This document shows, in pieces, positions 1-64,000 of a DNA stretch of 64,000 nucleotides. A program made the position numbers and the translations under genes. Every line of letters starts with the position of its first letter. Position 1 is the first letter of the stretch. The notes under the pieces were generated by a model. The model did not search any database, was not told where the DNA came from, and saw only the letters and a list, made by a program, of their open reading frames with translations. The DNA is from Desmospora activa DSM 45169 (lineage in GTDB: Bacteria; Bacillota; Bacilli; Thermoactinomycetales; DSM-45169). Location of the stretch: the NCBI RefSeq assembly GCF_003046315.1, contig NZ_PZZP01000004.1:58795-122794 (forward strand). The letters run 5' to 3'.

Positions 1-1185
1 GAGCACAGGCGGTCGCATCCGGTAAATCGACTCCACTTTTTCTATGGTTTCGCGAAAGGTGGCTACCGTTCCTTCTGTACGCTTTACCGGCTGGCCCAGC
101 ATTTGCGTAGGAATCTCCACCCCTAACCGACTTAAAATAGTAGGGGCCACATCCATACTGCTGACGATTCCCGTGCGACGAGTCGTATCGGATATGAGCA
201 GCCCCGGTTGCTCCCCCGGTCGGTAGAGGATAATCGGAAACAACCCTGTTCCCGACGGGGAGTGCTCATCGGTAGCGCTAGGAGAAAGCAACAACAACAA
301 TCGGCTCTCATCGAGACGGTTTATCACTTTCCCTATAAAAGCATCCATCTCTTTCAGCACTTGACGCTTCACCGTTTCTTGCTGTCGTGGCGCCATTTTA
401 CAAGAGAGCTGTTGTAGACGGTAAAGATCTCCCAGCTCCACCACGGCAACACCCGGTTGCGACCACGAAAAGAGACGGTCACCGATATACGAATATCGGC
501 TTTTGACACCAAAAGGACGGGATGCCTTCGCATCCAATGTTTCCCGCCCTATACTCCCCTCTGCGGTTATCCCCCGTCGATCCATGGTTAAAAGTGGAGC
601 CCATCGTACGGGACGTTCCCCTTCGTCCAAGTTTCCCAAGGCCATCGTCCCCATCCCCGCTTTTCGTAACGCTTCACCTAGGGCCCCTGGAGCGACGGTA
701 TAATGGATAGCCTCATTTTCCCGGATATATTCCATAATGGCTGGATAAATGATCGAGCCCCTCGTCGGAGAACTACCCAGCCATTGTTTATAGAGAGAAG
801 CAGCTGTCACTGGCAGTGATGACGCCAGCGACGGAACGGACTCTTCTGGTTGAAAAAAAGTTTCCTCCGGCGGCGCCACCGCGCGCGTTCCCGCACCTAA
901 GGTGGCGTAGCGATTTGAATCGATCTCCTTGCCGCCGGTCTTAACATTCATCGCCCCAATCACCCCTTTTTCTAGCAGATGATGCAAATGGGGAGTTTCA
1001 TTCTGCTGCAAATCTTGTAGCGATAGCCCATATACACTGATGACCCACACTTGACGCAATGGGTGTTTATTCTGCCCTTCCCTACGATCGACAAAGGCGG
1101 GTACATTCCAAAGCAATGTCGTCACCATTACCGCCAATACAATACCAATAATCAACCATACCCGACCCAAACGGCGTATGTTCAC
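1..1185 (-). CDS. Sulfatase/alkaline-phosphatase superfamily protein, membrane-anchored. N-terminal part only; gene runs off the window start.
   Basis: Minus-strand frame open from GTG at 1183-1185 (RBS GGTGAGG) to position 1. N-terminus MNIRRLGRVWLIIGIVLAVMV is a TM/signal anchor. C-terminal part reads ...ATDEHSPSGTGLFPIILYRPGE...MDVAPTIL, typical of the sulfatase/LtaS/AlkP fold. Translated by eye. Confidence 0.45.
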   Translation of the reverse strand, partial: MNIRRLGRVWLIIGIVLAVMVTTLLWNVPAFVDRREGQNKHPLRQVWVISVYGLSLQDLQQNETPHLHHLLEKGVIGAMNVKTGGKEIDSNRYATLGAGTRAVAPPEETFFQPEESVPSLASSLPVTAASLYKQWLGSSPTRGSIIYPAIMEYIRENEAIHYTVAPGALGEALRKAGMGTMALGNLDEGERPVRWAPLLTMDRRGITAEGSIGRETLDAKASRPFGVKSRYSYIGDRLFSWSQPGVAVVELGDLYRLQQLSCKMAPRQQETVKRQVLKEMDAFIGKVINRLDESRLLLLLSPSATDEHSPSGTGLFPIILYRPGEQPGLLISDTTRRTGIVSSMDVAPTILSRLGVEIPTQMLGQPVKRTEGTVATFRETIEKVESIYRMRPPVL

Positions 1186-1251
1186 CAACCTCACCCGTTC
1201 CACCTATTTTTTTATAGGTTGACCGAAGAGCGCTGGAGTATGCCTTGTTGT

Positions 1252-1369
1252 TTTTCCACACATCATCCACACGTTATCCACAAGTTATACACATACTCAC
1301 ACCTTCTATATCAACAACTACACCACTTATCCACAATTTCTGTTAAAAAGAGGCGATGACTTTTCCACA
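1252..1369 (+). promoter_or_regulatory. DnaA-box cluster downstream of tsaD (gcp). Two perfect and four 1-mismatch TTATCCACA boxes, all in one orientation.
   Basis: ttttccaca 1252-1260, tcatccaca 1263-1271, ttatccaca 1274-1282, ttatacaca 1285-1293, ttatccaca 1327-1335, ttttccaca 1361-1369. B. subtilis has a known DnaA-box cluster in the gcp-ydiF intergenic region. Confidence 0.6.
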
Positions 1370-1480
1370 GGTTTATGGGAAAGCTCCCCGGTGATAAAAA
1401 AAGCCGCTGACGTATTTGTCAGCAGCCCGATTGATAACAGAGTGGGTCTGGGGCCCGATTCGTCTTCGTGCCTCTTTCCC

Positions 1481-2497
1481 TTATAGAATTAACGGCAGAT
1501 CTGGCCGTGCATTCAGATTGAGACCGTCCCGCTCCCCTTCCCAAAAGCGGTAAGTACCCGCTGCTGCAATCATGGCGGCGTTATCGGTACACAATTCGAG
1601 GGGAGGGACCCGTAGATCGATCCCTTCCCGCTCACACCGTTTTGCCAATGCTTCGCGCAAAGGTTTGTTGGCGGATACACCACCCGCCAATACCAGATGA
1701 GAAACCTTTTTTTGTTTCGCGGCACGGATCGCTTTTTCCACCAATACTTCCTGTACGGCCGCCTGAAAGCTGGCGGCCAAATCGGCACGATTGATATCCA
1801 GACTGCGTTGGCGCGCATTGTGCAACCAGTTGATTACCGCCGATTTTAAACCACTAAAGCTAAAATCGAGTGAATCCGGCTCCAACCAAGCGCGAGGAAA
1901 ATCAATCACAGGTTTTCCCTCCCGGGCCAACGCCTCTATCTGCGGGCCACCGGGATAGGGGAGATCCAGCACCCGTGCCACCTTGTCAAACGCTTCCCCC
2001 GCTGCGTCGTCCCGGGTACGTCCTAAGCGTTCAAAGCGGTAATGATCAGACATATAAATTAACTCGGTATGCCCACCCGACACGACCAACGCAATTACAG
2101 GGAAGGACAATGGTTTTACCAAGTGACTAGCATAGATATGACCGGCGATATGATGTACCCCGACCAATGGAATTCCCTGGGCAAATGAAAGCGCCTTGGC
2201 AGCTGCAACACCGATGAGCAGCGCCCCCACTAACCCCGGTCCCTGCGTAACCGCCACCGCCGACAAATCCTGTTGCCGCACCTGGGCCCGCTCCAGTGCC
2301 TCCTGTATAATCCAGGTGATTCGTTCCACATGACGGCGGGAAGCCACTTCCGGCACAACGCCGCCAAACCGACGATGAATCTCAACCTGGGAGGAGATCA
2401 CATTGGAAAGCAGGCGGTGGCCGTCTTCCACCACCGCCGCCGCCGTTTCATCGCAACTCGTTTCGATTCCCAGTATCCTGCATCGTTGTTCCCTCAT
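1481..2497 (-). CDS. tsaD: tRNA N6-adenosine threonylcarbamoyltransferase TsaD (Gcp/Kae1)
   Basis: 338 aa. N-terminus [23 protein letters not shown]... is near-collinear with B. subtilis Gcp. Last gene of the thiL-tsaEB-rimI-tsaD operon. Confidence 0.9.
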
Positions 2498-2960
2498 CAG
2501 ATCCTCCGTTCAAACGAGCCCACATAATCATCGCATCTTCTTGGTTGTCCGTATAGTAACGGGGCCGCAATCCACTTGAGGCAAAGCCCATCTTTTGATA
2601 CAGACGCTGTGCGATATGGTTGGAGACCCGCACTTCCAATGTCATGCTTTCCGCTCCCAACCGCCAAGCTCGTTTCATCGCATACTCCATCGTTTCCTTA
2701 CCGATCCCTTGCCCGCGGTAGTCGGGAGCGATGGCAATGTTGGTGATATGGGCTTCGTTAACAATCAGCCACATCCCGATGTAGCCGATCACCCGTTTTG
2801 CTTTTTCCACTACCGTATAATCGGCAAATTGATTGTGACACAATTCATTGAAAAACGCTTGCCGTGTCCAGGGAGCGGAAAAAGAAGCTTCTTCCACTTG
2901 CATCACTTCAGGGATATCGGCAACCGTCATCGGGCGGAAACTAACCGCCGGTGGGGCCAT
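2448..2960 (-). CDS. rimI: Ribosomal-protein-alanine N-acetyltransferase RimI (GNAT)
   Basis: 170 aa. GNAT motifs ([22 protein letters not shown]). Embedded between tsaB and tsaD as in B. subtilis ydiD. 3' end overlaps tsaD by 50 nt. Confidence 0.8.
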
Positions 2961-3672
2961 CAGGCTTCACTCCGTTCTGCCGGGCTTGCAGCCACTTGGT
3001 TTCCGCTTCAGTCAATTGTAGGTAGTCAGGTCCTACATCGGCTCCCGCCCCCGGCTTTCCGGCACGGGCTTCCTCTAGTGCCAACAGGCCCAAATGTGCG
3101 GCTTGAACCGCATTTTCCCCCGGTGAACCAAACACGGCTTCATCCCTCAGAAATTCCTCAATTTCTGTACGAAATGTTTCTACATCATCCCCTAAAAACA
3201 AAAAGGGGCCGTTTCCTTTCAGTCTCTCCAACCAAGCGTCGATAGCGATCACCTGCTCTGACACGACAGGAGTCACCAAACCCTCTCTCCCTTGAAACCA
3301 ACCGGTATATACTCGCTTACGACGTGCATCAAAAAGGGGAATAATCCCACCAGGGAAGCGATTGCCGTTCATTGCCAACGCAACCAAGCTGGATATGGGA
3401 TACAACGGCAGATTGAGGCTCCATGCCATCGTTTTGGCAGTAGTAAAACCGATGCGAACACCAGTATAGGAACCGGGTCCACGGGCGACAGCAATCGCCT
3501 CCAGCTCTGCCGGTTTTAGCTCCAACTCCTGCAATAGATGAGATACCGTCGGCATCAATCGAACCGAATGATTTTTATGTAAATTGGTAGTTACTTGACC
3601 CAATAGGCGCTCCCCGTCTATAACCGCCACCCCCAACACCAGGGTGGAGGTATCCAGTGCCAGCATTTTCAT
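2941..3672 (-). CDS. tsaB: tRNA threonylcarbamoyladenosine biosynthesis protein TsaB (YeaZ)
   Basis: 243 aa. MKMLALDTSTLVLGVAV... inactive Kae1 paralog signature. Operon context. Confidence 0.85.
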   Translation of the reverse strand: MKMLALDTSTLVLGVAVIDGERLLGQVTTNLHKNHSVRLMPTVSHLLQELELKPAELEAIAVARGPGSYTGVRIGFTTAKTMAWSLNLPLYPISSLVALAMNGNRFPGGIIPLFDARRKRVYTGWFQGREGLVTPVVSEQVIAIDAWLERLKGNGPFLFLGDDVETFRTEIEEFLRDEAVFGSPGENAVQAAHLGLLALEEARAGKPGAGADVGPDYLQLTEAETKWLQARQNGVKPDGPTGG

Positions 3673-3675
3673 GTG

Positions 3676-4146
3676 TTATAACCCCTTTAACAAGCGCTCC
3701 TCATAACCGGAGGGTACCGTTATGTGGATACGGCGACTATTTTCATCCAGTCGCTCAATCTGAATCGCAATCCGCGCTTGCGGCAACCAGGATTGAATCC
3801 GACTGGCCCACTCCACCAGACAGACACCATCCCCCTCAAAGTATTCGTCCCATCCCAATTCTTCCGCCTCCTCCTCCAGCCGGTAGGCATCCATGTGGTA
3901 CAAGGGAAGTCGCCCGTCGTGGTACTCTTTGATCAGGGTAAAGGTGGGGCTGTCGATCGGCTCCAAAATCCCCAATCCCTGGGCCAAACCTTGGGAAAAA
4001 GTTGTTTTGCCCGTACCCAGATCCCCTTCTAGTGTAAGAACATCCCCGGATTGAAGACGTGTTGCCAACTTGGCGGCTAATGCTTGCGTCTCCTGTGGGC
4101 TCTGTGTGACCCATTCGGCCTCTAACCTAGACATCTTTAGTGTCAC
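3676..4146 (-). CDS. tsaE: tRNA threonylcarbamoyladenosine biosynthesis ATPase TsaE (YjeE)
   Basis: 156 aa. Walker A GDLGTGKTTF. Context between thiL and tsaB. Confidence 0.85.
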   Translation of the reverse strand: MTLKMSRLEAEWVTQSPQETQALAAKLATRLQSGDVLTLEGDLGTGKTTFSQGLAQGLGILEPIDSPTFTLIKEYHDGRLPLYHMDAYRLEEEAEELGWDEYFEGDGVCLVEWASRIQSWLPQARIAIQIERLDENSRRIHITVPSGYEERLLKGL

Positions 4147-5156
4147 CCTTTACGAAAATGGTTAAAACCCCGTTGGGTCAGCTCTCGCCGCCCCTCTTCA
4201 TCGATATAGTCTACCCTTGCCCTCCCTGCTTCCACCCGTCCAACCGGGATTAGCTGCAAACCACGCTCTTGGGCTCCACGGCAAATCAGTTCCCATTTCG
4301 GTGCAGAAACCGTTCCCACCAACTGAAAATCCTCTCCCCCAAAAAGCGCCCACTCCACGGGATCAATCTTTTTTTCCCGTGCATAAGCGCGTGTTTCATC
4401 ATTCAGGGGAATCCGCTCTTTTTCAAGAACCACTGTTACACCGCTAGCTACGGCGATATCGTAAGCCTCCTGGGCCAAACCATCGCTGATATCATTTAAC
4501 GCGATCCGCGCCCCGCTCTCCAACAACCAACGGCCTACATCCACCTGCGGTCGGGGGCGTTGGTGAGCGACGATTAAACCGGGATATGCCTGATTCCCAT
4601 CCGAGGCCTGAAGCAGCCGATCCAGTCCTGCAGCTGATGCCCCCAAGGGTCCCGTCACAAACACGATATCATCCGCTCGGGCAGAAGAGCGAAGCAATGC
4701 TTGCCCTGCCTCTACCTCCCCCAATAGTGTAATCGTAAGCACCAAATGGCGGGGAGAGCGCACGGTATCACCACCAACTAAGCGCACATCATGCTGGCGT
4801 GCCAGCATATCCATCCCTTGATAGATCGCTTCCAACGCAGATGACTCCCATTGATCCGGTACGCCCAAGGAGACTAAGGCATAGGTAGGGATCCCTCCCA
4901 TCGCCGCTACATCACTTATATTGGCCGCCAAACACTTCCATCCGATCGATGTAGCATCCATGGTCTGCGGAAGAAAATGGACCGTTTCCACCATCGTATC
5001 ACAGGTAAACACCGTCGACATCCCCTGGCGATGACGGATCACCGCCGCATCATCACCGGCATCCACCTCAACCCCCGAATCGGGAGAAATCGTGTTCCTT
5101 TGATGTAACAACTGGCGGATCAATTCAAATTCATCCACTTCCTTCACCCCCACCAA
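4143..5156 (-). CDS. thiL: Thiamine-monophosphate kinase ThiL
   Basis: 337 aa. AIR synthase-related fold (DDAAV...GDTV...VSLGVP). First gene of the operon as in B. subtilis ydiA. Confidence 0.85.
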   Translation of the reverse strand: MVGVKEVDEFELIRQLLHQRNTISPDSGVEVDAGDDAAVIRHRQGMSTVFTCDTMVETVHFLPQTMDATSIGWKCLAANISDVAAMGGIPTYALVSLGVPDQWESSALEAIYQGMDMLARQHDVRLVGGDTVRSPRHLVLTITLLGEVEAGQALLRSSARADDIVFVTGPLGASAAGLDRLLQASDGNQAYPGLIVAHQRPRPQVDVGRWLLESGARIALNDISDGLAQEAYDIAVASGVTVVLEKERIPLNDETRAYAREKKIDPVEWALFGGEDFQLVGTVSAPKWELICRGAQERGLQLIPVGRVEAGRARVDYIDEEGRRELTQRGFNHFRKG

Positions 5157-5169
5157 AAAGCAATATACG

Positions 5170-5194
5170 AAAAAACCGCAGCAAATCGCTGCGG
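5170..5194 (-). terminator. Rho-independent terminator ending the upstream tRNA operon, just before the thiL promoter region
   Basis: Stem ccgcagc/gctgcgg (5176-5182/5188-5194), loop aaatc. Minus-strand RNA follows with UUUUUUCG (A-run 5170-5175 on plus). Confidence 0.6.
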
Positions 5195-5200
5195 TCGGTT

Positions 5201-5274
5201 TGGAGCGGGTGAAGGGAATCGAACCCTCACATTCGGCTTGGAAGGCCGATGTTCTACCATTGAACTACACCCGC
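5201..5274 (-). tRNA. tRNA-Gly (anticodon UCC)
   Basis: gcgggtgtagttcaatggtagaac...ccttccaag...ggttcgattcccttcacccgctcca. 74 nt with encoded CCA. Cloverleaf folded by hand. Confidence 0.85.
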
Positions 5275-5290
5275 ATAATAATATGGGATA

Positions 5291-5367
<77 letters not shown>

Positions 5368-5396
5368 GGAAGCGAATAACCGGCGTCATAATAAAA

Positions 5397-5483
5397 TGGT
5401 GCGGTCGGCGAGACTCGAACTCGCACGGCCTTGCGGCCACTACCCCCTCAAGATAGCGTGTCTGCCTATTCCACCACGACCGC
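5397..5483 (-). tRNA. tRNA-Leu (anticodon GAG)
   Basis: gcggtcgtggtggaataggcagac...ctatcTTGAGGGggtag + long variable arm + gagttcgagtctcgccgaccgcacca. 87 nt. Confidence 0.8.
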
Positions 5484-5498
5484 ATGTCATTTTGACTT

Positions 5499-5582
5499 TG
5501 GTGCGGGTGGAGGGACTCGAACCCCCACGCCAGAGGCGCTAGATCCTAAGTCTAGTGCGTCTGCCAATTCCGCCACACCCGC
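5499..5582 (-). tRNA. tRNA-Leu (anticodon UAG)
   Basis: gcgggtgtggcggaattggcagacgcactagaCTTAGGAtctag + long variable arm + gggggttcgagtccctccacccgcacca. 84 nt. Confidence 0.8.
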
Positions 5583-5898
5583 GTAATGACGCTGTTTCCA
5601 GCAGTTATGCAACGCATCTTTTTCGGGGTCACGCATGAAATTCGCTCAAGTTTTAAAGGGATGGCGAATTGTTTTGCGTTAGGCCGGAGAAATGTGCGCC
5701 TCGCATCGACAAGAAAAATAATAACATGGATAGATAGATGGAGTCAAGCGGTAAAATAAATTTCATTATATAAAATGAAGTCGATCGATGAAAAATGGAT
5801 CACTCTTCCTTTCAAGGTTCAAATATGTTGTCTTAAGCTATTCTTAAATTCGATTCAGTCTTAATACCAAGATTTCTCGTTGACAGGTTTTTCGCCCC

Positions 5899-6321
5899 GT
5901 GATCGTGCCCCTAAAAGACGTGAAAGATGCCGCCTTTTCTTCTGGAGCGGTCGGGAAAGGAGTAGCCGTTGTCCCTATCGAAGGAAAGTTATACGCCCCA
6001 GCCCAGGGAACGATCCAATCGGTCTTTCCCACCAGTCATGCAGTAGGCCTGACAACAAAGGAAGGGATCGAAGTGCTGATGCATATCGGCCTTGATACCG
6101 TAAAATTGAATGGCCGCTTTTTTCACAGCCATGTAAAACCAGGGGACCATGTAGAGGTAGGACAATTACTGATCAGCTTTGATCGAAAAGCGATCGCCAA
6201 CGCCGGCTATGATTTATCTACTCCGATCGTTATCACCAACGCCGGCGATTACCTGGATGTGGTCAGCCCCGATGACGGCAACGTCAAACCGGGCAACTCC
6301 CTCATTTCCATCATCCAATAA
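5899..6321 (+). CDS. PTS glucose-family EIIA domain protein (Crr-like), standalone and short
   Basis: 140 aa from GTG. Region ...VVPIEGKLYAPAQGTIQSVFPTSHAVGLTTKEGIEVLMHIGLDTVKLNGRFFHSHVKPGDHVEVGQLL... aligns to EIIA-Glc, including the HIGLDTV phosphorylation-site motif. In-frame stop at 5881 prevents a longer N-terminus. No RBS; the start is uncertain. Confidence 0.6.
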   Translation: MIVPLKDVKDAAFSSGAVGKGVAVVPIEGKLYAPAQGTIQSVFPTSHAVGLTTKEGIEVLMHIGLDTVKLNGRFFHSHVKPGDHVEVGQLLISFDRKAIANAGYDLSTPIVITNAGDYLDVVSPDDGNVKPGNSLISIIQ

Positions 6322-7806
<1,485 letters not shown>

Positions 7807-7974
7807 GAAATACGATCAACCCACTATAGAAAGAGGCCTGAGAGCATGGTTCTTTCAGGTCCCTTTTATCTTCACACCATCTCATCGATGGCGCAGCCTT
7901 AACTTGAGAGTTGTCCAAAACAGAATTGGAGCTAACCACCTCATAATCCCGCATTTAGGGGCGATTGGAATCTC

Positions 7975-8018
7975 AAAAAACAAAAGAGAGACCCCTTTTT
8001 GCGGGATCTCTCTTTTGT
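7975..8018 (-). terminator. Rho-independent terminator for the 8-tRNA operon (minus strand)
   Basis: Hairpin aaaagagagatccc / ggggtctctctttt at plus 7983-8018. On the minus-strand RNA it is followed by GUUUUUUGAG. Confidence 0.55.
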
Positions 8019-8140
8019 CATATAGTCAAGGGTTTGTGTTAGGTTATGTTTTCATCGGCATAAAAAAAGCGGTCTGCGACAAGGCTACTGCCAAGGCTAC
8101 CAACTTTTTTAGTACTTCCGATATTTTAATTCGATAATCA

Positions 8141-8216
8141 TGGTGAGCCATCCAGGACTCGAACCTGGGACACCCTGATTAAAAGTCAGGTGCTCTGCCG
8201 ACTGAGCTAATGGCTC
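8141..8216 (-). tRNA. tRNA-Lys (anticodon UUU)
   Basis: gagccattagctcagtcggcagagcacctgaCTTTTAAtcagg...ggttcgagtcctggatggctcacca. 76 nt. Confidence 0.85.
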
Positions 8217-8223
8217 ATGGTAA

Positions 8224-8298
8224 TGGCTGGGGAGGCAGGATTCGAACCTGCGCATGACGGAGTCAAAGTCCGCTGCCTTACCACTTGGCTACTCCCCA
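8224..8298 (-). tRNA. tRNA-Gln (anticodon UUG)
   Basis: tggggagtagccaagtggtaaggcagcggaCTTTGACtccgt...ggttcgaatcctgcctccccagcca. 75 nt. Confidence 0.85.
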
Positions 8299-8310
8299 TC
8301 ATACAGGGAG

Positions 8311-8387
8311 ATTATTAAAGTGGGGCGACCAGTGGGAATCGAACCCACGAATGCCGGAGCCACAATCCGGTGCGTTAACCACTTCGC
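8311..8387 (-). tRNA. tRNA-His (anticodon GUG), with encoded G-1
   Basis: g-gcggccatggcgaagtggttaacgcaccggaTTGTGGCtccgg...ggttcgattcccactggtcgcccca. 77 nt including the extra 5' G. Confidence 0.85.
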
Positions 8388-8403
8388 CATGGCCGCCATA
8401 AAA

Positions 8404-8480
8404 TGGCGGAGCTGACGGGACTCGAACCCGCGACCTCCGGCGTGACAGGCCGGCGTGAACTCCAACTTCACCACAGCTCC
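8404..8480 (-). tRNA. tRNA-Asp (anticodon GUC)
   Basis: ggagctgtggtgaagttggagttcacgccggCCTGTCACgccgg aggtcgcgggttcgagtcccgtcagctccgcca. 77 nt. Confidence 0.8.
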
Positions 8481-8486
8481 GCGTTA

Positions 8487-8561
8487 TGGTGGACGGTGAC
8501 GGGATTGAACCGCCGACCCCCTGCGTGTGAAGCAGGTGCTCTCCCCCTGAGCTAACCGTCC
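8487..8561 (-). tRNA. tRNA-Val (anticodon CAC)
   Basis: ggacggttagctcagggggagagcacctgcTTCACACgcagg gggtcggcggttcaatcccgtcaccgtccacca. 75 nt. Anticodon loop uuCACac. Confidence 0.75.
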
Positions 8562-8633
8562 TTAGAAGCCTGTCTGCAACTTTGTCGCTACGGATGGTTT
8601 TATCCTGCACAAAGCGTAGGCTTCTATTTGAAT

Positions 8634-8709
8634 TGGTGACCCGTAGGGGATTCGAACCCCTGAATGCCAGCGTGAAAGGCTGGTGTGTTAACCGCTTCAC
8701 CAACGGGCC
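8634..8709 (-). tRNA. tRNA-Glu (anticodon UUC)
   Basis: ggcccgttggtgaagcggttaacacaccagcCTTTCACgctgg cattcaggggttcgaatcccctacgggtcacca. 76 nt. Confidence 0.85.
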
Positions 8710-8736
8710 TTACATCTGAGCTACCTTGAGCGATAT

Positions 8737-8829
8737 GGCGGAGAGAGCGGGATTCGAACCCGCGCGGGGCCATAAAACCCCCTAACGGTTTAGCAAACCG
8801 TCCTCTTCGGCCTCTTGAGTATCTCTCCG
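8737..8829 (-). tRNA. tRNA-Ser (anticodon GCU), long variable arm
   Basis: ggagagatactcaagaggccgaagaggacggtTTGCTAAaccgt + about 20-nt variable arm + gcgggttcgaatcccgctctctccgcca. 93 nt. Confidence 0.8.
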
Positions 8830-8834
8830 CAACT

Positions 8835-8909
8835 GGCTCCTCCGGCAGGACTCGAACCTGCAACCTACCGGTTAACAGCCGGACGCTCTACCATTGAGCT
8901 ACAGAGGAC
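8835..8909 (-). tRNA. tRNA-Asn (anticodon GUU)
   Basis: tcctctgtagctcaatggtagagcgtccggCTGTTAAccggt aggttgcaggttcgagtcctgccggaggagcca. 75 nt. First gene of the operon. Confidence 0.85.
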
Positions 8910-8932
8910 CATTCCAAAAGCGACATGATTAA

Positions 8933-8961
8933 TTATAATTGATAGAGATCCAATTTGCAAG
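8933..8961 (-). promoter_or_regulatory. Sigma-A promoter of the 8-tRNA operon: TTGCAA-17-TATAAT with an A-rich UP element
   Basis: Minus strand: -35 ttgcaa (plus 8956-8961), 17-nt spacer, -10 tataat (plus 8933-8938). About 24 nt upstream of the tRNA-Asn 5' end. A/T tract 8962-8980 sits upstream of the -35. Confidence 0.75.
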
Positions 8962-9040
8962 AGGGTTTTTGATTTTTTTAGGGCATTGATTGTAAAAAAT
9001 CTTCCCCTCTTTGAGTGCTTTAACAGCTTAGCACAGGTTG

Positions 9041-9108
9041 ACTTTGCTCGTCAACCATATTTTTTAGTGAAGAAAGCATCGTTGACGGGTCGCAACAATG
9101 CTTTCTTC
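9041..9108. repeat. Two adjacent perfect or near-perfect hairpins. A 7-bp stem (ggttgac/gtcaacc) and a 16-bp stem (gaagaaagcatcgttg/caacaatgctttcttc).
   Basis: Lie between the M15 peptidase gene end and the tRNA promoter. The first is followed by a T-run on the plus strand and is terminator-like in plus orientation. Neither has a U-run in minus orientation. Confidence 0.5.
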
Positions 9109-9154
9109 AAATGAATGATCGAACTGAATCAAGTCAACCATCTTGGGTTATACT

Positions 9155-9883
9155 TTAGTCGACCCACCACCAGGATTGGGATCCGTAGGGGTATTCAATG
9201 CGACTATCCACATGGACAAACGAGCTATATCGTTGAATGCCGCTAAAGCCGCTCGATTTGGCGATATCGCGTACTTGTGCCGGAGTTCTTCCACTGACGA
9301 CGATATCTGCAGCCACCCCATATAGATGCATACTGTTGGAAGCGCCGCCTACATTGCTGTTATGGTTGATACTGCGAAAACCGGAATTGATCGTAATCGG
9401 GGAATCGCCTGCTTTTTTGCGGACCGCTTCCAGCTTCCACATCAACCGGCGCACATTTTCCCGCACGGTGGTGGAGTCCACCTTGCCGCCACTAAATCCA
9501 CTGCCATCTTTGGAATGAAATTCACTAAAGTTGAAATGGCGGGTGGAGCCGTCAGCAGCTTCCAAATTATTGAGCGCTTGTTGTGTAGCGGGTCCGACAA
9601 TGCCATCCGCAGCCAGACCATAAGCGCGCTGAAACCGCCGCACTGCCGCATCTGTTGCCGGACCGAATTGCCCGTCTACAGCCACATACGTACGACTGGG
9701 ACCGTCTGCCGCCCAACCGGCAACCCGGATCTGAAGCTCTCTAACATCCGCACCGCTATCCCCCTGCTTTAAGGTGCGTGTCCAATTGTAAGCGTCCGCT
9801 TGCACAGGTTGAAATACCAACGGCATTACCAACAGAAACGCCAACAGCCATGTCAAACCTTTCATCCCATATTTGGTTGCCAT
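9155..9883 (-). CDS. Secreted peptidoglycan-binding M15-family zinc peptidase (D-alanyl-D-alanine carboxypeptidase-like, Peptidase_M15_3)
   Basis: Signal peptide. PG_binding_1-like repeat (GDSGADVRELQIRVAGW...GQFGPATDAAVRRFQRAYGLAADGIVGPATQQAL) followed by an M15 core (SGFRS...H.YGVAADI...VHVD). Start placed at MATKYG because AGGAG lies 7 nt upstream. The ORF extends 24 nt further upstream without an RBS. Confidence 0.75.
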   Translation of the reverse strand: MATKYGMKGLTWLLAFLLVMPLVFQPVQADAYNWTRTLKQGDSGADVRELQIRVAGWAADGPSRTYVAVDGQFGPATDAAVRRFQRAYGLAADGIVGPATQQALNNLEAADGSTRHFNFSEFHSKDGSGFSGGKVDSTTVRENVRRLMWKLEAVRKKAGDSPITINSGFRSINHNSNVGGASNSMHLYGVAADIVVSGRTPAQVRDIAKSSGFSGIQRYSSFVHVDSRIEYPYGSQSWWWVD

Positions 9884-9932
9884 CTCTTTTCTCCTCTTTT
9901 CTTTCAAATATTTTCATTTATTAGAAAAAGGG

Positions 9933-10619
9933 TTAAACGGTTAATGTAGGAAGCGAATCCTTTTCCGCTGTTTTTTCAATCGGTACCCAACCTTCTTCCA
10001 CAGCCCGCACTGCTAGACCTACCCTGGAATTAACCCCCCATTTGCGAATGGCTGACGCGATATGAGAGTCAACAGTTCGCCGGCTGATTCCCAACTGATC
10101 GGCAATCTCCTGATTGGTAAGGTCCTTGACCAACTCCATCACCACTTGTTTTTCCATCGGAGTAAGCGGCGGAGAAACGAGGGACTGTTTGCGCCGAAGG
10201 AATCGTAACGGCAGTTGAATTTGATCGGTGAAACTGGGACTGATATAGCAACCGCCCCGGCTTACCGTCCACAAGGCAAAAAATAATTCGGACGCACGGC
10301 TGCGCACCGTTAGGGCCCATGCTCTCCCATGGAACATATGTAGCCACTTTTCCACCCGTTCCTCCTCTTCCGAGATCACAACCACGGGCACTGGCAAATG
10401 GGATAATTTAGTCCACTCAACCCCGTCATGACCCTGAGCACAGCCAAAAACGAACACATCCGGCAAGGGCACCCTTCTGATCAGCAATTGTTCCAACTGT
10501 TCCGGCTTCCAAATTGTCTCCTCTACACAAAACTGATCCTCCTGTTGCAACATCCATGCCACACCGTGCAATAGTGGCTCTACCGGGTCTAATACCCATA
10601 CGCGAAGCAGACCACCCAA
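9933..10619 (-). CDS. LuxR/GerE-family transcriptional regulator with a degenerate receiver-like N-terminal domain
   Basis: C-terminal HTH LTPMEKQVVMELVKDLTNQEIADQLGISRRTVDSHIASAIRKWGV. The N-terminal domain resembles a response-regulator receiver but lacks the phospho-acceptor Asp (VFVFGCAQ). Confidence 0.7.
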   Translation of the reverse strand: MGGLLRVWVLDPVEPLLHGVAWMLQQEDQFCVEETIWKPEQLEQLLIRRVPLPDVFVFGCAQGHDGVEWTKLSHLPVPVVVISEEEERVEKWLHMFHGRAWALTVRSRASELFFALWTVSRGGCYISPSFTDQIQLPLRFLRRKQSLVSPPLTPMEKQVVMELVKDLTNQEIADQLGISRRTVDSHIASAIRKWGVNSRVGLAVRAVEEGWVPIEKTAEKDSLPTLTV

Positions 10620-10751
10620 ACACTCTCACCCCTTTTTTACCCCACCCTCTCCTTTCCACAAGGATAATTCTATAATATTTTCAAAAAACCCTGCCAAATT
10701 AAACCGTTCAAATAAAAAATCAGCCGACTTTACAGAATATATTTTTCACAA

Positions 10752-10788
10752 CAAAAAAACCACCTGAACATCACGGTTCTGATGGTTT
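10752..10788 (-). terminator. Rho-independent terminator after moaC (end of the moeA-moaA-moaC operon)
   Basis: Imperfect hairpin accatcagaaccgtgatgttcaggtggt followed by UUUUUUUGUUG on the minus-strand RNA. Confidence 0.55.
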
Positions 10789-10797
10789 TTCACCATG

Positions 10798-11304
10798 TTA
10801 AGATTGATGATCGCTCAGCAGTGGACGGTATTTTCGATGATAATCCCCGTTCTTACCGCCGCTCTTGTACACCAGTAGGGTTTCTTCCACCACCATCGAT
10901 CGATCCACCGCTTTACACATATCGTAAAGGGTTAAAGCCGCCGCGCTAACAGCGGTCAATGCTTCCATCTCCACTCCTGTTACATGCTCCGTCTTTGCCT
11001 CAGCCTCAATCAGCAACCGCGTATCGCTTTCCAGCTTAAAGCGGATGTTGACACCACTGAGTGGCACTGGATGGCACATAGGAATCAACTCGGCCGTTTT
11101 TTTGGCAGCCATAATCCCCGCCACTTGAGCAACGGCCAATACATCCCCTTTCGCCATTCTGCCTGCGCGGATTTGCTCCATCGTCTCAGGCTTCATCCGT
11201 AGATGCGCTTGCGCCACGGCCGTTCGCGCTGTTACTTGCTTTCCGGACACGTCCACCATATGTGCCCGCCCTTGTTCATTGATGTGCGTAAATGATGGTT
11301 TCAC
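10798..11304 (-). CDS. moaC: Cyclic pyranopterin monophosphate synthase MoaC
   Basis: 168 aa. MVDVSGK...IPMCHPV...TGVEMEALTAVSAAALTLYDM core motifs. Confidence 0.9.
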   Translation of the reverse strand: MKPSFTHINEQGRAHMVDVSGKQVTARTAVAQAHLRMKPETMEQIRAGRMAKGDVLAVAQVAGIMAAKKTAELIPMCHPVPLSGVNIRFKLESDTRLLIEAEAKTEHVTGVEMEALTAVSAAALTLYDMCKAVDRSMVVEETLLVYKSGGKNGDYHRKYRPLLSDHQS

Positions 11305-11315
11305 TGTGTCGCCTC

Positions 11316-12338
11316 CTAGCCGCCGATATACGACATTTCCACTTTATTGTGTGTGCCATCCGCCCGCTGGGTACGTTCTTGTGAGTAACGATCTTTTCGG
11401 TGCAGCCAAACGTCACCGAGCAAGCGAGCCAATTGCTCATCCCCGGCACCATTGCGAAGGGATGTCCGTAAATCCGTACCCTGGGAAGCGAACAGGCAGG
11501 TGTATAGGTGCCCGTCAGCGGAAAGGCGAGCGCGGGTGCAGCTGCCGCAAAAGGGAGCGCTCACCGAAGCGATCACCCCCACTTGGGTTTGACTTCCCTC
11601 ATATCGGTAGCGATTAGCCACTTCACCGTGATAAGCGGGCTCCAAAGGGATCAACGGCATCTCTTTTCCGATACGTGCCAAAATCTCCTCCTTGGATACC
11701 ACTTGTGCTAGATCCCAACCATTGGTGTTACCCACATCCATAAATTCAATAAAACGCAACGTGTGCCCTTTTTCTTTAAAATAGCGGGCCATCGGCAGGA
11801 TTTCACCATCATTGACCCCTTTTTGTACCACCATGTTCACCTTTACCCGCAAACCGACGGCAGCAGCGGCATCAATCCCCGCCAAAACCTGTTTGACATC
11901 TCCTTTGCCCCCACTCATCCGGGCAAAGGTGTCGGCATGGAGAGCGTCTAAGCTGACGTTGACCCGATCCAGTCCCGCTTCCACCAACTCCTGCGCAAAC
12001 CGAGGCAACAATGTGCCGTTAGTGGTAAGAGCGATATCGTCAATTTCGGGAATCGTACTCACCATCCGGATCAAAGTGGGCAAATCTCTACGCAACAAAG
12101 GTTCCCCACCAGTTAACCGTATCTTTTTTACGCCAAAGTGGGTAAACAGTTTAACGAGACGAATAATCTCCTCAAATGTTAACAACTCATCCCGGGGCAA
12201 AAAGGGATAATCCGGGCCAAACACCTCAGCGGGCATGCAGTAACGGCAGCGGAAATTGCAGCGATCGGTGACGGAGACGCGGAGGTCCCGCAGCGGCCGT
12301 CCCAAGCGATCCACTCCCTTGATCGTGTCCGACTCCAT
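11316..12338 (-). CDS. moaA: GTP 3',8-cyclase MoaA (radical SAM)
   Basis: 340 aa. [10 protein letters not shown] radical-SAM cluster motif, C-terminal second cluster CGSC, GG tail. Confidence 0.9.
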
Positions 12339-12342
12339 TTAC

Positions 12343-14202
12343 TCACCCCCTGATGATAGTGGGTTTATCCAACCCTGACCGTTGTAACACTTTTCGTAAG
12401 GGTTGATCCTGCAGTAGTTGCAGCAAGATTTCTCCCTCTGTCTCCTTCAATAAGGAAGGGGTCACCAATAAAGAAAGGCGTCTCCGTGCGATTGGCAGAA
12501 AATCAACCGTATCGGCATATTCAGCAAAAGCAATCCCCCATGCCGCAGCGGCTCCTTCCCCGTATACAGCGGCGGCGGCCTTTAAATAAGACGGTTCTTC
12601 TTTTCGGTGCAATGGTATAGAAACACCGGCGTAGACAGCCGCTTTTTCCAAAAATATACGACCGGAGTGGCCGCTGGGGGGAAGAATCCAGTGAAGGTCC
12701 GATCGGTGCCAATCCTGAATACCGACAATCGCATCCGGATTTCCTTTTTGTACAATCCACCCCCAAGTTACATCCCCCAGCGGAAGGGCATGCGACAGGT
12801 CGGTATCCCTTTCCTCACATTCGGGTAGTGTGTCCGTGCCATCGGTTTCCACCACTACCGCCGCACAAGTCCCTTTTCGCCACCGATCCAAAGCATCCTG
12901 CATTCCCGTCACATACCGGGCTACGGCTCGCCCCGACTGCTTAGACCAAGCGGAGAGCAGAATATCCAAGGCGGGAGCATCCCCGCCCGCCACCAAAATC
13001 CGATCGCGTAGCAGCGAGAGTGGACGGGTTAAGCGTACCGATACGTTTTTGCCTGCCGTCCATTGACTACTATCCGCAGGCACCTTTATCCATCCGTCCG
13101 CCTGCGACAGAGAAAAGGTAACTCCTGCCCCTTTTGTCAGTGGAATTGCATCCCAATTTCCGTCCGGACCTGCCAGCAAGCGAACACGTAAATGGTCTTC
13201 CGCTCCCATTCGTGTATGGACAGGCTGACTTAGACGGGCGGGTACTTCTTCTTCATGGGAAGTACGCTCTCCCCGCCATTTCCGTATCCATGGTTTAGCG
13301 AACCACTCTAAGCCGAGATAAGCGGAGACAGGGTAACCCGGCAATCCCAATACCGGCTTCCCGGCGACAACCGCCAGTGCAGCGGGTTTACCTGGGCGGG
13401 CGGACACGCCGTGTACCAGTAAGGTGCCCATCTCCTTTAAAACGGAAGGAACAAAATCTTTTGCTCCTTTGGAGGAACCGGCGTTGACGATGACCAGATC
13501 CGACTGTTCCAAGGCATGTTCCAGTGTTTGTCGAATCAGGGCGGGATCGTCGGGAACAATGCCGCCATACCGGGTGATTGCTCCCCATTCCCGCAACGTT
13601 TCCCCCAGCAGTGTACTATTAAATTCAACAATCTCTCCCCGCTGCGGCTCTAACCCTGGCGGCACCAGTTCTCTACCTGTCGCGATGATAGTGACGAGCG
13701 GGCGTGTAAGCACGGGTACCTCCCACACACCACCAGCCAGAAGCACAGCCTGATCAACCGGACGAATCTTTTGTCCGGCAGACAGCAACACCTCCCCCGC
13801 CGCCACATCTTCCCCCGTCTGTCGCACATGTTGGAAGGAAGAAGCAGGACGGGTGATCGCCACACACCCCTCTCCCTCCACATTAACATGCTCCACCATA
13901 ATGACAGCATCCGCCCATGCAGGAATCGGATCACCCGTATTAATCCAGGCAAAATCTTCTCCTTCGCGCAATTTCATAGGTGTATGGGGTGACGCTGCCT
14001 GTGTCGCCTCCGATCGCACCGCGATCCCATCTATCGCGGAAGCGGAATAGGACGGCATCGACAGTTGGGCCTGCACCGGCTCTGCCATATATCGATTCCG
14101 TGCCTGCTGAGTCGGGATTCGCTCGATTCCGGGCCGGGGAGGGGCAGCCTGCAACAACCGGTCCAATGCTTCTTGTACAGTTACAGCACCGTCTTTTTCC
14201 AT
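12343..14202 (-). CDS. moeA: Molybdopterin molybdenumtransferase MoeA fused to a C-terminal periplasmic-binding-protein-like molybdate-binding domain (COG1910)
   Basis: N-terminal about 400 aa is MoeA (MoCF_biosynth core ...IIATGRELVPPG...VNAGSSKGAKDF..., MoeA_C). The C-terminal about 220 aa is PBP-like (LVAGGDAPALDILL...). Start set at MEKDGAVTVQEAL, with RBS GAGGGGG 5 nt upstream. The ORF extends 21 codons further without an RBS. Confidence 0.8.
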   Translation of the reverse strand: MEKDGAVTVQEALDRLLQAAPPRPGIERIPTQQARNRYMAEPVQAQLSMPSYSASAIDGIAVRSEATQAASPHTPMKLREGEDFAWINTGDPIPAWADAVIMVEHVNVEGEGCVAITRPASSFQHVRQTGEDVAAGEVLLSAGQKIRPVDQAVLLAGGVWEVPVLTRPLVTIIATGRELVPPGLEPQRGEIVEFNSTLLGETLREWGAITRYGGIVPDDPALIRQTLEHALEQSDLVIVNAGSSKGAKDFVPSVLKEMGTLLVHGVSARPGKPAALAVVAGKPVLGLPGYPVSAYLGLEWFAKPWIRKWRGERTSHEEEVPARLSQPVHTRMGAEDHLRVRLLAGPDGNWDAIPLTKGAGVTFSLSQADGWIKVPADSSQWTAGKNVSVRLTRPLSLLRDRILVAGGDAPALDILLSAWSKQSGRAVARYVTGMQDALDRWRKGTCAAVVVETDGTDTLPECEERDTDLSHALPLGDVTWGWIVQKGNPDAIVGIQDWHRSDLHWILPPSGHSGRIFLEKAAVYAGVSIPLHRKEEPSYLKAAAAVYGEGAAAAWGIAFAEYADTVDFLPIARRRLSLLVTPSLLKETEGEILLQLLQDQPLRKVLQRSGLDKPTIIRG

Positions 14203-14372
14203 GTGATCGCCCCCTCGCACACCCCTGATGTCGAATGATTCCAACGCTTTCTTTCTTAATAGCATAGCATCGCCTACCCATGCTGTCGAGGGAAGGTCAC
14301 TCGCAAGACTGGCAAATAGTCAGATATTCCTTTACAGTGAAAAAACATCGAAACGGAGTCCGACTTTTGTTA

Positions 14373-14435
14373 CAGTGTCTATAACACATTTTCACCGGAG
14401 GTGAGGGTTTAATGGAAGATACCCGACGATCAACA
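14373..14435 (+). repeat. Direct repeat copy 1, about 89% identical to 15083-15144. It duplicates the HisC-like promoter/RBS and first 7 codons, and ends in a 20-aa remnant ORF MEDTRRSTGKQGESSWRPFL.
   Basis: acagtgtctataacacattttcaccggaggtgagggtttaATGgaagatacccgacgatcaac versus acagtgtgtataacgtattttgccggaggtgaggatttaATGgaagatacccgactgtcaac. Confidence 0.8.
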
Positions 14436-14511
14436 GGAAAACAGGGTGAGAGCTCTTGGAGGCCGTTTCTTTAGCGGGTACTTCAATAAAAAGTAACGGG
14501 ATTAACCTTTT

Positions 14512-15057
14512 ATGACAGATCGATATGATTCTGTACACCTGGCCAGTAAGGATATCCAGCGAGCATGGCTGCTGCAGAACGAGGAGCGCGATCAGGATGG
14601 CAACACGACAAATTGGTGGCTGTCTATTATACAACCTGTAAGCACGCGAATCTCCTTCTTCTCTTCCGAACCATCAAAGGACGCATGGGCTCGATTCGCG
14701 GTAACTTCGATTGAAACCGCAGAAGAAGTCGGTGCTATCTCTGCCGACGAGGCATCGATCAGGCTTTCAAACTTAAGCGTTGTGCTAACTCGGGCAAGAT
14801 TCAACCCTGAGAAAATCGACCCCGCTCTGGCTTCAAAAAATATCATCCATCGCGCATTGACTTGCATCGATCTCACTCATGCAGAAGCGAGCCAGAAGAG
14901 TCGAAATTGGCCAGAGCAACCGATCGAAACCACTCGTTCATTAAGGCGTATCAAGAACTTGATACGGCCCGTTCTTCCGCTTGTCGATCACGTCCACGAC
15001 GAGAAATTGAAGCAACGACTGGCGCAGTGGCGGGATCTGTTACCCCAACTTCCATAG
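14512..15057 (+). CDS. Hypothetical protein (181 aa, no recognisable domain) flanked by the 62-bp direct repeats
   Basis: Uninterrupted 546-nt ORF in about 50% GC DNA. Weak RBS. No similarity recognised to known families. Confidence 0.45.
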   Translation: MTDRYDSVHLASKDIQRAWLLQNEERDQDGNTTNWWLSIIQPVSTRISFFSSEPSKDAWARFAVTSIETAEEVGAISADEASIRLSNLSVVLTRARFNPEKIDPALASKNIIHRALTCIDLTHAEASQKSRNWPEQPIETTRSLRRIKNLIRPVLPLVDHVHDEKLKQRLAQWRDLLPQLP

Positions 15058-15082
15058 ATGGAAACAAAGGTGTAAGTTTATC

Positions 15083-15144
15083 ACAGTGTGTATAACGTAT
15101 TTTGCCGGAGGTGAGGATTTAATGGAAGATACCCGACTGTCAAC
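15083..15144 (+). repeat. Direct repeat copy 2: the functional promoter/RBS/start region of the HisC-like gene
   Basis: See copy 1. Contains GGAGGTGAGG RBS and the ATG at 15122. Confidence 0.8.
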
Positions 15145-16276
15145 GTCCGCAAAGGCGGAAAAACGTGCTCCTTTTTCAAATCTGGTTAACGCACTCCCGG
15201 CGACCGTTCCATTTGTCCCTCCTGAACAAACGGAGCGGCAGCTGGGACGCCGCTTCCAGCTGAGACTGGGTGCCAACGAGAGCTCCTTTGGATTATCACC
15301 CATGGCCAAGCAGGCTTTGATCGACGCCGCCGCTGAAACAAACTGGTACGGCGACGCCACCAATGATGCGTTACGGCAAAAGTTATCCAGGCTACATGGA
15401 GTTCCCATGGAATCTATCGCCGTCGGAGCAGGAATCGATGAGATTTTGGGCTGGATCGCTCGTCTCTTTTTAAACCCTGGAGATGGGGTAACAACGTCCC
15501 ACGGCAGTTATCCTACTTTTCATTATCATGTAAACGGATTTGGCGGCGTTCTCCATTGGGTTCCTTATCGCCATTTTTACAACGATTGCGAGGGGTTGGC
15601 CCGACAAGCGCATGCCACCGGTTCGCGCATCGTTTATCTCGCCAATCCCGATAACCCTACCGGCACCTTTTTAAAACAAGAGGATATCCGGGAACTGCGG
15701 CGACAACTGCCTGCCGATTGTGTATTGGTGATCGATGAAGCATACGTTGAATTTGCACCGGCTGAGGATGTGCTGCCCCTGGATGCAAATGATCCCAATG
15801 TGATCCGTACCCGCACCTTTTCTAAAGTGTACGGTCTCGCCGGGGCCCGGGTCGGTTACGCCATCGCCCACCCGGATACAATCGCCAGCTTTGATAAAAT
15901 CCGCAACCACTTCGGCGTGGCACGGGCCGCACAACAGGCAGCATTAGCCTCTCTTGCGGATTCCGATTTTCTTAATCGCGTCATCGCCTTCGTCAATGAA
16001 GGGAAAACGGATTACAGTACCCTAGCACAAGAGCTGGGCTATACCACTCTTCCCTCTGCCACCAATTTTGTTGCCATCGATACCGGCAGTGAAAAAGCGG
16101 CGCGTTGGTGGATGGATGCGCTGGAAAAACAGGGTGTATTTATCCGTGTTCCCGGTGTCGCCCCGTTAAATCGGTGCCTGCGGATTACCGTCGGAAATCA
16201 AGAAGAACGAAACATCTTGGCCCACCACATGAAAAAATTGAAACCCCAGGTACCGATCAACGAAGAAACGCGATGA
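15122..16276 (+). CDS. Histidinol-phosphate aminotransferase family protein (class II PLP aminotransferase; HisC/CobD-like)
   Basis: 385 aa. YLANPDNPTG, VIDEAY, TFSKVYGLAGARVGY (PLP-Lys) motifs. Start at MEDTRL, with GGAGGTGAGG 5 nt upstream. The ORF extends 12 codons further upstream. Confidence 0.8.
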   Translation: MEDTRLSTSAKAEKRAPFSNLVNALPATVPFVPPEQTERQLGRRFQLRLGANESSFGLSPMAKQALIDAAAETNWYGDATNDALRQKLSRLHGVPMESIAVGAGIDEILGWIARLFLNPGDGVTTSHGSYPTFHYHVNGFGGVLHWVPYRHFYNDCEGLARQAHATGSRIVYLANPDNPTGTFLKQEDIRELRRQLPADCVLVIDEAYVEFAPAEDVLPLDANDPNVIRTRTFSKVYGLAGARVGYAIAHPDTIASFDKIRNHFGVARAAQQAALASLADSDFLNRVIAFVNEGKTDYSTLAQELGYTTLPSATNFVAIDTGSEKAARWWMDALEKQGVFIRVPGVAPLNRCLRITVGNQEERNILAHHMKKLKPQVPINEETR

Positions 16277-16349
16277 GCAGCCAACAAGGGCCGACCTCCG
16301 CATGAGGCCTGTCAAGTCGCGTGAATCCAACAAATCCACCTACATCAAA

Positions 16350-16384
16350 CCCCAGCCTCCCATATCCGGGAGCCGGGGTTTTTC
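16350..16384 (+). terminator. Rho-independent terminator after the HisC-like gene
   Basis: ccccagcctccc-atatcc-gggagccgggg followed by TTTTTC. Confidence 0.6.
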
Positions 16385-16428
16385 TTCCTCTCAATATAAT
16401 CATGGAATAAGAGCCGTCAAGTAAAACA

Positions 16429-17049
16429 TCAGGAAGCGTCATCATCGGTATGGGCAAGGGTACGTTTAAGAGCGGAGCGAAGCTCGTCCATCATCCCTTC
16501 CATCATCCGTTTCCGTTCATCCCAGGGGAATTGGGGCACCGTCTGTCGTAATTCATTCATTTTTCGTTGGTCGTACTCCATCAGTTCCAACAATGATTCA
16601 CACGCTTGTACCAATGCATTCCAATCTTCCTGTGGAATTTCCACGCGGTCATCCTCTTCTTCTAGATATGAGTTGCGCACGGGTTCATCCTCTCCATTCT
16701 CTTCAACCTCTATTTCATCATTTTGGAGAGCCTTTACCTCCAAGCGATAGTGACCGCTCTCCCGTAAAGTTAAATCCAAGCCGCCTTCGCTTACTTCAAT
16801 TCGTTGGATCATGCGCTGCTCCTCCGGTATTTGTTCCAAATACCCGACGATCAGATCAAACAATAAATAGGTGATTTCCTGTTCTTTCCCCAATCGATCC
16901 AACCTCCTCGCCCAAGCGTATATAGAATCGAATGAAAATATCAGCAGACTCATTAACGGGTTTGGATCATGCCATGTTTCTCTGTCACTTGCCAATCGGG
17001 TTGGTGGTGGTTCACAATAGAAAATATGATTTCCCAATGTATTGCGCAT
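16429..17049 (-). CDS. Hypothetical acidic protein (206 aa), divergent from moaDE
   Basis: Long ORF with GAAGG RBS. Very acidic C-terminal half (EIEVEENGEDEPVRNSYLEEEDDRVEIPQEDW). No family recognised. Confidence 0.45.
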   Translation of the reverse strand: MRNTLGNHIFYCEPPPTRLASDRETWHDPNPLMSLLIFSFDSIYAWARRLDRLGKEQEITYLLFDLIVGYLEQIPEEQRMIQRIEVSEGGLDLTLRESGHYRLEVKALQNDEIEVEENGEDEPVRNSYLEEEDDRVEIPQEDWNALVQACESLLELMEYDQRKMNELRQTVPQFPWDERKRMMEGMMDELRSALKRTLAHTDDDAS

Positions 17050-17123
17050 AAGACAACCTTCGGTAAAGCAGTTTGCGCCGACGGATAATAAAAGAAGGGA
17101 GGCTGGCGCTCAGCCCTAAAACC

Positions 17124-17831
17124 ATGGAAATTCGCATTCTATTATTTGCGGCAGTAGCCGAAGCCATCGGTCAACGGTCGATTACCCTTAAACTGCCTGC
17201 ACAAGCGTCTGTGCGTGATGTGATTCAACAGTTGGAACATCAGTACCCGGACGCCTCCGAACTGATCCGCGTCGCCGTCATCGCCCGTAATCAGGAATAC
17301 GCCGAATTGGATGAGACAATTCTTCCCGGAGACGAAATTGCCCTGATCCCACCGGTAAGCGGTGGAGAGGCGGAGGAAGCGTCCTTATTTACCATCACGG
17401 AGGAACCCCTGTCTGCTGACCGCCTCATTGCGCTCGTCTCCAACCCCAGAGCCGGAGCGGTACTCACGTTTGCCGGAACAGTGCGGGAGTTTACCGCCGA
17501 TCGGCGCACGATCCATCTGGAATATGAAGCATATGGCCCCATGGCAACCCAGAAAATGAAAGCGATCGCGGCGGAGATCCATCAACGGTGGCCGGATGTG
17601 CGCGTCGCCATGACACATCGGGTAGGAAAGCTGGAGCCGGAGGAAATTAGCGTCCTGATCGCCGTCGCTTCCCCTCATCGGCCGGAATCCTTTGCAGCGG
17701 GTCGTTATGCAATTGAGCGCTTAAAACAGACCGTTCCCATCTGGAAAAAGGAGATCTGGGAAGACGGCACACAATGGCTGGGTCCACAAACCGATCACTG
17801 GGATCCTCGAAAACCCGCGAATCCCTCATAA
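17124..17831 (+). CDS. moaDE: Molybdopterin synthase MoaD-MoaE fusion (sulfur-carrier plus catalytic subunit)
   Basis: N-terminal about 80 aa is a MoaD ubiquitin-like domain ending ...IALIPPVSGG. Then a MoaE domain (LTFAGTVREF...YEAYGPMA...WPDVRVAMTHRVGKL...PHRPESFAAGRYAIERLK). ATG 17124 chosen. The ORF tool starts at TTG 17073 instead. Confidence 0.8.
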   Translation: MEIRILLFAAVAEAIGQRSITLKLPAQASVRDVIQQLEHQYPDASELIRVAVIARNQEYAELDETILPGDEIALIPPVSGGEAEEASLFTITEEPLSADRLIALVSNPRAGAVLTFAGTVREFTADRRTIHLEYEAYGPMATQKMKAIAAEIHQRWPDVRVAMTHRVGKLEPEEISVLIAVASPHRPESFAAGRYAIERLKQTVPIWKKEIWEDGTQWLGPQTDHWDPRKPANPS

Positions 17832-17861
17832 CCCATCCCTTCCAGCAAAGGAGGTGCTACC

Positions 17862-18893
17862 ATGTCCATTCCACATGGTCGTTTTTCCAGGCAGATCTTG
17901 TTTTCCCCGATTGGAGAAAGGGGACAAGCGGCACTGGCCCGGGCAAACGTGGCTATCGTCGGCATCGGCGCTTTGGGTACCGCCCTGGCTCACCATCTAG
18001 TACGAGCAGGAGTGGGTCACCTTCGCATCATTGACCGCGATTTTGTGGAAGAGAGCAATCTGCAGCGACAAATGCTGTTTACAGAGAAAGATGCAGAAGA
18101 CTCCATGCCCAAAGCGATCGCCGCCCGCGATCACCTGCAAACAATCAACTCCGCTGCCGACATAACGGCCCATGTAGCCGACCTGACCTGGCGTAACGCC
18201 GAAGAGTTGCTTACCGATGTCGACCTAATCTTAGACGGCAGCGATAATTTCTCCGTTCGCTATTTGATCAACGATACAGCTGTAAAGCACGGGATCCCAT
18301 GGATTTACGGCGGAGCAGTCAGCTCGCGAGGAATGACCTTCACCATTCGTCCAGGAATCACACCCTGTCTCGCTTGCCTCTTCCCGGAAATCCCTGCTCC
18401 TGGAACGACGGAAACCTGTGATACCGCCGGTGTGATTGGACCCGTAGTGCAGGTGGTGGCCGCTTACCAGGCAGCGGAGGCACTTAAGCTGTTGGTAGGG
18501 GATACGGATGCTCTCGATTCCCGCCTGCGCCATTTTGAACTGTGGCACAACCGGGATGGCGCATTGCAAGTGGCTCCGAGCAAACGAGAACATTGCCCGG
18601 TATGTAAACAGGGGGAATATAAACACTTGCATCCATCCAACCCCACTGATACCGCTGTTTCCCTCTGTGGCCGCAACACGGTACAAGTGTCATCAGCAAG
18701 CACCCTCGATTTAGATCGGTTGGAACACCGCCTCTCCTCACTGGGTACAGTGGAGCGAAATCGCTTTTTGCTTCGCGCCCAGGTGGATGAGCAGCACCGT
18801 TTGGTGATTTTCCCCGACGGACGGGTACTGGTGCAAGGCACCGATCAAGCGGAAACAGCTCGTTCCCTCGTAGCCCGTTACATCGGAGCGTAA
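17862..18893 (+). CDS. moeB: Molybdopterin-synthase adenylyltransferase MoeB (ThiF/MoeB family; no rhodanese domain)
   Basis: 343 aa. GIGALGTALAHHLVRAGVGHLRIIDRDFVEESNLQRQ Rossmann/ThiF motif. CxxC...CPVC zinc site. Confidence 0.85.
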   Translation: MSIPHGRFSRQILFSPIGERGQAALARANVAIVGIGALGTALAHHLVRAGVGHLRIIDRDFVEESNLQRQMLFTEKDAEDSMPKAIAARDHLQTINSAADITAHVADLTWRNAEELLTDVDLILDGSDNFSVRYLINDTAVKHGIPWIYGGAVSSRGMTFTIRPGITPCLACLFPEIPAPGTTETCDTAGVIGPVVQVVAAYQAAEALKLLVGDTDALDSRLRHFELWHNRDGALQVAPSKREHCPVCKQGEYKHLHPSNPTDTAVSLCGRNTVQVSSASTLDLDRLEHRLSSLGTVERNRFLLRAQVDEQHRLVIFPDGRVLVQGTDQAETARSLVARYIGA

Positions 18894-18938
18894 AACCAAA
18901 CCCAGCGATTACGCAAAGGTCGCTGGGTTTGGTTTTTT
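18894..18938. terminator. Bidirectional terminator between moeB and the convergent dehydrogenase gene. 15-bp perfect stem.
   Basis: aaccaaacccagcga-ttacgcaaagg-tcgctgggtttggtt followed by TTTT. Confidence 0.7.
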
Positions 18939-19842
18939 ACTCATCACCAGGCGCCACCTTAACATTGGCCAGCCGTTCCATCACTGTGATTAAGGCGTGA
19001 GTGCCGTCTTCATTTCCACCGTGGGCCTGCACAGAACGAAGCAGTTGATTGGCGGTCGCCGTTCCCACCAGCGGCAATTGGAGACGTTCGGCTTCCTCCA
19101 GCACAATGCGTAAATCTTTTTGTTGGAATTGAACGGAAAAACCAGGATCCAGGTCTCCTTCTACTATCCGTGGACCCAAATTGGACAAGGCCCACGATCC
19201 AGCCGCACCCTTACTAGTCACCTGAATCATTGTATCCAGATCCACCCCGGCCTTTTTCGCCAATGTTAATGCTTCCACCATTCCCAACAAGTTTAATCCA
19301 CACATAATCTGGTTGCACGCCTTTACCGTCTGACCTGCACCGGCGGCGCCACAATGAATGATACTGGAACCCATCGCTTGCAAAACCGGCTTCACTTCTT
19401 CCAGCACAGCCGCTTCCCCACCTACCATAATGGAAAGCGTCCCTTCTTGTGCACCGACATCCCCACCGCTGACGGGAGCATCCAACATCCGCACACCCCG
19501 CTCTGCCGCCGTCTTGGCTAGCTGCTGCGTTGTGGCAGGGGAGATGGTGCTCATATCGATCCAGACAAGCCCTTGATGAGCACCGGCCAGGATTCCGTTT
19601 TCCCCTTCCACTACTGCACGCACATCCGGTGTATCTCCTACGATGGTGATCACCACATCGCTCAACTCCGCCACTTCCCGCGGTGAGTCCGCTAGTTGTG
19701 CGCCCCATCCCGCTGCTTCCTCCATCTTGGACCGGGTGCGATTCCAGACCGTCACTTGGAATCCGGCGCGATGAAGATTATATGACATCGACCGCCCCAT
19801 AATCCCCAAACCGATAAACCCCACTCGCTGTGCTGTCTCCAT
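18937..19842 (-). CDS. NAD(P)-dependent 3-hydroxyisobutyrate / 2-hydroxy-3-oxopropionate reductase family dehydrogenase (GarR/YkwC-like)
   Basis: 301 aa. GFIGLGIMG Rossmann motif, HIBADH family core. Confidence 0.8.
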   Translation of the reverse strand: METAQRVGFIGLGIMGRSMSYNLHRAGFQVTVWNRTRSKMEEAAGWGAQLADSPREVAELSDVVITIVGDTPDVRAVVEGENGILAGAHQGLVWIDMSTISPATTQQLAKTAAERGVRMLDAPVSGGDVGAQEGTLSIMVGGEAAVLEEVKPVLQAMGSSIIHCGAAGAGQTVKACNQIMCGLNLLGMVEALTLAKKAGVDLDTMIQVTSKGAAGSWALSNLGPRIVEGDLDPGFSVQFQQKDLRIVLEEAERLQLPLVGTATANQLLRSVQAHGGNEDGTHALITVMERLANVKVAPGDE

Positions 19843-19861
19843 TGAAATACTCCTTTCCCTT

Positions 19862-20422
19862 TTATCCCATTCGCTCTTGAAACCGTTCCTTCAGGCTCCG
19901 TTCCACCGCTTGCCACCATTCCCGTTTTTCCAACAACTGTTGCCTAAAATCCTTATATAGAGCCCGTTGCTTTTCCTTAAACATCGGGTCTTCCGAAGAG
20001 GGAAGTTGGGCCCGTATCGCATCGATCGCCGTCTGTACCTCAGGCGCACGCGGTCCCCACACCACCCGTTCCTCTCCTTTATCGTCGATAAAAATAAAAA
20101 TCGGAATTGACCGTGATTTTCCATTGGTCAAATATTGATCCATCAATTCCAGATTCTCATCGCGAATCAGATAACGCATCTCAATCCCGGCCTTCTCCGC
20201 GATTCGCATCACGATAGGGACACACATCATCGCATCTCCGCACCAATCCGCCGTCAACACGATGCCCCGTAGTCGCCGGTTGGCTAACTCAGAAAAATAT
20301 GCTTCACTTTCCTGCGGTTGAAAAGAACGGTAGATCTCCAGCAGGGCTTCGCGGTTTACTTCCATGCTGTCGATATACGCTTGCCCTGTCATCCCCTGCT
20401 CAAACCATTGATCGAGATTCAT
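19862..20422 (-). CDS. Thioredoxin-fold family protein
   Basis: About 186 aa. ...TADWCGDAMMC... thioredoxin-like fold. Start at the second ATG (MNLDQW) because GAGGGAGGG lies 8 nt upstream. Confidence 0.55.
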   Translation of the reverse strand: MNLDQWFEQGMTGQAYIDSMEVNREALLEIYRSFQPQESEAYFSELANRRLRGIVLTADWCGDAMMCVPIVMRIAEKAGIEMRYLIRDENLELMDQYLTNGKSRSIPIFIFIDDKGEERVVWGPRAPEVQTAIDAIRAQLPSSEDPMFKEKQRALYKDFRQQLLEKREWWQAVERSLKERFQERMG

Positions 20423-20575
20423 GTTTTTCACCCTCCCTCATCCTCTTTATATTGTAACGGATGTCACTTTAGATGTCCCTACAATCCCCGTTGCCTATTC
20501 TGAACAATATCGATACAATTAGGAAATAATATTTGCTTCGATTCTCTAAAAAGCTGGACAAAAAGGATGGATCTT

Positions 20576-21511
20576 ATGAAGCACAACACCATTGGACTGT
20601 ATAGCATCATGACCTTTAATATGATGATTTGGGGCCTAAACGCAGTGGCTCTCAAAATATTAGTCACCCACTTCCCTGCAGTCACCATGCAGGGAGTGCG
20701 TATTTTTTTGGCTGGACTGGTGTTATTGCTGTATATCGTGATAAAAAGAACGTGGAAACCACTCACCAAAAGAGATTGGGGTTGGACTATCGGTATCATA
20801 CTGACCGGTGTGGTAGGTCATCACCTTTTTCTTGCCTGGGGGCTGACGATCACCACCGCCTCCAACGCCGCACTAATTTTAAGCTTGGTCCCGTTGATGA
20901 CCGCCTTTCTTTCCTTTTTATTTCTGCGGGAACATATCACCCCGGCACGCATGGGTGGGATTCTGCTTGGCCTCATCGGCGTTATCCTGGTCGTTCTTCG
21001 CGGCGGCACTGGCCTGTCCACTTCCATGTGGGGAGATCTTTTGATCGGGGGAGCGATGATCTTCCAAGCATGCAGCTTTATTTTAATCAAGAAGGCAACA
21101 GACACCATCGACGCCAAACAATTGACAACCATTATGTTTCTGGCTGGCGCGACACTGATCTTTCTCATCGGCCTGTTCATCTCTCCTGATGGCGTATCGA
21201 TCATGCTGGAAGGACCGTTGTGGGTATGGGCTGTTTTAATCGTATCGGGGGTCGTGGCTACAGCTTGGGGACACGCGATGTACAATGCGACCATCCACCA
21301 ACTGGGCCCAGGCCAAACCGCTGTCTTTATCAACTTAACTCCCTTTTTTGCCTTAGTGGGTTCCGCACTCTTTCTCGGTGAAGCAATACAATGGGTGCAA
21401 ATCGCCGGATTCGCATTAATCATCGTCGGAGTTTTCCTTGGCACTGGAGCCTGGGGCGAAGGGGAACGGATGAAAGCGCGAACCGTTCATAGAGAGACGG
21501 GTATTCATTGA
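20576..21511 (+). CDS. DMT-superfamily (EamA-like) transporter
   Basis: 10 predicted TM helices in two EamA repeats. Start at MKHNTIG, with RBS AAAGGATGG. Confidence 0.7.
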   Translation: MKHNTIGLYSIMTFNMMIWGLNAVALKILVTHFPAVTMQGVRIFLAGLVLLLYIVIKRTWKPLTKRDWGWTIGIILTGVVGHHLFLAWGLTITTASNAALILSLVPLMTAFLSFLFLREHITPARMGGILLGLIGVILVVLRGGTGLSTSMWGDLLIGGAMIFQACSFILIKKATDTIDAKQLTTIMFLAGATLIFLIGLFISPDGVSIMLEGPLWVWAVLIVSGVVATAWGHAMYNATIHQLGPGQTAVFINLTPFFALVGSALFLGEAIQWVQIAGFALIIVGVFLGTGAWGEGERMKARTVHRETGIH

Positions 21512-21520
21512 GTCAGACAG

Positions 21521-22015
21521 TCAACTCTCCTCCTCCACCGGTTCCTCGATCTCCTGCAATCGCAATGTTCCCTTACAATGGCCGCAGCGATAGCGGGAGG
21601 GGTCCATTCGCTTTTTGCGTGGAAATTGACGCCCGCACGCTTGACAGCTCAGCAGCCACCGCACCGACCGACGGCGGGGAGAGAGATTGGAGAGAGGAGG
21701 AGCATGGCAAAGACCGCCAACCTGGGCCAACAGTTCCCGAAACTCCCGATCGCGGTGACGATAGCCCCTTCTCTGCAAATGCAGGTGATAGTGGCACAAC
21801 TCATGGCGGATAATGCCGTCCACCACCTCCCACCCCCATTCCATCCAGTGGCGGGGGTTGATCTCAATGTGGTGATCGGATAAGAAATATCGTCCGCCCG
21901 TTGTGCGTAGACGGCCATTAAAATAGGCAAGGTGACGAAACGGCTTACCAAAATCCTGCAACGAAATCGTCTCCACTCGCTTTTGTAGTTCGTCATCCGA
22001 TGGTTTGGTGTTCAC
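21521..22015 (-). CDS. sprT: SprT-like zinc metalloprotease family protein (YdcK-like)
   Basis: HELCHYHLH (HExxH) motif plus C-terminal Cys4 zinc ribbon. Collinear with B. subtilis YdcK (QDFGKPFRHLAYFNGRLRTTGGRY). GTG start chosen; the ORF extends to 22072. Confidence 0.75.
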   Translation of the reverse strand: MNTKPSDDELQKRVETISLQDFGKPFRHLAYFNGRLRTTGGRYFLSDHHIEINPRHWMEWGWEVVDGIIRHELCHYHLHLQRRGYRHRDREFRELLAQVGGLCHAPPLSNLSPRRRSVRWLLSCQACGRQFPRKKRMDPSRYRCGHCKGTLRLQEIEEPVEEES

Positions 22016-22304
22016 AAGACAACGCCTCTTTTCATATGCTTTACAGACGAGATCCGTCTGATAGGGAGGCAACTCTCATGCCATACTGGTTGCAACGGCA
22101 ACTACAACGCGCATTCCAAGGAAAAGACCGCAGGCAGATTCGTATTTTAAACGATTGTTGGTTTCAATATCAACAGCGGGGAGGACCCGTAATCACCGAA
22201 TCGAAGTAATTCATACCCGCATGCTCAAAAGCGAAACCAAGTGTATGTATCGGGATCTCGGTCCGTCCCCCTTTTTTCTGTTTATCTACCTTTGTCGGCA
22301 AGCC

Positions 22305-22338
22305 AAAAATCCCCTACGCCATGGCGTAGGGGTTTGAT
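22305..22338. terminator. Bidirectional terminator downstream of protease gene 1
   Basis: cccctacgc-catg-gcgtagggg (22311-22332), flanked by AAAAAT and TTTGATTGTT. Confidence 0.7.
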
Positions 22339-22353
22339 TGTTATGTGTTCTTC

Positions 22354-23499
22354 TCAGTATTTAACCGCAGCAGCAGCATCGATACGACCATGTTGCCAAT
22401 AGGTACCTGTTCCGCTGATCGGTTCAGCCGAGTTTAAGAGGGCATCTTTAACCTCGTTAGCGCTCCGACCCTGTGATGCCAAAAGTCCGGCCACACCAGC
22501 CGCAAAGGGAGTAGCCATCGAGGTACCGTCTAAGCTCTGGTATCCTCCGCCCGGTACTGTCGAGTAGATACTGGAACCGGGAGCGGCGATATCGACCCAA
22601 CTGCCATAGTTGGAGAAGCTGGACCGACTGTCGCTGGAGGTAGTGGAAGCGACGGCAATCGCGTTGTCATAGTAGGCGGGATAGTTAGGGCTGGAGCTGC
22701 CGTCATTGCCCGCCGCCGCTAAGACGATGGAACCTTGGTTATGGGCGTAGTTGACGGCTTCCTCCAGTGTTTGTGCTCCCTGGTAAGCGCCCAAACTGAG
22801 ATTGATCACTTCGGCACCGGCATCGGCGGCATCACGGATACCGCTGGCTACCGACTCCAAGCTGCCGCTTCCGTTGGCATCCAAAACGCGTACCGCATAG
22901 ATGCTTACATTGGGAGCCGTTCCGGCAATTCCGATCCCATTGTTGGTATTGGCAGCGGCAATACCGGCAACATGGGTGCCGTGTCCGTTTTCATCCATGG
23001 GATCGTTATCGTTGTCGATATAGTCCCCACCCTTGATCACTTTTCCAGCCAAGTCGGGGTGATCATAGTCAACACCGGTATCCACCACAGCAACCTTCAC
23101 ATTGCTGTCGCCTTCCGTTACATCCCATGCGTCGGGAGCATTAATCATCGACAAGCCCCATTGTTGCGAAAAGGAAGGATCATCCGGTGTTGCAGTAGCA
23201 TGAAAGAGAATATTCGGCTCCGCATATTCCACTTGAGGAAGCCCGCTTAACTCTTCCAGCGCTGCTTGTACGGATTGATTCTCCACTTTTACCACAAAGA
23301 AACCGGCATCGGTGTTTTTAGATACCACCCTTGCATCCAATGATTGCAGCAATGACGTCAACGCCGACACACCGACATCATCCTTAAACTTAACTACAAT
23401 TTCACCGGGAACAGCATCCATCTGCACCTCAGCAGCTCGTACATCCGCCGCAGACGGAAACACCATGGTTAGTGTCAATAAAAACACCGTCAGCAGCAA
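22354..23499 (-). CDS. Thermitase-like subtilisin-family serine protease (peptidase S8) with signal peptide and I9 propeptide; paralog 1
   Basis: 381 aa. DTGVDYDHPDLAGK, HGTHVAGIAAA and GTSMATPFAAGVAGLLASQGRS catalytic triad motifs. C-terminus ...SGTGTYWQHGRIDAAAAVKY is collinear with Thermoactinomyces thermitase. Confidence 0.9.
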   Translation of the reverse strand: MLLTVFLLTLTMVFPSAADVRAAEVQMDAVPGEIVVKFKDDVGVSALTSLLQSLDARVVSKNTDAGFFVVKVENQSVQAALEELSGLPQVEYAEPNILFHATATPDDPSFSQQWGLSMINAPDAWDVTEGDSNVKVAVVDTGVDYDHPDLAGKVIKGGDYIDNDNDPMDENGHGTHVAGIAAANTNNGIGIAGTAPNVSIYAVRVLDANGSGSLESVASGIRDAADAGAEVINLSLGAYQGAQTLEEAVNYAHNQGSIVLAAAGNDGSSSPNYPAYYDNAIAVASTTSSDSRSSFSNYGSWVDIAAPGSSIYSTVPGGGYQSLDGTSMATPFAAGVAGLLASQGRSANEVKDALLNSAEPISGTGTYWQHGRIDAAAAVKY

Positions 23500-23802
23500 T
23501 AAAACGCGTTTGATAAAATCTCCTCCCCATACCAGGCATATTTTTTACGATTCTAATATTCTATCTTTTATTTAAATCCCCTTCCTGTTTTGAGAATTTA
23601 TTAGCATCTTTTTTTAGTTACTTCCAATCTTTATTTCTTATTTACCAATAACAAGGAATGAGGATGGCAGATCGATAACAAAGGAGGCGAGCTCTAGTCT
23701 CTTTCCTTTTAGCGAGATAAAGGGTAGTCCGCTTCATCTCTCCAGACCCAACAACAGGGCGGTCGGGAGTGGATTTCCGCTTTCGCTTTGTCGTTTAATA
23801 GC

Positions 23803-23836
23803 AAAAAACCCCTGTGCCAGCACAGGGGTTTTTTGC
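23803..23836. terminator. Terminator downstream of protease gene 2
   Basis: aaaaaacccctgtgccagcacaggggtttttt. 9-bp stem flanked by A and T runs. Confidence 0.75.
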
Positions 23837-23843
23837 TATTTTT

Positions 23844-24986
23844 TTAGTAGCCTACCGCTGCAGCAGCATCGATTCGGCCATAATTCCAAAAGAGGCCCGT
23901 ACCGCTGATCGGTTCAGCCGAGTTGAAGAGTGCTTCTTCAATCTCGTCAGCACTTCGGCCCTGAGAAGCTAAGAGTCCGGCCACTCCCGCAGCATGAGGG
24001 GTAGCCATCGAGGTACCACTGTAGCTTCCATAGCCTCCACCCGGTACGGTCGAGTAAATATCGGAGCCAGGAGCGGCGATATCGACCCACCAACCGAAGC
24101 TGGAGAAGCTGGAACGACTGTCGCTAGAGGTGGTGGAAGCAACGGCGATCGCACTGTCGTAGTAAGCCGGGTAGCTCGGCAGGGGAAGGCCGTCATTGCC
24201 AGCAGCCGCCACAACGACAGATCCTTGGCTGCGCGCATAGTCGACGGCATCTTTCAAGGTTTGCGCCCCAATCAAGGCGCCCAAGCTGAGATTGATCACT
24301 TCGGAACCAGCATCGGCAGCATCACGGATACCACTGGCTACCGCATCCAGGCTGCCGCTCCCGTTGGCATCCAGGACTCGCACCGCATAGATGCTGACAC
24401 CGGGGGCCGTTCCGGCAATCCCAATACCGTTGTTGGTATTGGCGGCGGCAATACCGGCAACATGAGTGCCGTGTCCGTTTTCATCCATGGGATCATTATC
24501 GTTGTCGATAAAGTCCCCACCCTTGATCACTTTGCCAGCTAAGTCAGGGTGGTTATAATCGACACCGGTATCCACCACGGCGACCTTGACACTGCTGTCA
24601 CCTTCCGTCACTTCCCAAGCAGCGGGAGCATTGATCTTCGTCAAGCCCCACTGTTTCGAAAAATCGGGATCGTTCGGTGTTGCCATCGTATGGAAAAGGA
24701 TATTTGGCTCCGCATATTCCACATTGGAAAGCGCACTCAGCTTCTTTATGGTCGCTTGAACAGAGGCATCCTTCACTTTTACTACGGCAAAACCGGCATC
24801 GGTATTTTGGGAGACCACCTCGGTATCCGGAGATTCCAGGGCGGAAGTCGCCTTCGCCACACCGACCTCATCCTTAAACTTCACTACGATTTCACCAGGA
24901 ACAGCATCGGCCGTTTCTGCCGCCTGCACATTGGCTGTAGTCGGAAAAACTAAGCCCACCGTCAATATCATTACCGTCAACAACAA
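23844..24986 (-). CDS. Thermitase-like S8 serine protease; paralog 2 (tandem duplicate, about 80% identity to paralog 1)
   Basis: 380 aa. Same motifs as paralog 1 (DTGVDYNHPDLAGK, HGTHVAGIAAA, GTSMATPHAAGVAGLLASQGRS). Confidence 0.9.
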   Translation of the reverse strand: MLLTVMILTVGLVFPTTANVQAAETADAVPGEIVVKFKDEVGVAKATSALESPDTEVVSQNTDAGFAVVKVKDASVQATIKKLSALSNVEYAEPNILFHTMATPNDPDFSKQWGLTKINAPAAWEVTEGDSSVKVAVVDTGVDYNHPDLAGKVIKGGDFIDNDNDPMDENGHGTHVAGIAAANTNNGIGIAGTAPGVSIYAVRVLDANGSGSLDAVASGIRDAADAGSEVINLSLGALIGAQTLKDAVDYARSQGSVVVAAAGNDGLPLPSYPAYYDSAIAVASTTSSDSRSSFSSFGWWVDIAAPGSDIYSTVPGGGYGSYSGTSMATPHAAGVAGLLASQGRSADEIEEALFNSAEPISGTGLFWNYGRIDAAAAVGY

Positions 24987-25129
24987 CAGAACACGTTTGA
25001 TAGTAACCCCTCCCCCAATATCTATATTTTTTCCAATTTCAATATTCGATCTCTTAGCGAAAACTCCTTTTCTTTTTGATGGTTTTTATAATTTCCATCC
25101 AAAAGAACTATTGAATCGACAAAAAGACC

Positions 25130-25187
25130 CATCCGCAAAAAAAGAGAAGGACTCTTTTATCTTTAGTGGAAAAAAGAGTCCTTCTCT
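25130..25187 (-). terminator. Strong rho-independent terminator after hypothetical gene B. 16-bp perfect stem.
   Basis: agagaaggactctttt-atctttagtgg-aaaagagtccttctct. The minus RNA follows with UUUUUUUGCGG. Confidence 0.75.
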
Positions 25188-25299
25188 ATCGAAGTCTATT
25201 GATTAGCCGATTTGGGATGAAGGGGAAGAGATTTTAAGCCCTATGTGCTCGTTATTCCCTTCCACTATTCAGCTCATCGACAGATTTCCTTATCACCGA

Positions 25300-25728
25300 T
25301 TAATGCTCCCGCTGTGCAATCGAGCCTCCGCTCTCGCCCGCTGTCACCATCAAAATGGAGCCCATCAGTGCGCTACCCGATAAATACAAGGCATCCGCCA
25401 ATTCGGTATTGATCCTGTATTGAGGGTTGCTGTCATGATGGGAAAAAGGATTTTCTCCCCCATCAGCCGCAATCATATTTTGTACCGCCTGACGGCAGGT
25501 TTCAGATGCCAACATCTTGGGGTAAAGACGTTCAAATGTCGCTGCAACAAATGTATCCCGATCACGTGCCGCCCCCGGCAACTCCTGCCCCTTCATCTCC
25601 GCTTCAACAAAAGCGGCAATCGCCGCTACATCCTCGGGATAACCCTGAAATCGCTTGCCACAGGCAACCGCCATCTCCGTCATCTTCCGGCTTAAATGAG
25701 CAGACACTTCTGCTTGATCCATGCCCAT
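25300..25728 (-). CDS. Hypothetical protein B (142 aa)
   Basis: Start MGMDQAEV with RBS AAGGGAGGA. No recognised domain. Confidence 0.55.
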   Translation of the reverse strand: MGMDQAEVSAHLSRKMTEMAVACGKRFQGYPEDVAAIAAFVEAEMKGQELPGAARDRDTFVAATFERLYPKMLASETCRQAVQNMIAADGGENPFSHHDSNPQYRINTELADALYLSGSALMGSILMVTAGESGGSIAQREH

Positions 25729-25843
25729 TCCTCCCTTTCGCCTACTGTTCGTTCTCATTTTGTCCAGCAAAAGAGGAAACATGCGCAAAAGAGAAAGGAT
25801 TGAGCACAGCGTGCTGAAGCGACGCATTAAAACTTTTCCGCTG

Positions 25844-26263
25844 CTAAATCTCGTTCAATAGGCAGTTTTCAATGTGGCCTTCGCAAAGTACCTGGAGTGC
25901 GCGTTCAGAGACGACGAGGTCGGATTCACTGGACAGTCCAAAATCATCACTCTCTGCCATCCCGGTGATGCGCAACCATAGAAATTTCGGCAACTGACCT
26001 TGTCCGATAAGTTCTTCGTCTTCGGGAGAAAGTATAACCTCGACATCGTCGAGGTTATACCCTGACAAATTCGCCTGATTGAGTCGCTTAGCCATTCCCT
26101 CCGTTACGATGAAAGCGGCTGCCGCTTCGAGAAGTTCGTCGACAAGCCAATTTACGAAATCATAGTGAAGATATTCGTATACAGGCGGCCTGACGGTGAC
26201 GTCGACAACAGAATTTCTACCAACTTCACCGGCTACTTCTGGGCAGAGCGTATAATACTTCAT
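25844..26263 (-). CDS. Hypothetical small acidic protein A (139 aa, MKYYTLCPEV...). Possibly an immunity-protein-like fold.
   Basis: Canonical RBS AAGGAGGAATAAGCGAATTGT-ATG. No signal peptide or TM. No domain recognised with confidence. Confidence 0.55.
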   Translation of the reverse strand: MKYYTLCPEVAGEVGRNSVVDVTVRPPVYEYLHYDFVNWLVDELLEAAAAFIVTEGMAKRLNQANLSGYNLDDVEVILSPEDEELIGQGQLPKFLWLRITGMAESDDFGLSSESDLVVSERALQVLCEGHIENCLLNEI

Positions 26264-26411
26264 ACAATTCGCTTATTCCTCCTTATTGGAAGCTGTGTCA
26301 ACCTGACACGACTGCGGCAGACTGCGGACTGGTGGATCGAAGAGCGTAAAGCCGGGTGATGAAATTTATCCACATCGAGTTTTACAGTCGATCCACCTTG
26401 AATTCTAGCGG

Positions 26412-27281
26412 TCATTTTTGTTCTTCCCCTAAACCTACCTCCCACACCTGCAAAAAAGCGTAAGGATTGATCGCTTCCCGCATGGGCGACCAACGGCTTT
26501 CACGGACATAAACGGTAAAATGAAGATGTGGCGCAAACTGGCCTGTCGTTCCCTCCGGCCCATATCCGCTGTCCCCTACATAACCGATAATCTGCCCTTT
26601 TTTCACTTTGACGCCATCTTCAATCCCTTCCGCATAGCGCTCCAAATGCGCATAGTAGTAAGAGATCTGTGGATGCGCTTCATCCTGAATTCGAAGTCGC
26701 CATCCGCCCAACTCATTCCATCCCTTGGATACAACTTCACCGTCGCTGACTGAACGAATTGGTGTCCCCTTAGCGGCAAACATATCCGTACCCTCATGGA
26801 CACGATCGCCGCCATAGGTGCGACTATCCCCCCATGTATCGCCATAATCCACATTTTGTTCCGCATCAAAGGGAAAGCGATAATCTTCCGTCAGCGGAGA
26901 CGCTGCCCAACGATAGGATTGCGCCAAGGCGATCACCTCTCCCGCCTCGGATTCCGATAACAGAGCACGGACTGCCTGTTCTGCATCGTCATCGCTTAGC
27001 TCCTCTTTCCCGACGGCATCCCGCATCTCCTCCGCCAAAGCGAGAATCTGCTGCCGATCCACCCCTTTATACTCGTTCAATATCTCATGCTGAGCAGCCA
27101 GATAAGGCCAAGGCACCTTCATTTCTGACTCCACCTCTGCATATACGGTGGCCAACTCTCCCGGCACCATCATCTCCGGGACCTCCGTCCCCTGGTTCAT
27201 ATCGTATACCCAATAAACGGCGACTCCTATCGCCCCGATCAATCCCAGAAGCAACAACAACTGAAATATGCGACGCAGCAA
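26412..27281 (-). CDS. Membrane-anchored M23-family (LytM) metalloendopeptidase
   Basis: N-terminal TM (LLLLLGLIGAIGVAVYWV). C-terminal M23 core: HEGTDM...GGW.LRI...YYYAHL...GDSGYGPEGTTGQFAPHLHF. Confidence 0.85.
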   Translation of the reverse strand: MLRRIFQLLLLLGLIGAIGVAVYWVYDMNQGTEVPEMMVPGELATVYAEVESEMKVPWPYLAAQHEILNEYKGVDRQQILALAEEMRDAVGKEELSDDDAEQAVRALLSESEAGEVIALAQSYRWAASPLTEDYRFPFDAEQNVDYGDTWGDSRTYGGDRVHEGTDMFAAKGTPIRSVSDGEVVSKGWNELGGWRLRIQDEAHPQISYYYAHLERYAEGIEDGVKVKKGQIIGYVGDSGYGPEGTTGQFAPHLHFTVYVRESRWSPMREAINPYAFLQVWEVGLGEEQK

Positions 27282-27450
27282 ACCTTATCCTCCTCTTCCC
27301 AATAACAGCGGAATGATGTGTAGAGTAGTATTTCTTCATTATATTATCCGTGAAGGAACAAAGGCCGCACAAGAGGTTGTGGTTGTAATTATATTGAAGT
27401 GGATGACTCTTATTTTTAGGCTGTTTTCTAAAAGATTGTTGCTATTGAAT

Positions 27451-27491
27451 AAAAAAATGAATGGCGTACCCAACGATCATTTGAGTACGCC
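27451..27491 (-). terminator. Terminator after the alpha/beta-hydrolase gene
   Basis: ggcgtac-(15 nt)-gtacgcc (27463-27491). The minus RNA follows with AUUCAUUUUUUU. Confidence 0.5.
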
Positions 27492-27573
27492 AATTTATAT
27501 TATTTCGAAATTTGCTTATTCCATTAAAGCCCCCGTTTGCAGAAGATCGTTGTTCAACTATACAAAACCCGAA

Positions 27574-28095
27574 TTATAAGCCTTTGATATCCTCAACAAC
27601 TTCGGACAAATCGTTGTCAAACAGATGTCCACGCCCATCAAACTTCCGAATAATTGCCTTCGGAATTTTTTCTGCATAATGTGTAAGGTGGGAAAAAGGA
27701 ACAATTTCATCGTCGCGGCTATGGTAAAAGAAAATTCGTGGTATTTCTTGAAGCTTTGAGGAGGAGTCTTCTTGCAAAACAGACTCATCATATGGTGGCG
27801 CAATAAGGAACACACTGGTAATAGTTTTTGTCAGTTTCTCTTCAGAAAGATACTTCAACAAAATGGAACCGCCCACAGAGTGTCCAACAAAAATCACTTC
27901 ACCGTTTAGCTTGCTAAGGTCTTTTGAAATCTGAACTTTCCATGTTTCATAATCAGGTTTTTCCTCATTAGGCATCTTAGGATAAAGTACATTGTAATTG
28001 GAGCCGAGAGCATCTTGCAGATATCCTGCCAATTTTCCATCTTCTTCATATGCTCCATGACCTGCACCTTGAATGAATAATATGTGTTTTTGCAT
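27574..28095 (-). CDS. Alpha/beta-hydrolase, YdeN/RBBP9-like serine hydrolase
   Basis: 173 aa. GHSVGG nucleophile elbow, conserved Asp/His downstream. Lies in a markedly AT-rich segment (27300-28370). Confidence 0.7.
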   Translation of the reverse strand: MQKHILFIQGAGHGAYEEDGKLAGYLQDALGSNYNVLYPKMPNEEKPDYETWKVQISKDLSKLNGEVIFVGHSVGGSILLKYLSEEKLTKTITSVFLIAPPYDESVLQEDSSSKLQEIPRIFFYHSRDDEIVPFSHLTHYAEKIPKAIIRKFDGRGHLFDNDLSEVVEDIKGL

Positions 28096-28280
28096 ATTTC
28101 AACTCCCACTTTTTTTAAGTTTATCACATATGACTACTAAGGATTTCTTCTCGATTGCTTAATAGTTTTCCTCTTGGTTAAATCGTTAAACTCTTCATAT
28201 ACATTTTGCCACATACGAAAAATCACCTCTAACTATTATACATCGCAAAGATATAAAACGATCCGCCATCAAAAATAAAA

Positions 28281-28318
28281 CAAGGCCGCAATCTCCGACT
28301 GCCGGCCTTGTTTTATTT
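28281..28318. terminator. Bidirectional terminator downstream of tex
   Basis: aaggccg-(14 nt)-cggcctt flanked by AAAAUAAAAC / GUUUUAUUUCC. Confidence 0.55.
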
Positions 28319-28373
28319 CCCATCTATAATCTTTGCATAAGTGAATCAGCTGCTAATCGTTCCAACCCTACCG

Positions 28374-30554
28374 TCATACCGGTACCATACTGAGCGCAAC
28401 TCGTTCCCGTTTGGTGTCGACGGACAGCACCCACACATCGACTATGTCACCGACCCCCACCACATCCATCGGGTGTTGCACAAAGCGCTCACTCATCTTG
28501 GAGATATGGACTAAGCCGTCATTTTTCAAGCCGATATCGATAAAGGCGCCAAAGTCGACCACATTGCGCACGGTTCCTTTTAATTCCATTCCTTCACGCA
28601 GATCTTCCAACTGTAAGACATCGGAGCGAAGCACCGGCGCCGGCAACTCTTCCCGTGGGTCGCGCCCCGGTCGCAATAGCGCCTCCACGATATCGCGCAA
28701 GGTTGGTTCCCCGCATTCCAGCTGTTGCGCCGTCGCCGCTACATCGACGGTTCGCAACTTCTCTTTCAGCGCTGCGCTTCCGATTTCCTGGGGTTGACTG
28801 CCCAGCTCCTGCAGCAACGCTTCTACCACCGGATACGATTCCGGGTGAATCGGTGTCTGATCCAAAGGATTCTCCCCTGTGGGAATGCGCAAAAATCCGA
28901 TGCACTGTTCATAGGTTTTCGCACCTAAGCGTGGTACCTTTTTTAACTGTGCACGGTCGTTAAAACGACCTTCTTCATCCCGACGCTTAATGATGTTTTT
29001 GGCCACGGAGGCATTGACCCCGGAAACATACTGCAATAGCGCTACCGATGCGGTATTCACATCGACACCGACATGGTTGACCGCCGACTCCACCACTGTG
29101 GTCAAACTTTCACCCAACCGCTTTTGCGACACATCATGCTGATACTGTCCCACACCGACCGCCTTTGGCTCGATCTTTACCAATTCCGCCAAGGGGTCTT
29201 GTAGACGGCGGGCAATCGAAACTGCACTCCGCTGGGCCGCATCCAAGTCGGGAAACTCCTCCCGCGCCAGTTTGGAAGCGGAGTAAACGCTAGCCCCCGC
29301 CTCATTGACGATGATGTAATAGACGTTGCGCTCCAACTCTTTCAACAACTCCGCCACAAACGATTCCGTCTCACGGGAAGCAGTCCCGTTTCCAATGGCG
29401 ATAATACCGATTGGATACGATTGTAGCAGCTGTTTGATCCTTTGTTTAGCCTCTTCGATCCGGGCTTGCGGCGGTGTCGGAAAGATCACTCCCACTTCGA
29501 GCATCTTGCCGGTATCATCCACTACCGCCCATTTGCAACCGGTGCGGTAGGCCGGATCCAATCCCAGTACCCATTTGCCTCGGATCGGCGGTTGCAGCAA
29601 CAGTTTACGCAGGTTTTCCGAGAAAATATGAATCGCCTGCTCTTCTGCCATTTCCGTCATTGAATTACGGATCTCACGTTCCAGCGAGGGAAAGATCAGC
29701 CGCTTATAGCTGTCGGCAGCCACTTCCTTCAAATAGCGGTAGGGCCGTGGAGACAAGGCCCGCTCCAGCCGCGTTAGGATGGGGCCATCCTCTTCCACTT
29801 CGATGTGCAACTTTAGCACATCTTCACGCTCACCCCGGTTGACGGCCAAAATGCGGTGTGCCGGCATCGTGCGAACCGGTTCACGCCGTCCGTAGTACAT
29901 CTCATACACCGAAGTGGTATCGGGATCTTTTGCTTCTGATACCAATACACCCCGCTTCCACATCCGCTCCCGCACCCATTTGCGGATATCGGCATCATCC
30001 GCCAGCTCCTCGGCCAAAATATCCATCGCACCGGCCAATGCCGCCTCTGCTGAGTCGACTTCTTTTTCCTCATCGACAAAAGAGGGGGCGAGTGCGTTCA
30101 CCTCTTCCTCCGTCTGCGCCCGCTGCATCGCTTCAGCCAAAGGCGCCAGGCCGCGCTCACGGGCGACTGAGGCCCGCGTCTTCCGCTTGGGCCGATAGGG
30201 ACGGTACAAATCCTCTACCGTCTGCAACTTATCGGCAGTCTCAATTTTTTGCCGCAGTTCATCCGTCAGTTTATCCTGTTCGTCGATGAGACGGATCACT
30301 TCTTCTTTGCGCTGATTCAACTGCACCAGATAACGATGCCGCTCTTCAATCGCCCGCAACTGCTCTTCGTCCAACTCTTGTGTCATCTCTTTGCGGTAAC
30401 GGGCGATAAACGGAATCGTGTTCCCATCCTCCATCAATTCCACACTGGCTTTCACCTGTCCGGGACGCAATCCCAACTCCGTCGCAATCAATTGATATCT
30501 CTCGTTTGCTTCCATGAGCCCCTCCGTATCCAATCGAAGTTCGTCCTTCATCAT
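28374..30554 (-). CDS. tex: Transcription accessory protein Tex (S1 RNA-binding, YqgF/HhH domains)
   Basis: Collinear with B. subtilis YdcI/Tex, including IARYRKEMT and the C-terminal S1 domain (GMELKGTVRNVVDFGAFIDIGLKNDGLVHISK). Start set at MMKDE, with RBS AAGAAGG. The ORF tool extends to 30752, but that part has no RBS. Confidence 0.85.
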   Translation of the reverse strand: MMKDELRLDTEGLMEANERYQLIATELGLRPGQVKASVELMEDGNTIPFIARYRKEMTQELDEEQLRAIEERHRYLVQLNQRKEEVIRLIDEQDKLTDELRQKIETADKLQTVEDLYRPYRPKRKTRASVARERGLAPLAEAMQRAQTEEEVNALAPSFVDEEKEVDSAEAALAGAMDILAEELADDADIRKWVRERMWKRGVLVSEAKDPDTTSVYEMYYGRREPVRTMPAHRILAVNRGEREDVLKLHIEVEEDGPILTRLERALSPRPYRYLKEVAADSYKRLIFPSLEREIRNSMTEMAEEQAIHIFSENLRKLLLQPPIRGKWVLGLDPAYRTGCKWAVVDDTGKMLEVGVIFPTPPQARIEEAKQRIKQLLQSYPIGIIAIGNGTASRETESFVAELLKELERNVYYIIVNEAGASVYSASKLAREEFPDLDAAQRSAVSIARRLQDPLAELVKIEPKAVGVGQYQHDVSQKRLGESLTTVVESAVNHVGVDVNTASVALLQYVSGVNASVAKNIIKRRDEEGRFNDRAQLKKVPRLGAKTYEQCIGFLRIPTGENPLDQTPIHPESYPVVEALLQELGSQPQEIGSAALKEKLRTVDVAATAQQLECGEPTLRDIVEALLRPGRDPREELPAPVLRSDVLQLEDLREGMELKGTVRNVVDFGAFIDIGLKNDGLVHISKMSERFVQHPMDVVGVGDIVDVWVLSVDTKRERVALSMVPV

Positions 30555-31043
30555 ACCTTCTTTATCACCACAGAGCAATTCGACCCATGGAGCGGGACTC
30601 CTCTGCCAAAAGGAGTAGGAAAGGCGTCTAGTGATGAAATTTATCCCGTTGATGATACAAAGATAGAACCGTTGCGGTAGATCTTTGCATGCGAAGAGCC
30701 TTTGCTGTGCCATAGTGGAAGAAATCACTTTTCTTGAAGAAAACGAGATCATTATTTACCCTGGATCGTTCATGAGTTCAAAATCCGATTGCTGGTCCAG
30801 AGTCTTTGGAATTTTGATTCCCGTACAATGTCTCCATCAGTTAGACTAACGACTAACTCGCCTTCATTCTTTCAATTTCCAATTATTCTATTGACAGAAT
30901 TGTCGTCCCGTTCTATTATCGCTAATAGACGCTTCTCGATGCTGGGATTTCTGATGATCCCGCAGTGCTTCTTCCGCTGGAAGCAAGTATGCTGGAAGCG
31001 TGGTACCCTCTCAAGGTATCCCTCTCCTATTAATCGTGGTGTC

Positions 31044-31127
31044 GGAGGTTCGATTCCTCCATCCCTGAAAAGGGATTAGCTCAGTGGTAGAGCACACGAA
31101 ACATCGGGGTTCGATTCCCCAATCGTC
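31044..31127 (+). other. tRNA-like remnants (pseudo-tRNA fragments). A T-arm plus acceptor 3' half, then an acceptor/D-arm half joined directly to a second T-arm; no anticodon arm.
   Basis: ggaggTTCGATTcctcc-atccctg (31044-31067); gggattagctcagtggtagagcac (31072-31095); ggggTTCGATTcccc-aatcgtc (31106-31127). No complete cloverleaf could be folded. Confidence 0.45.
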
Positions 31128-31438
31128 TAGGGGACGATGCTTGGCAAAGCATACTCTTACAACAGGCTGTTGCGCAAACCCTTCGTGAACGGGCGGGAGC
31201 ACTCCTGTCCGTTCACACCAAGACGGCGACCTTGTAGGTTGGCGGATACCGGTTTGGTTTCTCTTTTGTCGACCGAGCTGGCAAAAGCGATCGTGGGAAG
31301 AGTAGGTCCGAGCTTTCGGCGGTTGTTTTTCCTCCCGGTCCCATGAGAAAAGCCACTCCTCAAACCAATCTCCGTCGTCAGCTTGGGGAGGGGACCGCAG
31401 CAGTCTCCCATTTTATTATTCAGAGAAGAGGAATCATC

Positions 31439-32563
31439 ATGATTCACATTCAAAAGGATCAGCGCGGCTTCTTCTTTAAACGGGGTGACTATGTCAAATT
31501 CCTCAAGCCGGGGAGCTACTTTTCGCCGTTGTTTGCCAACCGCTCCTTCAGCCGTTATCAAGTCGTGATCGTGGATGTCAATGAGCCGTTCTCCCTTCCC
31601 GATCATCCCCTTCATCTGTTTTTACACGATGAAGAGCTGCTTCAGGAGCTAACCATCCTCGATGTACAGGATCATGAGTTGGCGCTTCACTATGAAGACG
31701 GAAAATTTGTCAATGTATATCCTTCCGGCAAATATGCCTTTTGGAATGTATATAAAAAACACACCTTTACGATGGTGGATAAACGGGAGCCTGCGGTTGA
31801 GGAAGAGATTGACCGCACCATCTTTAATCAAACGGAGTTACGGGGATATTTTCAAATCCAGCATATCCCCAAACAACACCGTGGCCTTCTTTTTTACAAT
31901 CATCAGTTTCAAAAAGAGGTAAAACCGGGAAACTACTATTTCTGGTATAGCGCGATCGCCGTTAATATGGAAACGATCGATATGCGCCGTCAGCAACTGG
32001 ACATCGCCGGCCAGGAAATGATGACCGCAGATAAAGTGACACTGCGGCTCAACTTCGTTTGCCAGTATCAGGTGACCGATCCGTTGAAAGTGCTGGAGAT
32101 CAACAACTTTAAGGAACAAGTCTATATCCATCTGCAGCTGGTATTGCGGGAATATATCGGCACCTATCGCTTGGACGAGTTGTTGAAACAGAAGCAGGAA
32201 ATCGGCTCCCTCGTATTGGAGCGGTTAAAGGAGAAAGAAGCGGAGTTTGGCGTCCGTTTTATCGATGCTGGAGTAAAGGATATCATCTTACCCGGCGATG
32301 TCAAAGAGATTATCAACACCGTCCTGATCGCGGAGAAGAAAGCACAGGCCAATCTTATCACCCGCCGGGAAGAGACCGCATCGACCCGCAGCCTCTTAAA
32401 CACCGCCAAGCTGATGGACCAAAACGAGACACTGTATCGATTGAAAGAGCTGGAGTTTATGGAGCGCATTTGTGAAAAAATCGGCGATATCTCCATCACC
32501 GGCGGCGGCAACTTGCTGGAACAACTGAATGATCTGCTAGTACGGAGAGCGGGGGAAAAATAA
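31439..32563 (+). CDS. SPFH/band-7 domain protein (HflC/stomatin-like C-terminal region), apparently without an N-terminal TM
   Basis: C-terminal about 190 aa match the SPFH core (DIAGQEMMTADKVTLRLNFVCQYQVTDPLKVLEINNFKEQVYIHLQLVLREYIG...GVRFIDAGVKDIILPGDVKEIINTVLIAEKKAQANLITRRE). Start MIHIQ with RBS GAGGAA. The ORF tool begins 32 codons earlier. Confidence 0.7.
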   Translation: MIHIQKDQRGFFFKRGDYVKFLKPGSYFSPLFANRSFSRYQVVIVDVNEPFSLPDHPLHLFLHDEELLQELTILDVQDHELALHYEDGKFVNVYPSGKYAFWNVYKKHTFTMVDKREPAVEEEIDRTIFNQTELRGYFQIQHIPKQHRGLLFYNHQFQKEVKPGNYYFWYSAIAVNMETIDMRRQQLDIAGQEMMTADKVTLRLNFVCQYQVTDPLKVLEINNFKEQVYIHLQLVLREYIGTYRLDELLKQKQEIGSLVLERLKEKEAEFGVRFIDAGVKDIILPGDVKEIINTVLIAEKKAQANLITRREETASTRSLLNTAKLMDQNETLYRLKELEFMERICEKIGDISITGGGNLLEQLNDLLVRRAGEK

Positions 32564-32700
32564 AAGTGATCAAAGGGTTATCGGGCTTGCTGCAAGGGGG
32601 TTCCTTGTACAGGCCCGTTTTTTGGTTTACTTCCCCAACTGAATTTGATAAAATTTTTGTTCGTCAGATATGTCGAAATAGAAGCACGAGGGAAGAAACA

Positions 32701-33480
32701 ATGGTTTACTGGGAGTTATTGATCAAAAACATCAAGGTCCAATTCCAATATCGTATCGCCCATATGATCAACAATCTGGGCAGTCTTATCTTCGGCTTTA
32801 TCTATATCGCCATCTGGGTCGGGGTATTAACAGGGAAGGAAGAAGGCAGCCCCTATTCCGCCACTGATATGACTCACTACATGGCGTATGGACAAGCGCT
32901 TTTATGGATGACGATCTTTTTAACACCAGGCCTCGGCATCCCCAACCGGGTGCGAAACGGAGCGATCAGCCTGGAAATGGCGCGCCCTGTCTCCTATTTC
33001 ACCTATACCGCAGCACAGGAAGCGGGACGGATCATTTATAACCTCTGCTTCCGTTCCATCCCGATCTTGTTGATATTTGCACTTACGGTGGGCATCCACC
33101 TTCCTACTAACCCCATTTCTTATCTGTGGATGACGGTTGCAGCAGCTGTCGCGATCTGGCTTTCCATTAACCTTCATTACTTGATCGGGATCAGCGCCTG
33201 CTGGACCTATGAGATCAGTGGAGCTCATTTTATGATCGTCACGCTTTTATTTGGTCTCGGAGGACAACTTGTGCCGCTCGACTTGCTGCCGGGAAACTTA
33301 GGCTTGTGGGCACAATGGCTTCCTTTTGCCGGTGTGTTGTATACACCTGTCATCATTTATCTGGAGAAAGCCGGGATGGAAGCCCTATTGATACCTGTCC
33401 TTTGGGCTTCAGTATTAACCCTGTTTAATCTATGGCTGACTGGACGTGCCCGGCGGAAGTTGGAGATTCAAGGGGGATGA
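32701..33480 (+). CDS. ABC-2 type transporter permease (COG4587/ABC2_membrane_6-like)
   Basis: Six predicted TMs. ATG 32701 with RBS GAGGGAAG. The ORF tool starts at GTG 32566. Confidence 0.65.
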   Translation: MVYWELLIKNIKVQFQYRIAHMINNLGSLIFGFIYIAIWVGVLTGKEEGSPYSATDMTHYMAYGQALLWMTIFLTPGLGIPNRVRNGAISLEMARPVSYFTYTAAQEAGRIIYNLCFRSIPILLIFALTVGIHLPTNPISYLWMTVAAAVAIWLSINLHYLIGISACWTYEISGAHFMIVTLLFGLGGQLVPLDLLPGNLGLWAQWLPFAGVLYTPVIIYLEKAGMEALLIPVLWASVLTLFNLWLTGRARRKLEIQGG

Positions 33481-34268
33481 ATGGAATGAAACTGTTCTTC
33501 ACCTTGTGGGGAGCCAGCCTTCGTTCTCGTATGCAGTATAAAGGGAATTTTTTATTTTCCTCTTTTACCTACGGCCTGATCATGGCCGTCGATTTTTTGA
33601 TGTTAGCAGCAATCTTGCTAAGATTTGACGATGTGATGGGCTGGACAATATACGAAGTCGGTTACCTGTATGGGATTGCATCGGCATCGATGTCCCTTTA
33701 TCGCTTGTTGGCTCCGGAAATCCATGAGTTTGAACGCTATATGGTAGAAGGGGAATTTGACAGCCTCCTGATCCGTCCTGTTCCTCCACTTACCCTGCTG
33801 TTGACCCGTAACCTGGAACTGAGCCGAATCGGCGGAGTGGTACAAGGGATTGCAATCCTTGTCCTCTCCTTACACGGATTAGCAGCAACGACTCATTGGC
33901 TTCCCGCCCTTCTCTACCTACCCGTCGCCTTTATCTCCGGGTTGATTATTTCCTTCGCATTGGGGCTGATCACCGCCACCCTCGCCTTCTGGACCCAGCG
34001 CATTAAAGATTTTCAAGCTTTTACTCTATACGCCCCCAATAACGCAGCCAGTTATCCGATGAGCATTTATCCCGGTTGGCTGAAGTGGATCCTGTTTACG
34101 GTTCTGCCTGTCGCTTTTATCGCCTATGTACCCGCCCTCTATCTACTGGATAAAGGGGGAACATGGCACAACCTGTGGGTCTCCCCAGCGGTAGCAGGGG
34201 TATTTCTATGGATTTCCTTGCGCTTTTGGCGGTTTGGCATTCGTTATTATCACAGTACGGGAAGTTGA
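33477..34268 (+). CDS. ABC-2 type transporter permease (COG3694-like), translationally coupled (ATGA overlap) to the preceding permease
   Basis: MNGMKLFFTLWGASL... six TMs. ATG overlaps the upstream TGA stop. Confidence 0.65.
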   Translation: MNGMKLFFTLWGASLRSRMQYKGNFLFSSFTYGLIMAVDFLMLAAILLRFDDVMGWTIYEVGYLYGIASASMSLYRLLAPEIHEFERYMVEGEFDSLLIRPVPPLTLLLTRNLELSRIGGVVQGIAILVLSLHGLAATTHWLPALLYLPVAFISGLIISFALGLITATLAFWTQRIKDFQAFTLYAPNNAASYPMSIYPGWLKWILFTVLPVAFIAYVPALYLLDKGGTWHNLWVSPAVAGVFLWISLRFWRFGIRYYHSTGS

Positions 34269-34278
34269 GGGAGATGCG

Positions 34279-35253
34279 ATGATCGAAGTGAAAAACTTGC
34301 AGAAAACCTTTCAAGTGCCAATCACACAACCGGGGATATTTGGATCCATCCGGTCTCTTTTTTCTCGACAACACCGGCGAGTGAAGGCAGTGCAAAATAT
34401 CTCCTTCTCGGTAGAGACTGGAGAGTGCGTCGGCTACATCGGACCCAATGGAGCCGGCAAATCCACCACCATCAAGATGTTGTCCGGAATCTTGCATCCC
34501 AGCGACGGCACAGTGACGGTGATGGGACACAGCCCACAACAAGAGCGATCCATCGTCGCCCGTCATATGGGAATTGTGTTTGGTCAACGGACACAGCTAT
34601 GGTGGGACTTGCCTCTGCGTGATTCTTATGAAATTCTGAAGCAGATGTATCAACTGTCAGAGATGGATTTTCAGCGCTTTTTGCGACGATACGACGACTT
34701 GCTCGGTATTGGAAGCTTTATCGATACACCCGTGCGTAAACTATCACTGGGACAGCGGATGCGAGCAGATTTGGCTGCGGCGTTAATTCACGATCCCACT
34801 GTACTGTTTTTGGATGAGCCTACCATTGGCTTGGATGTAGTGGCTAAAAACCGAATTCGCACCTTTTTGCAAACCATGAATCGCGAGCAGAAAAAGACCA
34901 TTTTGCTGACCACCCATGATATGGACGATATTGAATCCTTGTGTCAGCGGGTAATTGTTATCAACCATGGCACCATCATCTTAGATGGTACCCTCGACGC
35001 TCTGCGGCAGCGGATTGGCCTTCCTAGTGAACTGCTGCTACAGTTTGCAACAACGCCTACCGTCACCCCTATCCCTGAGGTGGAACATATCGATCTACAA
35101 GCGGAAAATCGTGTTTTGATCCGCTATGATCGCGCCCGCATCACTGTGCCAACAATTCTGGATTTCACCCGTCACTGGGGAGAAACGGTCGATATCCAGA
35201 TGCAAGAGCCCTCGATCGAAAGTGTAGTGGAGACGATCTATCGGGCCAGATGA
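34279..35253 (+). CDS. ABC transporter ATP-binding protein (COG4586 family)
   Basis: Walker A GPNGAGKST, signature LSLGQRMR, Walker B LFLDEPT, H-loop. Start MIEVKNL with RBS GAGGGAG. Confidence 0.85.
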   Translation: MIEVKNLQKTFQVPITQPGIFGSIRSLFSRQHRRVKAVQNISFSVETGECVGYIGPNGAGKSTTIKMLSGILHPSDGTVTVMGHSPQQERSIVARHMGIVFGQRTQLWWDLPLRDSYEILKQMYQLSEMDFQRFLRRYDDLLGIGSFIDTPVRKLSLGQRMRADLAAALIHDPTVLFLDEPTIGLDVVAKNRIRTFLQTMNREQKKTILLTTHDMDDIESLCQRVIVINHGTIILDGTLDALRQRIGLPSELLLQFATTPTVTPIPEVEHIDLQAENRVLIRYDRARITVPTILDFTRHWGETVDIQMQEPSIESVVETIYRAR

Positions 35254-35313
35254 TAATCCCTATCGCTAAAGCTGACGCTTTCCCGCTTACACCCAGTTAT
35301 ATCTTCACAAGAA

Positions 35314-35340
35314 AAAAAACCGTCCCATTGGACGGAGAGG
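35314..35340 (-). terminator. Terminator after the zinc-ribbon gene
   Basis: ccgtcc-catt-ggacgg preceded on plus by A8. The minus RNA follows with UUUUUUUU. Confidence 0.55.
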
Positions 35341-35457
35341 CTCTGACAAACTGGTCGCAGAACGGTCAGGGGGGTATCCATCTCACGCTCCATGTGTGGC
35401 AGAGTCGCTCGACGGTAACCCCCCTCCCTGTGTTAGCAGTTTATCATCAATCTAGGA

Positions 35458-35793
35458 TCACTCGCTTTTTTTCCGTTTGTGCAGTCCTCTCACTTCATGC
35501 ATCATCCGCCATGGTTTGCTCATCACCCGGAATGGGAAATTGCGGACGAACTTGCGGGCGTCGTCTTGAAATTCTTTTTGCATGCGGAAACGCTTGGTGA
35601 GAACACGGTCCAGGTAGTCGTGATACACTTGATGCCGGACATCGGGATTGACGACGAGTTCCCTGCCGCATTGTTCGCACCGAATTTTATAGAGACTCTT
35701 GCGGATGGTCGTCACATCATGAACCGTATCATCCAGGCAATTAATACAGTACATCTCCGTCTGACTGGTCTCCTCGAACAACTCGGCCACCAC
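35458..35793 (-). CDS. Small zinc-ribbon protein (CxxC...CxxC), hypothetical
   Basis: 111 aa. YCINCLDD ... IRCEQCGRE. Its 5' end overlaps the SorC regulator 3' end by up to 53 nt; its true start may be the internal Met. Confidence 0.45.
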   Translation of the reverse strand: MVAELFEETSQTEMYCINCLDDTVHDVTTIRKSLYKIRCEQCGRELVVNPDVRHQVYHDYLDRVLTKRFRMQKEFQDDARKFVRNFPFRVMSKPWRMMHEVRGLHKRKKSE

Positions 35794-36748
35794 CTTCCTT
35801 TAAGCGTAAAACCGCCGCCGCCGTCTCACTGTCCACGACCAGGATATCGATATATCCACCATGGAGAGCAGCTAGCAAAGCTTTTGCTTTCCCTTTTCCC
35901 GTTACCATGCAGACAACCGTAGCGATGCTTCTCATATCTTCGACATCGATTCCGATCACGCGCTCGTTGATGGGATCGGCCACTTCCTCTCCGTTTTCAT
36001 CGATAAAGCGGGAATTAATGTCACCCACGGCTCCAAACTTCATTAAGCTCTCCAAGTCGGATTCCTTTAGATAACCCAATTGAGTCATGGTAGAGGCATA
36101 GGGGCTGCCCAGACCGACAATGGCCACATCCACCCGGGTCGCCTCATGGAGTAATGCCCGGATGTCCATCGAATCCAGCAACTGCTCCTTTAGATTCTCA
36201 GAAGAGAGGATCGCGGGAACATAGAGGTGTTCACAAGTGGCACTCAATTTATCCGCCAATTGTTTGGCCAGTTGATTGGAATGTAGCTGCCCGTAATTTC
36301 GCCCCATCCCCCCGATCAAAGGCAAAATGCGCAGATGTTTTGCTTGGACGAAGGGAAATTCCTGTACAAAATGGTACAAGGTCGTCCCCCAAGATACACC
36401 TACCGTCTTGGAACGGGTAATCCGTTTCTTCAGCAGAATACCCGCCGTCTTCGCCATTTGCCGCTTCACTTCCTCGTCATCCCAACCTTCTTGCACCGGG
36501 ATGACAATCGCTTCTGCCAAGCCAAAGGCATTTGTCAACTGCTCCTCCAATTGCGTAGTCACAATGGTATCGTCTTTGATGGAAATCTCTACAATCCCGG
36601 TCTCCCGCGCTTTTTGCAGTAATTTGGATATCAGGGGGCGGGACAGACCGATCCGCTTTGCCACTTCGGATTGGTTGAGTCCCGCCTCGTAGTAGAGATA
36701 GGCTGCGCGAACCATTTGTCGTCTCTCTGCCCATCTTTTTGAAACCAT
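35741..36748 (-). CDS. SorC/DeoR-type sugar-binding transcriptional regulator (CggR/SorC family)
   Basis: N-terminal HTH (LNQSEVAKRIGLSRPLISKLL) plus sugar-binding domain (GVSWGTT..., GGMG). Confidence 0.8.
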   Translation of the reverse strand: MVSKRWAERRQMVRAAYLYYEAGLNQSEVAKRIGLSRPLISKLLQKARETGIVEISIKDDTIVTTQLEEQLTNAFGLAEAIVIPVQEGWDDEEVKRQMAKTAGILLKKRITRSKTVGVSWGTTLYHFVQEFPFVQAKHLRILPLIGGMGRNYGQLHSNQLAKQLADKLSATCEHLYVPAILSSENLKEQLLDSMDIRALLHEATRVDVAIVGLGSPYASTMTQLGYLKESDLESLMKFGAVGDINSRFIDENGEEVADPINERVIGIDVEDMRSIATVVCMVTGKGKAKALLAALHGGYIDILVVDSETAAAVLRLKEGGGRVVRGDQSDGDVLY

Positions 36749-36776
36749 TCTTCTCTCCTTCTCTCTTTAACTGCGG

Positions 36777-38066
36777 TTATAATAGGGCATCCATCAGCTC
36801 CCGGATTTTGACGATCTCCCTCTTTTCCCTGAATTCAATATCATCATAGGTGATGATTTCTCCTTGAGGGACATGCCGTTTCATCACAACATCCGGGCTG
36901 ATCAAGCCGATAGGAAGAGCTTGGCTTTCTTTTTGTGCCTGAGCGGTCACCAACCGACCATAGGCGGTAAATCCACCCAGCCCATCCAGAGCCTCTCCCA
37001 GTTTTAGCGCTTTTTTCGCCACCGCCACCGTTTCCGACCGATTGCCGTAATGGGGTGCGATCGTCGATTCGCGGTCCAAGTAGGCACGGGCAATGGAGAT
37101 GGGGGTCTCCAGACTGGTCAAGTGATACGGACGGTAGAGGACATAATGAGGACCCTCCCCCATGCTGAGGTACTTCATCTCTTCATGGATTTCGTCCAAT
37201 TCCGTCGTAATGACGGCAAAGACACCAGGAGCGACACCGTTGACATAGTCCACGATTTTCATTCCGTTTAAGATCCCACCTTCTTCCCGCAGGCGAAACA
37301 GCGAAGGAAGATCTTTCACTTGGCCACTGGGACCGTGCATTCCCGCCACATCGGGAAGGAAGCCGGTAGCATTGGAGACGGCATTCATCTCCACCATCGT
37401 CTTGGTGCCGTCTTTAAAGGAAGCTAACATCTTTGGATTCGCTTTTTTTCGGCGGGCTTCTTCCGCGCACGAATCCGGGTTGGCTGAGCGATCCAGCGGA
37501 TTATTTTTTCCTTTCCCCAGCGCGATCACCTCAAAGGAGAGCGCTTCAGCAAAATCGTGCAGTTCCATTAACGCTCCCGGTTCATCCCCCGCGGATCCAG
37601 TATAGACCACACCTGCGGCGTCTGCCACTTTTTTCAGGTAGGGGCCGATCGTCACATCGGCTTCTACATTGAGCATGACGATATGCTTTTTCTGCATAAT
37701 CGCATTCCAGGCCACCATGGCCCCTACATTGGGATGGCCGGTAGCGTCCACGACCACATCCACTTCCTCCAGCCGGGGGATCATCCCGGCATCCGAGGTA
37801 ACAACCACCCGGCCGCTCCGAATCGCCCGGTCAGCCTTCCCCTCATCCTGCGTCTCCAGGATGGCACTTGCGGATACCTTTGCATGCAGATAGGCGTTGC
37901 GCGCGTTTTCCGGCATCAAGTCGGCGGTGGCCACCACATCCATCCCGGCCATCCCGGCGATCTGGGCGATCATGCCCCGTCCCATCTGACCCGCTCCAAC
38001 CAAACCGACACGGATGCGGGCTCCCTGTTTTTGCAAATCTTTTAACCTTCGATTCAGTCCCAGCAT
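36777..38066 (-). CDS. NAD(P)-dependent oxidoreductase, homoserine-dehydrogenase-like with C-terminal SAF domain (COG4091). Candidate sorbitol-6-phosphate dehydrogenase in place of SrlD.
   Basis: Start MLGLNRRL with RBS AGGGGG. Rossmann motif VGLVGAGQMGRGM. The ORF extends 43 codons further upstream without an RBS. Confidence 0.65.
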   Translation of the reverse strand: MLGLNRRLKDLQKQGARIRVGLVGAGQMGRGMIAQIAGMAGMDVVATADLMPENARNAYLHAKVSASAILETQDEGKADRAIRSGRVVVTSDAGMIPRLEEVDVVVDATGHPNVGAMVAWNAIMQKKHIVMLNVEADVTIGPYLKKVADAAGVVYTGSAGDEPGALMELHDFAEALSFEVIALGKGKNNPLDRSANPDSCAEEARRKKANPKMLASFKDGTKTMVEMNAVSNATGFLPDVAGMHGPSGQVKDLPSLFRLREEGGILNGMKIVDYVNGVAPGVFAVITTELDEIHEEMKYLSMGEGPHYVLYRPYHLTSLETPISIARAYLDRESTIAPHYGNRSETVAVAKKALKLGEALDGLGGFTAYGRLVTAQAQKESQALPIGLISPDVVMKRHVPQGEIITYDDIEFREKREIVKIRELMDALL

Positions 38067-38467
38067 GATAGCACCCCCTGATCTCTGACAAAGCGAAGCG
38101 GGGCATTCACATGGATATCTCGAACCGATTTTTCTTCCAAGGCCACTTCTCCGGGAAGATCGGTTTCTGTGCGACCGGTGAAGCGAAGGGTGCAATGACC
38201 GAGATCCCGGAGCGTTTCGTTTGCTTTGCCCCCTACACTGGTCACCTCGTACTCGGTCTCGCCAAGGATAAACTTATCCCCTACCTGGATCTCGTCGTTC
38301 AATGGGGTGACGCGATGGAGCAAGGCCAAGTCATGAAGTTCCTCCGGCGCGTTCTCATGAAAGATGATCAAGGTTTTCTCCTGTTCTACAAAATCGCTTA
38401 CCATGCTGCCGATTTTCGTCACTCGGGAATCCATCAGATATTTCAATATAGACACCTCTTTTTCCAT
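38054..38467 (-). CDS. srlB: PTS glucitol/sorbitol-specific EIIA
   Basis: 137 aa. ...LRDLGHCTLRFTG... matches the SrlB (GutB) signature NLRELGHVTLRFDG. Confidence 0.8.
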   Translation of the reverse strand: MEKEVSILKYLMDSRVTKIGSMVSDFVEQEKTLIIFHENAPEELHDLALLHRVTPLNDEIQVGDKFILGETEYEVTSVGGKANETLRDLGHCTLRFTGRTETDLPGEVALEEKSVRDIHVNAPLRFVRDQGVLSCWD

Positions 38468-39468
38468 TAATCCGTGTACAGTCCAAAACTGAGGAAGTAA
38501 GCGATCAATACCGCTGCAGGGCCGGTAAATAGACGGGAGATCAGCACAGCGGGCACACCCACTTCAATGGTTTCCGGCTTGGCTTCTCCCAAGGTAAGAC
38601 CGACGGGAACAAAATCACAACCCACTTGGGGGTTAATGGCAAACAGAGCGGGTAAAGCCAGTTGCGGCGGGATATTTCCCCGTCCGATCTCCACTCCGAT
38701 GAGCACCCCTACCACCTGGGCGATAACGGCCCCCGGCCCCAACATCGGCGAGAGAAAGGGCAAGGCAGCGACTACCGAGATGATCAACAGCCCGGGGAGG
38801 CTGCCGGCAAGGGGAGAGATCGTGTTGGCGATGATATCCCCGATACCCGTATAGAGAATAATCCCAATTAAAGCGCTTACAAAAGCCATGAAAGGAAGGA
38901 TGTTTTTAATCACTTGGTCGATCGTATCCCGTCCCGACTGATAGAAGACATTGACTACGTTTCCCATCGTTTTGCCCAGCCGGTTCAACCAATTGGGCTT
39001 CACTGGGGCCGCAGCCGGCTCCGGATTCTCTTCCTGCTCAGAGACTTCCGCAGTTGCCGCCACTTCGTCCCTTGAAACGTGGGCTCCCTCCGCCAAATGC
39101 TGAATCTGTTTTACCGTGACACCGGAGACGAAGTTGTCCTCCTGGATATACCTCGCCAGGGGGCCGGAGGGAGAAGCCGCAGTAATATCCACTGTCAGCA
39201 CACCCAGCTTGGGATAGAGGCCACAGCGCGCCGTACCGCCGCAATCAATAATCACACAAGCCATTTCTTCCGGATTCACTTTGTTTTTAAAGGCATCCAC
39301 AGCTTTGCCGCCGGTCATGTCAGCGATCTTCTGCGCGACGGGATGAATACCCCCGCCTGTGATCGAGGCGATAATCGTTTTCTCCTCCGTGGGTTGAATC
39401 ATCAAGGGCCCTCCCCACCCACCGGAGCCTTTTTCCACCTTCACAGCGCGATACTCACTCATGAACAA
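38467..39468 (-). CDS. srlE: PTS glucitol/sorbitol-specific EIIBC
   Basis: 333 aa. EIIB-Gut N-terminal domain (cysteine [13 protein letters not shown]) plus EIIC-Gut membrane domain. Confidence 0.8.
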
Positions 39469-39484
39469 GCCCTCCTTTTATGAA

Positions 39485-40012
39485 TCAGGATTGAACAACT
39501 CGCCGCTTCATCATGAACTTGGTGATATACTCGGTCACAATTCCCCGCAGCAGGATTACGAGTAAACCAACAATAAAGTAGCGGATGGCCAAGGGACCCA
39601 GAGACAGATTGAGCTGGGTAATCCCGGCTGCAATCCCTGTATAGACGAACAATTCTGCCGAGTTCGCGTGGGGAAATAGCCCCGTAATCGGATGGACAAA
39701 AGAAACAGCAGAATCGTAGAAGGCTGGCTTTTGGTTTTCCGGCAAAAATTTACCGAACGTATACGCCATCGGGTTAGTCAGGAAGAATACGGCCAACAAC
39801 GGAAACAGCGTATATCGCAACAATGTAAAACGGGTGCAAAAGCGGGCAAACCGGGTAATCCGCTCTTCCCCCACAAACTTGATGAAAGCATTCACCACCG
39901 TAATCAGGCAGATCAAGGTGGGAATGATTCCAGTCACCAGACCGACAAACGTTTCACCGCCTTTTTGGAACATTCCAATAAACCCTTCTGCCAGATGGAC
40001 AAAGAAATCCAT
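39485..40012 (-). CDS. srlA: PTS glucitol/sorbitol-specific EIIC2 (SrlA)
   Basis: 175 aa membrane protein (MDFFVHLAEGFIGMFQKGGETFVGLVTGIIP...), SrlA family. Confidence 0.75.
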   Translation of the reverse strand: MDFFVHLAEGFIGMFQKGGETFVGLVTGIIPTLICLITVVNAFIKFVGEERITRFARFCTRFTLLRYTLFPLLAVFFLTNPMAYTFGKFLPENQKPAFYDSAVSFVHPITGLFPHANSAELFVYTGIAAGITQLNLSLGPLAIRYFIVGLLVILLRGIVTEYITKFMMKRRVVQS

Positions 40013-40032
40013 ATCCTTTTCCCCCTTTCGGA

Positions 40033-40422
40033 TTAGACCGCTGCTCGCGTCTGACGCGCCTCCTCCACCTTTTCAACAGCCATATTGAGCGCCTGTTCCC
40101 AGGAGGTTCGCGGCTGAATCTCTTTCAAATCCTCAACCACCTTTCCCACCAGGGAGGGCTCATCACGAAAGCGAGCGAAAACGGAGACACCGGCCAATTT
40201 GCGGCAATGGGTAACCACACCCGCCGGATCGGTAACCAGGATGGCTACCGCCCCGGCCCCCCATCGGTTTTTGCGCACACCCACTCCCAGATAGCCGGAA
40301 GACTGACGCTGCAACTCAAAAAGTTGCCGCTGATAGTGGCGCGATTGCAACAATGTCAGGCTGCCCTGGATAACCCAAAACAGGACAAACAATAGAATAA
40401 ACATCCCCCATGTACCCATCAT
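40033..40422 (-). CDS. gutM: Glucitol operon activator GutM
   Basis: N-terminal TM then ...SGYLGVGVRKNRWGAGAVAILVTDPAGVV...VFARF. Start MMGTWG with RBS AAGGAGGG. Only about 12 nt separate it from the E2 stop. Confidence 0.7.
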   Translation of the reverse strand: MMGTWGMFILLFVLFWVIQGSLTLLQSRHYQRQLFELQRQSSGYLGVGVRKNRWGAGAVAILVTDPAGVVTHCRKLAGVSVFARFRDEPSLVGKVVEDLKEIQPRTSWEQALNMAVEKVEEARQTRAAV

Positions 40423-40433
40423 TTCTCCCTCCT

Positions 40434-41723
40434 TCAAACGAGCAAGATTTCCGGTTGTTCCAGCGTTTGCTTAACGGTCTGTAGGAAGCGGGCGGCAGGT
40501 GCTCCGTCCAGCACCCGGTGGTCAAAGGAGAGGCTAAAGGTCGCGATCGGGCGCAGTTTGATCTCCCCGTCAACCCCTACGGGCTTTTCCTTGATGCGGC
40601 CCACTCCCAGAATTGCAGATTCCGGCTGATTGATGATCGGTGTAAATCCATCCACTTCATACATGCCCAGATTGCTGATGGTAAAAGTGCTTCCCGACAG
40701 TTGATCCGGTGTCAACGTTTTCTCGCGGGCCGCTTGGGCCAACTCCTTGCACTCCTGGGTCAATTGAGCCAATCCTTTACGGTTGGCGTCTCGGATAACG
40801 GGAACCAGAAGCCCCTCTTCCACGGCGACGGCCAAGCCCAAGTGAATATGCGAATGGCGTAGGATCTCTTTCCCCTGCAAGGAAGCATTCACTTCCGGAT
40901 GCTGTTTTAAGGCGAAGGCGCAGGCTTTCAAAATGAGTTCTGTGTGGGACAGACGATACCCCGTCTGTTGTTCCACCACCTCCAACAACTGCTGACGTGT
41001 CTCGATGGCAGCACCCATGTCCACATCAGTAAATAAGGTAACATGGGGGGCACTAAAAGCGCTCTCCGCCATCCGTCGGCCTACGGTTTCCCTCATTCCC
41101 CGATAAGGGATGATCTCTCCTTGCGACTTTTGGGAAATCTCTCTAGACAAGGACGGCTTGTCCATTGACTTGCGGGTGGCGTATACTTCCACGTCTTCGC
41201 GGTGGATTCTCCCTTTTCGCCCTGAACCCGTCACCTCGTGTAAGAAAACCCCCAATTTTCGAGCAGTCCTGCGGGCGGAGGGAGTGGCACGAATCGTTTC
41301 CAAACCCGACAGAGGCGCTTCTGGGACTGCAACGGTAGACTTTGGCGTCGTTACGGATGCCCCTTTTGCACCACTGAACCCTTCCTTTCGGGGGAGTGCT
41401 GATGAATTTTGCCTAAGCTTGGACACAGAAGATTCCAACTCCAATTCATCTTGCTTGGATGGCCGCCCTTCTGGCACCACCTCCCCTTCCTCTCCGATAT
41501 AGCCGATCACTTCGTTAACGGCGACTTCCTCATCGGGCCCGTGAAGAATGCGCAGCAGCGTCCCCGATGTGTAGGCCTCCACTTCGATATTGATCTTGTC
41601 CGTCATCACTTCCAGAATCGGCTCCCCTTCCTCTACAGGGTCACCCGCTTCTTTAAACCATTGCAGAATTGTCCCTTTTTCCATCGTCATCCCCAACTTT
41701 GGCATCCAGATCGCTTGAGCCAT
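40434..41723 (-). CDS. acoC: Dihydrolipoamide acyltransferase E2 component of a 2-oxoacid (acetoin/pyruvate-type) dehydrogenase complex
   Basis: Lipoyl domain (EVMTDKINIEVEA), E3-binding domain, catalytic domain (SFDHRVLDGA). Confidence 0.85.
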   Translation of the reverse strand: MAQAIWMPKLGMTMEKGTILQWFKEAGDPVEEGEPILEVMTDKINIEVEAYTSGTLLRILHGPDEEVAVNEVIGYIGEEGEVVPEGRPSKQDELELESSVSKLRQNSSALPRKEGFSGAKGASVTTPKSTVAVPEAPLSGLETIRATPSARRTARKLGVFLHEVTGSGRKGRIHREDVEVYATRKSMDKPSLSREISQKSQGEIIPYRGMRETVGRRMAESAFSAPHVTLFTDVDMGAAIETRQQLLEVVEQQTGYRLSHTELILKACAFALKQHPEVNASLQGKEILRHSHIHLGLAVAVEEGLLVPVIRDANRKGLAQLTQECKELAQAAREKTLTPDQLSGSTFTISNLGMYEVDGFTPIINQPESAILGVGRIKEKPVGVDGEIKLRPIATFSLSFDHRVLDGAPAARFLQTVKQTLEQPEILLV

Positions 41724-41738
41724 GTTGTCTCCCCCCTT

Positions 41739-42725
41739 TCATATCACCTTGGCGACCATCTGTTCAATCGCCTGGACGATGTCCTCTTCCTGTGGCACGG
41801 CGGCTTTTTCCAACTGCGGATTGTAAGGGATAGGCACTTCCTTGCCACCCAGCCGAACAATGGGAGCGTCCAGATAATCGAAAGCTTCGCTCTCAGCGAT
41901 CATGCTGGCGATTTCCGCTCCGTATCCACCCCGTTTTACCGCTTCATACACCACACAGGCGCGCCCTGTCTTCTTCACCGATTGGATCATCGTCTCCTCA
42001 TCCAGCGGCACCAGGGTACGAGGGTCTACCACCTCCACCTCGATCTCTTTTTTCGCTAAGATCTCTGCCGCTTGCAAGGCTTTTGGCACCATGATGCCGG
42101 TGGCGATGACGGTGACATCTGTTCCCTTTCGTTTCACTTCCGCTTTTCCCAAAGGGATGGAGTAGGGCTCCTCTGGTACCTCGCCCTTTGTTTTGTACAG
42201 GAGTTTATGTTCATAAAAAATGACGGGGTTATCATCCTCGATGGCAGCCTTTAGCAGTCCTTTTGCATCGTAGGGAGTGGAGGGCTGCACCACCTTTAGA
42301 CCGGGTACGTGGGCCACCCATGCTTCTAGGCTTTGCGAATGTTGCGCCGCCGCCCCGGTGCCTGAGCCGGAGGGGGTGCGAACCACCATCGGCACCTTTG
42401 CTTTGCCGCCAAACATATACCGCATTTTAGCCGCTTGATTAACCAGTTGGTCCAGTGCAATGGTGATAAAGTCAGAAAACTGAAGCTCCAGCACCGGCCG
42501 CATGCCCGTCAAGGCGGAACCTGCCGCCGCACCGGCGAGGGCGGATTCGGAAATCGGCGTATCCCGGACCCGTTCTTTTCCTAGCTGTTCCTGCATACCG
42601 CGAGTAACACCGAAAGCACCGCCGTAGATACCGATATCCTCTCCAAAGAGAAAAACGTCCGCATCTGCTTCCATCGCTTGTGTCAACGCTTCACGAACCG
42701 CTTCCAAATACGTAATCTCCCGCAA
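41739..42725 (-). CDS. acoB: 2-oxoacid dehydrogenase E1 beta subunit (transketolase-like)
   Basis: 328 aa. ...[20 protein letters not shown]... E1-beta family. Confidence 0.85.
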
Positions 42726-42739
42726 CAGCCATCCCTCCT

Positions 42740-43720
42740 TTATGCAAAAACATCTTCTTCCAACGACTTCAGGGGTGGAAACGGACTCTCCTCAGCGAAT
42801 CGCACCGCCTCTTCAATCTCCTCTTTCGCCTGTTTCCGAACCGCTTCCGCCCGATCTTCATCTAAGATGCCCTCCTGAATCAATTGTTCCGTGTACCGCT
42901 TAATCGGATCGCGCCTGTTTCGCCACTCCTGCTCTTCCTCGCGGGTACGGTATTTCTTGGCGTCGCTCTTGGAGTGTCCTTTCCAGCGATAGGTTTTTGC
43001 TTCGATCAGAGTGGGACCGTCTCCAACACGTGCTCGTTCAGTCGCTTCTGAGACCGCTTTCATTACTGCAAACAAATCATTACCGTCGATGGTAACGCCG
43101 GGAATGCCGTATCCCAATCCCCGCTCCGAGATATTTTTCACCCGGAACATCTCCTTGGTGGAACCGGACATGCCATACTGATTATTTTCACAGATAAAAA
43201 TAACGGGTAGGTCCCAGATCGCCGCCAAGTTGATCGATTCGTGGAAGCTCCCTTCATTGGCCGCCCCATCTCCGAAGAAACAGATAGTCACATAACCGAG
43301 ATTTTTCAGTTTAGAAGTTAGCGCCGACCCCACAGCGATGGGAATACCCCCTCCCACAATACCGTTGGCACCCAAGTTACCCAGGTCCAGATCGGCGATA
43401 TGCATCGAGCCCCCTTTTCCTTTGCAATAGCCCGTCTCCCGACCAAAGAGTTCTGCCATCATCCGCTTGACATCCGCCCCTTTGGCGATGCAATGTCCGT
43501 GTCCCCTGTGAGTACTGGTGATTTTGTCCTTCGGTTGCAACACCGCACACGCCCCAGCGGCAGTTGCCTCCTGTCCCACGCATAGGTGTGTTGTTCCGTG
43601 AATCGCCCCTTTGGCAAAAAATTCGTCCACTTTTTCGTCAAAATACCGAATCAACCACATCTGATGGAGCAATTCCGGGAGAAGTTCCCTTTTGATCGGA
43701 AGTGTATCCATGGAGATCAA
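42740..43720 (-). CDS. acoA: 2-oxoacid dehydrogenase E1 alpha subunit (TPP-dependent)
   Basis: 326 aa. TPP motif [28 protein letters not shown]. Confidence 0.85.
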
Positions 43721-43744
43721 TTTGTCTCCCCCCTCACACTTGAA

Positions 43745-43758
43745 TGTTATCGCTTACA
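43745..43758. promoter_or_regulatory. Catabolite-responsive element (cre, CcpA site) in the 5' leader of the aco/gut operon
   Basis: TGTAAGCGATAACA on the minus strand. It fits every position of TGWAANCGNTNWCA. It lies about 40 nt downstream of the predicted TSS. Confidence 0.65.
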
Positions 43759-43802
43759 TTTTACAAATGTTCATTTCAGTTACATTTGTTAAACTCACCT
43801 TC

Positions 43803-43831
43803 ATGCTATGAATTTGACAGAAGATTGTCAA
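43803..43831 (-). promoter_or_regulatory. Sigma-A promoter of the acoABC-gutM-srlAEB operon (TTGACA-17-TAGCAT). The -35 is embedded in a perfect palindrome TTGACA-gaagat-TGTCAA (43814-43831), a candidate operator.
   Basis: Minus strand: -35 ttgaca (plus 43826-43831), 17-nt spacer, -10 tagcat (plus 43803-43808). Confidence 0.55.
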
Positions 43832-43989
43832 TGGAAAATATAAGAAAAAAAGAGCCTTGTCGCTCAAGACCAACACGATTTTCTCCTCTGGATCGACGAT
43901 TTGGCCGGCCTGCAACAATTTCTACAAGAAAATGATCCCAACCCCTCCAAACCGAATGAAGCGATAGCATACAAAAACACCCCGCCGAA

Positions 43990-44019
43990 TAGCGGGGTGT
44001 TTTTGTATGCGGTTGTTTC
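43990..44019. terminator. Bidirectional rho-independent terminator (ends the DeoR-regulator/rhamnose transcript)
   Basis: aaaaacaccccgc-cgaata-gcggggtgtttttg. Confidence 0.8.
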
Positions 44020-44062
44020 AGTTGATATGGACATGATTTATCCACGCTAAATGGTATTCACT

Positions 44063-44827
44063 CTACTCCACCCTCTGCACAGGCAGTCCCCTCTCACTCA
44101 ATCGCTGCAACACCTGGGGAGAGGATTGGGTATCGGTGATGATTGCATCGATCTCTTTCCAATCTGCAAAAACGGCGAAGGTCCTTCTATCAAACTTACT
44201 GTGATCAATCAACAAGGTACTGTGGTCGGCGATGGCGATCATCCGCCGTTTCAGCTGTGCTTGCCATTCGTTGGAGTCGCTTAAACCACTTCTTAAATCG
44301 GCTCCTCCGCAGGAGAAGAACAGTTTGTTTACATGGTATCCTTCCAAGGAGCGCTCCGCCAAAGGGCCGATATACGACAAGGAACGCGGTGATAAAGCTC
44401 CTCCGGTAGAGATTACTTGGATATGCATGCGATCGGCCAATTCGACCGCCACTTTGATGGAGTTGGTTAAAACCGTCAAGGGTATATCCGACAACAACCG
44501 TGCCATTTGCCAAGCGGTGGTGCTGGCGTCAAGAAGGATGGTATCCCCTTCTTCCACTCGTTTTACCGCTTCCCGAGCAATGGCTGTCTTTTCGGTGACA
44601 TAGGTAATCTCCCGCTCCTGGAAGGATGTCTCCCGCTCCCCATTTTTCTTCAGGGTGACGGCCCCGCCGTGACTGCGGAGCAATTTCCCCTGAGACTCCA
44701 ACCGTTCCAGATCCCGACGGATGGTTTCTTCCGTCACCCCAAATCGTTTCGCCAATTCGGTGACGCGAATACTCCCCTCCCGATCGACACTCGCCACAAT
44801 CTCATGGCGCCGTTCCGCGACTAACAT
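44063..44827 (-). CDS. rhaR: DeoR-family transcriptional regulator, rhamnose operon repressor RhaR-like
   Basis: N-terminal HTH (VTELAKRFGVTEETIRRDLERL) plus DeoR C-terminal sugar-phosphate domain. Start MLVAERR with RBS GGAGGGAAGGG. Last gene of the rha operon, as for B. subtilis RhaR. Confidence 0.8.
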   Translation of the reverse strand: MLVAERRHEIVASVDREGSIRVTELAKRFGVTEETIRRDLERLESQGKLLRSHGGAVTLKKNGERETSFQEREITYVTEKTAIAREAVKRVEEGDTILLDASTTAWQMARLLSDIPLTVLTNSIKVAVELADRMHIQVISTGGALSPRSLSYIGPLAERSLEGYHVNKLFFSCGGADLRSGLSDSNEWQAQLKRRMIAIADHSTLLIDHSKFDRRTFAVFADWKEIDAIITDTQSSPQVLQRLSERGLPVQRVE

Positions 44828-44864
44828 TCCCTTCCCTCCACTACTTTGCAATTCCTGTCACTCC

Positions 44865-46331
44865 CTATCTTATCACCTTTTGAAACCGTTCATAATGGTC
44901 ATCCCAGCGTTCGGTTTGCGCTGGTTCGTAAGTTTTGCGGGGGAAAGAACGAGCAACCAACCTCCGCCCCTCTTCCAAGGAGGAGATTTCCTTGGCCGCC
45001 AGCAATTGCATCAGCAAATTACCGATGCCGCTGGCTTCCACCGGACCCGCAACTACTGGACGTTCACACGCGTTCGCCGTCCATTGGCACAGCGACCGAT
45101 TCTGTATGCCTCCCCCTACCATGTGCAACACTTCAATCTTTTTCCCGATCAATTCTTCCAACCGTTCCAACGTCCATCTGTATTTAAAAGCGAGGCTCTC
45201 GGTAACTGTTCGCAGTAGGGACCCGTCGGAGATTGGAATTGGTTGTCCGCTTTCTGAACAGGCGTTTCGGATACGGTCCGACATCGACCCCGAAGCCAAA
45301 AAGCGTCGATCATCGGGGTCAACAAAGGCAAGGAAAGGCGGTTCTTCTGCCATCAGCTCCGTCATTTCTTCCCATGTATAATCCTTTCCCTGTCTCTCCC
45401 ACTCCCGCTTAATCTCCTGCAATAACCACAACCCCATGATGTTTTTTAAAAACCGAAACGCCTCTACTCCCCCTTCATTGGTAAAATTGAGGGCAAGTGC
45501 ACGCTCGGAACAAATGAGACGATCCACTTCCGTTCCCAGCAGAGACCAGGTTCCACTGCACAGATAGGCGGAAGGCTGCGATCCGGAGGGAACCGCTGCA
45601 ACCGCTGATCCGGTATCATGAGTCGCCACCGCGATCACATTGATCCCCGTTGCTCCCAATTCCGCCGCCACCGCCGGCATCAGTTTGCCGAGATTGGACC
45701 CTGGAGAGACGACATCGGTAAACAGTTGCTCCGAGATGTCCAAGGCTTTCAGCAGAGTGGAAGACCAGGTGTTTTGCACTGGGTTGAACAGTTGGGTCGT
45801 GGTGGCGTTGGTATACTCGGTCACTTTTTGACCGGTTAAAAAATAATGAAAAAGATCGGGTATCATCAGAAGGGTATCCGCTTGCTCCAAATGTAAATCA
45901 TTCGCTTCCTTTAGCGCCGCCAGTTGGTATACAGTGTTAAAGGGGAGAAATTGAATCCCCGTCTCCCGAAAAATCTCGCCGCGCGGTATCCTTTGGGTCA
46001 CTTTTTCCATGATGCCATCGGTACGGCGGTCCCGGTAGTGAACCGGGTTTCCCAACAGGCGTCCCTTGCTGTCCAACAAACCAAAATCGACCGCCCATGT
46101 ATCGATTCCTAGGGATGCAATCGGCTCCCCTTCGTGACAAACCCGGCGAATTCCCTGTTTTACATGGTGGAATAGACGCAAAAAATCCCAATGCATCGTC
46201 TGATGCACGGTTACCGGTTCATTTGCAAACCGGACTTTCTCCTCGACTGCAAGCCGTTCTCCGTCAAATGTACCGGCCAAAAGACGTCCACTCGCCGCAC
46301 CTAAATCGACGGCCAATCCCTTCCACGCCAC
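44865..46331 (-). CDS. rhaB: Rhamnulokinase (FGGY carbohydrate kinase)
   Basis: 488 aa. AVDLGAASGR N-terminus, FGGY N and C domains. Operon context. Confidence 0.8.
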   Translation of the reverse strand: MAWKGLAVDLGAASGRLLAGTFDGERLAVEEKVRFANEPVTVHQTMHWDFLRLFHHVKQGIRRVCHEGEPIASLGIDTWAVDFGLLDSKGRLLGNPVHYRDRRTDGIMEKVTQRIPRGEIFRETGIQFLPFNTVYQLAALKEANDLHLEQADTLLMIPDLFHYFLTGQKVTEYTNATTTQLFNPVQNTWSSTLLKALDISEQLFTDVVSPGSNLGKLMPAVAAELGATGINVIAVATHDTGSAVAAVPSGSQPSAYLCSGTWSLLGTEVDRLICSERALALNFTNEGGVEAFRFLKNIMGLWLLQEIKREWERQGKDYTWEEMTELMAEEPPFLAFVDPDDRRFLASGSMSDRIRNACSESGQPIPISDGSLLRTVTESLAFKYRWTLERLEELIGKKIEVLHMVGGGIQNRSLCQWTANACERPVVAGPVEASGIGNLLMQLLAAKEISSLEEGRRLVARSFPRKTYEPAQTERWDDHYERFQKVIR

Positions 46332-46372
46332 TAACCTTCCCCCTTTCCGTTATATAACATTCAACCATTTCT

Positions 46373-47599
46373 TCACCAACTGGCCCCTCCCACGCCGCGA
46401 TCCTGGATCTTCTCTACGTAACCGCTTTCTAAAAACGCCTTCATCGGCTCCGGCGGCAGCCCCCTCTCTTCCCGTACCATGTGCAACAGGGGTTCCACAT
46501 CCTGCTCAAACGCTTCCCTCACCGCCGCTTCCGCCCGCAAGACATCCAAGTCAACCTGCGCCTCCTCCAACTCCTTCCAGTTGATGAGAAGAGCTTTGGC
46601 ATACAAGGTTTGCACATTTAACACCGACCGAATCATCGCCGGAATCTTCGGTTCAATGTTGTGACTCTGGTCGATCATATAAGCGATGCGCTCCGCCGTC
46701 CTGCGTGCACCGGCGTTTTCTTCCTCCCGTAAAGCGGCCACGATTTGATAGAAGATCAGAAAGATTTCATAGGGATTGGTGGTTCCCACAATCAAGTCGT
46801 CATCCGCATATTTACGCCCATTGAAGTGAAATCCGCCCAGCCGTTCTTCGTCTAACAGATACGCCACGAGATGTTCCACATTGGTTCCCTGGGGATGATG
46901 GCCCGTATCGACCAGAACCTCCGCCTGAGGGCCCAATTTGGTTGCCAGATTGAAAGCCATTCCCCAGTCGGCCAGATCGGTATGATAAAAAGCCGGCTCA
47001 AAAAATTTATACTCAATCAGGAGTCGCATTCCTTGATCCAGCTCCCGGTAGGTCTCTCTAAGCGCCTCCTCCATCCAGCGCTTACGCTTACGAATATCAG
47101 CCTGCCCTGGATAATTGGTGCCGTCCGCCAGCCATAAGCTGACGATGTCCGATCCCACTTCCCTGGCGATTGCGACACATTCCCGTAAATGCGCCGTCGC
47201 TTTGCGCCGGATCGCTTGATCGGTATGGGTGATGCTCCCCAACATATAATCATCATCTTGAAACAGATTTGGATTGACGGCACCGATCTTAATGCCGAGG
47301 GACTCGGTGTGTTCACGCAAGCGGCTGTAATCGTCCACTTTGTCCCAGGGGATATGAATCGCCACACTGGGGCTTAATCCGGTAAAGCGGTGCACTTGTG
47401 CGGCGTCTTCCATCTTTTCAAAGGTCGTTCGGGGAACACCCGCTTTCTTAAACACCTGAAAACGAGTGCCTGAATCCCCGTATCCCCAGGAAGGGGTCTC
47501 GATTTTAAGCTGTTTCAACCGTCGCTTCACTTCTTCCAACGATATCCCACGATCCGCTTGATGGGCTTCAAACACTTGTATCCTTGCATCGTTTATCAT
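46373..47599 (-). CDS. rhaA: L-rhamnose isomerase (Bacillus type)
   Basis: Start MINDARIQVF with RBS AAGGAGG. Collinear with B. subtilis RhaA/YulE (ISLEEVKRRLKQLKIETPSWGYGDSGTRF...). Confidence 0.8.
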   Translation of the reverse strand: MINDARIQVFEAHQADRGISLEEVKRRLKQLKIETPSWGYGDSGTRFQVFKKAGVPRTTFEKMEDAAQVHRFTGLSPSVAIHIPWDKVDDYSRLREHTESLGIKIGAVNPNLFQDDDYMLGSITHTDQAIRRKATAHLRECVAIAREVGSDIVSLWLADGTNYPGQADIRKRKRWMEEALRETYRELDQGMRLLIEYKFFEPAFYHTDLADWGMAFNLATKLGPQAEVLVDTGHHPQGTNVEHLVAYLLDEERLGGFHFNGRKYADDDLIVGTTNPYEIFLIFYQIVAALREEENAGARRTAERIAYMIDQSHNIEPKIPAMIRSVLNVQTLYAKALLINWKELEEAQVDLDVLRAEAAVREAFEQDVEPLLHMVREERGLPPEPMKAFLESGYVEKIQDRGVGGASW

Positions 47600-47618
47600 C
47601 GACCTTCCTCCTTTTGTT

Positions 47619-49706
47619 TTATCGTGTGAAAGCGGCGGGCACTCCGCCATCCACCGTTATCATACACCCCGTCGTCTTCGCCGCTTTCGATGAAGCCAAA
47701 TACAGAACGGTCTCTGCGATATCATCTGGATAGACATTGACCTGGAGAAGCGTTCGTTTGCGGTAATACTCTTCCAATTGATCCGGCTCAATGCCATAGG
47801 CCGCCGCCCGCTCTTCCCGCCAGCGGGAAGTCCAAATAGCGGAGCCGGACAAAACCGCATCGGGCAACACCGTGTTGACGCGTATCCCGTATGGGCCGCC
47901 TTCTGCCGCAATACAACGGGCCAAATGAGCCTCCGCCGCTTTGGCCGTGCTGTATGCCGCGGCATTTTTGCCTGCATATACGGAATTCTTTGAACCGATG
48001 AAGACCATGTTGCCCCCTAATCGTTGTGTTTTCATCAGGGCGAAGGCCTCCCGCGCCACAAGAAAATAGCCGGTGGTTAAAACATTGAGGTTCCGGTTCC
48101 ATTCATCGAGAGATGTCTCTTCCAAAGGGCTGGAGGTGGCCAAGCCGGCGTTATTCACCAAAATGTCGATCCCGCCAAAGTGGTTGACAGCTTCTCCGTA
48201 AGCCGCTTTCACCATCCCTTCATCTGTCACATCCATGCCGATGGACACAGCTCGCTTTTCTCCCGTTTGCTCGTTTAACTCATGGGCCAACTGGGCTGCA
48301 CCCTCCTGATTTAAATCGGCCAAAACCACATGGGCACCTTGTTGTACCAACTTGCGTGCGGTGGCACCGCCGATTCCACCCGCTCCCCCTGTGATAAAAG
48401 CCACCTGCCTGGAGAATTCTGCCTCGGGCGGGGCGAGGGAAAGCTTATACAACTCCAATGGCCAATATTCCACATCAAAGGATTCCTTCTCATTTAAGGA
48501 GACAAAACTTCCCAGCACCGAGCTTCCTTTCATCACCGCAATCGCCCGCTGATACAGCTGTCGGCTGATATCGGCCATTTTTTTGCTTTTGCCTGTCGTC
48601 ACCATCCCGATGCCGGGGATGAGAATGACACGGGGAACCGGTTCAAACATCGCATCACCGTCCTGCTGATTCCGCTCAAAATAGTTTCGGTAATCGCTTT
48701 CATAACGATTGATTCCTTCTTCCATGCGCCGCTTCAATTCCCTTGTATCATGCTCAGCGGGATCCCAATCCACATACAGGGGCAGCCGTTTGGTATGGAC
48801 GAGATGGTCGGGGCACGCCGCCCCCACCTGAGACAAACGGGGAGCATCCACGCTATTGACAAAATTCATCACCGCATCGCTGTCATCCACACTTACAATC
48901 ATTCGCTTCTCCCGGCTGACCCGGCCGCGAATCAGAGGTAGGATCGCAGTGAGGATCGCTTTTCTTTCATCAGTGTTGAGAGGTTTCGCCTTTTCGCCGT
49001 TAAACAATTGCTCGCCAACACTTTTTACACGTGTCTCAATATAATCTTCCGCCGCTTGGATCACCTTCATCGTCGATTGATAACATTGCTCCGAAGTCTC
49101 TCCCCAGGTTACCAACCCGTGTTTTTCCATCAGGACCAACTCTGCCTGCGGGTTCGCTCGTACCTTTTCTCCGATTATTTTTGACAATTGGAACCCTGGT
49201 CGGATATAAGGAACCCAGACAAAGCGGTCGCCGTAGATCTCCCGTGCGATCGCCTCCCCGTCTTCCGTGCAACAGATACTGACGATCGCATCAGGATGGG
49301 TGTGATCCACATGGTTAAAAGGGAGAAAAGCATGCAAAAGGGTTTCAATCGACATGCGCGGATGTTGGCTGTCCATCATACAATGGCGGAGATAAGCAAC
49401 CATCTCCTCATCCTCCATCTCATCCCGTTCAAACAAGGGCAGTACATCATCCAAACGTAAAGCGGTGAAATGTTCCGACTTCATCGTCGCTAAGTCGGCT
49501 CCACTTCCTTTCACCCACATCACAGCGACTTCCTGCCCCATGAAGTCCCATTCCACGGTCTTCATCGAAGTATTTCCTCCGCCCCAGTTGGCGACGGAAC
49601 GGTCTTGCCCCAATAAATTGGAACGGTAGACCAGCTCCTCTATTCCCGTAAGTGGTGCCGCTTTTTCCTGCTCCCATAAATTCACCGGCAAAAAAATCCC
49701 CTCCAA
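47619..49706 (-). CDS. rhaEW: Bifunctional rhamnulose-1-phosphate aldolase / short-chain dehydrogenase (RhaEW, YuxG-like)
   Basis: 695 aa. N-terminal class II aldolase/adducin domain. C-terminal SDR (ITGGAGGIGGATARKL, YSTAKAA). Confidence 0.85.
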   Translation of the reverse strand: MEGIFLPVNLWEQEKAAPLTGIEELVYRSNLLGQDRSVANWGGGNTSMKTVEWDFMGQEVAVMWVKGSGADLATMKSEHFTALRLDDVLPLFERDEMEDEEMVAYLRHCMMDSQHPRMSIETLLHAFLPFNHVDHTHPDAIVSICCTEDGEAIAREIYGDRFVWVPYIRPGFQLSKIIGEKVRANPQAELVLMEKHGLVTWGETSEQCYQSTMKVIQAAEDYIETRVKSVGEQLFNGEKAKPLNTDERKAILTAILPLIRGRVSREKRMIVSVDDSDAVMNFVNSVDAPRLSQVGAACPDHLVHTKRLPLYVDWDPAEHDTRELKRRMEEGINRYESDYRNYFERNQQDGDAMFEPVPRVILIPGIGMVTTGKSKKMADISRQLYQRAIAVMKGSSVLGSFVSLNEKESFDVEYWPLELYKLSLAPPEAEFSRQVAFITGGAGGIGGATARKLVQQGAHVVLADLNQEGAAQLAHELNEQTGEKRAVSIGMDVTDEGMVKAAYGEAVNHFGGIDILVNNAGLATSSPLEETSLDEWNRNLNVLTTGYFLVAREAFALMKTQRLGGNMVFIGSKNSVYAGKNAAAYSTAKAAEAHLARCIAAEGGPYGIRVNTVLPDAVLSGSAIWTSRWREERAAAYGIEPDQLEEYYRKRTLLQVNVYPDDIAETVLYLASSKAAKTTGCMITVDGGVPAAFTR

Positions 49707-49792
49707 AATGTTTGTTTTATTTTTGATTATATCTGTTTTGTTGGGTTATCAGAAGAGATTAAGTGGAAATGTCCAAACCACACTTTTGGATT

Positions 49793-51526
49793 TTACAATG
49801 ATGGGGTTCTTGATGATACGCTTTCTTTACTCTGTTCCTTTTTACCGATCCAGATGGTAGCGGATACAAAATAGATTAAAGACGGAACGAGGGCGAGTGC
49901 CTTATACTCGTCCAATTCCATCATTCCTGCAAACACTGCTCCTGCCATCCCTAACAATGCCAAAATCGCCAACAAAGCAGATGCACCGGCCACTTTTATC
50001 CTCGTGGAAGATATTTGCGATCCGGGATGGGGTGAAATCCCTTCGGCTTCAATTGCTTGTTCCTGTCTAATTTGTTCCTGGCGCTGTTTTTCCTCTCTTT
50101 CCGCTTCCGGATACTGTTCTCTAGCTCCCCCCAATCCCGCCAAGATAAGATAAGCCACCATCGTCACCACCCAGGTGGGTACAAACAAAAAGTAGAGGTG
50201 GATGATCCCGAAAGTATCCATGCACACGGCGAAAGCAACGCCGATCATCCAGCTGGCCAACGCTGGCACATTAAGGCGCAATCCCTTGTATTGAGCCCAA
50301 TACCGTGTATAGCCGATTTTGGGAAAGATCCAATGTTCGGTAAAAACAATGGTGCCAACGGGAACTAAGATCAATCCCATGTATCCGACAAAATCCAGCA
50401 GCTTGGTAAACACAAAGGGAAAACAGGCGATAACAGTGGTAACGGCGCCGGTAATGGCGGTTACCCTTCTGACGGAGTAGCGGTGGAAAATCGTTTGAAA
50501 TGCGAGTCCCGCCCGATACAAGGTAGGGTTAGAAGTAGTCCACCCGGCAATGATCACAGCCAAGATCCCAACGGCTCCCAAAGCTTGATAGGCGACTTCA
50601 CCGGAATCTAACTGAGCGATCGACGTATTTAACACCATCGCGGCGGCAGCCCCCATAATCCCGGCACAAATCCAAGCGATGTAATGTCCGAAAAAGACGC
50701 CCACGGCGGAAGCGTACCCATAGCGATAACTTTTGGCAAACCGAAAGATAGCCATATCGCTCAATCCTCCATGCATCGCCAAGTTGGCGATCCAGGCAAA
50801 CGCCATCACATGAAGCATCCCCATCTCTTCCCCGCCACCCATTGGTTGACCGGTCCAGATATGAGCGTTAGCCAGCTGGAGGAAATCTGAAACCGAGTGC
50901 AATCCCGAGACGGTACCACTCATTGCAACCAGCTCCGGCAGCATTACCACGGCGCCGCTAATAAACATCAATAACAGCCATGGCGCACAGATGGAAGAAA
51001 ATTGAGCGACGGATTTAAAGCCCATCGCAGCCACAATGGCGACGATGGAGCCAATGATCAAGACGAGAAAGATAAAAGAAGCGCTTGTTGGATACCACTG
51101 CGTTTGCACCGGAATCCCAAACAAAATCCGGACGGCGGAAGCGGCAACGGTGATCATTGCTCCACCCAGTACGCAGTACAACACACCGTTAACCGCATTG
51201 TATACTTTTTGCATGGATGGACCGGCGATCTTTTTCAAATACGAATAAAGCGTCAAACGAGTATCGGTGGCAATCGGCGCACAAATAAACGTCCAAGTCA
51301 ACACCGCCAGCAAATTACCGAAAATCAATCCCAGCAAGACGTCCGCAGCACTTACTCCCCACAGAACAAACGTCGCCCCGATCACAAACTCCGTGCCGGC
51401 TACATGCTCCCCCGCAAACAACCCGAGAAAGTGTCGCAACCCATGCAAACGGTGCTTGGCGATAGGTTTGTCCTCCTGTGGCAGTTGACCGGTATCCAGT
51501 GTCCCTGCCGTGTAACCCAGTTTCAT
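49793..51526 (-). CDS. Large polytopic permease (577 aa, 13-14 TM), first gene of the rhamnose operon. Putative rhamnose transporter; the fold resembles NCS1/solute symporters.
   Basis: RBS GGAGAGGA. Hydrophobic throughout with a charged coiled segment (EQYPEAEREEKQRQEQIRQEQ) before the last two TMs. Only 86 nt upstream of rhaEW. Confidence 0.55.
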   Translation of the reverse strand: MKLGYTAGTLDTGQLPQEDKPIAKHRLHGLRHFLGLFAGEHVAGTEFVIGATFVLWGVSAADVLLGLIFGNLLAVLTWTFICAPIATDTRLTLYSYLKKIAGPSMQKVYNAVNGVLYCVLGGAMITVAASAVRILFGIPVQTQWYPTSASFIFLVLIIGSIVAIVAAMGFKSVAQFSSICAPWLLLMFISGAVVMLPELVAMSGTVSGLHSVSDFLQLANAHIWTGQPMGGGEEMGMLHVMAFAWIANLAMHGGLSDMAIFRFAKSYRYGYASAVGVFFGHYIAWICAGIMGAAAAMVLNTSIAQLDSGEVAYQALGAVGILAVIIAGWTTSNPTLYRAGLAFQTIFHRYSVRRVTAITGAVTTVIACFPFVFTKLLDFVGYMGLILVPVGTIVFTEHWIFPKIGYTRYWAQYKGLRLNVPALASWMIGVAFAVCMDTFGIIHLYFLFVPTWVVTMVAYLILAGLGGAREQYPEAEREEKQRQEQIRQEQAIEAEGISPHPGSQISSTRIKVAGASALLAILALLGMAGAVFAGMMELDEYKALALVPSLIYFVSATIWIGKKEQSKESVSSRTPSL

Positions 51527-51548
51527 GCTATCCTCTCCATCATCGAAA

Positions 51549-51562
51549 TGTAAGCGCCTACA
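51549..51562. promoter_or_regulatory. cre-like site (TGTAAGCGCCTACA) in the rhamnose-operon leader, embedded in a perfect 8-6-8 inverted repeat gaaatgta-agcgcc-tacatttc
   Basis: One position off the palindromic cre consensus TGTAAGCGCTTACA. It sits directly upstream of the permease RBS. Confidence 0.55.
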
Positions 51563-51849
51563 TTTCTGATTATACAGATTTATGGGCGTTTGTCTATTGT
51601 TTATATTTGTTTTTGTTTGTATATGCCCGTTTTAGACACCTCCGTTCCTGTAATGGAGAAACGGAATCAACGATCAAATCCATCACACTGAATCTCCGGT
51701 CATGGCATGGCGACGGGCTTTTTCCCAGTGCAGTTTCTCAACTGCAATTCATTTTTCGCTGATGTGAGAAACATTACCAGACACGCAATGTAAAAAAACC
51801 AAACATATGATATAACTGAGGAGAACACTCCCTAAAGGAGGATACTTGT

Positions 51850-52677
51850 ATGAGACCGCTGCAACGAGAAATTATCGACGAATTGTACGTCCGCCCTTCT
51901 ATTGAGCCGGAACAGGAAGTGCGGGTGCGCATCCAATTTATCAAAGAATACCTGCGGCATACCGGAGCACAGGGGTTGGTTCTCGGCATTTCCGGAGGAC
52001 AGGATTCCAGCTTGGCTGGTCGTCTATCTCAACTAGCCGTAGAAGAGCTGCGCCGGGAAACCGGGCAATCGTCTCGCTTTATCGCGATGCGCCTCCCCTA
52101 TGGAATCCAAAAAGATGAGGAAGACGCACAGCGCTCCCTTCGCTTTATCCAGCCGGACGAGACCCTGACCGTCAATATCCAAGAAGCGGTAGATGCGACT
52201 ACACATGCCTTCCAGCAAGCCACGGGCCAAACCTTGTCTGACTTTGTCAAAGGGAATGCCAAGGCGCGGGAGCGGATGAAGGCACAATATACGGTAGCCG
52301 GCGCCTACCATTTATTGGTGGTAGGAACGGACCATGCCGCTGAAGCGGTAACTGGCTTTTTTACCAAATTTGGAGATGGCGCTTGTGACCTGATCCCCCT
52401 ATTTGGACTCAACAAGCGGCAAGGAAAGGAATTACTGCGCCACTTAGGGGCGGACCCCGCCATTTATGAAAAAGTGCCGACAGCCGATTTATTGGACGAC
52501 CGACCGGGACAAGCCGATGAAGCGGAGCTGGGCTTAACGTATCCCATCATTGACGATTATTTGGAAGGAAAAGAAGTGGATGAGCAAGCGGCCAGCTTAA
52601 TTGAAAACAAATTTCTCGCCACCCGCCACAAACGCGCGCTTCCCGTTTCTCCCTTTGACGAATGGTGGAAAGCGTAA
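51850..52677 (+). CDS. nadE: NH3-dependent NAD+ synthetase
   Basis: 275 aa. SGGQDS PP-loop, RBS AAAGGAGGA. Confidence 0.9.
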
Positions 52678-52841
52678 AACTGTACACTAAAAATCTGGCC
52701 GCTGACACGCAGTTTCAAAATTGATGACAAATCACTGAAATGGTTAGAAAACAGGGAGGAGTGGTGTTCCGTTGAGCGACTCTGCCACGCATGGAGCCAG
52801 ACGGATTACCACCCCGACCGTTCCACGATGTTTGCCGCAAA

Positions 52842-52866
52842 CTGCCGCTGATACGGCAGTTTTTTC
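52842..52866 (+). terminator. Terminator downstream of nadE
   Basis: ctgccg-ctgata-cggcag + TTTTTTC. Confidence 0.55.
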
Positions 52867-52955
52867 TTTAATTTCTTCCATTGCATTCCCTTGCCAAGTG
52901 GGATAGCGTTTATAATGAGGGAATTTTCAATTTTAAACGAACAGGGGGATGTGTG

Positions 52956-53807
52956 ATGGCAAAAGCACCCTATTCACACTCTTCTCGTCGCTGGGTGGAA
53001 GAGGTACGGGCTACCTCGCGCAAACGGAAACCGGACGAGGTAACCGTGGAAGAGCCGATGGAGATCCGGCTGCTTCCCTTTCAGGCGCGGGAAGCCTTCT
53101 CTGTGGCGGTAACCATGCGTACTCCCGGCCATGATTATGAGCTGGCCGCCGGTTTCTTATGGACGGAGGGGATATTGGATCATCCTCAACAGATCCATCG
53201 TATTCACTATTGTCGCAATCCCCGCGAACCACAACATTTCAACATTGTACAAGTGGCGCTCAGGGAAGGGGTTGACCTGAATTGGAAGCGCTTCACCCGT
53301 CACTTTTATCAGAGCTCCAGTTGTGGTGTCTGCGGCAAAGCTTCTTTGGAAGCCATACGGGTGCAAGGGGTTTCTCCCGTCACGCGCGCTTTCCAAGTGC
53401 CTCCCGCCACCATTCGTACTTTAGGCGATTCTCTGCGGCAAAAACAGTCCGCCTTTGATCGAACTGGCGGGCTTCACGCCGCCGCCTGGTTTGACCTAGA
53501 GGGCCGTCTCATCGCCGTACGGGAGGATGTTGGCCGCCACAATGCAGTGGATAAACTGTTGGGTCATTTTTTTCTGGCTAACGGTGAACCCCTAAACGAC
53601 GGTATCCTGATGGTGAGCGGACGCACCAGTTTTGAAATCATGCAAAAAGCAGCTGTGGCCGGAGTCGGACTGGTAGCCGCCGTATCTGCTCCCTCCAGCC
53701 TCGCCTGCGATCTGGCGCAAGAATTTGGGATCACGTTGATCGGCTTTGCTCGCGGGAATCGGTTCAACATTTACACTGGGGAGGAGCGAATTGCGGAGGA
53801 AGATTGA
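52956..53807 (+). CDS. fdhD: Formate dehydrogenase accessory sulfurtransferase FdhD
   Basis: Start MAKAPY with RBS AGGGGGA. FdhD/NarQ family (SSCGVCGK cysteine motif). Confidence 0.8.
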   Translation: MAKAPYSHSSRRWVEEVRATSRKRKPDEVTVEEPMEIRLLPFQAREAFSVAVTMRTPGHDYELAAGFLWTEGILDHPQQIHRIHYCRNPREPQHFNIVQVALREGVDLNWKRFTRHFYQSSSCGVCGKASLEAIRVQGVSPVTRAFQVPPATIRTLGDSLRQKQSAFDRTGGLHAAAWFDLEGRLIAVREDVGRHNAVDKLLGHFFLANGEPLNDGILMVSGRTSFEIMQKAAVAGVGLVAAVSAPSSLACDLAQEFGITLIGFARGNRFNIYTGEERIAEED

Positions 53808-54028
53808 GGTGTTACGAAGCGAAAGAATTTTCATCAAAAATTTGTATTAGATGTTATACACCTCAAAAAAGTTATTCTTTACTGATTGATATTTTTTGTT
53901 ACCACTCTATCTTGTAGACCTCCTATCAATCCCCTTACGTTCTTTCCAACTCTAAATTTCATTTATAAACCCTATCAATATTTATATATTTCTTCATTGC
54001 GATATTGAAAATAATATCGAAATAACTT

Positions 54029-54940
54029 ATGCCATGGGTAGCGGTCATCGGTGGGCTCGTGATGACCACCACGGCCACAGTAGGCTATGTTGCGATTGAA
54101 CGTTTGAGTATTGTCGCGGTTCCCCTGAGGCTGTTTCTGATGGGGGGACTCATTGGAAAGATTATGGGATCAGAGGGGAAAAGTGAGTGGCTGTTCGCGC
54201 TTCCGAAAGGAGACATCACCCTGACGATGGGTTCTGCCATCTCCATGGTGATGGCCAGCTGGATGATGATTGTTGTCGCCTGTCCCGATCTGGCACGCTG
54301 GGCCAAAAGTAAAAAAGATGCCTTTTATGCCGGTTTTTTCGGTTTCCTATTGGGTAATAGCGTCATGATTTGTCTGGCGATTCTATTAGTAAGAATGACG
54401 GGAATTGAAGATGTTATTCTTATTATGCTCTCTGTCGGTTGGGGAGTTTTTGCGCTTCTGATCTTGGTTTTGGCTCAATGGACCATCAACGACAATCTGT
54501 TGTATTCTGCCGGTTTGGGGCTTTCCAGCTTAATCCGTCATACGCCGAAATATATGCTAACCATGATTTCAGGACTGATCGGCTCTGCCATCGCCTTTTT
54601 CCAAATTCATGAGTACTTCAATGTATTCCTCACAGTTATCGGAGCACTTCTTTCACCGGTTGCTGCCATTTATCTGGTTGAATTTTTGTTTTTAAATCGA
54701 ACGCGTTTTCTCTTCTCTTTTATTCAAGACAAAAAGATCCCCTCCTTTTATTGGACCGCGATGATATCCTGGGTATTGGTATTTATAACAACGCCTACAA
54801 ATGACGGCGGCCTGGGCTGGTTTTCTATCACGGGGGCATCCAGCTTGGACGGCTTTTTATTTGCTGGACTTTTTCATTTGCTGATCGGTAAAATCACGCA
54901 AAAAATGAACGTACATAAAGGGGAGGTCGCCGATGTCTAG
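54029..54940 (+). CDS. Polytopic membrane protein (about 9 TM), possibly an N-terminally truncated permease of the purine-cytosine/CytX type
   Basis: 303 aa, hydrophobic. Preceded by a 220-bp region of about 28% GC. Overlaps the downstream GNAT gene by 8 nt. Confidence 0.45.
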   Translation: MPWVAVIGGLVMTTTATVGYVAIERLSIVAVPLRLFLMGGLIGKIMGSEGKSEWLFALPKGDITLTMGSAISMVMASWMMIVVACPDLARWAKSKKDAFYAGFFGFLLGNSVMICLAILLVRMTGIEDVILIMLSVGWGVFALLILVLAQWTINDNLLYSAGLGLSSLIRHTPKYMLTMISGLIGSAIAFFQIHEYFNVFLTVIGALLSPVAAIYLVEFLFLNRTRFLFSFIQDKKIPSFYWTAMISWVLVFITTPTNDGGLGWFSITGASSLDGFLFAGLFHLLIGKITQKMNVHKGEVADV

Positions 54941-55673
54941 ATTTACAATATATACGGCGGCTGAAAAACCGGAGTTGCTCACCAGAATCAACACCTTGGC
55001 AAAAAATTCATTTCCACGCTTCATCTTTGATGGGGAGGTTGTCTTTAAGGAGCAGTCGGATTCGTTTCTAGAGCACTACCCTGAGTGTCAGTTCGCCTTA
55101 TTCGACGGAGAAGAAATGGTTAGCGGGGGTGTCACCGTCCCGCTGTCTTGGAACGGATCGATGGAGGATCTACCAGAGACAACGGATGACTTTATCCCAT
55201 TTCAATACCAATCACCCAATGTTCTCTGTGCGCTAGCCGGTTTGGTCGCGGACAACCATCGCGGAAGAGGAATCAGCCGGGATGTGTTATTGGCAATGAA
55301 GCGCATCGGACAAGAGAAGGGGTTTTCGTCATTAATCGCTCCCGTCCGCCCCAATCACAAAGAGCGCTATCCATTGTTGAGCTTGGATGACTATATTCAC
55401 TGGAAACGGGAGGACGGAGCGCCGTATGATCCTTGGATTCGCGTTCATTGGCGACTAAAGGCTCCGATGTTAAAAATTATGCCGAAGGCGGCGGTCGTTC
55501 GCGGCACGATTCGCGAATGGGAAGATTGGACTGGCATGCGCTTTCTGAGCAGTGGTCCCTATGTGGTTCCTGGAGCCTTGGTACCAGTGGAAATGGATTT
55601 GGAAAAGAACGAAGGGGTCTATTTAGAGCCAAATATTTGGATGGAGCATCAAATCGAACCGTATGATGAATAG
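54933..55673 (+). CDS. GNAT-fold acetyltransferase family protein (uncharacterised)
   Basis: 246 aa. ...LAGLVADNHRGRGISRDVLLAMKRIGQEKGFSSLIAPVRP... acetyl-CoA-binding-like segment. Confidence 0.5.
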   Translation: MSRFTIYTAAEKPELLTRINTLAKNSFPRFIFDGEVVFKEQSDSFLEHYPECQFALFDGEEMVSGGVTVPLSWNGSMEDLPETTDDFIPFQYQSPNVLCALAGLVADNHRGRGISRDVLLAMKRIGQEKGFSSLIAPVRPNHKERYPLLSLDDYIHWKREDGAPYDPWIRVHWRLKAPMLKIMPKAAVVRGTIREWEDWTGMRFLSSGPYVVPGALVPVEMDLEKNEGVYLEPNIWMEHQIEPYDE

Positions 55674-55708
55674 AGAACAAATCCCGCTCTCGGCGGGATT
55701 TGTTCTCT
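55673..55708 (+). terminator. Hairpin with a 16-bp perfect stem after the GNAT gene
   Basis: agagaacaaatcccgc-tctcg-gcgggatttgttctct. Confidence 0.5.
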
Positions 55709-55770
55709 ATTTAGGCCCTTCGACCGTTTGCACCTTTGCGGTTTGCTCCTGTTTCCGTTTGGCAAAACAT

Positions 55771-55790
55771 AAAAAAACCGCGGCATGCGG
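55771..55790 (-). terminator. Putative terminator of the sigB operon
   Basis: ccgc-ggcat-gcgg; the minus-strand RNA follows with U7. Confidence 0.4.
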
Positions 55791-55819
55791 ATACCAGCGG
55801 CTTTTCTAACAAAAATCTT

Positions 55820-56608
55820 TTATATAATTTCAGTCGGTTCCATGCGGATCGCCTCCCGCAGCTTGCGTAGAGCGCGCCGTTGCAAGCGGGAAACGTGCAT
55901 TTGCGAGATCCCCAATTGTTCACCGGTCTGTTTTTGGCTCATGTTATCAAAAAAAGTCATCTCAATGATATCCCGTTCCCGCTCGGTTAGCACTTGGAAA
56001 GCGCGATCCAGCAGCATTTTCTGGTCAACCTGATCATATCCGCGATCCGCGTTGCCCACTAGATCAAGCAGGGTCACATGACTGCCGTCGCTGCTAGCCT
56101 CGATGGGACTATCGACTGAAACCGCATTGTAGCTTCGCCCCATCTCCATCGTTTCCAGCACTTCCTCTGGACTTACTTCCAGATAGGTGGCGATCTCATC
56201 TACTTGGGGAGAGCGTTGATACTGGATGGTCAGCTCTTCGACCGCCTTCTTGATGCGCGGCCCCAGTTCTTTAATGCGGCGGGGAACATGAACGCTCCAG
56301 GTCTTGTCCCGAATGTAGCGCTTTATCTCCCCGACAATCGTCGGAACGGCAAATCCCTCAAAACTACGTCCAAAGGTGGGATCATACCGTTTCAGGGCTG
56401 CAAGCAGGCCGATCATTCCCACTTGGGTCAAATCCTCAAAGGGCTCATTCCCCTTGGAAAATTTGGAAGCCAGCGTCTCCACAAGCGAGGTGTAGTGTTC
56501 CACCAGCTTCTCCTGAACGCTTTCATCCCCCTCTTCTTGGTAGAGGTGAATCATATCAAGGATATCACCATCGGTTAGATTGCGTTTTTGCGGGCGAGTC
56601 GACATCAT
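55820..56608 (-). CDS. sigB: RNA polymerase sigma factor SigB (general stress sigma factor)
   Basis: 262 aa. Sigma-70 regions 2 to 4, collinear with B. subtilis SigB. Overlaps rsbW by 44 nt as in B. subtilis. Confidence 0.9.
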   Translation of the reverse strand: MMSTRPQKRNLTDGDILDMIHLYQEEGDESVQEKLVEHYTSLVETLASKFSKGNEPFEDLTQVGMIGLLAALKRYDPTFGRSFEGFAVPTIVGEIKRYIRDKTWSVHVPRRIKELGPRIKKAVEELTIQYQRSPQVDEIATYLEVSPEEVLETMEMGRSYNAVSVDSPIEASSDGSHVTLLDLVGNADRGYDQVDQKMLLDRAFQVLTERERDIIEMTFFDNMSQKQTGEQLGISQMHVSRLQRRALRKLREAIRMEPTEII

Positions 56609-57053
56609 GATCCACCTCGTCCCTTCGAATAAACTTGATGAGTGTCACAACCACTCCTCGACTCCCATCGATGACCACTCGATCCATCAAGGTCTCCATC
56701 AGATGCAGACCCAACCCCCTTTCCCTCATCGCAGTCAACGGCAGGCAGGTATTAATCGGACCGGAGCGCCGTTTCACAGTGTCGATGTCAAAACTGTTGC
56801 CTTCATCTTTCACTACGACTTCAAGTCGATCCTGATGAATTTGAAACCGGATCACAATTTGACCCGCTTTACCGGAATAAGCGTGGTCCACTGCGTTGGT
56901 GCAGGCTTCCGCAACGGCCAGCTTCATATCTTCGATGTCATCATAATCAAAGCCCATGCGGTTGGCGATGCCGGAGACGGCCAACCGAACCACGCCCACA
57001 TATTGGGCCTTTGCAGGTATGGCCAATTCGATCTGATCGCTGGAATGCACCAC
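56565..57053 (-). CDS. rsbW: Anti-sigma-B factor / serine kinase RsbW
   Basis: 162 aa. HATPase_c motifs (EACTNAVDHAY, GLGLHLMETLMD). Confidence 0.85.
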   Translation of the reverse strand: MVHSSDQIELAIPAKAQYVGVVRLAVSGIANRMGFDYDDIEDMKLAVAEACTNAVDHAYSGKAGQIVIRFQIHQDRLEVVVKDEGNSFDIDTVKRRSGPINTCLPLTAMRERGLGLHLMETLMDRVVIDGSRGVVVTLIKFIRRDEVDHDVDSPAKTQSNRW

Positions 57054-57068
57054 TCAAAACCACTCCCC

Positions 57069-57386
57069 TTACGCTCCGTCTTCAATGTCTATAATTTCCG
57101 TCAGTCCAGTGATTTTCAACAGCCGCTTCAGACGCGGGCTTATTCCCGTCAGTACCAATCGACCCTTTTTCGCGCACAAGGACTTATAAGCACCGATCAG
57201 GACACCCAACCCTGTGCTGTCCATATAATCGACTTGCGACAAATCCAGATGGATTTCGCGGTTGGCCTTGCACAAGGGCATCAGCTTTTCCCGCAGTTGC
57301 GGCGCGGTAAAGGCGTCCACTTCTCCCGATACGATTAACGTAGTTACATTTGCTTCATGTGTCCGTTCTTCTATCGATACATTCAT
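57069..57386 (-). CDS. rsbV: Anti-anti-sigma factor RsbV (STAS domain)
   Basis: 106 aa from MNVSIEE with RBS GGAGGTTGAGGGAG. Phosphorylatable Ser in ...DLSQVDYMDSTGLGVL. The ORF tool extends 63 codons further upstream; that extension is not supported. Confidence 0.85.
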   Translation of the reverse strand: MNVSIEERTHEANVTTLIVSGEVDAFTAPQLREKLMPLCKANREIHLDLSQVDYMDSTGLGVLIGAYKSLCAKKGRLVLTGISPRLKRLLKITGLTEIIDIEDGA

Positions 57387-57415
57387 AATCTCCCTCAACC
57401 TCCACTCCTGAGACT

Positions 57416-57441
57416 TTTCCCTGGCCCCTTTTCTTTCAAAC
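57416..57441 (-). promoter_or_regulatory. Sigma-B-dependent promoter upstream of rsbV (GTTTGA-14-GGGAAA)
   Basis: Minus strand: -35 gtttga (plus 57436-57441), 14-nt spacer, -10 gggaaa (plus 57416-57421). Sigma-B consensus is GTTTAA-N12-15-GGGTAT. Confidence 0.65.
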
Positions 57442-57450
57442 CTATGACAA

Positions 57451-58452
57451 TCACGGCTGACGCCGAAGCATAAGGATCGTTTGATCGTCCTTTTGCTTAT
57501 AGTTGGCCCGTTCATACAGCTCCTGATAGATCGCTTCCACCGCCTGTTGACTGGGCTGATCGATATAAGGTGCAATCAGCTCTAGTAAGCGTTCCCGTCC
57601 CAGGAACTGCCCATCGATCCGCGCCTCCGTCACTCCGTCGGAAAAGAGGATAATCGCATCCCCCGGTTCCATGTACAGTTCGTACTCTTCATAAGTGACA
57701 TCTTTGGTTACACCTAACACCAACCCTCGGGTCGTCATATCGCGAAATTCCCCGCTGGCACTGTGATAATATAAACCCGGTTCATGTCCGGCGGCAGCAT
57801 AGCGAAAAAGGTGCCGTTTACCATCGTATACCCCATAAACCATCGTGATGAACATGCTTGGATCAACGTTCCGTTCCACCACAATATTGAGGCGGCGCAA
57901 AATATCCGCAGGCCCCAATGGATGATCCAGCTGATCCATCGCATATTTGATCATGGACATACAAAGGGCGGCGGGGATTCCTTTTCCGATGATATCGGAT
58001 AAGGCGACGCCGACGGCTCCACATCCATGATCGACAAAATTATAATAATCGCCGCTCATGCGGTTGGCGGGAACACTGATCACGCCCACATCCAGCCCTG
58101 ACAAAGAAGGAGGCGCATCAGGAAGTAACGTCTGTTGCATCCCAACAGCCACTTCAATCTCATATTCCAGCTCTTTTTGCCGGCTGAGTAAATTTTCGTG
58201 CTCGCGCAAGGAAATACCGTAACCGATCATCATCTCAATCAGAACATCAAAAGAATCCCGTACGGAAGGAGGGAGATCCGGCAGTTCGCTTTTCACCGCT
58301 TCTGCATGGTAGCTGACCATCTCTTCCGGAGGGATTTTCTGTTCCATCATCCATTTGCTCATCTGTTGAGCGGCATACAGATGGTCTTCACTCTTGTCCC
58401 GCAGGTAAGAGGTGAGTAACTCCCGATATTGTTGTATGATTTGTTCTTGCAT
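57451..58452 (-). CDS. rsbU: PP2C phosphatase RsbU with N-terminal RsbU_N domain
   Basis: 333 aa. N-terminal RsbT-binding-type domain plus PP2C core (GDYYNF..., SDG.TEA). Confidence 0.85.
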   Translation of the reverse strand: MQEQIIQQYRELLTSYLRDKSEDHLYAAQQMSKWMMEQKIPPEEMVSYHAEAVKSELPDLPPSVRDSFDVLIEMMIGYGISLREHENLLSRQKELEYEIEVAVGMQQTLLPDAPPSLSGLDVGVISVPANRMSGDYYNFVDHGCGAVGVALSDIIGKGIPAALCMSMIKYAMDQLDHPLGPADILRRLNIVVERNVDPSMFITMVYGVYDGKRHLFRYAAAGHEPGLYYHSASGEFRDMTTRGLVLGVTKDVTYEEYELYMEPGDAIILFSDGVTEARIDGQFLGRERLLELIAPYIDQPSQQAVEAIYQELYERANYKQKDDQTILMLRRQP

Positions 58453-58606
58453 CCTGCCACCTCATATCTATGGCGTCAACGCCACCCTGCTTCACAGCCT
58501 TACTATCATCAAGATGAAGGGGGAGGGATATTTGAGTCTGTACTTCGCTTACAAAAATCCCTTCCTTTATTCAGATCATCAATAGCCCATCATAAACTTT
58601 CCTTCT

Positions 58607-58636
58607 ATTATACATGTCCTACCGCTTTCTTGTCAG
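58607..58636 (-). promoter_or_regulatory. Putative sigma-A promoter for rsbU (CTGACA-18-TATAAT)
   Basis: Minus strand: -10 tataat (plus 58607-58612), -35 ctgaca (plus 58631-58636). Confidence 0.4.
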
Positions 58637-58648
58637 ATGAAACCACCA

Positions 58649-58676
58649 CAAAAAAGAGAGGGGCTATTCCCCTCTC
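58649..58676 (-). terminator. Rho-independent terminator after ndoA
   Basis: gagagggg-ctattc-ccctctc; the minus-strand RNA follows with UUUUUUGUGG. Confidence 0.75.
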
Positions 58677-58688
58677 CCATGCGCGACC

Positions 58689-59039
58689 TTAAAAATCGAT
58701 AAGACCTAAACTGATATTGAGCGCCTCATTCACCCGTACCATCATCTCGTCATCCAGATGGGTGATCTTATCCGTCAGGCGCTGTTTATCGATGGTACGA
58801 ATCTGCTCCAGCAAAATTACAGAGTCCCGGTCAAACCCGTAAGATTTTGCATCGATTTCGACATGTGTCGGCAATTTCGCCTTTTGGATCTGAGCGGTGA
58901 TCGCGGCGATGATTACAGTGGGGCTAAACCGGTTTCCGATGTTGTTTTGAATTACCAAAACAGGCCGAACCCCACCTTGTTCTGATCCGACCACTGGAGA
59001 AAGATCGGCAAAGTATACATCGCCACGCTTCACAATCAA
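58689..59039 (-). CDS. ndoA: mRNA interferase EndoA (MazF-family toxin)
   Basis: (L)[62 protein letters not shown]... Nearly identical to B. subtilis EndoA. TTG start as annotated by homology. Confidence 0.9.
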
Positions 59040-59043
59040 ATGC

Positions 59044-59319
59044 TTACACCCCGCTAACCAGACGAATCGTCTTGTCGTCAGCTTCTTCTTCCGCCTCAAA
59101 CGCTTCCGAAGCAATATTTAAGTTAATCTTAGCCATTTCCATATAACCTTGTTGCATCATTTCCCGGATCAACCTTTTTTTCCGTTCATGGAGGTACATT
59201 TTCATCGCTTGGCGGACAAGTTCGCTGCGGTTTGAATTTTCCTTTTCCACCAGCCCGTCTACTTCTTGGAGCAAATGCTGAGGTAGGCTAATCATGATCC
59301 TCTTCGTCTCGGACAACAT
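59044..59319 (-). CDS. ndoAI: Antitoxin EndoAI (MazE-like, RHH)
   Basis: 92 aa from [17 protein letters not shown]...[18 protein letters not shown]..., collinear with B. subtilis EndoAI. The ORF tool extends 39 codons further upstream; that extension is not supported. Confidence 0.85.
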
Positions 59320-59582
59320 ACGCACCCCCAACCAATCATCACCGTTGGAAATTCCCTTTTCAATACTACCATTATGATAAAGCTGTTGCAAAAATATACT
59401 TTGGGCGTTTATCCACCAATCGTAATCAACAGGCAAAGAGTATCATCCATCGTTCTCAATCCGCTGTTAAACATCGTCAAACCACGATCACATTGGATCA
59501 ATTTATCCAATGACAATATTAAAGGTATTCGATTGGAATGGCAAAATTCCTGCTCAACGCGTTTGGATTCCTGCTTCCGCCG

Positions 59583-60767
59583 TCAGAGCTTTTGCAATGG
59601 GGATAAAAGCAAGTTGCGGATATGAACGCGTTTGCCGGAGCGCGTATAAATACGAGGGATACGACGGTCCAGCATGCAAGTGACCTCATAAGAGATGGTA
59701 CCGAGGAGATCGGCCACTTCATCCACGGTGACCACCTCCTGTTGCTGCTGTCCGTAAAGGACCACTTCATCCCCCACTTGTACCGGCATCGCATCGGTGA
59801 CATCCAGCATCGTCTGATCCATGCAAACGCGACCGATCACCGGTACCCGCCGCCCCCGTACTATTGCCGTTCCCTTATTGGAGAGGGCGCGGCTGTATCC
59901 GTCGGCATACCCGATTGGCACGGTGGCTATCCAGCGTGTACCGTCCACCACCCGCGTCTTTCCGTAACTGATGCCGGTTCCCGCTTGTGGACGCGCCAAC
60001 CGTGTAATCCGCGTTTTTAAGGTAAGGGCCGGTTGCAGTTTGACCGCATCCGGGTTGACATCAGGGGAAGGATAGTAGCCGTACATACTGATCCCCACTC
60101 GCACCATTGCATGGGCGTACTCTGGCAGATCAATAGTGGCAGCGCTGTTGGCGCAATGGACCAGCGGGATCTGAATCCCCTCTGCTCCCAATCGTTCCAC
60201 TACCGCACTTAGACGGCGGTGTTGTTGACGGGCATAGCTCTTATCCGCTTCATCAGCGGTAGCAAAGTGGCTAAACAAGCCCTCAATCACCACCCCAGGC
60301 TGGTTGTGCCATTGTCGGATTAAAGCGACCGCCTCATCCGGCTGCACACCCAGCCGCCCCATACCTGTATCCACCTTAACGTGAACACGGGCCGTTTGCC
60401 CGCTTTGACGGGCGGCATCTGCAATCGCCACAATTGTTTCACCGTCAGATACAGTTAATGCCACATCCAACTCCATCGCCCGTTGTAACCCTCGCTGCGG
60501 AGTATGGCCTAAAATCAGGATCGGCGCTTGTATGCCAGCCTCCCGCAACTCTTCCGCCTCATCCAAAAACGCCACCGCCAAATCGGTAGCACCCGCTTTT
60601 ACAGCCGCTTGCGCCACTGGTATCGCCCCATGACCGTATGCATCTCCCTTGACGGCTGCCATCAGACGAACACCGGGTGTTAACCACTGCAAAAACTGCT
60701 GCACATTGTGGGCGATGGCATCCAAATCCACCTCCACCATCGTATCGCGATAGCCTTCATTGACCAC
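59583..60767 (-). CDS. alr: Alanine racemase
   Basis: 394 aa. PLP-Lys motif AAVKGDAYGHG. Context alr-ndoAI-ndoA as in B. subtilis. Confidence 0.9.
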   Translation of the reverse strand: MVNEGYRDTMVEVDLDAIAHNVQQFLQWLTPGVRLMAAVKGDAYGHGAIPVAQAAVKAGATDLAVAFLDEAEELREAGIQAPILILGHTPQRGLQRAMELDVALTVSDGETIVAIADAARQSGQTARVHVKVDTGMGRLGVQPDEAVALIRQWHNQPGVVIEGLFSHFATADEADKSYARQQHRRLSAVVERLGAEGIQIPLVHCANSAATIDLPEYAHAMVRVGISMYGYYPSPDVNPDAVKLQPALTLKTRITRLARPQAGTGISYGKTRVVDGTRWIATVPIGYADGYSRALSNKGTAIVRGRRVPVIGRVCMDQTMLDVTDAMPVQVGDEVVLYGQQQQEVVTVDEVADLLGTISYEVTCMLDRRIPRIYTRSGKRVHIRNLLLSPLQKL

Positions 60768-61197
60768 GACGTTTCAGCCCCCGTTTGTTTAGCTCCAACT
60801 GTGTATTAAGATCTTGTAAAAAATCGTCCGTTACCAATAGAGCACACTTTCTTCCCTCAATCTCAAATTGATTGGGAAACTCAAAGGCCGGTTTCACCTG
60901 ACTGAGTGCCACTTCCTCTCGTTGTTTCCCCCAGTAAATCACCAGACGATCGTCAAACAACCGATAGCGTGGCCGCTTCCATACCAACAGCACAGCCGGA
61001 ACTACAGCCATCACCACAAACCCCCATCCAAGCACCGTCAAGATAAACGGCAGGGAGCGCAACTCTTCAAACATGGGCAATGCCACCAGCAACCCACCCA
61101 AAAACAGCCCGATCTCGATCAGGCGCTGGATACGATTTTTTCGATAGAGCAAAACTGTATAAGACGTCCGTTCATCGCGGACGGGTTGGTCAGCCAT
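60757..61197 (-). CDS. Membrane protein with bacterial PH-like domain (YdbS/DUF304-like)
   Basis: 146 aa. Two N-terminal TMs plus a soluble domain. Overlaps the alr start by 11 nt. Confidence 0.5.
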   Translation of the reverse strand: MADQPVRDERTSYTVLLYRKNRIQRLIEIGLFLGGLLVALPMFEELRSLPFILTVLGWGFVVMAVVPAVLLVWKRPRYRLFDDRLVIYWGKQREEVALSQVKPAFEFPNQFEIEGRKCALLVTDDFLQDLNTQLELNKRGLKRRGQ

Positions 61198-61432
61198 CTT
61201 TTCCTCCTGTAACCGCTAAATTCTACTAATTTTAACACAATCTAAAAATGAAATCAGGTTTGTTGTTTTATCCATATTATAGGAATCCGAAAGTTTAAGC
61301 CTGCGCGCGAAGATAGAGACCGGCCAGGTCCACTCTGCCACACCTGGAATATCGTCGCCTCCTCACCCTAAACGGTTTTCGCTTAAGTTGCACGGAAAAA
61401 CATCCACTTTCAAAGCCCTTACATGTAAACAA

Positions 61433-62479
61433 TCACCACGGCAATGTGCGCCCCTGGGCATGACTCTCCATCGCCAGCTCGATCACACGGATCACACGTG
61501 TCGCTTCGGCGGCAGTCACCGGAATTGCAGCCGTTCCTTTCACAGCATCCCGCACTTTTTGATAATAACATTCATAGGCACCGGGACGGGTAGGTACCCT
61601 TTCAAAGAAAGCTTGTCCATCTACATCAAGGGAGAGGGTGGCATACAGTCTAGCATCGTCCTCTCCCCACTCCGGCTGTCCGGGTCGCTTCCCTGCCTTT
61701 AAGGCCTCTTCCTGACTGTCTAGACCAAATTTGATAAAACTGCCCCGATCTCCGTGTACCTCAAAGCGAGGGCTTTCCCCCTTCACCATGGAGCCGCCGC
61801 GCAACACAACTCGTCGTCGCTCACCGTATGCCAGTACAAGATGAAAGTAATCCGGCACCGCTGTTCCCTGCCGCTGTGCCAATACATCCGCCGTCACTGT
61901 TTCCGGTTCTCCAAATAGAGTCAAAACCTGATCGATCAAGTGAGAACCCAGGTCATACAGCGTTCCCGCTCCCACTTCATCCCGTTCGCGCCAACGATCC
62001 CGTACGTGCGGTCGGTACCGGTTCCACTGGGCGTGATAGGTGTGCACTTCTCCCAGACGACCCGATTCAATACAAGAGCGTAAGGTGAGAAAATCGTTAT
62101 CCCAGCGCCGGTTATGGAACACACTCAGCACCCGCCCGCGCTCCTTTGCCAACTTATCCAGCTCTTCTCCTTGCCAGGAGTGGATGACAAAAGGTTTGTC
62201 CACCACCACATGTTTACCGGCCAAAAGCGCCTGTCTAGCCAAGGAAAAGTGGCTGTCATTGGGTGTTGCCACCACCACTAAATCAACCACAGGATCGGAA
62301 AAGAGCGCCTCCGCATCCGCTTTTACTTCTACTTGTGGATGCGTCCGTATCACTTCTTCCCGCTTGCTGGTAGTAACGACCGACACCCAATTTAGTCCTG
62401 GAACCGACTCAATCAATGGAGCGTGAAACACCGACCCAGCCAATCCATAGCCGATAATACCGACACGTAAGGATTTCAT
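61433..62479 (-). CDS. Gfo/Idh/MocA-family NAD(P)-dependent oxidoreductase
   Basis: Start MKSLRVGIIGYGLAGSVFHAPLI with RBS GGGAGGGG. EKP motif VVDKPF. The ORF tool begins 80 codons earlier, without an RBS. Confidence 0.8.
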   Translation of the reverse strand: MKSLRVGIIGYGLAGSVFHAPLIESVPGLNWVSVVTTSKREEVIRTHPQVEVKADAEALFSDPVVDLVVVATPNDSHFSLARQALLAGKHVVVDKPFVIHSWQGEELDKLAKERGRVLSVFHNRRWDNDFLTLRSCIESGRLGEVHTYHAQWNRYRPHVRDRWRERDEVGAGTLYDLGSHLIDQVLTLFGEPETVTADVLAQRQGTAVPDYFHLVLAYGERRRVVLRGGSMVKGESPRFEVHGDRGSFIKFGLDSQEEALKAGKRPGQPEWGEDDARLYATLSLDVDGQAFFERVPTRPGAYECYYQKVRDAVKGTAAIPVTAAEATRVIRVIELAMESHAQGRTLPW

Positions 62480-62718
62480 GACTTTTTCCCCTCCCGTTCT
62501 CTTCTGTTCCCATGGTACCACTGCTTTCTCGCTTATGCCACGGTCATGGACAACACCAAAACTGCGAGTAGATGCGAATAATAATATAGAAGGAACGAAA
62601 AATATCTGAAAGCCCGATTTGTTGATAACCATTAATGGTAGGGGTTTTTGAAAGAGAAGTGCCTTTTGCTGTATCAGAGGTTCGTTCCGTAGAGAAAGAG
62701 CAAAACGAGGGGTTTTCA

Positions 62719-63054
62719 ATGAAAAAAAGAGTGATCAATGCCGTAAAATGGTGGCTCTCCATTGCTGCCTTTCTTTACTTTATGCAGTGGTTCGACTATG
62801 TCGCATTCGCTCCCACCGCTGGTTTTTCCAATGTTACACTCTCCTTTAACCATTCTTTTAATCTGCTTATGCCCGCTGCTTTTGCCCTGGTATTCTTTTT
62901 TATCGGGTTGCCACAAAAGAAAGGGATGGATGCCGACGGATACGCATCGACAGAGCGTAAGGTGCGCCGTTTTTTGCGCGTGCTGGGTTGGATCGGAGGT
63001 GGATTGTTGGTTGCCTATCTTGCCTGGGGCGTCTGTCGAATTATCTGGATTTAA
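62719..63054 (+). CDS. Small hypothetical membrane protein (111 aa, 4 TM)
   Basis: MKKRVINAVKWWLSIAAFLYF... with RBS ACGAGGGG. Confidence 0.5.
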   Translation: MKKRVINAVKWWLSIAAFLYFMQWFDYVAFAPTAGFSNVTLSFNHSFNLLMPAAFALVFFFIGLPQKKGMDADGYASTERKVRRFLRVLGWIGGGLLVAYLAWGVCRIIWI

Positions 63055-63060
63055 AGCGAT

Positions 63061-63098
63061 AAAAAACCGCCACCCCGGTGGCGGATCATTTATTTTTC
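63061..63098. terminator. Bidirectional terminator between convergent genes
   Basis: aaaaaaccgccac-cccg-gtggcgg-atcatttattttt. Confidence 0.75.
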
Positions 63099-64000
63099 TT
63101 CTGCCTGACCGTAAACCGATTCAGCAACCTGGAGAAGCTCTTCCTCCGGTAGTGCGCCGATCAGTTCCAGCTCCGTCCCTTCGTAAGTCCAAGAGAGGTG
63201 TTTTTTTCCGTCTCGCTCTAACAAAATACCAACGGTATAGCCCAGATCGACTGGTTTTCCGTAAACTGGAGCGCTGGCTTCCACTGCGACCGGCTGCCTT
63301 TGTGTGAGCGTAAAGGGCTTTTCTCCCTGGTAACGGGTGATCACCGCCGGTCCATCCGGGGTTTCGACGGTGGTTTCATTCATCGCCTTATATCCTTCCG
63401 GGATATAATCCGGTGTAAAAACATCCAGGCTGTTGTCAGGCTTTTCTTCTGCTGTCTCTTGTTCCTTGTCTTTATCCTGATCTTCATCCTGATCCTTATC
63501 CTGATCTTTATCTTTGGCTAAAGTGGGCACGCTTCGTCCAGCAAAGCCCGTCATATTGCGTTCCATATCGAAGGCGTCCTTATCGAAAGAAGTATCCGCT
63601 TCAAAACTGTCAAATTGAACCTCCACCATCACTTTTTCCTCGTCGTTTAGTACTTGCACTTTTTGTGGGTTGTATTTTCGGTCCATCCAGATCTGCTGTG
63701 AGACGAGGGATTGATTTTGTGGGTAGTTGGCGGCTACTTCAAATTGATACTGCTTTTCCGTCGGTGTCACTTTACGTGTGGAATCATCGATAATACTGTT
63801 TAACAAGGACTCGTACAGGTAGACTTGCCCGCTATTTTCCGGCCAGTCGCTCTGAAAGCGGAAGCTCTTTTCCAGATGGGGGGTCAAGACAAACACCCCT
63901 TCATCATTGCGCAATAGAATCTGTGTTACGTCCTTTTTGGTATTGGTAAGCGACACTCGGTAAAAGTGGGGCTTTTTAAACCATACTTCAACTTTGTACT
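63090..64000 (-). CDS. Putative lipoprotein-sorting (LolA-fold / YdcC-like) domain protein with KD-rich acidic linker. C-terminal part only; gene runs off the window end.
   Basis: Open frame continues beyond 64000 (YKVEVWFKKPHFYRVSLTNTKKD...). Contains a (DKDQ)n low-complexity repeat. Confidence 0.4.
   Translation of the reverse strand, partial: YKVEVWFKKPHFYRVSLTNTKKDVTQILLRNDEGVFVLTPHLEKSFRFQSDWPENSGQVYLYESLLNSIIDDSTRKVTPTEKQYQFEVAANYPQNQSLVSQQIWMDRKYNPQKVQVLNDEEKVMVEVQFDSFEADTSFDKDAFDMERNMTGFAGRSVPTLAKDKDQDKDQDEDQDKDKEQETAEEKPDNSLDVFTPDYIPEGYKAMNETTVETPDGPAVITRYQGEKPFTLTQRQPVAVEASAPVYGKPVDLGYTVGILLERDGKKHLSWTYEGTELELIGALPEEELLQVAESVYGQAEEK
63461..63520. repeat. 12-bp periodic tandem repeat (atcctgatcttc x about 4) inside coding sequence, encoding the DKDQDKDQDEDQDKDK linker
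   Basis: Visible directly in the sequence. In-frame. Confidence 0.7.

What the first reader, a model, noticed from the sequence alone, without database searches (positions are those of the whole stretch)
14373..15144. Unknown 181-aa ORF inserted between two 62-bp direct repeats that duplicate the promoter/RBS/start of a HisC-like gene, inside the Moco cluster
The segment acagtgt.tataac..attttg/caccGGAGGTGAGG.tttaATGgaagatacccgac..tcaac occurs twice, 710 bp apart, with about 89% identity. Copy 2 is the real 5' end of the aminotransferase gene. Copy 1 ends in a 20-codon dead-end ORF (MEDTRRSTGKQGESSWRPFL*) and is followed by an unrelated 181-aa ORF with no recognisable domain. The arrangement looks like an insertion event that duplicated a long target segment. 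It could be attL/attR-like cores of a decayed integrative element or a promoter-capturing cassette, not normal operon architecture. The whole unit also splits moeA-moaA-moaC from moaDE-moeB.
Basis: seen in the sequence. Interest (0 to 1): 0.7.

Follow-up and report, generated by a model that had tools for sequence, protein, structure and literature searches.

The report
Orphan immunity gene inserted with promoter duplication
In Desmospora activa a stray "antidote" gene of a bacterial toxin system has been inserted at the very start of an aminotransferase gene, and a 63-base duplication of that gene's ribosome-binding site and start codon kept the aminotransferase intact; this is a tidy but fairly ordinary example of gene acquisition.

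Summary
A 63/62-nt segment (14372-14434 and 15083-15144, about 87% identical with one indel) occurs exactly twice. It carries a clade-conserved upstream block, a strong Shine-Dalgarno sequence, the ATG and the first 7 codons of the HisC-like aminotransferase.

Four related lineages (5 loci) have the same gene order, moaC-moaA-moeA | aminotransferase | small conserved ORF | moaDE | moeB (Kroppenstedtia's contig ends just after the aminotransferase). All have one copy of the segment and no ORF181. So about 648 nt (14435-15082) is a D. activa-specific insertion with target duplication. The aminotransferase's place inside the Moco cluster is ancestral.

ORF181 is not an ORFan. Exhaustive HMMER finds 129 representative proteins of about 180 aa, mostly actinomycete, none in Pfam or NCBIfam. 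The AlphaFold model is confident (pLDDT 96, all-alpha). In 6 of 7 foreign contexts the homologue starts at or overlaps the end of one homologous, unannotated C-terminal toxin domain of Rhs/YD/PT-HINT polymorphic toxins. One homologue is fused to Imm1.

ORF181 is therefore best read as an orphan immunity gene, probably expressed from the aminotransferase promoter. No integrase, terminal inverted repeats, hairpin or RNA family supports an att-site or riboswitch reading. How the insertion happened is unresolved. Interest is moderate to low.

The parts
12343..14202 (-). moeA fused to a PBP_like domain, the left neighbour, transcribed divergently. The likely start is ATG 14202 (SD -17.6 kcal/mol) rather than 14265. 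Its conserved promoter-like block (TCGACA-17-TATGCT on the minus strand, 14289-14261) lies left of the duplication and is untouched.
14348..14376 (+). Putative aminotransferase promoter, inferred and not demonstrated: -35 TCGAAA (14348-14353), 17-nt spacer ending in TGT, -10 TACAGT (14371-14376). These positions are conserved in all four related lineages aligned in A2. The consensus scan did not list it because it matches only 8 of 12 positions.
   Evidence: alignment A2, reading
14372..14434 (+). Repeat copy 1 (63 nt): the right part of the conserved upstream block, strong SD GGAGGTGA, ATG 14412 and 7 aminotransferase codons. It carries more derived changes than copy 2 relative to the 81%-identity relative.
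14412..14474 (+). 20-codon mini-ORF (MEDTRRS + 13 codons read from the insert, then TAG). It is the relic of the aminotransferase start and has a strong SD (-15.4 kcal/mol).
14435..15082 (+). Inserted segment X (648 nt, GC 0.49). It is absent from all relatives, has no other copy in the window, and has no terminal inverted repeats. It holds 77 nt before ORF181 and 25 nt after it. Its last 29 nt (15054-15082) show weak in-register similarity to 14343-14371.
14512..15057 (+). ORF181, a predicted orphan immunity protein of a polymorphic-toxin system. It is full length, keeps all invariant family residues (W36, L144, R145, W173, L180, P181), is all-alpha, and has a weak SD of its own (-5.1 kcal/mol).
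15083..15144 (+). Repeat copy 2 (62 nt): the functional SD, ATG 15122 and first codons of the aminotransferase. Upstream it has only a degenerate promoter equivalent (TGGAAA-17-CACAGT, no TG).
15122..16276 (+). HisC-like class I/II PLP aminotransferase. The best NCBIfam model is PRK08153, below its cut-off. Its position next to moeA is conserved in Desmospora and Kroppenstedtia.

Best explanation
After the D. activa lineage split from its closest sampled relative (81% aminotransferase identity), a foreign fragment of about 648 nt landed just after codon 7-8 of the HisC-like aminotransferase gene. The fragment carried a complete immunity-type gene of a polymorphic-toxin (Rhs/YD/PT-HINT) system but not its toxin.

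The event also duplicated 63 nt of the target: part of the promoter/5'-UTR, the Shine-Dalgarno sequence, the ATG and 7 codons. The downstream copy therefore regenerates an intact, translatable aminotransferase. The upstream copy became a 20-codon dead-end ORF. This part is shown by comparison with relatives.

The following steps are inferred:
- ORF181 is now transcribed from the aminotransferase promoter, whose full -35/-10 region lies upstream of copy 1. It is the first real gene of a new bicistronic unit, since no terminator lies before the aminotransferase.
- ORF181 has a weak SD because in its native setting it is translationally coupled to the toxin gene. Here the strongly initiated mini-ORF, which ends 37 nt upstream, may deliver ribosomes to it.
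- The protein binds and neutralises an incoming toxin domain of the family found upstream of its homologues, protecting D. activa from competitors. That is the role of an orphan immunity gene.
- The insertion itself was most likely a single illegitimate event, such as repair of a staggered break or a replicative template switch. It was retained because the duplication spared the aminotransferase. It was not the act of a dedicated mobile element.
For: Insertion and duplication:
- The repeat is exact in position and significant.
- L081, D. profundinema L082/L083, L084/L085 and Kroppenstedtia L001 all have moeA (or moaA) directly divergent from the aminotransferase, one copy of the segment and no ORF181. 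tblastn finds no ORF181 in those loci.
- Copy 1's left flank and copy 2's right flank match the relatives' contiguous sequence.

Real protein:
- 129 representatives at E<=1e-3, aligned end to end.
- Invariant residues are kept. Identity to the Saccharopolyspora homologue is 44%.
- AlphaFold pLDDT is 96 and pTM 0.91.

Immunity role:
- The homologue overlaps the stop codon of an Rhs/YD/PT-HINT toxin gene in L086, L090, the P0126 contig and L091.
- The same C-terminal toxin domain lies directly upstream in L087 and L089, although no gene was called there. That makes 6 of 7 contexts.
- The toxin domains are homologous to each other (E 2e-30; alignment A3).
- One homologue is fused to Imm1, PF14430.
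- Orphan immunity genes that protect against non-self effectors are an established category (PMC10539506 and PMC12247911, abstracts).

Orphan status: no toxin C-terminal domain is found in the 64-kb window.

Expression model:
- SD strengths are -15.4 kcal/mol for both repeat copies and -5.1 kcal/mol for ORF181.
- No plus-strand terminator-like site lies between 14324 and 15447.
Against: - No expression data exist, and the promoter is inferred only from conservation. It scores 8 of 12 against the sigma-70 consensus and was not listed by the scan.
- Immunity function rests on gene position and one fusion, not on an assay.
- The cognate toxin domain is itself uncharacterised, with no Pfam, NCBIfam or PDB match.
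- One homologue (L088) has no toxin domain upstream.
- Orphan status could be checked only within the 64-kb window.
- The mechanism that produced a 63-nt duplication is not identified, and the donor sequence is unknown. The closest homologue is only 45% identical.
- The 11% divergence between the copies, and copy 2's left part being identical to the L081-type sequence, would also fit a donor-borne replacement segment.
Confidence: 0.68

Rival explanations
1. The two copies are attL/attR of a site-specific integrative element or cassette, either a decayed island or a cis-mobilisable element moved in trans by a recombinase. In this reading the element carried its own replacement copy of the aminotransferase 5' end.
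For: - Direct repeats flank a foreign gene, and relatives show the empty site.
- The copies share an uninterrupted 20-nt identical core that could be a crossover site.
- Left of that core, copy 2 is identical to the L081-type sequence while copy 1 is not. This is as expected if that part was imported.
- Two Streptomyces homologues lie beside integrase/RepSA/FtsK integrative elements.
Against: - The 648-nt insert is almost entirely ORF181 and has no integrase fragment in any frame.
- It has no terminal inverted repeats or hairpin.
- Genes within about 6 kb on both sides are the same housekeeping genes as in relatives.
- No second occupied site was found in any relative, metagenome or phage record.
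- The pattern of differences is equally explained by faster decay of the now useless copy 1.
Confidence: 0.1
2. ORF181 is a real family member but is silent or decaying cargo. On this view the insertion is a neutral scar with no current function.
For: - Its own SD is weak.
- It has the lowest codon-adaptation value among 13 local genes, 0.64 against 0.70-0.78.
- No cognate toxin is seen nearby.
Against: - The ORF is full length with every invariant residue intact, even though the flanking repeats have diverged 11%. That argues for purifying selection.
- GC3 equals the host's.
- It sits directly behind a conserved promoter region and a strongly translated leader.
Confidence: 0.12
3. The repeat is a shared cis-regulatory RNA leader (riboswitch or attenuator) that independently precedes two genes, not an insertion scar.
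For: It lies in 5'-UTR position before two ORFs inside a cofactor-biosynthesis cluster.
Against: - No Rfam match at E<=1 in 9000-21000.
- Folding energies are no better than shuffles, with z from -0.5 to +1.0.
- The repeat includes 7 coding codons.
- There are only two copies in the window, and relatives have one copy.
Confidence: 0.02
4. A tandem duplication of the aminotransferase 5' region occurred first, and the first copy's interior later diverged or was replaced.
For: Direct repeats 710 nt apart are the geometry of a tandem duplication.
Against: - The 648 nt between the copies has no similarity to the aminotransferase gene or to anything else in the window.
- That segment encodes a foreign protein family.
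Confidence: 0.03

Closest known systems
Orphan immunity genes of polymorphic toxin systems (Rhs, CDI, T6SS and T7SS effectors), including acquired interbacterial defence clusters
   Same: ORF181 is a small cytoplasmic-looking protein. Its homologues sit immediately after, and often overlap, one specific toxin C-terminal domain on Rhs/YD/PT-HINT proteins. Here it occurs without the toxin, as described for orphan immunity genes (PMC10539506, PMC3150448 and PMC12247911).
   Different: - It is not in an rhs or effector locus, nor in an immunity array or recombinase-associated island. It is a single gene wedged into the start of a housekeeping aminotransferase inside a Moco cluster, flanked by a 63-nt target duplication.
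- Neither the immunity family nor the toxin domain is in Pfam or NCBIfam.
- The host is a Thermoactinomycetaceae firmicute, whereas the named homologues are from actinomycetes.
Integrative elements that insert into a gene end and restore it with an element-borne copy (phage or ICE attL/attR at tRNA or protein-gene ends; cis-mobilisable elements)
   Same: Direct repeats bracket foreign DNA. One repeat reconstitutes the interrupted gene's end, and related genomes show the unoccupied site.
   Different: There is no integrase, excisionase or any other element gene. The cargo is a single 546-nt ORF, the repeats are 87% and not 100% identical, and no other occupied site is known.
Target-site duplications of IS elements, transposons or MITEs
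   Same: A duplicated target sequence flanks an insert.
   Different: The duplication is 63 nt, against the 2-14 nt typical of transposases (from general knowledge). There are no terminal inverted repeats and no transposase.
Orphan toxin-CT/immunity modules downstream of rhs or cdiA genes
   Same: Homologues in L087 and L089 are exactly such modules, a toxin C-terminal fragment plus immunity gene without a delivery domain. In those arrays, repeats of the conserved upstream sequence flank each displaced module.
   Different: In D. activa no recognisable toxin-CT coding sequence remains in the 77 nt upstream of ORF181. The repeated sequence is the recipient's own promoter/RBS, not an rhs core fragment.

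Membership tests
Polymorphic-toxin immunity protein family (as an orphan copy) | Gene lies immediately downstream of, and on the same strand as, the toxin's C-terminal domain | tested here: met
   Met for the family. In 6 of 7 foreign contexts the toxin C-terminal domain ends at or overlaps the homologue's start. The D. activa copy itself has no toxin upstream, which is what defines an orphan.
Polymorphic-toxin immunity protein family (as an orphan copy) | The immunity family co-occurs with one particular toxin domain family | tested here: met
   The upstream toxin C-terminal domains of L086, L087, L089, L090 and L091 are all homologous (40-60% identity, E 1e-23 to 1e-43) on different delivery scaffolds: WXG100-Rhs, Rhs-PT-HINT, PT-HINT alone, or the C-terminal domain alone.
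Polymorphic-toxin immunity protein family (as an orphan copy) | Fusion or tandem arrangement with other known immunity domains | tested here: met
   P0155 is this domain fused to Imm1, PF14430, at E 1.5e-20.
Polymorphic-toxin immunity protein family (as an orphan copy) | The protein binds and neutralises the cognate toxin | not testable with these tools
Polymorphic-toxin immunity protein family (as an orphan copy) | No cognate toxin elsewhere in the same genome (true orphan) | tested here: inconclusive
   No toxin C-terminal domain is found in the 64-kb window. The rest of the D. activa genome could not be searched.
Site-specific integrative element (attL/attR) | Integrase or recombinase gene, or its remnant, within or beside the element | tested here: not met
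   The insert holds only ORF181. Neighbours within about 6 kb are the conserved Moco and housekeeping genes.
Site-specific integrative element (attL/attR) | Identical core sequence shared by both junctions | tested here: inconclusive
   A 20-nt identical stretch exists within otherwise 87%-identical repeats. This is compatible with a core but equally with an ordinary diverging duplication.
IS, MITE or transposon insertion | Terminal inverted repeats and a short (2-14 nt) target-site duplication | tested here: not met
   There are no inverted repeats at the insert ends, and the duplication is 63 nt.
Integron or rAID-type gene cassette | attC-like imperfect hairpin at the cassette end and an adjacent tyrosine recombinase | tested here: not met
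   There is no hairpin or significant structure in 15030-15140 or 14395-14530, no inverted repeats and no recombinase within the conserved syntenic neighbourhood.
Riboswitch or cis-regulatory leader | Match to an RNA family, or a conserved stable structure | tested here: not met
   Rfam gives nothing at E<=1, and the fold z-scores are not significant.

The most novel reading that the evidence does not exclude
The 63-nt repeats could be the recombination sites of a minimal, trans-mobilised immunity-gene cassette. Alternatively, they could reflect a recurrent insertion mechanism with long target duplication that places orphan immunity genes behind resident promoters while regenerating the interrupted gene's start. 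Either would be a previously undescribed route for spreading interbacterial defence genes in Gram-positive bacteria. Separately, the toxin C-terminal domain and ORF181 family would be a new, uncharacterised toxin-immunity pair shared between actinomycetes and Thermoactinomycetaceae.
Probability: 0.07. Interest if true: 0.7.

Novelty: new member of a known kind. Interest (0 to 1): 0.38.

Why it matters
- It shows, with both junctions and the empty ancestral site in hand, how a single defence (immunity) gene can be added to a genome by landing inside the start of a housekeeping gene without destroying it. The long target duplication supplies a second ribosome-binding site and start codon, and the newcomer inherits the resident promoter.
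- It flags an unannotated toxin-domain/immunity-protein pair. The immunity family has about 130 representative clusters, and neither partner has a Pfam, NCBIfam or PDB counterpart. The pair is carried on Rhs, WXG100-Rhs and PT-HINT scaffolds and could be characterised experimentally.
- It corrects the impression that the Moco cluster was split by a mobile unit. The aminotransferase and the small downstream ORF are ancestral residents of the cluster in this clade.

Tried and rejected
- The word-indexed protein search found only the D. activa protein itself, so ORF181 first looked like an ORFan. The exhaustive HMMER search overturned this. A profile search in the indexed database recovered only 6 members.
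- ORF181 and 41 family members gave nothing meaningful in Pfam or NCBIfam.
- Rfam and single-sequence folding gave no RNA element.
- I looked for extended homology beyond the repeat. There is none on the right. On the left it is only weak and in register (scoring parameters chosen after seeing the data).
- I looked for a toxin C-terminal remnant in the 77 nt upstream of ORF181. One frame reads ...RALGGRFFSGYFNKK*, which shares the order G-R-F-G-F with the toxin tails but needs several gaps, so it is not demonstrable.
- A 20-mer of the repeat gave no hits in JGI metagenomes.
- ORF181 gave no match in phage records and a single Streptomyces match (24% identity) in plasmid records.
- The viral-contig search with the family alignment failed for lack of a conserved 7-10-residue block.
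- The tandem-duplication and riboswitch readings were rejected, as set out under the rival explanations.

Full report
**Source and observation**

The window is from Desmospora activa (Thermoactinomycetaceae). ORF181 and the aminotransferase are 100% identical to NCBI proteins of that species.

- Copy 1 is 14372-14434 and copy 2 is 15083-15144 (63 and 62 nt).
- There are 55 identities, 7 mismatches and one 1-nt indel, with 711/710-nt spacing.
- A 33-nt core occurs exactly twice in the 64 kb and never in shuffles.
- Each copy holds a strong Shine-Dalgarno sequence (GGAGGTGA, -15.4 kcal/mol against the 16S tail), an ATG and 7 codons (MEDTR..).
- Copy 1's ATG (14412) runs into a stop after 20 codons (14474). 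Copy 2's ATG (15122) starts the 384-aa class I/II aminotransferase.

**Comparative test**

I recovered the aminotransferase's closest relatives with their contigs:
- a Logan contig at 81% identity (L081);
- D. profundinema at 72% (L082, L083);
- a 66% relative (L084, L085);
- Kroppenstedtia sanguinis at 58% (L001).

Where the contigs reach that far, the order is moaC-moaA-moeA(-) | aminotransferase(+) | small ORF(-) | moaDE | moeB. The intergenic region before the aminotransferase is about 80-225 nt, and none contains ORF181. tblastn confirms its absence.

Alignment of the intergenic regions (raw sequence) shows a single copy of the repeated segment. It is preceded by the sequence that precedes copy 1 in D. 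activa (AAAAACATCGAAACGG..CAACTTTTGTTACAGTG). It is followed by the sequence that follows copy 2 (..GCTCCTTTTTC..CTGG, encoding PFSxLV).

So the ancestral state was left flank, one copy, right flank. D. activa gained 14435-15082 plus a second copy. Two further points follow:
- The aminotransferase and the small downstream ORF (window 16429-17049, minus strand, 62-64% identical to the relatives' 154-155-aa ORFs) are ancestral residents of this Moco cluster. They are not part of the insertion.
- Copy 2 is closer than copy 1 to the L081 sequence, with about 5 against 9 differences over 43 nt.

**What the inserted gene is**

The indexed search made ORF181 look like an ORFan. Reading every sequence with HMMER gave 129 representative proteins at E<=1e-3. 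Nearly all are about 180 aa and aligned end to end. The best is from Saccharopolyspora shandongensis at 44-45% identity. The named members are from Streptomyces and Allocatelliglobosispora.

- A 41-member alignment has invariant W36, L144, R145, W173 and the C-terminal L180-P181, all present in ORF181.
- AlphaFold with that alignment gives pLDDT 96 and pTM 0.91, with ten helices.
- No Pfam, NCBIfam or PDB family matches.

**Genomic context of homologues**

- In Saccharopolyspora the gene overlaps (ATGA) the stop of a 1489-aa WXG100/DUF6531/RHS/YD-shell protein that follows EspC-like and YbaB genes.
- In Streptomyces sp. NPDC051704 it overlaps the end of a 2325-aa RHS/PT-HINT protein.
- In a JGI contig it overlaps a 1350-aa DUF6531/RHS protein.
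- In another JGI contig it overlaps a 374-aa PT-HINT protein.

The last 110-130 residues of these toxins are homologous to each other (42-54% identity, E 2e-30). tblastn with them finds the same domain immediately upstream of the family gene in two further loci where no gene had been called (L087 5640-6020, L089 487-861). These are classic orphan toxin-CT/immunity modules.

So 6 of 7 foreign contexts pair this family with one toxin domain on varied delivery scaffolds. One homologue is fused to the immunity domain Imm1. The toxin domain itself has no Pfam, NCBIfam or PDB match.

The family genes are consistently lower in GC than their hosts (0.49-0.57 against 0.61-0.69 in five of six loci; the sixth is 0.65 against 0.68). 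ORF181's GC of 0.50 and GC3 of 0.52, which equal D. activa's, therefore say little about its age or donor.

No toxin domain is detectable in the 64-kb window or in the 77 nt preceding ORF181. ORF181 is therefore best described as an orphan immunity gene, a known category (PMC10539506, PMC3150448, PMC12247911).

**How it probably works (inference)**

The positions conserved across the clade upstream of the aminotransferase fit a promoter: TCGAAA, then 17 nt, then TGn-TA(C/G)AGT, at 14348-14376. The consensus scan did not list it because it matches only 8 of 12 positions.

The duplication starts inside the -10 element. Only copy 1 therefore has the complete promoter. Copy 2 has a degenerate equivalent, TGGAAA-17-CACAGT.

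No terminator-like site lies between copy 1 and the aminotransferase. The simplest model is one transcript: mini-ORF, ORF181, aminotransferase.

ORF181's own SD is weak (-5.1 kcal/mol, against -12 to -18 for most neighbours). This fits a gene that is natively translationally coupled to its toxin gene. Here the strongly initiated mini-ORF ends 37 nt upstream and may partly replace that coupling.

The duplicated SD and ATG are what keep the aminotransferase translatable. Without them, an insertion after codon 7-8 would have cut the gene off from its start. The long duplication is therefore likely to be the reason this particular insertion survived.

**How it arose (unresolved)**

- The repeat's right edge is sharp, with no similarity beyond it.
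- To the left there is weak in-register similarity: 14343-14371 against 15054-15082, 16 of 29 matches, reached by about 0.2% of shuffles. The scoring parameters were chosen after seeing the data. This could be patchy homology that guided an illegitimate junction, a longer original duplication (about 92 nt) whose left part was remodelled, or chance.
- The insert has no terminal inverted repeats, no hairpin, no recombinase remnant and no second copy in the window.
- A 63-nt duplication is far longer than transposase target-site duplications.

I therefore favour a one-off illegitimate event, either fill-in repair of a staggered break or a replicative template switch. A site-specific, att-like origin is a minor alternative. 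In its favour are a 20-nt identical core and an L081-like left part of copy 2. Against it, there is nothing in the insert except ORF181.

The riboswitch or leader reading and the tandem-duplication reading are contradicted.

**Verdict**

The 'unknown ORF' resolves to an orphan immunity-type gene of an unannotated toxin-immunity pair. The 'decayed integrative element' and 'splits the Moco cluster' readings are not supported.

This is a new member of a known kind, with an unusually clean and slightly unusual insertion architecture. Interest is moderate to low.

Noticed in passing
L090 7642-8001; L086 5631-6011; L091 6612-7001; L087 5640-6020; L089 487-861: A conserved toxin C-terminal domain of about 120 aa (motifs KW.V, HS..T.G.PV.AAGEA, SGH..P, GI.F) sits at the end of Rhs, WXG100-Rhs and PT-HINT proteins. 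It has no Pfam, NCBIfam or PDB match and is always followed by the ORF181-family gene. In L087 and L089 it is an uncalled orphan toxin-CT fragment.
   Followed up: partly
L082 about 7948-8004 (D. profundinema): The conserved SD and ATG that start the aminotransferase in D. activa, L081 and L084 open an 18-codon upstream ORF here (MHMNPTLVPHSSGRRGDG*). Its TGA overlaps the annotated aminotransferase ATG (ATGA). The same leader is therefore used as a coupled upstream ORF in a sister species.
   Followed up: no
window 16429-17049 (-), true start probably near 16893: A conserved hypothetical ORF lies between the aminotransferase and moaDE. It is 62-64% identical to the 154-155-aa ORFs at the same position in D. 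profundinema and L084, has no Pfam or NCBIfam hit, and is glutamate-rich. It appears to be a clade-specific resident of the Moco cluster with unknown function.
   Followed up: partly
window 15122-16276 (+); loci L002-L080: Outside Thermoactinomycetaceae, the closest genome hits of the aminotransferase are almost all Alphaproteobacteria (Roseovarius, Celeribacter, Rhizobium) at 46-54% identity. It matches NCBIfam PRK08153 better than hisC and is below both cut-offs. It is probably not the housekeeping HisC, and its role beside moeA is unexplained.
   Followed up: no
window 12343-14265 (-) and 17073-17831 (+): MoeA is fused to a C-terminal PBP_like (PF12727) domain (about 620-640 aa), and MoaD (ThiS fold) is fused to MoaE (252 aa). 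Both fusions are conserved in the Desmospora relatives.
   Followed up: no
L086 6697-10982; L087 708-2529: In two Streptomyces genomes an actinomycete integrative element (tyrosine integrase, HTH_17, RepSA, FtsK/SpoIIIE) lies directly beside the Rhs toxin/immunity module that contains the ORF181 homologue.
   Followed up: no
L086-L091 (family genes): ORF181-family genes are much lower in GC than their actinomycete host loci (0.49-0.57 against 0.61-0.69 in five of six cases), consistent with frequent horizontal movement of the module.
   Followed up: partly
window 18892-19023 (-): There are sub-threshold Rfam matches (ohsC_RNA at 33 bits, antisense SR1 at 27 bits, E about 0.06) in the short convergent gap between moeB and the dehydrogenase gene. 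This is probably a terminator region matching by chance.
   Followed up: no

Follow-up and report, generated by a model that had tools for sequence, protein, structure and literature searches.

A conserved gene cluster of Desmospora activa combining a glucitol-type PTS, DXR-II and an E1/E2 complex, with a possible role in methylerythritol breakdown

The apparent sorbitol-plus-acetoin gene cluster of Desmospora activa DSM 45169 is genuine and has been conserved in hundreds of bacteria. The operon is most likely a ten-gene catabolic unit for a small branched polyol. Its substrate is most likely 2-C-methyl-D-erythritol (ME), a plant and microbial sugar alcohol, and with slightly better than even confidence we propose that ME is broken down via the PTS, a DXR-II enzyme working in reverse and E1/E2.

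Results

The window analysed comprises 64,000 nt (GCF_003046315.1 NZ_PZZP01000004.1:58795-122794). Gene families were assigned by Pfam and NCBIfam profile matches. On the minus strand, ten tightly packed genes lie between a promoter-like site (43831) and a terminator (35335-35312), in the order E1alpha, E1beta, E2, GutM, SrlA, SrlE, SrlB, COG4091 enzyme, SorC-type regulator and zinc-ribbon ORF:

43803-43831, minus: promoter-like site TTGACA-17 nt-TAGCAT (consensus scan, 10/12 matches, best in region)
43761-43790, minus: two operator-motif copies, AACAAATGTAA and GAACATTTGTAA, 19 nt apart
43745-43758, minus: cre-like site TGTAAGCGATAACA, candidate CcpA catabolite-repression box (read from sequence)
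42740-43720, minus: E1alpha, TPP-binding subunit, acetoin-dehydrogenase-like, DXR-II-linked clade (Pfam E1_dh, 4.5e-96)
41739-42725, minus: E1beta subunit (Pfam Transket_pyr and Transketolase_C)
40434-41723, minus: E2 dihydrolipoamide acyltransferase (Pfam Biotin_lipoyl, E3_binding, 2-oxoacid_dh)
40033-40422, minus: GutM-type activator (Pfam GutM, 1.1e-21; AGGAGG 11 nt past the E2 stop)
39485-40012, minus: PTS EIIC, glucitol family, SrlA (Pfam EII-GUT, 9.5e-78)
38467-39462, minus: PTS EIIBC, glucitol family, SrlE (Pfam EIIBC-GUT_N and EIIBC-GUT_C)
38054-38467, minus: PTS EIIA, glucitol family, SrlB (Pfam PTSIIA_gutA, 3.7e-35)
36777-38066, minus: DXR-II/DRL-family NAD(P)-dependent reductoisomerase (Pfam DRL_cat, 2.9e-67)
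35741-36748, minus: SorC/DeoR(Bsu)-family sugar-phosphate-binding regulator (Pfam Sugar-bind, 2.4e-70, and N-terminal HTH)
35458-35793, minus: conserved small ORF (N-terminal CxxC...H...CxxC zinc ribbon, basic KPxR-repeat tail)
35312-35335, minus: intrinsic terminator, operon end (terminator scan; GC-rich hairpin followed by T8)

In gene order the intergenic gaps are 14, 15, 11, 20, 22, -1, -13, 28 and -53 nt; all are thus 28 nt or less or overlaps, the start of the DXR-II gene reaching 13 nt into the end of srlB. The first-pass annotation had described an operon-like arrangement, which this spacing bears out, and all genes it named are found on the minus strand with strong Pfam or NCBIfam matches. 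It was also right in giving gutM its own ribosome binding site (AGGAGG ahead of the start) and in placing no terminator between E2 and gutM, where the gap holds no hairpin. This gap is short, as claimed, but instead of 12 nt it measures 11 nt when counted to the first ATG and 14 nt when counted to NCBI's ATG. The SorC-type regulator (36748-35741), correctly noted in place of a DeoR-type GutR, lies just beyond the region delimited at that time. The terminator at 35335-35312 is the only convincing one on the minus strand past the promoter and lies between the operon and convergent ABC-transporter genes, while a strong terminator at 44000-43971 parts the operon from upstream rhamnose genes. For the small zinc-ribbon ORF no significant Pfam family match was obtained; its homologues in 55 related loci lie within the module every time.

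The promoter-like site follows the rhamnose-gene terminator and precedes the E1alpha start by 83 nt. Because promoter-type matches are no commoner than in shuffles (5 observed, 7.5 expected), its assignment is based on position and not on statistics. The absence of a sigma-54 arrangement, already remarked on, agrees with the lack of any -24/-12 match in 43721-44062. The operator motif GAACAAATGTAAA stands ahead of the E1 and the PTS units alike. Among related loci the 8-mer ACAAATGT/ACATTTGT occurs upstream of E1alpha in 44 of 67 and upstream of gutM in 31 of 52, with a density of 3.45 per kb in those upstream regions versus 0.13 per kb in the background; the 64-kb window contains only three copies of the operator 8-mer, two of them at 43761-43790. 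This two-copy motif is presumably the binding site of the SorC-type regulator. The cre-like site TGTAAGCGATAACA fits the Bacillus cre consensus TGWAANCGNTNWCA; it is not conserved among relatives (1 of 67 E1alpha upstream regions). Expression would be governed by GutM and by the SorC-type regulator at the GAACAAATGTAAA operator, possibly together with the CcpA cre box.

The COG4091 protein had been taken for an anonymous homoserine-dehydrogenase-like stand-in for SrlD. Judged by its sequence, it is instead a DXR-II (DRL) enzyme, a family known to interconvert DXP and MEP (PMC3847144, available text). It matches the Brucella DRL structures 3UPL/3UPY with an E value of 5e-101 and 42% identity overall, and is 63% identical to B. 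halodurans BH0774 and 58% to a T. oceani protein. The signature residues G121, E141, D143, D167, E168, K191, K193, T229, E232, H250, R320 and Y322 are all kept, as is every fosmidomycin/substrate- and dimer-contact residue named in PMC3847144; a DLO-like homologue deviates at positions 168, 174, 193, 229, 250 and 320. The available portion of that paper assigns BH0774 and the T. oceani protein to the DXR-II clade, reports complementation of dxr mutants by 11 clade members and gives Finegoldia magna as the source of an individually tested Firmicute DXR-II. Gene context is not treated there, sorbitol and phosphotransferase going unmentioned in the same portion. DXR-II is an alternative deoxyxylulose-5-phosphate reductoisomerase and the sole DXR in Brucella. 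In other bacteria it coexists with DXR-I, and it is found in Finegoldia and Anaerococcus, which have no MEP pathway, and in Chloroflexus, which has the mevalonate pathway only.

SrlA (NCBIfam NF049923, score 235, cutoff 150) and SrlE (NF049924, score 496, cutoff 400) exceed the NCBI sorbitol-PTS equivalog cutoffs. Identity to the E. coli proteins is 49% for SrlA, 51% for SrlE, 34% for SrlB and 27% for GutM. With scores above these cutoffs and about 50% identity in SrlA and SrlE, sorbitol could still be taken up. An SrlD orthologue is missing from the window, as had been suspected, the best match (33%) being the SDR half of a rhamnose aldolase/SDR fusion, and none was found beside a PTS of the Desmospora type in 91 loci examined (0/91).

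The GDG...NN TPP motif of E1alpha and the DHRVLDG catalytic and TDK lipoyl-lysine motifs of E2 are readable. With a TIGR03182 score of 385.6, E1alpha remains under the cutoff of 393.85. The E1 genes, previously named acoA and acoB, are not orthologues of these but form a sister clade that spans phyla. DXR-II-linked E1 and canonical AcoA share 47-56% identity, compared to 73-98% within AcoA, whereas Desmospora and rhizobia share 57-63%: E1alpha is 57% identical to the rhizobial DXR-II-linked E1alpha, and E1beta 63% to its rhizobial counterpart versus 52% to Bacillus AcoB. Both E1 paralogues occur together in Brevibacillus, Priestia and Paenibacillus ginsengihumi. The reported lack of an E3 gene was confirmed for the whole 64-kb window by tblastn with the E3 of a relative. 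Since most relatives carry E3 directly after E2, its absence here is a local loss.

In 64 of 80 related species loci, E1alpha, E1beta and E2 were found within 10 kb of DXR-II; 7 further loci end at the locus edge, hence the linkage amounts to 64-71 of 80. E3 is also present in 59 loci, all among these 64, gutM-srlAE(B) in 73 and a homologue of the SorC-type regulator in 72. Across the 80 loci, the DXR-II/E1/PTS linkage holds through at least 12 gene orders. The module is also found in Clostridia and B. halodurans. Plasmids of S. meliloti Rm41 and S. fredii NGR234 carry SorC, DXR-II, E1alpha, E1beta, E2 and E3 together, with an adjoining ABC transporter and PfkB kinase and without the PTS; in these plasmids the uptake step has been displaced non-orthologously. 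Rhizobial DXR-II is 70-73% identical to the characterised Brucella enzyme. Pseudoroseomonas combines a gut-type PTS with DXR-II and E1, and the partner E2 of Aminobacter and Pseudoroseomonas has a lipoyl plus alpha/beta-hydrolase architecture, named acetoin-dehydrogenase type by NCBI. Listeria and Ligilactobacillus possess DXR-II and PTS without E1/E2/E3, Phyllobacterium DXR-II with an ABC transporter and without E1. A second, Gat-type PTS repeatedly adjoins the module in relatives, and in Maledivibacter ispF lies near it.

Of the two alternatives in the first-pass annotation, an SrlD replacement or a new coupling of acetoin/2-oxoacid oxidation with hexitol uptake, the coupling stands. It is not confined to one genome, as the module occurs in Bacilli, Clostridia and Alphaproteobacteria, and from the DXR-II identity and the non-AcoA E1 clade the operon probably imports something other than a hexitol, and E1/E2 probably act on something other than acetoin.

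Discussion

In the proposed pathway the PTS would convert ME to MEP, DXR-II would work in reverse from MEP to DXP, and E1alpha-beta/E2 would cleave DXP oxidatively between C2 and C3. Acetyl-CoA and glyceraldehyde 3-phosphate would result, formally the oxidative reverse of DXP synthase, and the whole route would represent the first two steps of isoprenoid synthesis run backwards. Since both products are central metabolites, further enzymes would be needless and the route complete as encoded, with E3 borrowed from another complex. DXP, the proposed E1 substrate, bears the CH3-CO-CHOH- acyloin group of acetoin. Acyloin cleavage, and not 2-oxoacid decarboxylation, is suggested by the acetoin-dehydrogenase-type E2 in Aminobacter and Pseudoroseomonas. 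The impossibility of converting a polyol phosphate to a 2-oxoacid by one oxidoreductase step counts for it as well.

The case for ME is built on the DXR-II identity, the conserved linkage, the exchange of the uptake system, the separate E1 clade, the common operator, the missing SrlD and a precedent in Salmonella, whose sorbitol PTS imports ME and gives functional MEP (Testa, Cornish, Poulter 2004, J Bacteriol 186:473, as cited in the available text of PMC3994034). If true, ME breakdown would account for DXR-II beside DXR-I and in Finegoldia, Anaerococcus and Chloroflexus, and thereby give a reason why many bacteria retain a "redundant" second DXR. Our literature search returned no report of bacterial growth on methylerythritol and no publication on an ME route via PTS, DXR-II and E1/E2. 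Against ME breakdown, the kinetics of the E. coli enzyme show that the DXR equilibrium favours MEP, so that the reverse step would need to be pulled by the downstream cleavage. To our knowledge no E1 of the acetoin-dehydrogenase type has been described with a phosphorylated acyloin as substrate, and the DXR-II loci of Listeria, Ligilactobacillus and Phyllobacterium without E1 also speak against it.

The same pathway logic could apply to another imported substrate, such as 1-deoxy-D-xylulose, a 1-deoxy or 6-deoxy polyol, 2-methylthreitol or another branched tetritol, with phosphorylating uptake, DXR-II-type oxidation/rearrangement to an acyloin keto-sugar phosphate and oxidative thiolytic cleavage by E1/E2/E3. 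All linkage evidence fits this equally, the specificity of the PTS and the DXR-II subclade is a prediction from sequence, the recurring Gat-type neighbour hints at more than one substrate, and the Listeria/Lactobacillus subgroup without E1 is in accordance with it. We nevertheless regard it as rather unlikely: the Desmospora enzyme keeps every fosmidomycin/substrate-contact residue of Brucella DXR-II and sits in a clade whose tested members all make MEP, and no substrate pair other than ME/MEP is known for the family. Moreover, deoxyxylulose, if imported, could be catabolised without DXR-II, which is nonetheless the invariant partner of E1. A second rival, that of an ordinary sorbitol operon with the DXR-II-like enzyme as a non-orthologous sorbitol-6-phosphate dehydrogenase and an acetoin/pyruvate dehydrogenase set co-transcribed by chance, appears improbable. 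The equivalog scores of SrlA and SrlE, the presence of GutM, the database gene names and the need for some dehydrogenase in place of SrlD are compatible with it. It leaves E1/E2/E3 without a role, as fructose-6-P requires no extra dedicated enzyme, whereas E1/E2(/E3) accompany DXR-II even without a gut-type PTS on the rhizobial plasmids, keep this linkage through at least 12 rearrangements and have an operator in common with the PTS genes. Further, this E1 is not true AcoA but a separate paralogue found alongside it, and the member of this E1 clade in C. difficile has no acetoin phenotype.

Biosynthesis or salvage is very unlikely in our view. ME or deoxyxylulose would then serve isoprenoid, thiamine or pyridoxal formation, with DXR-II in the forward direction and E1 as a DXS-like carboligase (pyruvate + glyceraldehyde-3-P to DXP). 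Complementation of dxr mutants, the role as only DXR in Brucella, ispF near the Maledivibacter module and E. coli PDH E1 mutants that can provide the first MEP-pathway step (PMC3424233, available text) are in line with this. A carboligase, however, requires no E2, E3 or CoA transfer, and these are conserved (E3 in 59 of 80 loci); high-capacity uptake, a sugar-phosphate repressor and a cre box are catabolic hallmarks, the rhizobia that carry the module on accessory plasmids possess complete MEP pathways anyway, and in Finegoldia no step beyond MEP accompanies DXR-II. That the genes are chance neighbours in the Desmospora genome, with a transcript boundary between E2 and gutM and no functional coupling, is hardly credible. 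The promoter and terminator calls, being consensus matches not enriched over shuffles, would permit it, but the hairpin-free 11-nt gap, a linkage that spans phyla and is seen in 64-71 of 80 species, and the operator motif common to both halves argue against it.

Comparison with Known Systems

The E. coli/Salmonella operon srlAEBD-gutM-srlR-gutQ contains the SrlA, SrlE, SrlB and GutM families in matching order. In contrast to it, the Desmospora operon lacks SrlD (SDR sorbitol-6-P dehydrogenase), the DeoR-type SrlR and GutQ, and possesses DXR-II, a SorC-type regulator, E1/E2 and the zinc-ribbon ORF instead.

AcoABCL of Bacillus subtilis and AcoABC of proteobacteria share with Desmospora a heterotetramer-type TPP E1alpha/beta and a lipoyl E2, and some relatives of the Desmospora module have an AcoC-type (alpha/beta-hydrolase) E2. 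Their oxidative reaction, CH3-CO-CHOH-R to acetyl-CoA and aldehyde, is the chemistry proposed here. The substrate is acetoin in the Aco systems, whereas for Desmospora E1 we propose a sugar phosphate (DXP). AcoL, AcoR and the sigma-54 promoter are missing in Desmospora, which has a regulator of SorC sugar-phosphate type instead. A further comparable locus is "acoRABCL" of C. difficile (CD0035-CD0039), with E1alpha/beta in the Desmospora E1 clade (52%/63% identical), an E1alpha 71% identical to a Clostridial DXR-II-linked one and a SorC-type regulator in front; no DXR-II or PTS adjoins it in the record examined. The locus was published as an acetoin pathway, but the acetoin level and growth on acetoin were unchanged in an acoA mutant (bioRxiv 10.1101/2023.07.28.551048).

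DXS and phosphoketolase, both TPP enzymes, form or split the C2-C3 bond in skeletons of the xylulose-5-phosphate type, glyceraldehyde-3-P being the partner. The cleavage we propose would formally be the oxidative reverse of DXS and a 1-deoxy analogue of the phosphoketolase split. Sequence kinship to Desmospora E1 is not close and limited to a distant TPP-enzyme fold. Both are single-protein enzymes without lipoamide, whereas the acetyl unit in Desmospora would pass via lipoyl-E2 to CoA.

Brucella abortus DRL (3UPL, 3UPY) shares fold and family with the Desmospora enzyme, and the active-site and dimer residues are kept. The known role of DXR-II is biosynthetic, DXP to MEP in replacement of DXR-I, whereas the Desmospora gene is part of a catabolic PTS/E1/E2 operon and its proposed direction, MEP to DXP, would be opposite to that role.

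Organization and borders of the operon

Several proteins encoded in the window match the genome records of Desmospora activa DSM 45169 (Thermoactinomycetaceae) exactly. ORF calls, Pfam and NCBIfam matches and measurement of the gaps bear out, with small corrections, the operon that had been described in the first-pass annotation. In order, the gaps between the ten ORFs are 14, 15, 11, 20, 22, -1, -13, 28 and -53 nt; the spacing of E2 and gutM, formerly given as 12 nt, measures 11 nt. The genes named before were found, but the regulator and the tenth gene fall beyond the span of 36777-43831 that had been assigned to the operon.

Features of the operon and its borders (window coordinates)
44000-43971, strong terminator, end of the upstream rhamnose-type genes (terminator scan)
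43831-43803, promoter-like TTGACA-17-TAGCAT, best in the region (consensus scan)
43790-43761, two copies of the putative operator 8-mer, past the -10 box and ahead of the E1alpha ribosome-binding site
43758-43745, cre-like box
43720-42740 (-), E1alpha (Pfam E1_dh)
42725-41739 (-), E1beta (Pfam Transket_pyr/Transketolase_C)
41723-40434 (-), E2 (Pfam Biotin_lipoyl, E3_binding and 2-oxoacid_dh)
40422-40033 (-), GutM (Pfam)
40012-39485 (-), SrlA (Pfam, NCBIfam)
39462-38467 (-), SrlE (Pfam, NCBIfam)
38467-38054 (-), SrlB (Pfam)
38066-36777 (-), DRL_cat-domain oxidoreductase, DXR-II (Pfam PF21135)
36748-35741 (-), SorC-type sugar-binding regulator (Pfam Sugar-bind PF04198)
35793-35458 (-), small zinc-ribbon ORF (no Pfam family)
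35335-35312, hairpin and T8, 3' border of the operon (terminator scan)

Promoter-like matches are not enriched over shuffled sequence, and it is therefore position that backs the promoter call at 43831-43803. A search for sigma-54 -24/-12 elements upstream of E1alpha gave no match, in agreement with the earlier claim that the sigma-54/AcoR arrangement is absent. Rfam models, run over all 64 kb, gave neither a riboswitch nor a leader RNA within the operon; the only matches were 12 tRNA genes elsewhere, in two arrays at 5204-5582 and 8144-8908 (-). Past the 3' terminator follow convergent SPFH and ABC-transporter genes. On the other side, directly upstream, lies a rhamnose-type catabolic set (44063-49706, -) with a DeoR regulator, an FGGY kinase, a xylose-isomerase-like TIM-barrel isomerase and a class II aldolase/SDR fusion, a set that, behind its strong terminator, appears unrelated to the operon. 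A 577-aa ORF at 49793-51526 (-) gave no Pfam match at E <= 0.001.

Assignment of the oxidoreductase to DXR-II

The gene following srlB had been read as a COG4091 SAF-domain, homoserine-dehydrogenase-like oxidoreductase. Its presence stands, but the enzyme has to be renamed: the protein matches DRL_cat (PF21135, 2.9e-67) and, over its full length (residues 2-429), the Brucella abortus DRL structures 3UPL and 3UPY (E 5e-101). Carretero-Paulet et al. 2013 (PMC3847144) distinguish the DXR-II enzymes from DLO1 and DLO2, a pair of related oxidoreductase families; in that paper, 11 DXR-II members complemented dxr mutants while the tested DLO members failed. Two members of their DXR-II clade, Bacillus halodurans BH0774 and a Thermosediminibacter oceani protein, share 63% and 58% identity with the window protein, compared with 42% for Brucella DRL (MAFFT alignment) and only 37% for a DLO-like Deinococcus homologue. 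The residues to which PMC3847144 assigns substrate and fosmidomycin binding (K191, K193, T229), a role in the dimer (E174, F178, R320, Y322) or one in divergence (G121, H250; all Brucella numbering) are all identical in the window protein, whereas the Deinococcus homologue departs at positions 168, 174, 193, 229, 250 and 320. Judged by pairwise identities and signature residues, the enzyme belongs to DXR-II, not to DLO1 or DLO2. The only reaction known for DXR-II is the interconversion of 2-C-methyl-D-erythritol 4-phosphate pathway intermediates, MEP and DXP, and the same activity is predicted here from the clade.

Conserved linkage across genomes

A one-genome-per-species scan revealed at least 441 relatives, of which the best 80 loci were analyzed by tblastn with the window proteins. 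There, gutM-srlA-srlE(-srlB) adjoin DXR-II in 73 of 80 loci and a SorC-type regulator occurs in 72; E1alpha, E1beta and E2 lie within 10 kb of DXR-II in 64, and seven further loci contain partial E1/E2/E3 genes at the locus edge. The module was found in at least 12 gene orders, with the E1 unit upstream, downstream, divergent or between srlE and srlB. Linkage that is kept through so many rearrangements is a classic signature of functional coupling. It also surrounds BH0774 and extends to the Clostridia (Thermosediminibacter, Tepidanaerobacter, Maledivibacter, Thermovorax).

In the Alphaproteobacteria, plasmids of Sinorhizobium meliloti Rm41 and S. fredii NGR234 encode a SorC-type regulator, DXR-II, E1alpha, E1beta, E2 and E3, joined in Rm41 by lipA. 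No PTS is found there; the set adjoins a divergent ABC transporter and a PfkB-family sugar kinase. This gene content indicates that rhizobia retain the DXR-II/E1 core but have exchanged uptake and phosphorylation for a non-orthologous system. Window and rhizobial proteins are 57% (E1alpha) and 63% (E1beta) identical, DXR-II being less conserved (42%). Pseudoroseomonas combines a gut-type PTS with DXR-II, E1alpha and E1beta, and its E2, like that of Aminobacter, consists of lipoyl, E3-binding and alpha/beta-hydrolase domains and is named by NCBI as the acetoin-dehydrogenase acetyltransferase type. The earlier proposal of a new coupling of acetoin or 2-oxoacid oxidation with hexitol uptake holds in spirit, with a linkage that spans Bacilli, Clostridia and Alphaproteobacteria; what has to change is the naming of the enzymes and the probable substrate.

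Some genomes depart from this pattern. Phyllobacterium carries DXR-II with an ABC transporter only, and Listeria and Ligilactobacillus carry DXR-II and a PTS without E1/E2/E3; in these, either DXP has another fate or the substrate is another one. DXR-II of Listeria innocua (L085, 7790-12604) and of the Ligilactobacillus salivarius megaplasmid (L086, 9004-16578) falls into a more divergent subgroup that shares 44-46% identity with the protein of the window. Its neighbours are GutM, a SorC-type regulator and a PTS of the gut type; directly behind them, L. salivarius carries fsa and tkt, for fructose-6-P aldolase and transketolase. Several distant genomes have, beside or inside the module, another PTS, of galactitol/ascorbate type (EIIA_2, IIB, EIIC-GAT; related loci L007:5728-7849, L081:1-2028, L082:4169-6291, L083:1-1139 and L090:13806-16004), inserted in Planifilum between gutM and srlA, which may serve a second, related substrate. 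In Maledivibacter halophilus, ispF (YgbB, MEcPP synthase; L083:17384-17857) lies two genes past the module, after HPr and the small ORF of the module. This placement may be fortuitous or may point to a connection with MEP metabolism.

The tenth gene of the operon is part of the same picture. Its product of about 100 aa has a zinc ribbon (CxxC...H...CxxC) at the N-terminus and a basic tail (KPxR...PxR...KPxR) at the C-terminus. Present in 51 of the 80 loci, it has homologues in 55 related loci (e.g. L003:12413-12769, L084:11417-11758), always within the PTS/DXR-II/E1 module, in Bacilli as well as Clostridia.

A shared operator motif

SorC-family repressors typically use tandem operators. An 8-mer, ACAAATGT or ACATTTGT (consensus GAACAAATGTAAA), often in two copies about 19 nt apart, precedes E1alpha in 44 of 67 loci and, where gutM starts a separate unit, gutM in 31 of 52. 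Its density in these upstream regions is 26-fold over background. Because this common motif stands in front of both, the E1 and the PTS/DXR-II genes appear to form one regulon. The third and last copy of ACAAATGT in the window, at 25547-25554 (+) within the ORF 25300-25827, is probably a chance match. The cre-like box was found in only one of 67 E1alpha upstream regions of relatives and is thus a local feature of this genome.

The E1/E2 complex

The Pfam domains reveal a heteromeric, TPP-dependent E1alpha/E1beta and an E2 of the lipoylated type. E1alpha remains below the PDH equivalog cutoffs (TIGR03182, 385.6 vs 393.85; TIGR03181, 268 vs 411), E1beta exceeds that of the looser subfamily model NF006667 (400.7 vs 321), and the best solved relative of E1alpha is human PDH E1alpha (238 bits). 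The names acoA and acoB used previously for the E1 genes could not be retained. As a reference, an E1alpha-E1beta-E2-E3 set of Bacillus (L092) has no DXR-II, and its E1alpha is 98% identical to proteins annotated as [quoted passage not shown]. This canonical AcoA family shows 73-98% identity across genera and only 47-56% to the DXR-II-linked E1alpha. In a neighbour-joining tree the two form cleanly separate sister clades, the linked one uniting Bacilli, Clostridia and Alphaproteobacteria; in Brevibacillus, Priestia and Paenibacillus ginsengihumi the two paralogues occur together.

The linked clade is discriminated from AcoA by 24 E1alpha positions. Within active-site motifs H41/T43/T44 replace P/F/V of AcoA, and S250-K251-S252 replace F-E-G directly after His249, the counterpart in the alignment of the catalytic His263 (mature numbering) in human PDH E1alpha. 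A pocket made more polar in this way, with one lysine added, would suit a phosphorylated polyhydroxy substrate, with K251 as a candidate phosphate contact.

The operon lacks E3, as had been noted before: with the E3 of a relative as tblastn query no homologue was found in the 64 kb. In 59 of 80 loci E3 (Pyr_redox_2 and Pyr_redox_dim) directly follows E2, and it is absent only in Thermoactinomycetaceae (the window, Planifilum, Seinonella), Salinicoccus and few others. Since relatives mostly keep the gene in this place, its lack in the window points to a lineage-specific loss.

Proposed pathway and alternative readings

The known DXR-II reaction, acyloin cleavage and a precedent from Salmonella, whose glucitol PTS imports 2-C-methyl-D-erythritol (ME) and delivers functional MEP (Testa, Cornish and Poulter 2004, as cited in PMC3994034), together suggest that the encoded proteins constitute a complete minimal route for ME. 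The PTS would import ME and phosphorylate it to MEP, which might alternatively be supplied by an ABC transporter and a PfkB kinase; DXR-II, running in reverse, would convert MEP into DXP; and E1/E2, with E3 supplied in trans in this organism, would cleave DXP into acetyl-CoA and glyceraldehyde-3-P (GAP), an oxidative "reverse DXS". Irreversible oxidative cleavage could pull the thermodynamically unfavourable reversal of DXR.

A single NAD(P)-dependent step on a polyol phosphate gives no 2-oxoacid, so that E1/E2/E3 must cleave in the manner of acetoin dehydrogenase, where a substrate R-CO-CHOH-R' would be split into acyl-CoA and aldehyde. A role as 2-oxoacid dehydrogenase is discarded on these grounds and is also opposed by the AcoC-type E2 of relatives; a PDH that consumes the pyruvate released by the PTS is discarded because the linkage persists where uptake relies on an ABC transporter and a kinase. 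DXP (CH3-CO-CHOH-CHOH-CH2OP) is an acetoin-like acyloin whose cleavage yields acetyl-CoA and GAP. As it has no C1 hydroxyl, a non-oxidative split of the phosphoketolase type would be impossible, and a lipoamide-dependent complex would make sense.

Acetoin itself is probably not the substrate of the window complex. The only studied member of the linked E1 clade is encoded in the "acoRABCL" operon of C. difficile (L093, NZ_CP149721.1, 6010-11930 of the locus), which includes a SorC-type regulator. There, an acoA mutant showed unchanged acetoin levels and growth on acetoin (bioRxiv 10.1101/2023.07.28.551048). The substrate may thus not be acetoin, which suggests that the operon is misnamed. Sorbitol is a candidate for transport and phosphorylation by the PTS. 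EIIC (SrlA), EIIBC (SrlE), EIIA (SrlB) and GutM all have Pfam matches, and SrlA and SrlE exceed the NCBIfam sorbitol-PTS equivalog cutoffs, which counts against the ME model; SrlB (92.7 vs 165) and GutM (38 vs 148) stay below theirs. The missing SrlD that had been reported for the operon was confirmed, and a SrlD/GutD orthologue turned up neither elsewhere in the window nor close to DXR-II in any of the 91 loci examined. SDR matches to SrlD in this set are generic (<=33% identity), and searches with the E. coli SrlD, GutQ and SrlR proteins gave generic or unrelated matches only. Likewise, the match of the operon regulator to PF04198 agrees with the earlier reading of a SorC-type protein in place of DeoR-type GutR; the nearby DeoR-type gene (44851-44063) is grouped with the rhamnose genes, across a terminator from the operon.

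Taken together, we are rather confident that DXR-II and E1/E2(/E3) act consecutively in one polyol-phosphate catabolic route. This judgement adds up two readings: the specific sequence from ME via MEP and DXP to acetyl-CoA and GAP, towards which we lean slightly, and the same logic of DXR-II followed by E1/E2(/E3) applied to a different substrate, which we consider improbable though worth keeping in mind.

Significance

DXR-II distribution has been a puzzle since 2010. Coexistence with the usual enzyme, DXR-I, was described as unexplained redundancy, Finegoldia magna and Anaerococcus prevotii possess DXR-II but no other MEP-pathway enzyme, and Chloroflexus has the mevalonate pathway only, yet an active DXR-II (PMC3847144). 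After the 2013 paper a 2026 review repeated the question, seeing no defining pattern so far (PMC13001223). A primary role in catabolism would explain the redundancy, the MEP-less and mevalonate-only holders and the patchy distribution. We give about even chances to the broader view that ME catabolism is widespread and undescribed, and that DXR-II has its primary role there, possibly an ancestral one, with Brucella and Bartonella having recruited the enzyme to biosynthesis secondarily, once DXR-I had been lost. This view gives the question a concrete answer that experiments can check. In a full-text literature search that covered few subscription journals we found nothing on methylerythritol catabolism and no paper in which DXR-II is connected with a PTS or with an E1/E2 complex.

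If true, the proposal would assign a function to a module with relatives in at least 441 stretches of species-representative genomes, now annotated as sorbitol PTS, "pyruvate/2-oxoacid dehydrogenase" and "SAF-domain/homoserine-dehydrogenase-like protein". It would add a new reaction class to the 2-oxoacid-dehydrogenase-type complexes, the oxidative cleavage of a sugar-phosphate acyloin. For isoprenoid engineering, a complex that cleaves DXP would mean either a loss to be avoided or a useful tool. Plant methylerythritol, and perhaps 2-methyltetrols derived from isoprene, would find a sink in the pathway. DXR-II is less fosmidomycin-sensitive and is present in pathogens such as Listeria and C. 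difficile.

Comparison with known systems

None of the component families is new. Novelty appears to lie in the pathway as such, in running DXR-II backwards and in giving an acetoin-dehydrogenase-like complex a sugar phosphate to act on. With the srl/gut operon the window operon shares the glucitol EIIC, EIIBC and EIIA and GutM, but neither SrlD nor the DeoR-type SrlR/GutR. With AcoABCL it shares the layout of a heteromeric TPP-dependent E1alpha/E1beta and a lipoyl E2; in contrast to the Bacillus system it has no AcoL and no AcoR/sigma-54 promoter, and its E1 is not orthologous to AcoA/AcoB. With Brucella DXR-II, an enzyme characterized in structure and biochemistry, the rhizobial DXR-II proteins share 70-73% identity.
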